Source: Candidatus Nitrosopelagicus sp.
GTDB taxonomy: Archaea > Thermoproteota > Nitrososphaeria > Nitrososphaerales > Nitrosopumilaceae
Assembly (NCBI GenBank): GCA_028345195.1
Contig: JAOMCX010000001.1
Coordinates: forward strand, 73,411 to 105,410
Length of the DNA stretch: 32,000 nt
Reading direction: 5' to 3'
Both the position numbers and the translations under genes were made by a program. Shown here in pieces: positions 1 to 32,000 of this stretch (positions within the stretch are counted from its first letter, which is position 1; each line of letters begins with the position of its first letter). Under the pieces are notes generated by a model. That model was given only the letters and a program-made list of their open reading frames with translations. It searched no databases and was not told the DNA's origin.

Positions 1-351
1 ACAGGACCAATTTTGTTTCAAAAAAAAATAGAAGTTAAACCCGATGACACTGCATTTTCATTATATGAAGAATTACAAAATGAAATAATTCAATTATTTA
101 AGGACTCATGGTCACAAATCAAAAATGGCGAAATTAAACCTGCAGTACAGGATGAAACAATATCAACATATAAGAAAAAATCAGATATTAATGACTACAT
201 AGATCTGAACAAGAAATATACTGGAAAAGAACTAATCAATATTTTAAGAGCAAGGAGTTTTGGTAATAAAGGATTTGCATATTTTAAAGTCAAAGATAAA
301 AAAATTTTTCTTAATCTAAGATTAAATCAAGATGGGAATTTTAATTATTGA
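1..351 (+). CDS. Formyltransferase, C-terminal part (5' end cut by window edge); Fmt/ArnA-type
   Basis: Frame open from nt 1 (TGPILFQKKIEV...), stop TGA 349-351. The pattern GPI..Q..V.I...DTA..L...L followed by Q.E..STY..K and ..N.LRA resembles the end of the catalytic domain plus the C-terminal domain of Fmt/ArnA-type formyltransferases. Confidence 0.55.
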   Translation, partial: TGPILFQKKIEVKPDDTAFSLYEELQNEIIQLFKDSWSQIKNGEIKPAVQDETISTYKKKSDINDYIDLNKKYTGKELINILRARSFGNKGFAYFKVKDKKIFLNLRLNQDGNFNY

Positions 352-1178
352 ATAGTGGAGAATTTGATTTGGAACAATTAGAAAATTTAAGTAAAAAAAT
401 TCGAAAACAAATAGTAACCATGGTATTTAATTCAAAAAGTTCTCATGTTGGTTCTGCCTTGTCAATAGTTGAAGTTCTTGTGACTCTTTACTTCAATATT
501 CTAAAAATAGAGACAAATATTGAATCTTACAATAATAGAACAGATAGAGATAGATTTATTCTAAGTAAAGCACATGGAAGTTCTGCATTATATGCAATTC
601 TTGCTGAAAGAGGATTTTTTCCATTAGAATACTTAAAGAAATATTATACTAATGATGGCATATTGCCTGGTCATTTAGATAGAGTGTCTATTCCAGGAAT
701 AGAATTTTCTGCAGGAGCTCTTGGTCATGGATTTTCTGCTGCAATTGGAATGGCAATTTCAAATAAGCAGAGTCAAAATTCAGGGAGAATTTTTGTATTA
801 ATAGGAGATGGAGAATGTAATGAAGGAAGTATTTGGGAAGGGATTATGCTTGCAGCACATTTGAAGTTAGATAATCTTACAGCTATTGTTGATTACAATA
901 AAATTCAAAGTTTTGGTAGAACAAATGATGTGATCAATCAAGAACCAATTGGAGATAAGTGGAAATCATTTGGATGGGATGTAATTGAAGTAGATGGTCA
1001 TAATTTTAATGAATTAATTGATGCATTTTCTGCACAACACAAAAAACCTAAGGTAATAATTTCACATTCTGTTAAAGGTAAAGGAATTTCTTTTATGGAA
1101 GATAAACTTGAATGGCATTACAAATCACCAGATAACGAGCAATTAACGAAAGCGTTAGAAGAATTGGAGAAAAAATGA
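348..1178 (+). CDS. Transketolase, N-terminal (ThDP/PP-binding) subunit of a split enzyme
   Basis: 276 aa. Contains SSHVGSALS, SKAHGSSALYA and the ThDP motif GDGECNEGSIWEG. It has a TTG start in a TTGA overlap with the upstream stop, and no in-frame ATG would preserve the conserved N-terminus. Confidence 0.85.
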   Translation: MNSGEFDLEQLENLSKKIRKQIVTMVFNSKSSHVGSALSIVEVLVTLYFNILKIETNIESYNNRTDRDRFILSKAHGSSALYAILAERGFFPLEYLKKYYTNDGILPGHLDRVSIPGIEFSAGALGHGFSAAIGMAISNKQSQNSGRIFVLIGDGECNEGSIWEGIMLAAHLKLDNLTAIVDYNKIQSFGRTNDVINQEPIGDKWKSFGWDVIEVDGHNFNELIDAFSAQHKKPKVIISHSVKGKGISFMEDKLEWHYKSPDNEQLTKALEELEKK

Positions 1179-2083
1179 GAACTACATTTGTTAAAACATT
1201 AATCGAGATAGCTAGAAAAGATGATAGAATTTTTCTTCTGACTCCAGATATGGGATACTCAGTTTTAGAGCCTTTTAGAGAAGAATTTCCAGATCGTTTT
1301 TTGAATACAGGTATTGCAGAACAGAATACAATCGGTGTTGCAGCAGGGTTAGCATTAACTGGTAAAATTGTATATGTATATAGTATAATTCCATTTGTAA
1401 CAATGCGTTGCTATGAACAAGTTAGACTTGATTTAGCATATAACAATACAAATGTGAAATTAATTGGAATAGGTGCAGGATTAACTTATGGTTCTCTTGG
1501 ACCTAGTCATCATGCAATAGAAGATATTGCCATTATGAAAGCAATACCAAATATGACAGTGCTTTGTCCAGGGGATCCAATTGAAACAAGAGAACTTGTT
1601 TCTCGTAGTTATGAGAACTATGGACCTATGTATATTAGATTAGGGAAAAATGGCGAACCAAAAATCCATTCTGAAGAAACTAGAATTGATATCGGAAAAG
1701 CAATTGATATTACAAACGGAAAAGATTTTGCTCTAATTACAACAAGTAATACACTTGAGACAGGAAAAAGATGGGTTGATGAATGGAAAAAAGAGGGTAT
1801 TGACGTTAGACTAATCAGCATGCCAAGTATTAAACCGTTTGACAATGAAAAAATTCATGATTTGTTATCGGAAGAAATGTCAATTATTACCCTTGAAGAG
1901 CATAATGTAATTGGGGGGCTTGGTAGTTCAGTTGCAGAGATAATTGCTGAATCAGAAAAAAAAGTAAAATTCAAGAGAATTGGATTACCTGATAAATTTT
2001 CACATTATGTAGGAGACCATAGATTCCAAAGAGAAAAATTTAATCTTATAGAAAAACCATCGGTTGATTTCATAATCAAATAA
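1175..2083 (+). CDS. Transketolase, C-terminal (pyrimidine-binding plus C-terminal domain) subunit
   Basis: 302 aa with GIAEQNTIGVAAGLA and GPSHHAIEDIAIMKAIPNM. The ATGA overlap with the N-terminal subunit gene indicates a coupled pair. Confidence 0.85.
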   Translation: MRTTFVKTLIEIARKDDRIFLLTPDMGYSVLEPFREEFPDRFLNTGIAEQNTIGVAAGLALTGKIVYVYSIIPFVTMRCYEQVRLDLAYNNTNVKLIGIGAGLTYGSLGPSHHAIEDIAIMKAIPNMTVLCPGDPIETRELVSRSYENYGPMYIRLGKNGEPKIHSEETRIDIGKAIDITNGKDFALITTSNTLETGKRWVDEWKKEGIDVRLISMPSIKPFDNEKIHDLLSEEMSIITLEEHNVIGGLGSSVAEIIAESEKKVKFKRIGLPDKFSHYVGDHRFQREKFNLIEKPSVDFIIK

Positions 2084-2091
2084 TTTTTATT

Positions 2092-3117
2092 TTAATGAGT
2101 TAAAATATACCAGAAAAAATTCAATCCATATCTGATAGCATGAGATTTTTTGTCTGCTTTAGTTTTTGAAATTCCTAGTCTTTTCTTAAATGTGATTGGT
2201 ATCTCAACTATTCTAAGATTATTTTCTATTCCTATCATAGTCATTAAAATTGCAAACAATCCACTATTACTACTAATAATTATTTCATCAGAATTCGGTG
2301 ATGTGAATTTATTGATAATTTTTTCTAGTGCAGTTTTTTTTATACATCTATGCATACAACCAACATCAGTTAATTCTATAATACTCAGATTGAATAATGA
2401 GAAGTATTTCAATTGTAATAATTTGGCAAGAAAATAATTTCCCCATACATGTAAAATACTATTTTGATTTCCTTTTTCAGTTAATACTTGAATCAATCTA
2501 GTACCTACAACCATATCACAATTTTCCATATAGGGAATCATTTTTTTAATGTCAGCACCACTAAAAGTTCCATCACATTCTGTGAAAACAACTAAGTCCG
2601 AATCAGTTTTTATGGATTCTTTCATTCCAACTACACATGAATGTGCAAATCCTTTATTCGAATCTTTAGTAAAAACAGAAACATTACATTTCCTAGCTAT
2701 TTCTACAGTTTTATCAGTACTATGATTGTCAATTATAATTATTTCATTAACAAAATCTTGGTTTTTGTAATCATTAATTACAAATTCAATATTTTTTTCT
2801 TCATTAAAAGTTGGAATAATTACACAAATTTTTGGGTTTTTAATAGGTGTATTAATTAAGTGATATAATTCGGAATCTGTTTTGTAATTTTTTCTAGTTA
2901 AGATGAATATTATAACGCATATCCAATAGCTTAGATCTAAAAGAAGTATCCATTTGAGATATGTAGATAAATAAACATTTTCAACAAACGTATTGGCAAC
3001 AAATAATGTTTGAAATCCATCTATTGCAAAATAGTATAAATTTATTGAAAACCACGATAGATTAATTATTAAAATTATTATAAATGACAAAATAATAGAT
3101 GCAAAAATTTTTCCCAT
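2092..3117 (-). CDS. Family 2 glycosyltransferase (polyprenyl-phosphate sugar synthase-like, DPM1/ArnC type) with an N-terminal membrane anchor
   Basis: 341 aa. Hydrophobic segments lie in residues 1-75. The GT-A core follows: CVIIPTFNEEKNI, IIIDNHSTDKT and the acidic motif TECDGTF. Confidence 0.8.
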   Translation of the reverse strand: MGKIFASIILSFIIILIINLSWFSINLYYFAIDGFQTLFVANTFVENVYLSTYLKWILLLDLSYWICVIIFILTRKNYKTDSELYHLINTPIKNPKICVIIPTFNEEKNIEFVINDYKNQDFVNEIIIIDNHSTDKTVEIARKCNVSVFTKDSNKGFAHSCVVGMKESIKTDSDLVVFTECDGTFSGADIKKMIPYMENCDMVVGTRLIQVLTEKGNQNSILHVWGNYFLAKLLQLKYFSLFNLSIIELTDVGCMHRCIKKTALEKIINKFTSPNSDEIIISSNSGLFAILMTMIGIENNLRIVEIPITFKKRLGISKTKADKKSHAIRYGLNFFWYILTH

Positions 3118-3244
3118 GGTTCATTCAGAATTAAAGGATTTGGTATATCAATAATTCTAATTGTTTATTTTCAGTTAACGATCTAAAAATTACGAAGTTT
3201 ATCAATAGTGTTATTTAGTAAAAAATCATTGAAATCTTAGAACT

Positions 3245-4189
3245 ATGACTAAATTGTCCTTTCGACCAATATTGATTTTAGTTTTGATTATGACTGTTTT
3301 TTATATTTTAATTTCAGTTTATTCAGGTTTTGACGATATTTTAGAAAATTTTTCATCAATAAATCTTGTTTTAATCCCAGTCATAATTGGAATAATTTTT
3401 TTATCTATAGTTATTCGGAGTTATATTCAGAAGTTATTATTAGATGAACTAGAGATAAAATTATCTCTAAAACAAAATCTTTCGCTATTTTTATGTGGGT
3501 TAGCATTAATCATATCACCTGGAGGAACAGGGCAAGTAATAAAATCTTATTTTTTAAAAGAAAAATATGGAATTTCTATTTCTAAAACTGTTCCTATAAC
3601 ACTCTTTGAGAGATACTATGATTTGATTGGTATTTCAATTTTGGTAGGAATAAGTATTTGTGTAGTATTCTCTGTTGAATCTTTTTTAATTTTGATAATT
3701 GCATCAGTGATTATTGGTCTAATTGCCATTGCCATTAGAAAGGAATTATTCTTTAAGAGATTATTATCATTACAACAAAAAATAGTTTTTATAAAAAAAT
3801 TAGAAATTGATGAAAAAGAGTTCTTTTCATCAATAAAGATACTTTGTAAACCCAGAATATCTTCAAAGGTAACAATTCTTACAATTTTAGTAACATTTTG
3901 GGATGGATTTGCAATATTTCTTGGATTTCAAGCATTTCAGAGTAATATAGGATATTTTGAGGCTACACAGTTCTATTATACATCATTAATGATTGGGGTT
4001 ATGTCATTTATTCCAGGGGGTATGGGTATTGTAGAAGGAGGATTTACAATTTTAAGTTCAAGATATTTAGAGATAGCAACAGGAGTTTCAATAATTATAT
4101 TTATTCGTCTAACAACAATTTGGTTTTCAACATTCTTGGGAATATGTGTATCATTTCAAGAATTATTTGGAAAGAATAGAATTAAATGA
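3245..4189 (+). CDS. Flippase-like polytopic membrane protein (LPG-synthase-TM / UPF0104 family)
   Basis: 314 aa and almost entirely hydrophobic helices. Contains ISPGGTGQVIKSY and the family-typical IPGGMGIVEGG loop. Confidence 0.65.
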   Translation: MTKLSFRPILILVLIMTVFYILISVYSGFDDILENFSSINLVLIPVIIGIIFLSIVIRSYIQKLLLDELEIKLSLKQNLSLFLCGLALIISPGGTGQVIKSYFLKEKYGISISKTVPITLFERYYDLIGISILVGISICVVFSVESFLILIIASVIIGLIAIAIRKELFFKRLLSLQQKIVFIKKLEIDEKEFFSSIKILCKPRISSKVTILTILVTFWDGFAIFLGFQAFQSNIGYFEATQFYYTSLMIGVMSFIPGGMGIVEGGFTILSSRYLEIATGVSIIIFIRLTTIWFSTFLGICVSFQELFGKNRIK

Positions 4190-4217
4190 TTTTATTGTAT
4201 ATTGTAAATTCTCTCTC

Positions 4218-6113
4218 CTAATCATCATAGTTTATCTTGTAAACCACTAAATCAATTTTTTCTGAAGCAAAAATTAATTCAAAATTTGCTGGAACATTTG
4301 GATTGCTTGGATCTGATAAAATCCTCAAAAAGTCATGTTGATTATTAATCAAAGCTTCATGTGGTCTAAATACTAGATAATCTGGAATTGGTTGTAACTT
4401 GTTTAATCTATCACCTGGAATACTACTTGTTCCTGAATTTAGTAATTCATGTTCTTTCCAATCCTTTCTAATCAAAAAATTCTCTATCGACTCATTTTCT
4501 TCGCCTTCATTAAATAATGTAAAAAGTAATTTGCTATCTACATATGGTGTCAATAACCAATTATTTGTCATTATATACTTTTTTTCAATATCTGACTCCT
4601 TGGACAAAACTTCTCCAGCTTTTTTGTATTCTTCACCTAAAACATTAATATTATTTCCTTCAATTAGATATAAAATTTCTTTGTTAATGCTTTCAAATGG
4701 AATACCAGAATTATTTGTTCGATAAAGAACATAAGAATAGCCTAAATCAGAAGCGAATAAACCTGCAATAATTACTATTAAAAATATTTGTAATCCTCTT
4801 GTATAGATAAAACGATTGTTCATTTTCCTTATTTTTAAATAGATTTCTGGTATCATTTTCATAAAAAATATTGCAGAAAATATACTAATGGAAATTGAAA
4901 TAATAAAAAATTGCTCACCAGAAAATAATCTTATCACAGACATTGTTAAGAAAAAAATTATTGGAATAATCAGAATTGGTAGAAAGTTCTGTTCTATCTT
5001 TCTAATATTCATCATGACAAATACAAATATGGGAATCAAACAAATTGCTACACCATGAATTGTAATGTCACCAAAAATTAATATCATGATTGTAGTAATA
5101 CATGCGACTGAAATCAAAAATATGAGTTTTTTCCGTGAAAATTCTGTTTTAAAATTATACAATAACCCTCCCAAAAATGGAAATATAGCTACAAATGGAA
5201 TTATTGGACTAATAGATGTATTACCTATAAAATTAAAATTAAATAAATTTCCTGGAATGTTGTAAAACATATTCCAAAAATAATTTTTTAGAAATAGACC
5301 AGGATCTAATAATATCAATTCAACTATTCCATTAGTACCTAAAGACTGTTCCCGAAATTCTGTTGATGCAAATTCTGAACTACTTGCTATATACCATGAA
5401 CTGTTACCGCCTAAAACTGAATCAAACATAATCTCATTGTAGATTAAAACTGGACTAATTATTAGAAAAAATATGGTAATAAATAAAACACTTTGAGATA
5501 TTTTCTTTTTAAAATTATTTCTATAAATAATTATGAATATAATATAACTAAGAAACGGCACTACAAATTGATAGCGAATTGTAAACGCAATTCCTATAAG
5601 AAATCCTGAAAATATAATATCTTTTTTAGTTAAATTTTTTTTTGTTATAAAATATAATGATGCGATAAAAAGAAAGAATGGTAAAATCTCATTTTCTGCT
5701 TGAATTGAAAAAAATAAAAAATATGGATTAAAAACCAAAAATAACTGTCCAACAATTGCAGTCTTATGATCCAGAAAATTTCGAATTATATGATATGTAA
5801 GATAAATTATTGCTGATGAGCAAATTACAGCAATTATTTTTAATAAATTAAATCCATCATTCACTAACTCATCTAAAAGCGCATAAATTACTGGACCACC
5901 AATTCCCGCATTAGGTATTAGTACATTTTCTCCTTCTCCATGTAAAATTTCTTTTCCCATTTCTAAATAATATTGTCCATCGATATCAAATGTCCAATAA
6001 TTATGATTAGCAAGTGCAATGTATAGTGCAAGAACAAAAAATGTTAATGTAATAATTATTGGTATTCTTTGAAAATTCACTGATTCAGAGATAATCAAAT
6101 TATTACCTTTCAT
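4218..6113 (-). CDS. GT-C fold membrane glycosyltransferase (ArnT/PMT, GT39/GT83-like) with a C-terminal soluble domain
   Basis: 631 aa. It has more than 10 hydrophobic helices and an acidic first-loop motif, WTFDIDGQYYLEMGKE. A soluble tail of about 170 aa follows. No WWDYG motif is present, so it is not called AglB. Confidence 0.6.
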   Translation of the reverse strand: MKGNNLIISESVNFQRIPIIITLTFFVLALYIALANHNYWTFDIDGQYYLEMGKEILHGEGENVLIPNAGIGGPVIYALLDELVNDGFNLLKIIAVICSSAIIYLTYHIIRNFLDHKTAIVGQLFLVFNPYFLFFSIQAENEILPFFLFIASLYFITKKNLTKKDIIFSGFLIGIAFTIRYQFVVPFLSYIIFIIIYRNNFKKKISQSVLFITIFFLIISPVLIYNEIMFDSVLGGNSSWYIASSSEFASTEFREQSLGTNGIVELILLDPGLFLKNYFWNMFYNIPGNLFNFNFIGNTSISPIIPFVAIFPFLGGLLYNFKTEFSRKKLIFLISVACITTIMILIFGDITIHGVAICLIPIFVFVMMNIRKIEQNFLPILIIPIIFFLTMSVIRLFSGEQFFIISISISIFSAIFFMKMIPEIYLKIRKMNNRFIYTRGLQIFLIVIIAGLFASDLGYSYVLYRTNNSGIPFESINKEILYLIEGNNINVLGEEYKKAGEVLSKESDIEKKYIMTNNWLLTPYVDSKLLFTLFNEGEENESIENFLIRKDWKEHELLNSGTSSIPGDRLNKLQPIPDYLVFRPHEALINNQHDFLRILSDPSNPNVPANFELIFASEKIDLVVYKINYDD

Positions 6114-6194
6114 CTAAAACTAGCCAATTTTTCACGCATATTTGTCTTAATTAGCTATCGTAAGTACTAAATATCAAAATTTCTTTTTTTATAT

Positions 6195-8324
6195 ATGTCT
6201 AAAGATTTGATTGGAATTTGTGATCTTACACATACTGCAACTGGTTCGTATGCTACTAATCTAATGCCGTATCCTATAGCATCAATTAAATCATATTTGC
6301 TGCATTTTTCTGAATTCAAAAATGATTTTGAAGTAAAAATTTTCAAAGATCCCAACAAATTCATTGAATGGTATTTATCTAATAAACCAAAAATTATTGG
6401 ATTTTCTAACTATGTATGGAATAAGGAATTATCATGTGAATTGGCACGTGAAATTAAATCTAAAAATCCTGAAACATTGATAATATTTGGTGGTCCTAAT
6501 TTTCCTTTAGATGATCCAAGTAGAGAAAAATGGTTAAAGGAGCATCCTGAAGTTGATCTATACATTATTGGAGAAGCAGAAGAATCATTTTCCAAAATTA
6601 TTGATATCTGGCAAAAAACACATGATCTAAACAAAATTAAAACAACTGATGTGATCGGATGTTTTGCAATTGTAAATGACAAGTTATTCAAATCTAGTGA
6701 GTTTAGTCCTAGAATTCCTCAACTAGATTCAATCCCATCACCATATTTAGAAGGTTATCTAGACGAATTTCTCTCTGATTCTAAATTATCTCCATTACTT
6801 GAATCAAATAGAGGTTGTCCATTCACTTGCACATTTTGTGTTGATGGTATTAAAGATCGTTCACGTGTTTATTATAAAGAAGTGTCTAGATTTGAAAAAG
6901 AACTAGAGTATATTGCAACTCATTATGAGGGTAAAGTACTGACATTAGCTGATCTCAATTTTGGAATGTATAATCAAGACATAGAAATTTCAAACGCAAT
7001 AGCGAACATAAAAGAGAAATTTAATTATCCATATTATATCCAAGTTTCTACAGGAAAAAACAACAAACCTAAGGTTCTAAAATGTGCGGAAATTTTGAAG
7101 GGAAGCATGAGTTTAGCTGCATCGGTTCAATCATTAGATAAAGAAGTTCTAACAAAAATTAAACGAAAAAATATTCAGGAAGATCAATTACTTGATATGA
7201 CAAAAGCAGGAAATAAAATGAGTGCAAATACATATTCTGAAGTAATTTTAGCTTTGCCTGGTGATTCTAAGGAAAAACATATGGATACTGTTTTGAAATT
7301 AGCTGATTCTGATATGAATTTAATTTCAATGTATCAATGTATGATTTTAGAAGGTTCTGAAATGGGCTCGAAATCTTCAAGAGATCAATGGAAAATGGGA
7401 ACAAAATTTAGAGTTCTTCCAAAATGTTATGGTGTATACAATTTCGATGGAAAAGAAATTCTTTGTGCCGAAATTGAAGAAATTTGTGTTATGACTGAGA
7501 GTTTACCAATTGAAGATTATTATGAATGTAGATTGTTTGCATTAACTGAAGGATTATTTTATCAGGATAGAGTTTTAGTTGAAATGTATCGATTTTTAGA
7601 AAATTTTGGAATCAAGGCTTCCGATGTACTAAGGCAATTACATAAAAACAAAGAAAAGTTCTCAGAAAAACTATTAAAATTATATTCTTCTTTTGATAAC
7701 GATACGAGAACTGAACTTTGGGATTCTAAAGATGAATTAAAGGAATTCATAAAATCAGATAGAACTGTAATTGATAGATACTATAAAGGTGAATTGGGAA
7801 AAAATGTTTTATTTAGATATAGAGCAATTGCAGCCTTAGAGTTATCCGACAGCATTCATGATGATGTATTCAAAATTATTGAAGAAATGTTAAAAATAAA
7901 GAATAATCAGGCATATTTGCAGTATAAGGATTATCTAAACGAGCTAAAAGAATTTAGTAAATTAAGAAAAAGAAATGTATTTGATTACGAACAACAATAT
8001 GAATCTAAATTCAATTATGATTTTAAAACTCTGATGGAAACAGATTTTGAAATTTTACCTAAAAAATTAGAAAAATCAATTACGGTTAGATTTTTTACAA
8101 ATGATGAAAAAAAGTTAATGATTAAAGAACAAATAGCTGAAAGAGGTTCTGATGTGGATGGAATTGGTAAGATCTTATCAAGAACACTTGGGTCAATGCT
8201 TTTGAGAAATGTAGAATTTGAGAATATTGCATATAAACAAAGTGAAAAGGAAAAAATGGTAAAAGAAATTGAAATTCTTGAAAAAGATGTAGGAATAAAC
8301 CAATCACCTGGTGAATTTGTTTAA
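6195..8324 (+). CDS. B12-binding-domain radical SAM enzyme (class B-like) with a long uncharacterised C-terminal extension
   Basis: 709 aa. The N-terminal Rossmann-like region reads KIIGFSNYVWN...LIIFGGPNFP. The canonical cluster motif is SNRGCPFTCTFCVDG (CX3CX2C). About 300 further helical, charged residues have no motif I recognise. Confidence 0.8.
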   Translation: MSKDLIGICDLTHTATGSYATNLMPYPIASIKSYLLHFSEFKNDFEVKIFKDPNKFIEWYLSNKPKIIGFSNYVWNKELSCELAREIKSKNPETLIIFGGPNFPLDDPSREKWLKEHPEVDLYIIGEAEESFSKIIDIWQKTHDLNKIKTTDVIGCFAIVNDKLFKSSEFSPRIPQLDSIPSPYLEGYLDEFLSDSKLSPLLESNRGCPFTCTFCVDGIKDRSRVYYKEVSRFEKELEYIATHYEGKVLTLADLNFGMYNQDIEISNAIANIKEKFNYPYYIQVSTGKNNKPKVLKCAEILKGSMSLAASVQSLDKEVLTKIKRKNIQEDQLLDMTKAGNKMSANTYSEVILALPGDSKEKHMDTVLKLADSDMNLISMYQCMILEGSEMGSKSSRDQWKMGTKFRVLPKCYGVYNFDGKEILCAEIEEICVMTESLPIEDYYECRLFALTEGLFYQDRVLVEMYRFLENFGIKASDVLRQLHKNKEKFSEKLLKLYSSFDNDTRTELWDSKDELKEFIKSDRTVIDRYYKGELGKNVLFRYRAIAALELSDSIHDDVFKIIEEMLKIKNNQAYLQYKDYLNELKEFSKLRKRNVFDYEQQYESKFNYDFKTLMETDFEILPKKLEKSITVRFFTNDEKKLMIKEQIAERGSDVDGIGKILSRTLGSMLLRNVEFENIAYKQSEKEKMVKEIEILEKDVGINQSPGEFV

Positions 8325-8840
8325 ATGAAAAACTCACTAAAAATAAAATGTAAAAAAATTAAATTAGTTGTAACTGATGTTGACGGAGTACTAACTGATG
8401 GTGGTCGTTATTTCTCCAGTACTGGTGAGTTACTAAAAAAATTTCATGTACGAGATGGTATGGCTGTCAATCTACTATTGAGGCATAATATTAAAACAAT
8501 AATTTTAACAAAGGAGACATCTAAAATCACTAAGTCATGGGGAAAATCAATGAATATAACAAAAGTATATTCTGGTGCAAAAATTAAAGAAGAAAAATTA
8601 AAAATCATATGTGATTCTTTTGACATAATTCCAACAGAAATAGCATTTATTGGTGATGATGTCAATGATCTTAATCTACTAAAAAAAGTTGGAATATCTG
8701 CGTCACCATTTGATGGAATATCTCAAGTAAAAAAAACAGTAGACTACATATGTAAAAACCCTGGAGGAAATGGTGCATTTAGAGAATTAGCTGACTTAAT
8801 TCTCCAATCAAAATTTCCTAAGAAAACAAATTGGTATTAA
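8325..8840 (+). CDS. HAD phosphatase of the YrbI/KdsC type (ulosonate-phosphate phosphatase-like)
   Basis: 171 aa with LVVTDVDGVLTDGGRYF (HAD motif I in YrbI style) and FIGDDVNDL (motif IV). The ATG follows the upstream TAA directly. Confidence 0.8.
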   Translation: MKNSLKIKCKKIKLVVTDVDGVLTDGGRYFSSTGELLKKFHVRDGMAVNLLLRHNIKTIILTKETSKITKSWGKSMNITKVYSGAKIKEEKLKIICDSFDIIPTEIAFIGDDVNDLNLLKKVGISASPFDGISQVKKTVDYICKNPGGNGAFRELADLILQSKFPKKTNWY

Positions 8841-8873
8841 GTTATATTAATTAGCAATTTTTTAAAAGTAATA

Positions 8874-9707
8874 ATGGTCTTTATTGTTGCTGAAGTTGGT
8901 ATAAATCATAATGGAAATATTGATACTGCTAAAAAATTAATCGATGTTGCAGTTTCAGCTGGTTGTGATGCAGTAAAACTTCAGAAACGCTCAGTTGAAA
9001 AAGTTTATACAAAAAAACTCTTAGATTCTCCACGTGATAGCCCATGGGGAAAAACTCAACGAGCACAAAAAAACGGATTAGAATTTTCAATATCACAATA
9101 TAAAATAATTGATAGATACTGTAAATCAAGAAAAATTCCATGGTATGTATCATGCTGGGATATTGATAGCCAAATATCTATGAGAAAATTCAAAACAAAA
9201 TATAACAAAGTTGCATCTGCCATGTTAATTCATACAAAACTTTTGGAAACAATTGCAAAAGAAAAAAAACATACTTTCATTTCCACTGGAATGAGTACAA
9301 TGAAAGAAATTGAAAATGCAGTAAAAATTTTTAAAAAATTCAAATGTTCTTTTGAATTAATGCATTCACATAGTGCATATCCGATGGATGTATCTGAAGC
9401 AAATTTAAAAATAATTCAAACTTTAAAAAAACAATTCAAATGTAATGTAGGGTATAGTGGTCATGAAAGTTCATCTTACATTGTAAGTCTTTCTGCTGTA
9501 TTGTTAGGTGCAACATCTATTGAACGACACATAACACTTGATCGTTCAATGTATGGAAGTGATCAAGCAGCTTCGCTTGAGCCTGATGGATTACATAGAC
9601 TAGTTAGAGATATTCGAACTGTTGATCAAATATTGGGTAATGGGAAAAAACGTATTTGGGATTCAGAGCTTCCAGCAAAAAAGAAATTAAGAGAGATTCT
9701 TAACTAA
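8874..9707 (+). CDS. NeuB-type PEP-condensing ulosonic acid synthase, short form lacking the C-terminal SAF/antifreeze-like domain
   Basis: 277 aa with FIVAEVGINHNGNIDTAKKLIDVAVSAGCDAVKLQKR, GYSGHE and ERHITLD. The protein ends soon after the TIM-barrel region. Confidence 0.8.
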   Translation: MVFIVAEVGINHNGNIDTAKKLIDVAVSAGCDAVKLQKRSVEKVYTKKLLDSPRDSPWGKTQRAQKNGLEFSISQYKIIDRYCKSRKIPWYVSCWDIDSQISMRKFKTKYNKVASAMLIHTKLLETIAKEKKHTFISTGMSTMKEIENAVKIFKKFKCSFELMHSHSAYPMDVSEANLKIIQTLKKQFKCNVGYSGHESSSYIVSLSAVLLGATSIERHITLDRSMYGSDQAASLEPDGLHRLVRDIRTVDQILGNGKKRIWDSELPAKKKLREILN

Positions 9708-9716
9708 TATTATAAA

Positions 9717-10277
9717 ATGAAAAATTTAATTGAAGAATCAATCACATCTCGAATAGATATTGTTCAGAATTCTACTTCTCTTTCAAGTGAAATTGAAGAA
9801 TCTATTCAAAAAATAATAGAATGTTTAAAAAATCAAAAAAAAATTATTCTTTTTGGAAATGGAGGTAGTGCAGCTGATGCTCAACATATTGCTGCTGAAT
9901 TTATTGGTAGATTCAAAAAAGAAAGAAATTCTTTACCTGCAGTTTCATTAACAACCGATACCTCAATAATAACTTCTATTTCTAACGATTATTCTTTTGA
10001 TAATATTTTTAGTCGTCAATGTGAAAGTTTAGTTAATTCTGGGGATGTTGTAATTGCAATATCTACAAGCGGTAATTCCAAAAATATTGAATTAGGAATT
10101 AAAGCATCAAAACAAAATGGTGCATTAATTATTGGATTGTTAGGTAATAATGGTGGAATGATTAGAGAACTTGTTGACATACCTATTATTATAAACTCTA
10201 CAGATACTGCAAAAATCCAGGAAATGCATCGAATTATTTATCATATAATCTGCGATTTCGTTGAAAAAAATCTATAA
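9717..10277 (+). CDS. gmhA: Phosphoheptose isomerase (SIS domain, GmhA type)
   Basis: 186 aa with FGNGGSAADAQHIAAEFIGRF, TSISNDYSF and AISTSGNSKN. Confidence 0.8.
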   Translation: MKNLIEESITSRIDIVQNSTSLSSEIEESIQKIIECLKNQKKIILFGNGGSAADAQHIAAEFIGRFKKERNSLPAVSLTTDTSIITSISNDYSFDNIFSRQCESLVNSGDVVIAISTSGNSKNIELGIKASKQNGALIIGLLGNNGGMIRELVDIPIIINSTDTAKIQEMHRIIYHIICDFVEKNL

Positions 10278-10293
10278 CCGTCTCTCAAACAAA

Positions 10294-11301
10294 TTATAAT
10301 CTATTTTTAATATAATCTATTGCGTCAACTGGTGATGGATCTATCTTAGATAAGACTGCAAGGTAAATAGAAGTATAATCTAATAAATAAATTAAACATA
10401 CAAGTTTTGAAATTATATTTCCATCAACTGAAAATACTTCTGCATATTCTATGTTCTTACTTTTGAAATACTCTTTAATAATTTGCCATCTCTCTTTTGT
10501 TTTAATATAATCATTTGCTCCTTGAAGTAAAATTGGTTTGAAATTATTGTTATTTTCCCATGTTGAAATTGAATTATGTGATGCTTCTATTACATCTTCT
10601 ATACTAGTATGAATTTTTGAATTTTCTTGTAATGAATTTTTGAATCTAATTGCAGCAGCCTTAAGTCCATCAGGGTAGTAGATTAAGGGATTTGAATCAA
10701 TATTTTTTGCTAAACTTAAAGATGGATTTCCTTCATTAAGGTTGTCTGAATTAATTTTTTTTTGTAATTCTTCCATTTTTTCAAGTGATTCAATGACTTC
10801 TGATTTTTGAATTGGTAATGCATCTCCAAGTATACTGAGGATTGAATATAGAAATATACCAAATGATGCTCTTGGTGAATGATTCATTTTAATATTATAG
10901 TGTAGAATTGAATTTTCCATACATTTCTTTTCCATAATTCCTCCTGATGAAATTGCAATAAATTTTGCATTTGATTCAGATTTATAATCTAAAATGGCTA
11001 ACGTCTCTTTTGTATTGCCTGATATGCTTATTGCAATCACTAATGTTTTGTCGTCAACCGTCTTTGGCAATAAATATCCTTTAACAGTTGAAACATGGAA
11101 ATTTTCTCTAGACAATATTGCTGCAATAATATCTCCAATTGCACCTGATCCTCCCATTCCTGCTAAAACCACATGATCTATATTATCAAATCTTATCTTT
11201 GAAAATTCTTTCTCGTAAGCATCTTTAGCTAATATTGCCCATTTGTCATAAACTTTATACATTTTTTGTGGATCAAATTTTTGAATATCTTGTATATTCA
11301 T
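10294..11301 (-). CDS. Bifunctional phosphoglucose/phosphomannose isomerase (archaeal PGI/PMI, double SIS)
   Basis: 335 aa with LAGMGGSGAIGD and AISISGNTKET. Size and layout match archaeal PGI/PMI enzymes. Confidence 0.75.
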   Translation of the reverse strand: MNIQDIQKFDPQKMYKVYDKWAILAKDAYEKEFSKIRFDNIDHVVLAGMGGSGAIGDIIAAILSRENFHVSTVKGYLLPKTVDDKTLVIAISISGNTKETLAILDYKSESNAKFIAISSGGIMEKKCMENSILHYNIKMNHSPRASFGIFLYSILSILGDALPIQKSEVIESLEKMEELQKKINSDNLNEGNPSLSLAKNIDSNPLIYYPDGLKAAAIRFKNSLQENSKIHTSIEDVIEASHNSISTWENNNNFKPILLQGANDYIKTKERWQIIKEYFKSKNIEYAEVFSVDGNIISKLVCLIYLLDYTSIYLAVLSKIDPSPVDAIDYIKNRL

Positions 11302-11394
11302 ATTGCAACTAAAAACTACATCTAATAAAACACTAAGGTATGATAGATACTTTATGTCTAAACAAATAATAAATTCTTGATTTAAAAAAATATT

Positions 11395-12429
11395 ATGACA
11401 TTAAAAACAATAGAATGGAAAGATAATTCTGTAGTAATGATTGATCAGACAAAATTACCTAATATTCTTGAATATGCTACTTATACTGATTTTAATCAGG
11501 TTGCAGACGCAATTAGGACATTAGTTATTAGAGGTGCACCTGCTATAGGAGTGTCTGGCGCATTTGGACTTGCTTTAGCATCATTACAAAGTGATGCTGC
11601 AAACAAAGATGAACTCATATCATATATGGAAAATGCTAAAAAAATTCTATTTGAAACAAGACCTACAGCAGTGAATCTTGGATGGGGTCTCAATAAAATT
11701 ATGGAAGTTGCAAATAATGGAAATACTGTAGATGAAATTAGAAAAAATGTTATTGATTATGCCAAAAAAATGGCAGACAATGATGTAAAAATCAATATGG
11801 CAATGGGGAAAAATGGTTCAGAATTATTTGATAATGATGACACTATAATGACTCATTGTAATGCAGGTGCATTAGCTACTGTTGGTTATGGAACAGCTTT
11901 GGGAGTAATTCGTGCAACAAAAGACAGTGGAAAAAATGTTAAAGTTATAGCTACTGAAACTCGTCCAATCCAACAAGGTTCAAGATTAACCGCTTTTGAA
12001 TTAAAACACGATGGAATTGATGTTAGTCTAATACCTGACACTGCAGTTGGTTATTCAATGGCAAATGGTTTAGTAGACAAAATAATTGTTGGCGCAGATC
12101 GAATTCTAAGAACTGGCCATGTTTATAATAAAATTGGAACATATCAGGTAGCAACTATGGCAAATCAACATAAAATTCCATTCTATGTTGCAGCACCACT
12201 TTCAACATTTGATATGAAGAGTAATCCTGAAGATGTAATCATTGAACAACGAAAAGGTTCTGAGGTTACTGGAATTGGAGATAAAAAAACTGCACCTGAT
12301 GGTATTGATGTAATTAATCCTGCATTTGATATGACTCCTCCTGAATTGATTGATGGAATAATTACTGAGAAAGGTATTGCAAAAGCACCATTTGAAGAAT
12401 CTATAAAAAAATTATTCCAAGCTAATTAA
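11395..12429 (+). CDS. aIF-2B-I family sugar-phosphate isomerase (methylthioribose-1-P isomerase MtnA or ribose-1,5-bisphosphate isomerase)
   Basis: 344 aa with IRGAPAIGV, THCNAGALAT, ETRPIQQGSRLTA and VGADRI. Confidence 0.8.
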   Translation: MTLKTIEWKDNSVVMIDQTKLPNILEYATYTDFNQVADAIRTLVIRGAPAIGVSGAFGLALASLQSDAANKDELISYMENAKKILFETRPTAVNLGWGLNKIMEVANNGNTVDEIRKNVIDYAKKMADNDVKINMAMGKNGSELFDNDDTIMTHCNAGALATVGYGTALGVIRATKDSGKNVKVIATETRPIQQGSRLTAFELKHDGIDVSLIPDTAVGYSMANGLVDKIIVGADRILRTGHVYNKIGTYQVATMANQHKIPFYVAAPLSTFDMKSNPEDVIIEQRKGSEVTGIGDKKTAPDGIDVINPAFDMTPPELIDGIITEKGIAKAPFEESIKKLFQAN

Positions 12430-12450
12430 CATCAAGTTTTTATTCATTTC

Positions 12451-13107
12451 ATGTGGAATTTTCTCATGAGTACTGTCAGTATAGAAAATGTACGTGATTC
12501 ACTGAAAAAATGTATGGATCCTGAAGTTCCATTAAGTATTGTAGATATGGGTTTAATCTACGGAATTGATGTAACTGAAAATAATGATGTAAATATCAAA
12601 ATGACTATGACAACAAAAGGTTGTCCTTTACATGAAACAATGGTTGACGATGTTAAAAGATATGCAAAAAAAGTTTCTGGTGTAAATAATGTCGATGTAG
12701 AAATTGTATGGGATCCTCCATGGACAATGGATAAAATGTCAGATGAAGCAAAAGCCATGATGAAAACAATGGGTTCTCAAAATACTCCTGCTCCTATTAA
12801 TTATGAAACCGCTGTACCACAAGGTGTTGGCAACTTAGTAAAACAAGAAGATGGTTCTCTAGTTCTTGCAAATGAGCATGAACAAGGATTTATGGTAAAT
12901 CAAGCAATCATAGACTTTTGGAAATCTTGTAATGGACAAAGAAAAGTTACTGAATTGGTGGATCTATTTGCTCAACAAACTGGATTACAAAGAACACAAG
13001 TTGAAAAAGAGGTAATGCAATTATTAAAACAACTTCATGAAGGTGGATTACTAGTTATTCCAAACCAAAACGATGCTCCAAATGTTGAATTTAAAAAATC
13101 AAGTTAA
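12451..13107 (+). CDS. Fusion protein: N-terminal DUF59 (SufT/MIP18-like Fe-S assembly domain) plus C-terminal PqqD-like peptide-binding (RRE) domain
   Basis: The DUF59 part shows DPEVPLSIVDMGLIYGIDV, TTKGCPLHETM and VEIVWDPPWT. The C-terminal part shows FMVNQAIIDFWKSCNGQRKVTELVDLFAQQTGLQRTQVEKEVMQLLKQLHEGGLLV, a PqqD-type pattern. The start could be ATG 12451 or ATG 12466. Confidence 0.65.
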   Translation: MWNFLMSTVSIENVRDSLKKCMDPEVPLSIVDMGLIYGIDVTENNDVNIKMTMTTKGCPLHETMVDDVKRYAKKVSGVNNVDVEIVWDPPWTMDKMSDEAKAMMKTMGSQNTPAPINYETAVPQGVGNLVKQEDGSLVLANEHEQGFMVNQAIIDFWKSCNGQRKVTELVDLFAQQTGLQRTQVEKEVMQLLKQLHEGGLLVIPNQNDAPNVEFKKSS

Positions 13108-13343
13108 ATTTCTTTAATCTCTGTTATCTTTGCTAAAACCGAATCCATTTTTACAATAGCACGTTTTTCTGCCCAACCTAATGCAACATACCAATCCCCT
13201 GCATCATCATCATACTTTGTTTCTAATGTCTCAATTTTTTCAGATTCTGTCTTGTATTCTTTTAAAATTCCTGACATTGCAAGTGATATTGCATCTTTTT
13301 CTGTTTTCAATCGTCTATCCATTAAACCGATACCAGGACTCAT
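13104..13343 (-). CDS. Hypothetical small protein (79 aa, charged/helical)
   Basis: ATG-started ORF convergent with the previous gene and overlapping it by 4 nt. I recognise no motif. Confidence 0.4.
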   Translation of the reverse strand: MSPGIGLMDRRLKTEKDAISLAMSGILKEYKTESEKIETLETKYDDDAGDWYVALGWAEKRAIVKMDSVLAKITEIKEI

Positions 13344-13382
13344 GTTATGATCTGAAAATTATCTCTAATATACTTGATTATT

Positions 13383-13389
13383 AAAAAAA
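13383..13389 (-). terminator. Oligo-T tract directly after tRNA-Arg
   Basis: The plus strand has A7, so the minus strand reads T7 directly after the acceptor 3' strand. This fits the oligo-T style of archaeal termination. The first T may be the discriminator base. Confidence 0.35.
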
Positions 13390-13463
13390 GGGCCCGATGG
13401 GATTCGAACCCATGGCCTGGTGGTCCGAAGCCACCCGCTCTATCCAGGCTGAGCTACGGGTCC
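13389..13463 (-). tRNA. tRNA-Arg (anticodon TCG)
   Basis: Hand-folded cloverleaf: GGACCCG TA GCTC AGCCTGGATA GAGC G GGTGG CTTCGGA CCACC AGGCC ATGGG TTCGAAT CCCAT CGGGCCC (T). No intron and no encoded CCA. Confidence 0.9.
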
Positions 13464-13487
13464 AAAAAAATAAGCATTTAACTGGTC

Positions 13488-13495
13488 TAAATATC
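13488..13495 (-). promoter_or_regulatory. TATA-like box upstream of tRNA-Arg
   Basis: The minus strand reads GATATTTA and begins about 32 nt upstream of the tRNA 5' end. The spacing matches the other promoters in this window. Confidence 0.35.
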
Positions 13496-13505
13496 TGTCT
13501 CAGTT

Positions 13506-14678
13506 ATGAAAATATCAAAAAAAGTCGCAGGAGTGGAATATGCAATTAGAGATATTGTTTCTGCAGCACGTGAAATAGAGTTACAGGGGAAAACAGTTGA
13601 TTATCTGAACATAGGTGATCCTGTGCAATCAGGATTTCAACCACCACAAAATGTCAAACAAGCCATGATTAACGCAATAAATAATGGAAATAATTTCTAT
13701 ACTCGTTCTGAAGGTTTAACTGAATTAACTGACGCAATTGCAAAAAAAGAAAATGCAAAAGGTCTGTCCATACCCTCTGAAAATATTCTTGTAACAAATG
13801 GTGTTTCTGAAGGTTTGGATATGGTTATCTCTTCTATAGTTGAAGAAGGTGATGAAGTATTACTTCCCGGTCCATATTATCCTCCATATGCTTCATACGT
13901 TAGATTACACGGAGGAATTCCAATTGAATTCTCAGTTGATTTGAATTCATCATCTCCTGATATCGATGACATCAAAAGTAAGATTACTTCAAAAACTGTT
14001 GCAATTTGTCTAATCAGTCCAAATAATCCTACGGGTTTGGTATTCAATGAAAATGCTTTAAGACAAATTGTTGATGTAGCAAATGAAAATAATCTGTATA
14101 TCATCTGTGATGAAATTTACGATCAAATAGTTTTTGATGAAAAATTTACTGGTATTGGAAAAGTTGCTGGTGACTCACCTGTAATTGTTCTCAATGGCTT
14201 TTCAAAAGTTCATTTAATGTCTGGGTGGCGAATTGGATATATTGCATTTAACAATTCACCACATCTTGATAATCTTAGAGAAAATTTACCAAAACTTGCT
14301 AGAGTGAGAATTTCAACAAATCTTCCTGTACAATATGCTGCTCTAGAATCTTTAACTGGCCCTCAAGACTATATTCCAAAATTTGTTTCTGAATTAAAAA
14401 CACATAGAGATTATGTCATAAAACGACTAAACGAAATGAATGGTATTTCATGTTCAAATCCCAAAGGTGCATTTTACGCATTTCCAAAAATTGAACAAAA
14501 TAAATTTAATTCTGATAAAGAATTTGTTCTAGAATTGTTGAGACAAAAAGGTGTACTCACAGTTCATGGTTCTGGTTTTGGTGAACAATATGGCAGTGGC
14601 CATTTTAGAATTGTTTATCTTCCAAAAATGGAAATATTGGAATCAGCTATGAACAAAATTGAGGATTTTGTTCGTTAA
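13506..14678 (+). CDS. Class I/II PLP-dependent aminotransferase (aspartate/alanine aminotransferase type)
   Basis: 390 aa with SPNNPTG, CDEIYD and the PLP-lysine context GFSKVHLMSGWRIGY. Confidence 0.85.
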   Translation: MKISKKVAGVEYAIRDIVSAAREIELQGKTVDYLNIGDPVQSGFQPPQNVKQAMINAINNGNNFYTRSEGLTELTDAIAKKENAKGLSIPSENILVTNGVSEGLDMVISSIVEEGDEVLLPGPYYPPYASYVRLHGGIPIEFSVDLNSSSPDIDDIKSKITSKTVAICLISPNNPTGLVFNENALRQIVDVANENNLYIICDEIYDQIVFDEKFTGIGKVAGDSPVIVLNGFSKVHLMSGWRIGYIAFNNSPHLDNLRENLPKLARVRISTNLPVQYAALESLTGPQDYIPKFVSELKTHRDYVIKRLNEMNGISCSNPKGAFYAFPKIEQNKFNSDKEFVLELLRQKGVLTVHGSGFGEQYGSGHFRIVYLPKMEILESAMNKIEDFVR

Positions 14679-15076
14679 TATTTCCAATTAGAAAATTCTT
14701 TAGGTAAAATCTCAATTATACAATCTGTATCCTCTAGTAATTCTTTGGCAGATTTATTTTCTAACGATTTAAAATATCGTAAAAGAATTTTTTTTGCAAT
14801 TCTGTTGACTGTTTTCTTTTCTTTTAATAATTTTGCAATTCCTTTACCCATTACACCAAAAATATCTGGTGCATTAACCCCGACATCAACACAAAAACTA
14901 ACTTTTCTATGTTTTTTGATATTCTTTGCTTTCTGAGTTTTTGTATTTGTTCCGACATAGATCTTACCTGCACTATACAAATACCAAACAGGAACGATAT
15001 GTGGGGAATTTTTTTCATCAATGGTTGCCAAATGAAGAATTTTTTCTTTTTTTAAAAATTCAGTTTGCTTTGACAT
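14675..15076 (-). CDS. PPOX-family flavin/deazaflavin-binding protein (pyridoxamine 5'-phosphate oxidase-like split barrel)
   Basis: Contains KILHLATIDEKNSPHIVPVWYLY and KAKNIKKHRKVSF. I place the start at ATG 15076 (MSKQTEF...) rather than the TTG at 15100 given in the track. Confidence 0.65.
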   Translation of the reverse strand: MSKQTEFLKKEKILHLATIDEKNSPHIVPVWYLYSAGKIYVGTNTKTQKAKNIKKHRKVSFCVDVGVNAPDIFGVMGKGIAKLLKEKKTVNRIAKKILLRYFKSLENKSAKELLEDTDCIIEILPKEFSNWKY

Positions 15077-15296
15077 TTGGTTTTCTGTACCCCCAACCAA
15101 TTAAAATTAATCCAAAAGCAATCATTCCAACTGAAATTTTCTCATTACTGATGTCTGGTCCCAATAAAAAATCGAGTGCAAATTCTGGACTCCACAAAAT
15201 CATATTTCTAACTAAAACAATTGATGCCATTATGATGAACAAAACTCCCATTGCAGAGAACCAATTTCTTCCTCTACGTGAATATTCACTACTCAT
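15060..15296 (-). CDS. Small two-helix membrane protein (78 aa), hypothetical
   Basis: ATG start and two hydrophobic stretches. The 17-nt overlap ATGTCAAAGCAAACTGA with the downstream PPOX gene suggests co-translation. Confidence 0.4.
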   Translation of the reverse strand: MSSEYSRRGRNWFSAMGVLFIIMASIVLVRNMILWSPEFALDFLLGPDISNEKISVGMIAFGLILIGWGYRKPNVKAN

Positions 15297-15320
15297 GATA
15301 AAACATTGTTCTTAATCGTT

Positions 15321-15992
15321 TTAAATTATTTTAATTCCAGGATTTTTCATCTTGTTTCTTATCATTGCATTAAGTAACAATGGAGTTGACATCTCAACAA
15401 GATAAGCTAATGCACCTGGTCCTAAATAAATTGGTCTCAAACCTTCAATTTCATTAATTAATCCATTTACTACTTCCACTGATTCTTTACTATCTCCTGC
15501 AACGAATATGTCATAATCTAATTTCAAAGTTGGATTAACAAGTTTTTTCTCAGAAATTACATGAAATGCTGAAACAAGTTTTGATTTATCTTTCATATGC
15601 TTTTCAACTGTTTGATGTGAAAATGGTTTATTTTCTTTTATTGCAACACACTCAAAACCTGTATCTGTTTTTGTCATAGGAACAATTGGTGATACAACAA
15701 CGCAGTCATCACTAATGTGAGGCAATAATTCTGAACAAATTGAATCAATATTCTCATATGGAATTGATAAGACTAAAACATCTGATTCTTTAGCAACTGT
15801 TGTGTTATCTGTACCTGTAATATCCCCATTAATTTTTTCATATGCTTCTTTAGTTAATTGTGTATATTCTTGAGCTGATGTATTTGCACGTTCAGCATCT
15901 CTTGAACCGATCAAAACATTATGATCTTTGCACCATCTGATTGCAAAACCTTTTCCCATTCCGCCAGTTCCACCAATAATTCCAACTTTCAT
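15321..15992 (-). CDS. npdG: NADPH-dependent F420 reductase (NpdG/Fno type)
   Basis: 223 aa with the N-terminal dinucleotide fold MKVGIIGGTGGMGKG. Length and layout match F420:NADP oxidoreductases. Confidence 0.75.
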   Translation of the reverse strand: MKVGIIGGTGGMGKGFAIRWCKDHNVLIGSRDAERANTSAQEYTQLTKEAYEKINGDITGTDNTTVAKESDVLVLSIPYENIDSICSELLPHISDDCVVVSPIVPMTKTDTGFECVAIKENKPFSHQTVEKHMKDKSKLVSAFHVISEKKLVNPTLKLDYDIFVAGDSKESVEVVNGLINEIEGLRPIYLGPGALAYLVEMSTPLLLNAMIRNKMKNPGIKII

Positions 15993-16049
15993 GAATGCGC
16001 TCTGCCAATCTTATTATTATCTCTATTGAAGACAAATTCGTAATACAAT

Positions 16050-16667
16050 ATGATAATCTTCCTTAGACATGGGCAAGCTGAAAATAATACTAAAAAAATT
16101 TTAGCGGGTAGAACTCCTGGAATTAATCTTACTGAAGAAGGAAAAAAACAGGCTGAACAGGCTGGTGAGATGATTAAATCTCTTAATATCTCTGCAATTT
16201 ACTCTAGTCCAATTGATAGGGCAATGCAAACTGCAGAAATTGTTGGAAAACATTGTGATGTAAAACCAATATCAGATGATCGATTAATTGAATTGGATAT
16301 GGGAAAGTTTACGATGGTTCCATATGACGAAATCTTCAAAAAACATGGTAACGTATTCTTGAAATTCTATGAAGGCAGTTTGGAAATTAGTCATAATGGC
16401 GTTGAATCATTTTCAGAAGTACAAAAAAGAGTTTTTGATATTGTTGACTTTGTCAAAAATAACCATAAAGGAGAAAACGTTGTTCTAGTTACTCATATGG
16501 ATCCAATTAAAGCAATGATCGGAAAAGTCCTCTCTCTAAAATCTGAGATTCTTTTTCAATTAATTGTCGCAAATGCTTCTCTCAATGTTTTCAAATATGA
16601 CGATCAAAACTTTTACCTCTCTTCGATCAACTCTATGAACTCTTCACGTTTTCATGAGACTTTTTAA
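16050..16667 (+). CDS. Histidine phosphatase superfamily protein (phosphoglycerate mutase-like)
   Basis: 205 aa. The catalytic RHG motif lies at the N-terminus (IIFLRHGQAENN) and a second His lies in VLVTHMDPI. Confidence 0.75.
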   Translation: MIIFLRHGQAENNTKKILAGRTPGINLTEEGKKQAEQAGEMIKSLNISAIYSSPIDRAMQTAEIVGKHCDVKPISDDRLIELDMGKFTMVPYDEIFKKHGNVFLKFYEGSLEISHNGVESFSEVQKRVFDIVDFVKNNHKGENVVLVTHMDPIKAMIGKVLSLKSEILFQLIVANASLNVFKYDDQNFYLSSINSMNSSRFHETF

Positions 16668-16683
16668 GATAAATCCTCCAAAC

Positions 16684-16691
16684 TTTTAAAT
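16684..16691 (+). promoter_or_regulatory. TATA box of the oxidase operon
   Basis: AAACTTTTAAATAG. A predicted transcription start near 16713 would leave a short leader. That leader carries an SD-like CAGGTAA 5 nt before the TTG at 16727. Confidence 0.4.
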
Positions 16692-16726
16692 AGAAATTTT
16701 CGACCACGCGTAATTAACAGGTAAAA

Positions 16727-16990
16727 TTGAAAGGAATAATTGGTATAGGTGCAATGTTGGGGCTTTTAGTAATTCTTCCTTCCATTCAGTATGTTTTAGC
16801 AGCCGGTGATTCTGCTGGTGAATATCTTGATAGACGTGTAGTTATTTGGGGATTATTTTATAGATTAATGATTGTCGCATTTACAGTAGGAACTGTAGTT
16901 TCTGGTCTTATAGTATGGCTAGTTTTGAGATTTAGAGAGTCAAATCCAAAAGCAACACCAACATCTTACGAGGCGTCGGGTTCGTGGTAA
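16727..16990 (+). CDS. Small membrane protein, possibly the detached first transmembrane helix of oxidase subunit II
   Basis: 87 aa from TTG 16727, or 78 aa from ATG 16754. It has a signal-like helix plus a second helix, VVIWGLFYRLMIVAFTVGTVVSGLIVWLVLRF. Its stop lies 1 nt before the coxB ATG. Confidence 0.5.
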   Translation: MKGIIGIGAMLGLLVILPSIQYVLAAGDSAGEYLDRRVVIWGLFYRLMIVAFTVGTVVSGLIVWLVLRFRESNPKATPTSYEASGSW

Positions 16991-16991
16991 A

Positions 16992-17423
16992 ATGAGCGGA
17001 CACTCTACTTGGCCAGAATGGGTTTACGTTGGCGTTGTAATCGCATTACTTTGTTATGTAGGTGCAGAAGCTTGGAATATTGAAAGAATTATTGAGCATG
17101 TTCCAGAAGATGCAGAAATTATCAAAGTTACTGGTCAACAATGGATATGGACCTTTGAACATGAAGATGGAACTAAAGAGATAGGAGAACTACATGTCGA
17201 AAAAGGAAAAGCGTACAAGTTTGAGATAACGTCGAAAGATGTTATACATTCATTTAACATTCATGATTATGTTGTTTTGTTGGACGCAGTACCTGGAAGA
17301 GTTAACACGGTTTGGTTTTCACCAACAGATGTTGGAGAATTTGATATTCAATGTAGAGAATACTGTGGATTAATTCATTACAACATGCGTGGAACACTTA
17401 TTGTAGAGGATAAAGGAGCCTGA
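16992..17423 (+). CDS. coxB: Haem-copper oxidase subunit II (single TM helix plus CuA cupredoxin domain)
   Basis: 143 aa with QWIWTFEH, HSFNI and the CuA site CREYCGLIHYNM (C-x3-C-x3-H-x2-M). Confidence 0.85.
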   Translation: MSGHSTWPEWVYVGVVIALLCYVGAEAWNIERIIEHVPEDAEIIKVTGQQWIWTFEHEDGTKEIGELHVEKGKAYKFEITSKDVIHSFNIHDYVVLLDAVPGRVNTVWFSPTDVGEFDIQCREYCGLIHYNMRGTLIVEDKGA

Positions 17424-17429
17424 TTTGAT

Positions 17430-18956
17430 ATGGTATTAGAATTACAAAAACCAAGACCAATCTGGCAAATTATGTTTTCAACGCATCATACTGATGTTGG
17501 TCTTCTTTACCTAATTACATCTCTAGCATTCATGTTCATGGGTGGAGCACTTGCTTTGTTACTTAGAGTTGAATTATTCAGTCCAGGTGTTCAAATAATC
17601 GCTGACTCTATGACATACAACAGAATCTTTACAGTTCATGGAACTACTTTGATTTTCTTATTCATCTTACCATCTGCATCTGCATTTGGAAATTATCTTG
17701 TCCCAATCATGGTTCGATTCAAAGACATGGCATATCCAAAATTAAATGCAGTAGCATTTTGGATGATACCACCAGCAGGCGCACTCATCTGGTTAGGATT
17801 TGCAGACTTCACTTGGTATGCATATCCAACATATTCTGTAATCAGTGCACCAGGTCCTGCAGCAGACATGTGGATATTTGGACTGAAAATTTTAGGTGTG
17901 TCTTCAATACTTGGTTCGATTAACTTTGTAGTTACAATAATGAAATGTAAACATCCTGATTTACCATTAAGTAAAATGCCGCTATTAGCTTGGGCATATC
18001 TCACATCTTCATTAATCACTTTAGTTGCAGTTCCAACATTTGCAGCGGCGTTGTTGATGTTACTTACAGATAGATTAGGTGCATCAGGATTCTTTAATCC
18101 TGCAATGGGTGGAGATCCAATTGCTTACCAACATTTGTTTTGGTTTACATTCCATCCGGAAGTATACATTTTGGTAATTCCTGCGATTGGTTTCATGTAT
18201 GAAATATTCCCGCGTTTCTCAAGAAAACCAATTTTCAGTCATAGCTCTGGAGTAGCCGCATTTACTTTACTAACAATTGTAGGATTTGCATCATGGGCTC
18301 ATCACATGTATGCAACCGGAATGTCATTTACAGAAAAGACTGTATTCATGGTTGGAACTCTAGCAGCAGTTCCAGCATCTGCAATGCACACATTCAACTT
18401 CTTAGCCACCATGTGGGGTGGAAGAATTAAGTTTGCAACCCCAATTATGTGGGCTGTAGGCGGAATTGCACTCTTCTTCTCGGCTGGAGCAGGTGGTGTA
18501 GTAAACAGTGCAATGCCATTAGACTTTATCACTCACGACTCTTACTGGGTAGTTGGACACTTCCACCTATTTGTAATGGGTACAATCCTCTTTGGTACAG
18601 TAGGATTCGTTTACTACTTCTTCCCATACGTAACTGGAAGAATGTACAGTGAGGTTTTGGGCAAAGTCCACTTTATCTTATCTTTCGTAGGAACCGTTCT
18701 TGTATTCTTTACTCAACACATCTTGGGACTCTTTGGAATGCCAAGAAGAATTTATGATTATCCCCCAATTCCGGAATGGGTCCAAATGAACATAATAATT
18801 TCAATTGGCGCATTCATCATCGGTATCGGTATGGCAATCTTCCTTGTGAACTTAATTTGGAGTTCTGCAAAAGGAAAACCAGCAGATATGGATGATCCAT
18901 TTGGCTTAGGCGGAAAATATTACTTCCCATATCAGGCAAAGAACCCATCACATTAG
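17430..18956 (+). CDS. coxA: Haem-copper oxidase subunit I
   Basis: 508 aa and 12 or more hydrophobic helices. Contains WFTFHPEVYILVIP, WAHHMY and GHFHLF, the haem and CuB ligand contexts. Confidence 0.95.
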   Translation: MVLELQKPRPIWQIMFSTHHTDVGLLYLITSLAFMFMGGALALLLRVELFSPGVQIIADSMTYNRIFTVHGTTLIFLFILPSASAFGNYLVPIMVRFKDMAYPKLNAVAFWMIPPAGALIWLGFADFTWYAYPTYSVISAPGPAADMWIFGLKILGVSSILGSINFVVTIMKCKHPDLPLSKMPLLAWAYLTSSLITLVAVPTFAAALLMLLTDRLGASGFFNPAMGGDPIAYQHLFWFTFHPEVYILVIPAIGFMYEIFPRFSRKPIFSHSSGVAAFTLLTIVGFASWAHHMYATGMSFTEKTVFMVGTLAAVPASAMHTFNFLATMWGGRIKFATPIMWAVGGIALFFSAGAGGVVNSAMPLDFITHDSYWVVGHFHLFVMGTILFGTVGFVYYFFPYVTGRMYSEVLGKVHFILSFVGTVLVFFTQHILGLFGMPRRIYDYPPIPEWVQMNIIISIGAFIIGIGMAIFLVNLIWSSAKGKPADMDDPFGLGGKYYFPYQAKNPSH

Positions 18957-18965
18957 GATAACAAA

Positions 18966-19949
18966 ATGACACAAGAACAACAACAACACGATCCAATTTA
19001 CAGAACAACACCTGAACGTACAACCAAGATGATGGTTATCATGTTGGGAATCTGTATCGCAGGTGGTGGAATTTTCTTTGGAATGTGGGATTATTGGATT
19101 TCCATGCCTCCACCAGCAGGTCTCTTAACTGGAGATGTTGGAGATGATCATGGTGGTTCTGATAAAGGCTCAGGTTCAGTAGTTTTAACTGGAGTAGAAA
19201 TCAATTCATCATTAGCATTTATTGAAAGTAGTGACTTTCGAGTTTTAGCGTTTAATGCACTGCCCGGAGAAGAAGGTGCAAACCCAACTATCAACGCAAA
19301 CGTTGGTGATAAAATCATCTTTGATATAGTGAATGATGGTAAATCTTTCCACGCATTTGGTGTTACTTCAGATGAAGAAGGATTTGGAAATCTCTACCCC
19401 GGTTCTGAAGTTGCATCTATGAACGAACCTCTAAAACCTGGTGAAGGCGGAGTCTCAGAATTCATTCCAACCGAACCTGGTACATACTACTACATTTGTA
19501 CAGTTCCAGGTCACAGAATGCAAGGAATGGTTGGTGAAATTATTGTAACTGGTGCAGGTGCCCCAGCAGCTGCAGCCCCACCAACTGGTGTATCTCATGA
19601 CATAACATTTGACTTTGTAGAAAGTAGTGACTTTAGAACTCTAGCATTTGATGCATTACCTGGAGAAGAAGGTAGCAATCCTGAAGTCCGTGTAAACTCT
19701 GGTGATGAAGTAACAATTACTACAAATAATGTAGGAAAATCTTTCCACGCATTTGGTGTTGTCTCAAATCCTGATGATTTCAATAGTATTATTTTTGATT
19801 CTGCTATTGCAGCAGCAACTAACCCTCTAAAACCTGGTGAATCTGGCTCGGTAACATTCCTAGCAGGTGCACCTGGTACATACTACTACATCTGTACAGT
19901 TCCAGGACATGCATTACAAGGTATGCAAGGTTCATTCATTGTAGAGTAA
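18966..19949 (+). CDS. Membrane-anchored tandem type-1 (blue) copper protein with two plastocyanin-like domains
   Basis: 327 aa with an N-terminal TM helix. Both domains carry KSFHAFGV and PGTYYYICTVPGH(R/A)(M/L)QGM, a complete His/Cys/His/Met ligand set. They are joined by the Ala/Pro linker GAGAPAAAAPPTG. Confidence 0.9.
   Translation: MTQEQQQHDPIYRTTPERTTKMMVIMLGICIAGGGIFFGMWDYWISMPPPAGLLTGDVGDDHGGSDKGSGSVVLTGVEINSSLAFIESSDFRVLAFNALPGEEGANPTINANVGDKIIFDIVNDGKSFHAFGVTSDEEGFGNLYPGSEVASMNEPLKPGEGGVSEFIPTEPGTYYYICTVPGHRMQGMVGEIIVTGAGAPAAAAPPTGVSHDITFDFVESSDFRTLAFDALPGEEGSNPEVRVNSGDEVTITTNNVGKSFHAFGVVSNPDDFNSIIFDSAIAAATNPLKPGESGSVTFLAGAPGTYYYICTVPGHALQGMQGSFIVE
19179..19946 (+). repeat. Internal tandem duplication (two cupredoxin-domain units, about 19179-19550 and 19587-19946)
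   Basis: Patches are near-identical at DNA level. Examples: gaaagtagtgacttt, cctggagaagaaggt, aaatctttccacgcatttggtgtt, cctctaaaacctggtgaa and cctggtacatactactacat(t/c)tgtacagttccagg. Confidence 0.8.
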
Positions 19950-19950
19950 T

Positions 19951-20394
19951 TTGATTCTAAAATATCTCGCATTAACATCTCTTGTAATCTTATACTCACT
20001 CATGTTTGTTGGTGGGTACATTTCTGCTGCAGGACTAGGTCTGACATGTCCTGAATGGCCATTATGTCCTAACGGTGTAATGCCAAATGATGAATATTTC
20101 ATTGAATGGATTCATAGAACAGTTGCAGCAACAACAGGTCTCTTAATTTTAGCAACCACAATTGGTGTTTGGATAAATAAGGATGCAGGAAGAAAAGTCA
20201 AGTTTACAAGCGGATTTGCAAGCGCTCTAGTAGTCACTCAAATCACACTTGGTGCTCTTGTAATTGATACTCAATTGCATGCAGTACTAGTTGCAGTTCA
20301 TCTAGGTATTGGAATACTACTATTTGCAATGACTCTACTTACTGTATTATTTGTATTTAGACTTGGAAAGCAAGTAATAGAAACTAAAATTTAG
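19951..20394 (+). CDS. ctaA: Compact four-helix haem A synthase (CtaA/Cox15 half-size archaeal form)
   Basis: 147 aa and 4 hydrophobic helices. It carries the Cys pair motif GLTCPEWPLCPNG and His residues in EWIHR and AVHLG. The TTG start lies 1 nt after the upstream stop. Confidence 0.7.
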   Translation: MILKYLALTSLVILYSLMFVGGYISAAGLGLTCPEWPLCPNGVMPNDEYFIEWIHRTVAATTGLLILATTIGVWINKDAGRKVKFTSGFASALVVTQITLGALVIDTQLHAVLVAVHLGIGILLFAMTLLTVLFVFRLGKQVIETKI

Positions 20395-20908
20395 ATCGTT
20401 TTTTTAGTATTCTAGGAACATAAACAATACCTACAACTCCTCCAAAAATTAATCCACCTGCAGCAATTGCTCCTATGAAAACATAACCAAATGGTGATTG
20501 TGTGCTTATGTTGAATGTAAATGTCAAAACTCCTCCGTCTTCTGCAACATCATACAAGTCTATACGAAATATATGATTTCCTGACTCTTCAAAGAAAAAA
20601 TCTTTTTCCATATGTCCACTATCATAAGACTCTGGTCTCCATGTGATTATTTGTTCATCATTGTAAAAAATTCTGTTTCCCATCATAAATCGATCAACTT
20701 CTTGACCATCTTGATCTGTAACCCTGATCAAAATTTGTGATCTCTCGCCAATTTGTGGAAATTCTGGTTGAGTTGCGATCTGAACTCGATAATCACCTAA
20801 TGTTTGTTCAGATGAATTAAACAATGAATGTCCATATGCATCCGTTGTTGCTGTGATCGATACGAAAAGTAACGGTAAAATGAAAAGGATCCTTAAACTT
20901 TCATTCAT
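20384..20908 (-). CDS. Secreted, C-terminally membrane-anchored beta-rich protein; possible copper-handling protein
   Basis: I place the start at ATG 20908 (MNESLRILFILPLLFVSITATTDAYG/HSLF...). It has a signal-peptide-like N-terminus, a C-terminal TM helix and a basic tail (KKRSKF). It is convergent with ctaA and overlaps it by 11 nt. Confidence 0.5.
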   Translation of the reverse strand: MNESLRILFILPLLFVSITATTDAYGHSLFNSSEQTLGDYRVQIATQPEFPQIGERSQILIRVTDQDGQEVDRFMMGNRIFYNDEQIITWRPESYDSGHMEKDFFFEESGNHIFRIDLYDVAEDGGVLTFTFNISTQSPFGYVFIGAIAAGGLIFGGVVGIVYVPRILKKRSKF

Positions 20909-20972
20909 CACAATTGATTGTCCGCCGATCAATATATTGTAAATCAAAAACTTTGTTGAAAATCGTGTAAAG

Positions 20973-20980
20973 CTTTAAAT
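20973..20980 (+). promoter_or_regulatory. TATA box for a leaderless SRPBCC gene
   Basis: AAAGCTTTAAATCC. The box starts 29 nt before ATG 21002. Confidence 0.5.
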
Positions 20981-21001
20981 CCTCTCTGAAAAGAGTCACA
21001 A

Positions 21002-21604
21002 ATGTTGACTGTAGTTAAGAAATCAATCGACATCAAAGCACCAGTAGACACTGTGTTTACCTATTTTGCAAGACCAGAACATGTTTCTGATCAAATGTCT
21101 GAAAAAGGCGTTGGCATGACTGTCATTCCTATGGATATTAAAGCAGGAATGGGTGTAGGAACAACATTCAGAGTAATTGGTGACTTTAGCGGAAAAAGAC
21201 TAGAATGGGATTGTGAGACAACCGAATTTGTTAGAGGTGAAAAAATCTCTGCAAAACAAATTAAAGGTAAATTCAAGAGATGGGAAATTACAACCGAATT
21301 CAAAGAACTCTCCGATAATCTTACAAATGTTAGCATGACTGTTGACTATGAAATGCCATTAGGTCCACTAGGCAATATTTTAGACAAAGTAAAGTTTGCA
21401 AAATCTGCTGAAAATGGACTTGAAACAGCACTTTTCAAAGTAAGAGGTCTCTTAGAAGGAAATGGCTCAATTCCGGTTTACATCACATTAGATGCATACC
21501 AAAAACTCCTAGCAGAAAAGAAAAAGATGAACAATGTTCCAGTTTCAACTGTACTTACTGCAATTCTTGAGAAGTTCGAACAAGAACCAGAACTCAAAAA
21601 CTAA
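21002..21604 (+). CDS. SRPBCC (START/Bet v1-like ligand-binding) protein with a C-terminal ribbon-helix-helix-like tail
   Basis: The N-terminal 145 aa or so show KSIDIKAPVDTVFTYFARPEH, a typical SRPBCC opening. The C-terminus IPVYITLDAYQKLLAEKKKMNNVPVSTVLTAILEKF has a strand-helix-helix pattern. Confidence 0.6.
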   Translation: MLTVVKKSIDIKAPVDTVFTYFARPEHVSDQMSEKGVGMTVIPMDIKAGMGVGTTFRVIGDFSGKRLEWDCETTEFVRGEKISAKQIKGKFKRWEITTEFKELSDNLTNVSMTVDYEMPLGPLGNILDKVKFAKSAENGLETALFKVRGLLEGNGSIPVYITLDAYQKLLAEKKKMNNVPVSTVLTAILEKFEQEPELKN

Positions 21605-21616
21605 TCATATCCCAAG

Positions 21617-21624
21617 TTTAAATA
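21617..21624 (+). promoter_or_regulatory. TATA box of tRNA-Lys
   Basis: TTTAAATA, starting 36 nt before the mature tRNA 5' end. Confidence 0.45.
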
Positions 21625-21652
21625 ATAACATCATTTTTTCATATCTTTGTGT

Positions 21653-21726
21653 GGGTCTATGGCGCAGCCAGGTAGCGCACCGGACTCTTAATCCGGTTGT
21701 CGAGGGTTCGAATCCCTCTAGACCCG
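21653..21726 (+). tRNA. tRNA-Lys (anticodon CTT)
   Basis: GGGTCTA TG GCGC AGCCAGGTA GCGC A CCGGA CTCTTAA TCCGG TTGTC GAGGG TTCGAAT CCCTC TAGACCC G. Confidence 0.95.
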
Positions 21727-22284
21727 CTATTGTAATTTCCGCAATAAAGTAAATCTAACTTGTTCAGGTTCTATCTCTTCATGCATGTTGACGTTGCTTA
21801 CAACTTTTACTTTGTAATTCAACCATCTTTTTAGCATGTTTCTAAATTTCATTTCATCATTTATCACATCTTCAGTTTCTCCGAATAATTCACAATTTAC
21901 AATATATTTTTTGGCTACACGAAACATCTCGCTAACACCCTTATCCAGAGTATCGTCATCAAGATAATTCAATAACTTATGTGTAAAAATAAAATCAACT
22001 GATGCATCTTCAAAAGGTAATTTTCTAATATTTTCTCTGTGAAATTTTCCCTTAGGGATATTTTTTCTAGCTAAGTCTAATGCATGTTCATTCAAATCAA
22101 CTCCATGTATCTCAAACGAATCATCAAATTTTCTTAAATCAATTCCTGTTCCACAACCAATTTCTAAAATACTTGTACAATGTAATGATCTTGCAAGATC
22201 TGTTAAAAATTTTGTAAATTCTTCATTGTTACGTGATTCATTTTCATCAGCATATTTGTTCCAAAATTCTTTATCATAATTCAA
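21727..22284 (-). CDS. Class I SAM-dependent methyltransferase
   Basis: 185 aa with motif I ILEIGCGTGIDL. No in-frame ATG precedes motif I, so the only start is TTG 22284. Its stop codon abuts the tRNA-Lys 3' end. Confidence 0.8.
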   Translation of the reverse strand: MNYDKEFWNKYADENESRNNEEFTKFLTDLARSLHCTSILEIGCGTGIDLRKFDDSFEIHGVDLNEHALDLARKNIPKGKFHRENIRKLPFEDASVDFIFTHKLLNYLDDDTLDKGVSEMFRVAKKYIVNCELFGETEDVINDEMKFRNMLKRWLNYKVKVVSNVNMHEEIEPEQVRFTLLRKLQ

Positions 22285-22290
22285 TTTATT

Positions 22291-22461
22291 TCACTTTCCA
22301 TGAGAACATTTGCATGAAATCAACTTTGTATCAAATGTACATTCATGGGGTCCTTCAGATTTTGCATTAACTGGCATTTCTTTCATACATTCTTCATGTC
22401 TACCCTTTTTACAAAACCAACATATCTTGGATATCTCATCTGATACTGAGCAATCGTCCAT
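22291..22461 (-). CDS. Cys/His-rich mini-protein (56 aa), putative zinc-binding; absent from the ORF track (under 60 aa)
   Basis: Hand translation: MDDCSVSDEISKICWFCKKGRHEECMKEMPVNAKSEGPHECTFDTKLISCKCSHGK. It has 7 Cys and 3 His, including CWFC and CKCSH. A TATA-like AGATATATCTT lies 17-27 nt upstream. Confidence 0.4.
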   Translation of the reverse strand: MDDCSVSDEISKICWFCKKGRHEECMKEMPVNAKSEGPHECTFDTKLISCKCSHGK

Positions 22462-22493
22462 ATGTTCTCTAAACTTTTAAGATATATCTAATT

Positions 22494-23408
22494 TTAGATG
22501 AATTTTAACCATGAGCGGAATTTCTTATTTTTACCCATTACTGTGTCCATGAATAATTCTTGTAATTCTTTTGTAAATTCACCAATTTTTCCATCTCCAA
22601 TTTTTGTCTTATTGACACGAGTAACTGACTTTACTTCAGCAGCAGTTCCTGTCATAAAAATTTCATCAGCTTTTAGAAGATCATTAATTTTTAGATTTTT
22701 TTCAATAACTTTGCTTTTCTTTGACTTGAGAAGTTTTATTGCTGAATCTCTTGTTATTCCATCTAGTATGTCTGCATCCAATGGTGGTGTAGTAATTTTT
22801 CCATTTTTAACTACAAAAATATTTTCTGCACTTCCTTCTGCAACGTATCCTTTGTTGTTAAGCATGATTGCTTCATCATATCCTGCATTTAGTGCCTCCA
22901 TTCTAGCCAATGCAGCATTTGAATAATTCGCTGCAGATTTTGCTTGCATAGGTTGTGATTTTGAATCAATTCTTATCCATTTTGAAATTTTACATTTTGC
23001 TCCTGAATATTTTCCTGCCTTTGATTCTCCCATTTTCCATTCCCAACATGAAATCGAAACATCAACTTTGTTATTTGTTGGAGTAAGTCCCATTGTTCCA
23101 TACCCATAATATGCTAATGGTCTGATGTAGCATTGTTTCAGTTTATTTGCTTTTACCGTTTTTATTATTCCATCATTAATTTTTTTATTTGAATATGGCA
23201 TTTTCATAGAATACATTTTTGCAGAATTGAAAAATCTGTCAACATGTTCCGGTAATCGAAAAATTGCTGAACCCTCTGGGGTATCATAACATCTAATCCC
23301 CTCAAATATTGAAGTTGAATAGTGTAATGCATGTGTTAAAACATGTACTTTGGCATTTTTGAAAGGAACTAATTTTCCATTCATCCAAATCTTGCCTGTT
23401 TCTTTCAT
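22494..23408 (-). CDS. ilvE: Branched-chain amino acid aminotransferase (class IV PLP enzyme)
   Basis: Contains FEGIRCY and EHVDRFFNSAK in a class IV fold pattern. I place the start at ATG 23408 (MKETGKIW...), which sits 30 nt below a TATA box. Confidence 0.85.
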   Translation of the reverse strand: MKETGKIWMNGKLVPFKNAKVHVLTHALHYSTSIFEGIRCYDTPEGSAIFRLPEHVDRFFNSAKMYSMKMPYSNKKINDGIIKTVKANKLKQCYIRPLAYYGYGTMGLTPTNNKVDVSISCWEWKMGESKAGKYSGAKCKISKWIRIDSKSQPMQAKSAANYSNAALARMEALNAGYDEAIMLNNKGYVAEGSAENIFVVKNGKITTPPLDADILDGITRDSAIKLLKSKKSKVIEKNLKINDLLKADEIFMTGTAAEVKSVTRVNKTKIGDGKIGEFTKELQELFMDTVMGKNKKFRSWLKFI

Positions 23409-23430
23409 ATCGGGCAAAACTCATCTCGTA

Positions 23431-23438
23431 ATTTAAAC
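23431..23438 (-). promoter_or_regulatory. TATA box for leaderless ilvE
   Basis: The minus strand reads GTTTAAAT and starts 30 nt upstream of ATG 23408. Confidence 0.5.
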
Positions 23439-23474
23439 AATCACGCCTGAATCCCTATACTATAGATAGATCAT

Positions 23475-23482
23475 ATTAAATA
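23475..23482 (+). promoter_or_regulatory. TATA-like box in front of the orphan GC-rich unit
   Basis: ATTAAATA. Applying the spacing of the other promoters here (28-32 nt) places the transcription start at about 23499-23507. Confidence 0.3.
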
Positions 23483-23498
23483 ATCTTCATGTTCTATT

Positions 23499-23605
23499 AT
23501 GATCAAGCGTGTTTTGGGTAACGCCGGACTGATTCTAGAAGATGGTCCAAGAACAAACCCACCTTGGCACTACTGGTCACACGACCTTTAGCGCCAAACT
23601 GGTTT
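23499..23605 (+). other. Orphan GC-rich unit: candidate structured small RNA or a 30-aa peptide gene (23499-23591)
   Basis: About 100 nt at roughly 50% GC by eye, inside an AT-rich spacer. Short hairpins are GGAC/GTCC, CCAAG/CTTGG and GGTC/GACC. The unit ends at GGTTTT. It also reads as the ORF MIKRVLGNAGLILEDGPRTNPPWHYWSHDL. Confidence 0.3.
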
Positions 23606-25020
23606 TAAATAAATTTAATCTTTAATCTTTCAGAATGTATTGATTCAATTGCTTTTGCAACACTATCTTCTACATCTTCTATAACGATAATAATTCTAGA
23701 AGTTTCTTCTTGTGCATCCATGTTCAAGATGTTTAATCCTGCATCGCCTATCTTAGAACTAGCCTTTGATGCAATTTGTTGTACTCTCCACATTTCGTCA
23801 CCGATCAATGTAACTACACCTCTTTCATATGCAACTGTTGCAAGTGCATCGAAACTCAGAATATATTTTTCGTTTCTTTTTACATAATCTCCATCTAAAA
23901 ACAAAATTCGACTAAATTCAATTCCATCTTTTGTGAATGGTGATAAGACAATAAATTCACTATATCTCTTGTCTTTCTCTAATGATACAAGTAAGTCTCT
24001 GATCATTTCTGATTCTATTCGTAAGATTGCACAATTTTTCTTACCTGTGACAATCTTCAATGGATGACCACTTTTATCATCTGGTTTTCTTTGAATTTTT
24101 GTAATCATTTCCGGTGATTTCATATTTGTAATTGTAAGTGGTATTTCTACTCCATTTTCAAGAATTTCTTTAATTGCAATAGGATCTACAATTTTCATAC
24201 CAAACATTCCTGCTAATCTAGCTTCATTGTATGATAATTCATTGACTCGTTCAAGATCATCTTTGACAATTTTTGGATCTGCAGAAACAACAGAGCTGTC
24301 TTTTTCAAGATCTATAACTGTATCATATTTTTTATGAAATAAAATTCCTAAATCCGCTGCAGTTCTGTCTGAACCGCCCCTTTCATATGTTGTAATAATT
24401 CCATCTTTTGTTTTTCCAATGAAACCTCCAACACATATTACATCATTTTCATCTAGAATTTGTTCCAGTTTACCCATTCTTGAAACTGATTCTGAGAAAA
24501 GAAAATTTGTTGATTCAATATTATTGTCTGTAATTATCGGCCAATCCTCAAGTGAAATTGTATCTGATCTAATTCCATTATTCTTTAAAATTAGATTCAA
24601 AACATGTGACATTAAGACTTCTCCTGAAAACGCCAATGCTTTTGAACGAATTTCATCTAAAAATTCTTTTTTAGATGATGCTAAATCAATAGCACCTTTT
24701 GAATTTTTCAAAAACTCATCAATTGTTTCCTTACCTAAATTTTTAGATTCATCATTTAGATATTCTAAAATTTTTGAGTATGATTTTTCAACAATTGAAA
24801 AATCAAAACTATTTCCATTTACTACGTTATCTCCTATGCCTAGCACTACATCTGTCAGTGATTTTTTTTTACCATCTACCATTGTGAGTGGTGCAGAACA
24901 AACTACGACTAATTTACCATTTTTTTGAATTTCTTTAATTCTTTTAATGATTTGAGGTATTCCTTCTCCATCAATTCCTATTGCACTTCCTCCAAATTTT
25001 GCAATTGTTAGTTTACTCAT
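23605..25020 (-). CDS. Aspartate kinase with C-terminal ACT regulatory domains
   Basis: 471 aa with N-terminal IAKFGGSAIG and a kinase core containing RGGSDRTAADLG. The C-terminal region is ACT-like. Confidence 0.9.
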   Translation of the reverse strand: MSKLTIAKFGGSAIGIDGEGIPQIIKRIKEIQKNGKLVVVCSAPLTMVDGKKKSLTDVVLGIGDNVVNGNSFDFSIVEKSYSKILEYLNDESKNLGKETIDEFLKNSKGAIDLASSKKEFLDEIRSKALAFSGEVLMSHVLNLILKNNGIRSDTISLEDWPIITDNNIESTNFLFSESVSRMGKLEQILDENDVICVGGFIGKTKDGIITTYERGGSDRTAADLGILFHKKYDTVIDLEKDSSVVSADPKIVKDDLERVNELSYNEARLAGMFGMKIVDPIAIKEILENGVEIPLTITNMKSPEMITKIQRKPDDKSGHPLKIVTGKKNCAILRIESEMIRDLLVSLEKDKRYSEFIVLSPFTKDGIEFSRILFLDGDYVKRNEKYILSFDALATVAYERGVVTLIGDEMWRVQQIASKASSKIGDAGLNILNMDAQEETSRIIIVIEDVEDSVAKAIESIHSERLKIKFI

Positions 25021-25046
25021 GATTAATCCAAAATATTATTGCAGTA

Positions 25047-26081
25047 TTAATCGTTATTTTTATTTAAAAGAATTTTTGAAATTTCCATGCCTGCCAAATT
25101 AACTCCATTTTGTTGCTGTTCATTTCTTTCCATGTTAAGTTTTTCTTTTATGAGATTTTCTAAATTATAAATATCTTCAAAATTAAATCCCATTTCTTTG
25201 GCATTATCTTCTTGTTCAAAATGATCTTTTATTGGTATGAAAATTCCTGGTGTTCCATACACAACTGATTCATCAATTGTAGATTTTCCTGCAAGAGAAA
25301 TTATTAGATCTGATGCAAAAATTACTTCATGAAGATTTTCTACGAATCCTAAATTTCTCAAATTATTTCCAAACTCTTCTTTAATTTTTGGTCCGGCAAC
25401 TAAAACTAACTCGATATCTAATTGAATTTTTTTTACTGCATCGATTGTTTGTTTGATTAAAAATATTCCTGCGTCGGTACCTCCAACACTGAGAACAATT
25501 GTTTTCTTTTTAAAATCTAAATCATTTCTAATGTCGTCACGATTTTTTTCTATTTTTCTTACAATTGGACCTGTCCGTACTATGTTATTTTGATTTTCTC
25601 CTAACTCTGGAATTATGACTCTGTTAGCTTTGTTCAACATTTCTTGCATCGTTTTATTCATCTTTTTTTCAACGATTCCCCCAAATCCACTAGTAAATTT
25701 TGTTTCAAGAATATCCGTGATGATTATATTTGAAATTCCTTTTTCTTGCGCTATTGCTATTGATGCAAAATCCTCATCACTAATAATCAAATTTGGTTTT
25801 TCATCATTAATGATCTGATTTGAAACTTCTTTACATTTTTTATAATACTTGTAGTAATCCCAAAGCCATCTCAACGATTTTTCTAATTTTCCATTTTGTA
25901 CCTCAAATTTTGGGGGTGAATAAACATCATATGCTTGAACATTATTTTTTTGAAAAAATTCAATGGCTGAACTACCTGAATAAATTTTACATGATTCTAG
26001 TTTCAATTCATTAATTATGGCTAGATCTCTTGTTGCATGTCCTAGTCCTATTGGACTACAAAAAAACACAATTTCTGTCAT
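25047..26081 (-). CDS. GT-B fold glycosyltransferase (MurG/UGT-like, MJ1255-type)
   Basis: I place the start at ATG 26081 (MTEIVFFCSPIGLGHATRD...). The Gly-rich N-terminal loop and the C-terminal ...SLAGKSTIDE... region are typical of GT28/GT1 C-terminal domains. Confidence 0.7.
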   Translation of the reverse strand: MTEIVFFCSPIGLGHATRDLAIINELKLESCKIYSGSSAIEFFQKNNVQAYDVYSPPKFEVQNGKLEKSLRWLWDYYKYYKKCKEVSNQIINDEKPNLIISDEDFASIAIAQEKGISNIIITDILETKFTSGFGGIVEKKMNKTMQEMLNKANRVIIPELGENQNNIVRTGPIVRKIEKNRDDIRNDLDFKKKTIVLSVGGTDAGIFLIKQTIDAVKKIQLDIELVLVAGPKIKEEFGNNLRNLGFVENLHEVIFASDLIISLAGKSTIDESVVYGTPGIFIPIKDHFEQEDNAKEMGFNFEDIYNLENLIKEKLNMERNEQQQNGVNLAGMEISKILLNKNND

Positions 26082-26107
26082 ATTATGATTATTTTTTCTT
26101 GTCAAAG

Positions 26108-26115
26108 ATTTAAAT
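26108..26115 (+). promoter_or_regulatory. TATA box of tRNA-Val
   Basis: AAAGATTTAAATGG. The box starts 33 nt before the tRNA 5' end. Confidence 0.45.
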
Positions 26116-26140
26116 GGATTTTAACGAAGAACTTTTTGGC

Positions 26141-26215
26141 GGGCTCGTAGTCTAGCTCGGTTATGACGTCGCCTTTACATGGCGAAGATCCGGTGTTCAA
26201 ATCACCGCGGGCCCA
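26141..26215 (+). tRNA. tRNA-Val (anticodon TAC)
   Basis: GGGCTCG TA GTCT AGCTCGGTTA TGAC G TCGCC TTTACAT GGCGA AGATC CGGTG TTCAAAT CACCG CGGGCCC A. A T6 tract lies 11 nt downstream. Confidence 0.95.
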
Positions 26216-26257
26216 CTACCGAATATTTTTTAATTCGATAAAATTACAAAAAATACA

Positions 26258-26509
26258 ATGTCAGATCTTTCTATGAATGATAAAATGACTCTAGTTCAAT
26301 ATTCCATTGAAAAATATGAAAATGAGGAGGAATTAATCTCAAAACTTTCTTCTGTATTACCTGAAAAAGAGATCCAAAGAAGTTTGGATACTTTGATAGG
26401 AACTCAGAAGGTTAGAAGAATAGGTCCTGAAATAATTCAAAATAATACCAGTCATACTGAGTTACCAGAGTTATCAGATAATGTTAAAGAACTATTAGAT
26501 AAAATTTAA
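26258..26509 (+). CDS. Hypothetical small acidic protein (83 aa)
   Basis: ATG ORF in an otherwise empty spacer. I recognise no motif. Confidence 0.4.
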   Translation: MSDLSMNDKMTLVQYSIEKYENEEELISKLSSVLPEKEIQRSLDTLIGTQKVRRIGPEIIQNNTSHTELPELSDNVKELLDKI

Positions 26510-26511
26510 TT

Positions 26512-27393
26512 CTAAAATCCTCGTAAACCTTCGGGTCTTACATTTTCAGGATGTTTATTTAGCCAACCAATTTTTTCAAGCATCTCATCCTTGTCTTGAG
26601 GAAATGTTCCTGCGATATTATATGCATTTGAACCATGATTTGCACGAAAAACTATTTGATTTTCTGCATTAATATTTGAAACAAGTAATTCTAATTCTTC
26701 TAGTGATTCATTATCATCTATTTTGACAAATTCGCCTCCCCATTTTGTAATGAATTCATCTTTGATTCCATTTTCTAAATACAATGTTAATGCCCCAACA
26801 AAATCTGGCTTTGATGCACTGATTACTTTGCCAGTTTCTATTGCATTTTCTTTTGAATATTTTTTCCCTCCTAATCCTAAAATGACCATACATGATAGTT
26901 TGAATCCAACATCTTTAGCTTTATTGCATGCTTTGATGATAGTTTTTGATGTTGCACCTTTTGTTACTTTTCTAAGTACTATGTCTGAACCACTTTCTAT
27001 TCCAAGATATAACATGTTTAACCCTGCATCATGTAATTCTTGTAAATCTTCAGGAGTTTTTTTCAACAGATTCATTGGCATTGCATAACATGAAATTCTT
27101 TCAATTGAAGAAAATTTTTCTCGAATATATTTGAGAATTTTTACCATATACTCTGTTGATAAATTAATTGCGTCACCATCTGCCAAAAACACTCTTTGTG
27201 TGTCTGGCATAATTTTTGCCATCATATCAATTTCTCCTTTTACTTCATCCCAGGTTCTTTCAGAATATTCTTTTGATCTGTACATATCACAAAATGAACA
27301 TTGATTAAATGAACAGCCTAATGTCACCTGAAAAATTAATGAATTTGCTTCTGATGGTGGTCTGTAAAGCGGTGCATCGTAATTTAACATCAT
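26512..27393 (-). CDS. Radical SAM enzyme of an uncharacterised subfamily with non-canonical CX4CX2C cluster spacing
   Basis: 293 aa. QVTLGCSFNQCSFCDMY was verified codon by codon. Core motifs include FLADGDA and YLGIESGSDIVLRKVTKG. No B12 domain or SPASM domain is present. Confidence 0.8.
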   Translation of the reverse strand: MMLNYDAPLYRPPSEANSLIFQVTLGCSFNQCSFCDMYRSKEYSERTWDEVKGEIDMMAKIMPDTQRVFLADGDAINLSTEYMVKILKYIREKFSSIERISCYAMPMNLLKKTPEDLQELHDAGLNMLYLGIESGSDIVLRKVTKGATSKTIIKACNKAKDVGFKLSCMVILGLGGKKYSKENAIETGKVISASKPDFVGALTLYLENGIKDEFITKWGGEFVKIDDNESLEELELLVSNINAENQIVFRANHGSNAYNIAGTFPQDKDEMLEKIGWLNKHPENVRPEGLRGF

Positions 27394-27429
27394 TATATCT
27401 ATTAATTACAAGAATTGGTTATAATCTTA

Positions 27430-28050
27430 ATGAAGATCCTTAAAAAAGGAGCCGAGGCTGATGTGTATATTTCCTCATGGAATGGAAAAAAATCAGTATT
27501 AAAAATTAGAAAAGAGAAAAAATATAGAAATCCATCACTTGATATTAGAATTAGAAAACAAAGGACAATTAGAGAAGCACAGTTATTATCTGATGTAAAA
27601 TCTTTTGGTATTTCAACACCGTTAATTCATTTTGTAGATTACAAAAAATTCTCAATATACATGCAATATGTGAATGGAAAATTAATTCGTGATATGGATG
27701 AAAAATCTATTCCTAAAACGTGTTCACAAATAGGAAAAATTGTTGGCAAACTTCATGCAAATGGTGTAATGCATGGTGATCTTACAACTTCAAATTTCAT
27801 ACTTACTAAAAAAAATCTATTTCTTATTGATTTTGGATTAGCAAATAGAACTGAAAAGCCTGATGATCATGCAGTTGATCTACGCTTGTTTAAAGAAATT
27901 TTGAATAGCGCTCATGCTAATGTTATGGAAAAATCTTGGAAAAATTTTATTTCTGGATATGAAAATTCTGTTGGTAAAAAACGATGTAAGAAAATTCTTG
28001 AATTAGTTGCTGTAATTGAAAGTCGAGGTAGATATGCAACAGTCGTCTGA
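27430..28050 (+). CDS. bud32: Bud32-type atypical protein kinase (KEOPS / t6A pathway)
   Basis: I place the start at ATG 27430 (MKILKKGAEADVY). Contains HGDLTTSNFIL and LIDFGLA. Its small size of about 206 aa matches archaeal Bud32. Confidence 0.8.
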   Translation: MKILKKGAEADVYISSWNGKKSVLKIRKEKKYRNPSLDIRIRKQRTIREAQLLSDVKSFGISTPLIHFVDYKKFSIYMQYVNGKLIRDMDEKSIPKTCSQIGKIVGKLHANGVMHGDLTTSNFILTKKNLFLIDFGLANRTEKPDDHAVDLRLFKEILNSAHANVMEKSWKNFISGYENSVGKKRCKKILELVAVIESRGRYATVV

Positions 28051-28594
28051 ATTATTTTTTGTATCATCAAATACTCATAAATTTACAGAAGCACAAAGAA
28101 TTCTATCTAATTTAGGATTAGAGGTTAGTTTGTTTAAAACAACACTTGAAGAAATTCAGTCTAATTCTCTTGGTGAAATTGCAAAACGAAAAGCATTGGA
28201 TGCTTATTCTAAAGTTCAAAAACCTGTGATTATTGAAGATGATGGTCTTTTCATTGATTCACTTGATGGATTTCCTGGTCCATACTCATCTTATGTTTAT
28301 GATACAATTGGGAATAAAGGAATCATGAGTTTATTAGAAAAAATTGAATTAAGAACTGCAAAATTTGTAGCAATTATTGCTTATTGTAACGGAGTTGATG
28401 ATGTTCAATTGTTTGAATCTAGCATACCTGGAAAAATTTCATTATCCATTGAAGAAGGTGGCTGGGGATATGATCCAATATTCATTCCTGATGGGGAATC
28501 AAAAACATACGCAAATGTTTCTGATAAAGATAAATTTTCTCATCGCTCTGCATCTCTAAAAAAATTCTCAAATTGGTTTATGCATATGCACTAA
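28034..28594 (+). CDS. Non-canonical purine NTP pyrophosphatase (HAM1/RdgB/ITPase)
   Basis: I place the start at ATG 28034. Contains FFVSSNTHKFTEA, EDDGLFIDSLDGFPGPYS, GWGYDPIF and KFSHRSAS. Confidence 0.85.
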   Translation: MQQSSELFFVSSNTHKFTEAQRILSNLGLEVSLFKTTLEEIQSNSLGEIAKRKALDAYSKVQKPVIIEDDGLFIDSLDGFPGPYSSYVYDTIGNKGIMSLLEKIELRTAKFVAIIAYCNGVDDVQLFESSIPGKISLSIEEGGWGYDPIFIPDGESKTYANVSDKDKFSHRSASLKKFSNWFMHMH

Positions 28595-29633
28595 GATAAC
28601 GTTCTGTAAATCGTTTCTTATTTTGTAAAACCACAATTCGAGAAATTTCACTTTCATCCATCACTTCAAATCTATTTGATTTATCTGCTATTTTATCTGA
28701 AAACTTTCTCACATCATCCATTTCCACCATATTTTCATATTCTAATCGATTAGTTGAACGTCCAATATGCATATAGGATTTTAACTCAACAAAATGTGCA
28801 TTTGATTTTTCAAATATTGATTTAAAACCAGATATCATTTCTTCAGAATCATTCCAATCTTTGATTAATGTTACTCTTAGTACTGTTCTTGTATCTAAAT
28901 CTGCAAGCATCTCTAAAGTTTTGTTCCATCTTTCCCATGAATCGTCATACTTGGGTCTATTGATTTTAAGAAATGAATCATAATCTGATGCATTTGTTGA
29001 AAGATACAGTTGTGTTGGTAATGCATTTTCATCTGAAAGTCTTTGAATCATTTCTGGCTCTTGGCCATTTGTTACAAGAAAAATTGATTTTGTGGCTTCT
29101 AATGATTTGAGATATTTTATCAGAGAAGGTAACTTTGGATACATAGTTGGTTCACCTGATAATGATATGGCATAGTGACTGGGAGTGAGTGATTCTTCTA
29201 TTTTCTGTTTGTCTTGTTTTGGATCCCCAAAATGACCTACGATTAACTTTCTCCTCTCTTCCATCAACTTTGACATGATATCTTTTGGTTCTGCCACTTT
29301 TTCTTCATCCATTTTCATTGAATCGTAAAATTCCATTGGTCTCCAACAGTAGACGCATCTATTTTCACAATGCATTCCAGCTGGTGAGAATTCCATGCAT
29401 TCATGAGTACTAATTCCATAAAACTTGTGCTTGTAGCAACTTCCTTCATTCCTAAAAGATTTTTTTGTCCAATGACAAATTTCTACAGTTGAATGATCTG
29501 CTACTCCATATTTTGCTTTTTTCAGTTGGTCTGAAATACTTGATTTAATCTGAATAAGATCCTCTTCTTTATCGACAATCTCTCCTGAACAACTCATGAC
29601 ATTTTTTATCTCTGTTTTACTTAAATCATCCAT
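28578..29633 (-). CDS. taw1: tRNA 4-demethylwyosine synthase (radical SAM, Taw1/TYW1)
   Basis: Contains CENRCVYCWRP (CX3CX2C), ISLSGEPTMYPKL and upstream Cys residues for an auxiliary cluster. I place the start at ATG 29633 (MDDLSK...). Confidence 0.8.
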   Translation of the reverse strand: MDDLSKTEIKNVMSCSGEIVDKEEDLIQIKSSISDQLKKAKYGVADHSTVEICHWTKKSFRNEGSCYKHKFYGISTHECMEFSPAGMHCENRCVYCWRPMEFYDSMKMDEEKVAEPKDIMSKLMEERRKLIVGHFGDPKQDKQKIEESLTPSHYAISLSGEPTMYPKLPSLIKYLKSLEATKSIFLVTNGQEPEMIQRLSDENALPTQLYLSTNASDYDSFLKINRPKYDDSWERWNKTLEMLADLDTRTVLRVTLIKDWNDSEEMISGFKSIFEKSNAHFVELKSYMHIGRSTNRLEYENMVEMDDVRKFSDKIADKSNRFEVMDESEISRIVVLQNKKRFTERYLSAYA

Positions 29634-29657
29634 TTCCTTAAACAATCAAAAAAAAAG

Positions 29658-29667
29658 TGTATATACA
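29658..29667. promoter_or_regulatory. Palindromic TATA element shared by divergent leaderless genes
   Basis: TGTATATACA is a perfect 10-nt palindrome. It is centred about 29 nt from taw1 ATG 29633 and about 25 nt from the corA-like ATG 29687. Confidence 0.45.
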
Positions 29668-29686
29668 TGAAAAATGTCTCTCTGCC

Positions 29687-30730
29687 ATGCTCAAGACAGT
29701 AAGTATTGCAGGAATTGAGGGGCAAGGAGTTCCATTCAAAAAAGAAAGTACCAGTTTAGATGAAGCAACACAACATGTTTCTATTGGTAATTTAACTTGG
29801 ATCGAATGTGTAGTTGATGATATAGCTAGCGAAACTCCAAAAATTCTTGAGAAATTAAATATCAATATGGATTCTAGTACATTACTTTCTGGTTATCTAA
29901 CTGAATATGAAGACGTTGGTGATACTCTGGGAATCATGGTTCCTTTCATCTTTACGGGTGAAAATAGAACACAAACTTCACCATGTTTAATTTTCCTAAA
30001 AAAGGATCTCATTGTTACAATACATGATGATTATGGTGGAAAAATTACAAAATTATATAATTATTCTAGCTCTCTTATGAGAAAGCTTCCACAAACTCCG
30101 GAGAATTGGGCTGATAGACAAACAATGTTACTCTTTAGATTACTTGATGAAGTTAGTGAAACAAATTTCTCTGCTCTTAGGACAATTGTAGAGCGTGCAG
30201 AACAGATTGAAATTGATCTTGCAGGTTCTCGTCAGATACATCGAGACTTGTCTACTGAATTATCTAATATGAAAAGATCACTTTTGTCTTTTCTTAATGC
30301 CGTTTGGGCAACTCATGACACTGTAAGAAATCTAAAGTACGGTGATCCTGATATGTTAACTGACGATGATGACATATTAGAAAAATTCGAAGTTGTTCTT
30401 GCAACTCTAGACAGACAAATTCAGATGGCAGAAAATGTAATGGAAATTATTTCTACTGGTATTACTGTAATCCAAACAGAATCTACAAACCAATTAACAA
30501 AATTAATAGTTTGGTTAACTGTAGCTGCTACTGCAGTTCTAGTCCCTAACACACTTGCAACAATTTTTGGAATTCCAAATCTTGAATTTTCTTACGTATG
30601 GGTAATTCCTGTATTAATATTTTCTACAGCTATAGCATCAATTATCACATTTAGGTGGACAAAGCAATATCGTATATTGCCATTTGGTTCGTCAAAACTG
30701 AAACGCATAAAGCGAAAATTCAAAAAATAG
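29687..30730 (+). CDS. CorA-superfamily divalent cation transporter with a variant signature (GIPN instead of GMN)
   Basis: A cytoplasmic alpha/beta plus coiled-coil domain is followed by two C-terminal TM helices. The loop reads LATIFGIPNLEF and a basic tail follows. I place the start at ATG 29687. Confidence 0.7.
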   Translation: MLKTVSIAGIEGQGVPFKKESTSLDEATQHVSIGNLTWIECVVDDIASETPKILEKLNINMDSSTLLSGYLTEYEDVGDTLGIMVPFIFTGENRTQTSPCLIFLKKDLIVTIHDDYGGKITKLYNYSSSLMRKLPQTPENWADRQTMLLFRLLDEVSETNFSALRTIVERAEQIEIDLAGSRQIHRDLSTELSNMKRSLLSFLNAVWATHDTVRNLKYGDPDMLTDDDDILEKFEVVLATLDRQIQMAENVMEIISTGITVIQTESTNQLTKLIVWLTVAATAVLVPNTLATIFGIPNLEFSYVWVIPVLIFSTAIASIITFRWTKQYRILPFGSSKLKRIKRKFKK

Positions 30731-30789
30731 TCGCAATTAACACATGTGAGCTATAAGATTAATACAAGAAAAAAAATTAGTTTCTTTGT

Positions 30790-30862
30790 GGCCTCTGTCG
30801 TCCAATGGCTAGGATAGGGGATTGTGGATCCCCGGATGGGTGTTCGATTCCCCCCAGAGGCC
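30790..30862 (+). tRNA. tRNA-His (anticodon GTG) with genome-encoded G-1
   Basis: G(-1) GCCTCTG TC GTCC AATGGCTA GGAT A GGGGA TTGTGGA TCCCC GGAT GGGTG TTCGATT CCCCC CAGAGGC C. G-1 can pair with C73. Confidence 0.9.
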
Positions 30863-30871
30863 CCTTAATTT

Positions 30872-31219
30872 TTAAAATATTCCAAATTTGCTTGATTCCA
30901 TTTCTTCTTTTAAAGCAAATTTTATTTTCACATCTTTTCCGTCCATTTTTTCAGACAATAATGAAATGAATTTTTTATCTAATCCTTTTCCTTTGTATTT
31001 GTTAAATTCATCTCCCATCATGTCTGCAAGTTTAATGACCATCTCTCTGTTTACAGAAGCTACAAAAAAGTGCCAACCAAATGCAAACTCAGAATCAGTT
31101 ATCAAAAAGTCCTCTTGCCCGTGAACCATTTCTTCCATTCTGCCTAGTACTCGTTTTATTTCCTTACTGGTTTTATCATATTCAGTTGCAGAAACATTGA
31201 TGTTTATTCTCTCTTCCAT
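30872..31219 (-). CDS. Hypothetical protein (115 aa)
   Basis: ATG ORF filling the gap between tRNA-His and the next gene. I recognise no motif. Confidence 0.45.
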   Translation of the reverse strand: MEERININVSATEYDKTSKEIKRVLGRMEEMVHGQEDFLITDSEFAFGWHFFVASVNREMVIKLADMMGDEFNKYKGKGLDKKFISLLSEKMDGKDVKIKFALKEEMESSKFGIF

Positions 31220-31257
31220 ACTATTACGTGATTTTTGGAAATAAAAGGTTGACTTGA

Positions 31258-32000
31258 TTATTTTAACAAGTGCTCAACTTCAATTCCAAAATATTCCTTA
31301 AGAATTGCAATGTATGATTTGATTGAAACTGGTATTTCTTCTCCACAGGCAACTCCAAGATTCTTTGCATTTATCCAAATTGTCAATGCTTGAATTATAA
31401 CAAGAAATCTATCATTTTCTGGATTATCTCGACCTATTGATTTTGTGTATCGCTCTGCATATTCCCATGCAGTTACAAATCCAATACACTCTGTATCAAA
31501 TACTGCCATCAATTGTTTTTTCAAATCATCTGTTTCATCAAATGGAGTTTCATTCATGATGTATGGAAAATCAACTTTTTGTGGTAAACATCCTGGTAAT
31601 GGAGCCCAAATTGTAATTATTCTAACATTACTTTTTAATTTTTTAAATTTCTCAATTAAATCTTCTAAAATTTCTGCATCCATAAACCAACATAAAATTA
31701 CATCTGCATCATTAAACTCTGCTTTACGTACATCTTGTTCAATCACTTTGATATTGGAAATATTTTTTTTATCAATCATTTTCTTTGCGGCAGTGATCAT
31801 TTTCTCTGAATTATCTATTCCAATAGCATTTTTTACATCAAATTCTTGTCTTGCAATTGCAAGACTTGTTCCATCCCCACATCCTAGGTGATAGAATGTA
31901 TCATTTTTTTCTAAATTTGTAAATCTAAAAATTTCTCTTATTGTATCTGGAGGAATTTGAATTTCTTCACCTGATATGATCGATTTTGGTAGTGTGGACA
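31258..32000 (-). CDS. Class I SAM-dependent methyltransferase with a C-terminal extra domain (5' end beyond the window)
   Basis: The track starts this ORF at an internal Met (31800). Hand translation upstream stays open to nt 32000. It gives ...EIFRFTNLEKNDTFYHLGCGDGTSLAIARQEF..., where motif I is LGCGDG. Confidence 0.7.
   Translation of the reverse strand, partial: STLPKSIISGEEIQIPPDTIREIFRFTNLEKNDTFYHLGCGDGTSLAIARQEFDVKNAIGIDNSEKMITAAKKMIDKKNISNIKVIEQDVRKAEFNDADVILCWFMDAEILEDLIEKFKKLKSNVRIITIWAPLPGCLPQKVDFPYIMNETPFDETDDLKKQLMAVFDTECIGFVTAWEYAERYTKSIGRDNPENDRFLVIIQALTIWINAKNLGVACGEEIPVSIKSYIAILKEYFGIEVEHLLK

Follow-up and report, generated by a model that had tools for sequence, protein, structure and literature searches.

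The window, as we call the whole 32,000-nucleotide stretch of DNA analysed here, comes from Candidatus Nitrosopelagicus sp. and contains a compact block of four genes, all on the + strand. The block begins with the gene for a B12-binding radical SAM protein of 709 aa (6195..8324; PF04055 and PF02310). It is followed by genes for a KdsC/YrbI-family HAD phosphatase of 171 aa (8325..8840; PF08282, PF00702 and TIGR01670), a NANS-like NeuB-family synthase of 277 aa without a SAF/AFP domain (8874..9707; PF03102) and a GmhA-type sedoheptulose-7-phosphate isomerase of 186 aa (9717..10277; SIS_2, match to 1tk9). Read directly from the sequence, the radical-SAM stop (8324) abuts the HAD ATG (8325) with a gap of 0 nt; the gap between the HAD and NeuB genes is 33 nt and that between the NeuB and GmhA genes 9 nt. 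The preliminary description of this DNA correctly presented the last three genes (8325-10277, referred to below as the triad) as packed tightly on one strand, with a PGI/PMI gene convergent to them. The latter (10294..11301, - strand) encodes a protein of 335 aa with bact-PGI_C and SIS domains, which fits bifunctional PGI/PMI models.

Upstream of the radical-SAM gene lies a divergent intergenic region (6114..6194, strandless). It is AT-rich, and TTTTTTTATATATG leads up to the start codon. The blastn alignment with Nitrosopelagicus brevis CN25 begins within this region, at window position 6157, which is the left synteny breakpoint. The region is the probable promoter region for the four-gene block. 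In our view, the genes at 6195-10277 are best explained as a single unit of transcription on the margin of the variable surface-glycan island of Ca. Nitrosopelagicus, an explanation to which, taken as a whole, we give an even chance.

The radical-SAM gene, overlooked in the earlier reading, adjoins the phosphatase gene without a gap and has been kept alongside the triad. Its product reached 176 bits against NF033712 (KedN5 family), below the cutoff of 700, and is a putative member of a KedN5-like C-methyltransferase family. The counterpart in N. brevis CN25 is syntenic and 96% identical, and homologues occur near CMP-transferase, NeuB and GmhA genes in two SAR11 loci (L037 and L038).

With 134.9 bits against TIGR01670, the model of the KdsC/YrbI subfamily, the phosphatase exceeds the cutoff of 106.95; it carries the DxDG catalytic motif in the form TDVDGVLTDG. 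Among NCBIfam models, it matches NF058599 (KDN-9-P phosphatase) best (138.9 bits, under the equivalog cutoff of 180); with the KdsC equivalog it reaches 137.2 bits, again under the cutoff (208). Its relatives in the PDB are KdsC and KDN9PP (E 1e-29 to 1e-24). For the KDN-9-P phosphatase BT1713 we take the assigned residue roles to be those of a Glu56/Lys67 pair and a carboxylate-binding Arg64; an Arg in KDN9PP (Arg64) was reportedly found by Daughtry et al. in 2013 to bind the ulosonate carboxylate. At these sites, the protein studied here has Glu for Glu56, Trp for Arg64 and Ser for Lys67, with a Lys one residue earlier. A Glu at the Glu56 position is found in 34 of the 38 NeuB-linked HADs. 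We propose that the protein is a candidate ulosonate-phosphate phosphatase. Its missing Arg, its best model and the KDN9PP-type Glu all count against the ten-carbon reading favoured below.

The synthase matches PF03102 over the entire profile (221.5 bits, residues 22-259, profile positions 1-241 of 241). PF08666 (SAF) was sought by Pfam and not found, and the protein stops 18 residues past the NeuB domain, in agreement with the earlier account of a 277-aa NeuB-type synthase devoid of SAF. It does not fit the description of bacterial NeuB, since it lacks the C-terminal SAF/AFP-like domain and scores under the cutoff of the N-acetylneuraminate synthase equivalog TIGR03569 (234.7, cutoff 399.65; profile positions 1-276 of 329). 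Residues E7, K35, Q37, K112, H197, E217, H219 and D230 correspond to E25, K53, Q55, K129, H215, E234, H236 and D247 of NmNeuB, and all eight are invariant across the clade alignment. With roles taken from 1XUZ, they presumably include the metal-ligand His pair and the catalytic Glu. The synthase is 75-80% identical across Nitrosopumilaceae. It resembles human NANS (NP_061819.2; 37% identity over the TIM barrel, 179 bits) more than the solved bacterial NeuB-family enzymes (6ncs, 133 bits; NmNeuB, 75 bits). Its motifs KLQKR, PRDSPWGKT and GYSGHE have the equivalents KFQK, SWGKT and GYSGHE in human NANS, and the general forms KxQKR, PRxSP(W/F)GxT and GYSGHE are present in all 75 of 75 members of the SAF-less clade. 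KxQK, (S/P)WGxT and GYSGHE were also sought in NmNeuB, PseI, SpsE and 6ncs, and none was found there. Human NANS acts on sugar 6-phosphates, whereas bacterial NeuB, PseI and SpsE act on free sugars. The comparison places the motifs of the synthase with NANS and against the free-sugar enzymes. The synthase belongs, by its sequence, to a large SAF-less clade with NANS-type signature motifs, and these support a putative PEP:aldose-phosphate condensing enzyme of the sugar-phosphate type. Which sugar it would use we infer from gene linkage; chain length is not readable in the sequence.

The isomerase has C. jejuni GmhA (1tk9) as its closest solved relative (E 1.5e-50). It does not reach the equivalog cutoff of TIGR00441 (187.6, cutoff 209.45) or the cutoff of PRK13936 (203.6, cutoff 276). 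At the level of motifs, H57, E61, R65, TTDTS, D91, STSGxS (S116-S121), Q168, E169, H171 and H176 are identical in 1tk9 and 2xbl. Judged by its sequence, the catalytic, zinc and phosphate motifs are all kept as in the solved GmhAs; together with SIS_2 and the 1tk9 match, they uphold its initial designation as GmhA-type. We propose it as the putative supplier of an aldose phosphate to the synthase.

In N. brevis CN25, the four-gene block is syntenic and 92-96% identical, and the genes upstream differ. The triad is also adjacent in Nitrosarchaeum limnium and two other Nitrosopumilaceae, with different flanks. Its recurrence in N. limnium (with other flanks), in CN25 and in many bacterial phyla means that the association is not due to chance. 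A broader view comes from 80 genome loci, which are the best 80 of at least 600 matches and not a random sample; they represent Lachnospiraceae, SAR11, Mariprofundaceae, Acidobacteriota, Chloroflexus, Actinomycetota, Planctomycetota and others. Among these best 80, a KdsC-like HAD gene lies within 0.7 kb of the synthase gene at 44 loci and a CMP-transferase gene within 2.5 kb at 30 (30-37 for the linkage overall). GmhA is found within 2.5 kb at 21 and within 10 kb at 28 of the 80, usually on the same strand as NeuB or HAD and directly adjoining it. Some loci (for example, L019, L026 and L042) have GmhA, HAD, NeuB and CMP-transferase all present and collinear. Moreover, seven of these loci encode HAD and GmhA as single ORFs, and one such fusion (L016:12056-13132) was confirmed by both Pfam and NCBIfam; Lachnospiraceae are among the carriers of HAD-GmhA fusions. 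Other fusions are CMP-transferase-HAD, HAD-NeuB and CMP-transferase-HAD-NeuB. Nonomuraea and Mucilaginibacter are among those with fused versions; related actinomycetes produce Kdn polymers. The view that these genes form a sugar-phosphate ulosonic-acid module is thus supported by the NANS motifs, by the adjacency of KdsC-type phosphatase and CMP-transferase genes, and by fusions across phyla. The suggestion of a ten-carbon product, made in the preliminary description as one of two options, is strengthened by the GmhA genes within 10 kb (28 of the best 80 of at least 600), the HAD-GmhA fusions and the intact motifs, though it is not proven.

Two further genes had been drawn into the module. 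The upstream transketolase is present, though split in two (348-1178 and 1175-2083), and its membership is not borne out; the split pair keeps company with formyltransferase, GT2, flippase and PMT_2 genes, not with the triad. PGI/PMI adjoins the block only within Nitrosopelagicus, where the conserved core ends at this gene, and we withdraw it from the module. Both PGI/PMI and the split transketolase are bystanders. Since PGI/PMI is a core gene, no dedicated isomerase would be needed here for Man-6-P. As initially noted, heptose-nucleotide partners and a CMP-transferase are missing from the window: Pfam scans of its ORFs of at least 100 aa revealed no CTP_transf_3, PfkB/GHMP heptose kinase, GmhB or NTP_transferase. 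Neither a heptose kinase nor GmhB is found among the annotated recurrent neighbour families, from which several smaller ones were left out; NTP_transferase recurs at seven loci among the best 80 of at least 600. A CTP_transf_3 gene lies 5 kb from the block in CN25, and another is present in L015. The search seeded with the CN25 enzyme gave no CMP-transferase on the source contig of the window among the top 120 matches, which weighs against the reading that we favour.

The likely product of the triad is an acidic sugar of the cell surface. It may have ten carbons, derive from a C7 sugar phosphate and be so far undescribed. The NANS-like motifs, the linkage of HAD, CMP-transferase and GmhA genes, the fusions and the intact GmhA together suggest a module that mirrors KdsD/KdsA/KdsC/KdsB. 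The triad would then be a self-contained route to a 3-deoxy-2-ulosonic acid, built on the same principle as the Kdo pathway, in which KdsD is the isomerase, KdsA the synthase and KdsC the phosphatase. With its intact motifs, GmhA may convert sedoheptulose-7-P into D-glycero-D-manno-heptose-7-P, which the SAF-less NANS-like NeuB enzyme would condense with PEP to the ten-carbon 3-deoxy-dec-2-ulosonate 10-phosphate. The KdsC-type HAD would remove the phosphate, and a CTP_transf_3 enzyme, whose gene would lie elsewhere here but adjoins the module in many other genomes, would activate the free acid with CMP for transfer onto a surface glycan. Should the phosphatase act first and the synthase use the free heptose, the product would be the same. 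The B12-radical-SAM enzyme here might tailor the sugar acid further, probably through C-methylation or some other radical chemistry; elsewhere, SDR, TIM-barrel and aminotransferase enzymes might do so. This sequence of sedoheptulose-7-P, heptose-7-P and C10 3-deoxy-ulosonate is the reading that we favour, although we put its probability only at the midpoint. Somewhat more tentatively, and a little short of even, we suggest that this module supplies the biosynthesis so far missing for ten-carbon ('higher-carbon') 3-deoxy-ulosonic acids, including the CMP-sugar, with further tailoring and a wide spread.

The same synthase and phosphatase could instead make KDN, with Man-6-P and PEP condensed to KDN-9-P by the NANS-like enzyme and the HAD acting as KDN-9-P phosphatase. 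Man-6-P would come either from the core PGI/PMI, which adjoins the block in Nitrosopelagicus, or from the GmhA homologue working as a phosphomannose isomerase on fructose-6-P. We know of no GmhA with such activity, and the substrate-binding motifs here are the same as in true sedoheptulose-7-P isomerases. The phosphatase itself speaks both ways: its best model is that of KDN-9-P phosphatase and the Glu56 equivalent is widely kept, yet it scores below the cutoff and has other residues in place of Arg64 and Lys67. The synthase motifs are common to human NANS, for which a Man-6-P Km is given (Table 2 of PMC6200933). Most clade loci have no nearby GmhA (best 80 of at least 600). Indeed, GmhA is absent within 10 kb from about two-thirds of the sampled loci, and therefore part of the clade, at least, may use Man-6-P. 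However, making KDN would leave GmhA without a role, despite its collinearity or fusion with the other enzymes in several phyla, and the adjacency of PGI/PMI is not kept outside the genus. We consider a KDN pathway at this locus, including either source of Man-6-P, rather unlikely.

GmhA might also act on another ketose phosphate, or the acid might be transformed beyond a simple C9/C10 ulosonic acid, by radical-SAM methylation here or ThDP-dependent chemistry in other lineages. Phosphatase, synthase and GmhA each fall under the equivalog cutoff of their nearest curated model, which agrees with this possibility and weighs against the heptose-derived C10 product. The radical-SAM gene abutting the HAD gene also fits, as do acetolactate-synthase-like ThDP enzymes after NeuB-HAD at ~18 loci (best 80 of at least 600) and the recurrence in clusters of AP_endonuc_2 TIM-barrel proteins, SDRs, GFO/Idh/MocA oxidoreductases and class III/IV aminotransferases. 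On the other hand, the window has no ThDP acetolactate-synthase-like gene, the GmhA motifs are canonical, and the CMP-transferase linkage at 30-37 loci (best 80 of at least 600) suggests that in many lineages the pathway ends in a CMP-activated ulosonic acid. On balance, such a substrate or fate appears improbable. Still further from our expectation, and in our opinion very improbable, is a chance neighbourhood within a shared glycan island, with GmhA feeding a nucleotide-heptose route and NeuB/HAD making a separate nonulosonic acid. The block does sit at the edge of a variable island, and islands mix unrelated sugar pathways; L026 and CN25 each have a second, SAF-type NeuB with DegT. Nevertheless, the triad persists while its flanks change, GmhA typically stands directly beside NeuB or HAD on the same strand, HAD-GmhA fusions exist, and neither the window nor the annotated neighbour families contain a heptose kinase, GmhB or heptose nucleotidyltransferase.

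Our literature searches found no published description of the module, nor a structure or pathway for a heptose-derived ten-carbon acidic sugar. The triad genes are currently annotated only as 'N-acetylneuraminate synthase family', 'HAD hydrolase' and 'SIS domain', and the carriers of the module include ammonia-oxidising archaea, SAR11, gut Lachnospiraceae, Acidobacteriota and others. Nitrosopumilaceae and SAR11 are very abundant lineages of marine plankton. If the C10 route is real, the ocean would hold a widespread class of sugars that is chemically undescribed. A heptose acceptor would mean a Kdo/KDN-type pathway leading from a C7 sugar phosphate to a ten-carbon acidic sugar, and would give a genetic explanation for 'higher-carbon ulosonic acids' seen so far only as mass-spectrometric signals. 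Even if the product is KDN, a large clade of SAF-less NANS-like sugar-phosphate synthases is defined by a simple motif signature, and archaeal 'sialic acid synthase' annotations are corrected.

Among known systems, the Kdo pathway (KdsD, KdsA, KdsC, KdsB) offers the same succession of SIS-fold isomerase, PEP condensation, KdsC-family HAD and CMP activation. It differs in that the synthase here comes from the NeuB family (PF03102) instead of the KdsA/DAHP-synthase one, a GmhA-type (SIS_2) isomerase stands in for KdsD, the sugar would be C7 and not C5, and the CMP-transferase is outside the window. Vertebrate NANS (Neu5Ac-9-P/KDN-9-P synthase) shares 37% identity, KFQK, SWGKT, GYSGHE and ERHITLD, and the logic of a phosphorylated intermediate followed by a phosphatase. 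In contrast, the synthase here has no C-terminal AFP/SAF, an Arg as the next residue, giving KxQKR, the lid motif PRxSPWG and a KdsC-type partner phosphatase. The KDN pathway of B. thetaiotaomicron (synthase BT1714, phosphatase BT1713) and Prymnesium parvum likewise combines a PEP:aldose-6-phosphate synthase with a phosphatase of the KdsC family; the Glu of KDN9PP type at position Glu56 and the CMP-transferase-HAD fusions in relatives add to the likeness. In both organisms the Kdn-9-P synthase has been characterised and uses Man-6-P; the reaction chemistry has been given (PMC6200933). By comparison, the module here includes GmhA, and its HAD is under the NF058599 cutoff and lacks Arg64/Lys67 equivalents. 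Nucleotide-heptose pathways (GmhA, HldE/HddA, GmhB, HddC) share the first enzyme, with all GmhA motifs conserved, but here GmhA goes together, by linkage or fusion, with the KdsC-type phosphatase and NeuB-family synthase, and no HldE/HddA, GmhB or nucleotidyltransferase accompanies it among the window ORFs. Finally, CMP-activated 'higher-carbon' (C10) ulosonic acids have been detected by mass spectrometry in Magnetospirillum gryphiswaldense, with no biosynthetic genes assigned (bioRxiv 10.64898/2026.04.20.719630). With two N-acetyl groups and a single O-acetyl, these compounds are Leg/Pse-like, unlike the product proposed here, with which they share the nature of CMP-linked alpha-keto sugar acids with a backbone of more than nine carbons.

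The window (G+C ~30%) opens with the C-terminal end of a sugar N-formyltransferase (13-351), a split transketolase-like pair (348-2083), an AglJ/ArnC-like GT2 (2092-3117, minus strand), a flippase-like LPG_synthase_TM protein (3245-4189) and a PMT_2 GT-C glycosyltransferase (4218-6113, minus strand). These are followed by genes for a B12-binding radical SAM protein (6195-8324), a HAD phosphatase of the KdsC/YrbI type (8325-8840), a NeuB synthase (8874-9707) and a GmhA isomerase (9717-10277), separated by 0, 33 and 9 nt, respectively, then by PGI/PMI (10294-11301, minus strand) and, beyond it, housekeeping genes. The KdsC-type HAD, the SAF-less NeuB, GmhA, PGI/PMI and transketolase named in the preliminary description are thus all present where they had been placed. 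That description had also noted the lack of a CMP-transferase and of canonical heptose partners; indeed, ORF domain scans of the whole 32-kb window revealed no CMP-transferase, heptose kinase, GmhB or sugar nucleotidyltransferase. Based on residue and gene-linkage evidence, which is sequence-based throughout, the HAD, NeuB and GmhA genes very probably represent one functional module making a 3-deoxy-ulosonic acid via a sugar phosphate.

The window synthase consists of the NeuB TIM-barrel domain only, stopping at residue 277 without a SAF domain. A full-library HMMER search returned many SAF-less relatives of 270-300 aa (40-53% identity), and in all 75 of the 75 clade members the motifs K(F/L)QKR, PRxSP(W/F)GxT, GYSGHE and LDRxM are present. 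Human NANS, which condenses PEP with ManNAc-6-P or Man-6-P, is 37% identical to the window synthase (179 bits; comparison sequence NP_061819.2, an exact match) and has KFQK, SWGKT and GYSGHE in common with the clade. In contrast, NmNeuB, PseI and SpsE, whose substrates are free sugars, as well as the SAF-type NeuBs of the same loci, feature Q(T/M)(Y/H/F) and G(L/F)SDH(T/S) instead and score 75-133 bits or less against the window synthase. The residues of NmNeuB that we take to be the catalytic Glu residues, the PEP-binding Lys and the metal-ligand His residues are all kept in the window synthase and the clade. Since the motifs shared with NANS differ in the free-sugar enzymes, the window protein is a predicted ulosonate-phosphate synthase of the sugar-phosphate type, in agreement with the phospho-ulosonic pathway proposed initially. 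In a cultured carrier of the module, Azospirillum thermophilum, whose copy is on a plasmid, PGAP gives these genes generic family names only.

To characterize the genomic context, we scanned genomes with the alignment of SAF-less relatives as a seed, considered the best 80 of at least 600 matching loci and called their ORFs with a simple script. Two of the 80 loci are archaeal; the others come from Lachnospiraceae, SAR11, Mariprofundaceae, Alteromonas, Leptospirales, Acidobacteriota, Chloroflexota, Actinomycetota, Planctomycetota, Gastranaerophilales and other groups. Within these best 80, a KdsC-like HAD lies no further than 0.7 kb from the synthase in 44 loci. A CTP_transf_3 CMP-transferase is found within 2.5 kb in 30 loci (37 within 10 kb), GmhA within 2.5 kb in 21 (28 within 10 kb) and an acetolactate-synthase-like ThDP enzyme within 2.5 kb in 18, while NTP_transferase recurs in seven. 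Neither a heptose kinase nor GmhB is among the annotated neighbour families of the same best 80 loci. A genome of several Mb has one or two gmhA genes, and by our rough estimate chance would place gmhA within 20 kb in less than about 1% of loci. Full collinear operons occur as GmhA-HAD-NeuB-CMP-transferase (locus L026), the same order followed by an aminotransferase, a TIM barrel and two SDRs (L042), and GmhA-HAD-NeuB-TIM barrel-CMP-transferase-aminotransferase and further genes (L019, Mariprofundaceae).

Gene fusions tie the pathway steps together. HAD-NeuB and CMP-transferase-HAD-NeuB fusions are found among clade members, and CMP-transferase-HAD in the loci of relatives. A KdsC-type HAD and GmhA share one ORF in seven of the best 80 loci, mostly from Lachnospiraceae; one such fusion (L016:12056-13132) was confirmed by matches to both TIGR01670 (86 bits) and TIGR00441 (166 bits). 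The 20 multi-domain clade members include no NeuB-GmhA fusion, their only partners being HAD, CMP-transferase, SAF, AP_endonuc_2, methyltransferase and GT29. Single-ORF HAD-GmhA fusions were recorded in loci L016, L017, L023, L027 and L088; in Lachnospiraceae the acetolactate-synthase-like ThDP enzyme comes after the fusion, and NTP_transferase often lies before it.

The isomerase matches Campylobacter jejuni GmhA (E = 1.5e-50). All motifs of two solved GmhAs are kept in the window protein and in nearly all NeuB-linked GmhAs: the GNGGS loop, the His/Glu/Gln/His zinc and catalytic set, Arg65, TTDTS, Asp91 and the STSGxS phosphate loop, with residue roles presumed by us as in the primary papers. 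These motifs give no apparent hint of an altered substrate. Clusters with a GmhA of their own occur, among others, in archaea, Gram-positive Lachnospiraceae, Actinomycetota and Chloroflexus, a distribution that would fit an enzyme supplying a precursor otherwise missing from the cell.

The HAD protein scores 134.9 bits with TIGR01670, the KdsC/YrbI subfamily model, above its cutoff of 106.95, and lies equally far from the equivalogs for KdsC and for KDN-9-P phosphatase, under the cutoff of each. Its identification as GmhB was considered and rejected, as the KdsC/YrbI model was passed and no GmhB model matched. We aligned NeuB-linked HADs to BT1713, the KDN-9-P phosphatase of Bacteroides thetaiotaomicron (sequence from PDB 3e81 and the E56A and K67A mutants), with residue roles that we take to be those of the primary paper. 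The Glu typical of KDN-9-P phosphatases, replaced by Arg in KdsC, is present in 34 of 38 proteins, including that of the window. The Lys67 position is occupied by Lys or Arg in 33 of the 38; the window protein has Ser there and Lys one residue earlier. Arg64, which Daughtry et al. reportedly found in 2013 to contact the ulosonate carboxylate, is kept in just seven of the 38 and is Trp in the window. All four Nitrosopumilaceae HADs have Trp at this position (approximately residues 60-72 of the window HAD), an Arg conserved in both KdsC and KDN-9-P phosphatases. Some SAR11 loci have GmhA and NeuB without HAD. Given these loci, the loss of Arg64 and the HAD-GmhA fusions, another order of steps is conceivable: the phosphatase might act on heptose-7-P ahead of condensation, which would leave the product unchanged.

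Comparison with close relatives delimits the module. The window NeuB protein is 100% identical to a Candidatus Nitrosopelagicus MAG protein and shares 95% identity with its counterpart in N. brevis CN25; window positions 6157-19723 align with the CN25 chromosome at 88% nucleotide identity. The radical SAM-HAD-NeuB-GmhA block of CN25 is 92-96% identical to that of the window and occupies the equivalent position, with PGI/PMI and then the shared core genes after it. Nitrosarchaeum limnium and a further two Nitrosopumilaceae genomes also have HAD, NeuB and GmhA side by side, with other flanks and no PGI/PMI. Therefore PGI/PMI, which adjoins the triad only in Nitrosopelagicus and had been counted as part of the module, is a core gene marking the island boundary rather than a pathway member. 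The upstream transketolase, considered as a possible source of sedoheptulose-7-P, was likewise discarded, as metagenome contigs never pair the split transketolase with NeuB or HAD; it also scores far under the transketolase cutoffs. Six metagenome contigs that lack the NeuB triad (L094, L095, L099, L103, L105 and L106) carry it together with the formyltransferase, GT2, flippase-like and PMT_2 genes. Positions 13-6113, from the formyltransferase C-terminus to PMT_2, constitute a second, separate glycan module, which resembles an Arn-type route where a lipid carrier would bear a formylated sugar that is flipped and then transferred.

Upstream of position 6157 the gene content of CN25 is wholly different: a KpsC/KpsS-like Capsule_synth protein (31 bits) and a methyltransferase on the strand of the block and, divergently, an SpsF-like CTP_transf_3, a DegT aminotransferase and a second NeuB of 352 aa. 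The CN25 island (locus L178, CP007026.1 167777-188610) also holds a PIG-L deacetylase, a formyltransferase and two acetyltransferases. The glycan island thus varies between close strains, the window having transketolase, GT2, flippase-like and PMT_2 genes at the position of these CN25 genes. Positions 10290-11900 (PGI/PMI and the 5' part of an mtnA-like gene) form a sharply bounded divergent segment, with 59-78% nucleotide identity to CN25 versus 90-95% on either side; the PGI/PMI protein is 54% identical, its neighbours 90-98%. Recombination at the island boundary seems to have brought in this allele. Further downstream, a 218-aa protein (12451-13107), kept in CN25, joins FeS_assembly_P (MIP18-like) and PqqD-like domains. 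Public MAG entries P0002, P0003, P0322 and P0328 are 95-98% identical to the archaeal genes of the window, yet labelled 'Chloroflexi bacterium' or 'Nitrospina sp.'; they are probably mis-binned thaumarchaeal contigs.

The radical SAM gene directly precedes the HAD gene without a gap and stays with the triad within the genus; its product could have a role in C-methylation. Loci of SAR11 and other groups repeatedly have a homologue of it, or another B12-radical-SAM enzyme, close to the synthase. In many loci the module is accompanied by a recurrent tailoring set: an AP_endonuc_2 TIM-barrel protein, two SDRs, a GFO/Idh/MocA oxidoreductase and a CMAS-like methyltransferase, together with either a class III aminotransferase plus a glyoxalase-like protein or an aminotransferase of class IV (for example, L019 9479-16276, L042 11593-15006 and L001 14871-18221). 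This suggests oxidation and amination following condensation. Genomes of Acidobacteriota, Planctomycetota and Verrucomicrobiota encode HAD, the acetolactate-synthase-like ThDP enzyme and Methyltransf_21 after the synthase, with no CMP-transferase nearby (L059, L061, L063, L065-L067, L070, L078, L082, L084, L086, L093 and L010); here decarboxylation or carboligation of the sugar acid is possible. In Gastranaerophilales/Melainabacteria-type genomes (L052, L069, L071, L074, L077, L079, L083, L087, L089 and L092), the synthase and HAD lie directly 3' of fliO, beside a histidine kinase and an aspartokinase, with no GmhA or CMP-transferase within 10 kb.

As for the sugar, we give about an even chance to D-glycero-D-manno-heptose-7-P, the condensation of which would yield a ten-carbon acid; the recurrence of GmhA beside the synthase points to it. 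KDN made from Man-6-P appears rather unlikely. The NANS-like motifs and the Glu of the phosphatase are consistent with it; in B. thetaiotaomicron and Prymnesium, the Kdn-9-P synthase takes Man-6-P as its substrate and a phosphatase of the KdsC family acts next (PMC6200933). A KDN route would leave the linked GmhA without a part. The remaining probability falls to other substrates and fates or to independent functions, the latter at odds with the fusions and collinear operons.

A C10 3-deoxy-ulosonic acid is not mentioned by name in the literature searched, which likewise holds nothing relevant tying GmhA to nonulosonic acid synthesis or to ammonia-oxidising archaea. CMP-activated C10 alpha-keto acids were detected by MS3 in Magnetospirillum gryphiswaldense, with genes not assigned (bioRxiv 10.64898/2026.04.20.719630). 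Of the 120 best matches to an Azospirillum clade member, none is from Magnetospirillum. With the CN25 CMP-transferase as a seed, no homologue on the 188,682-bp source contig appeared among the 120 matches listed. The isomerase, synthase and phosphatase, with a CMP-transferase encoded elsewhere, would make up a Kdo-like route: they repeat the logic of the Kdo pathway, whereas the protein families of the window module are other ones.
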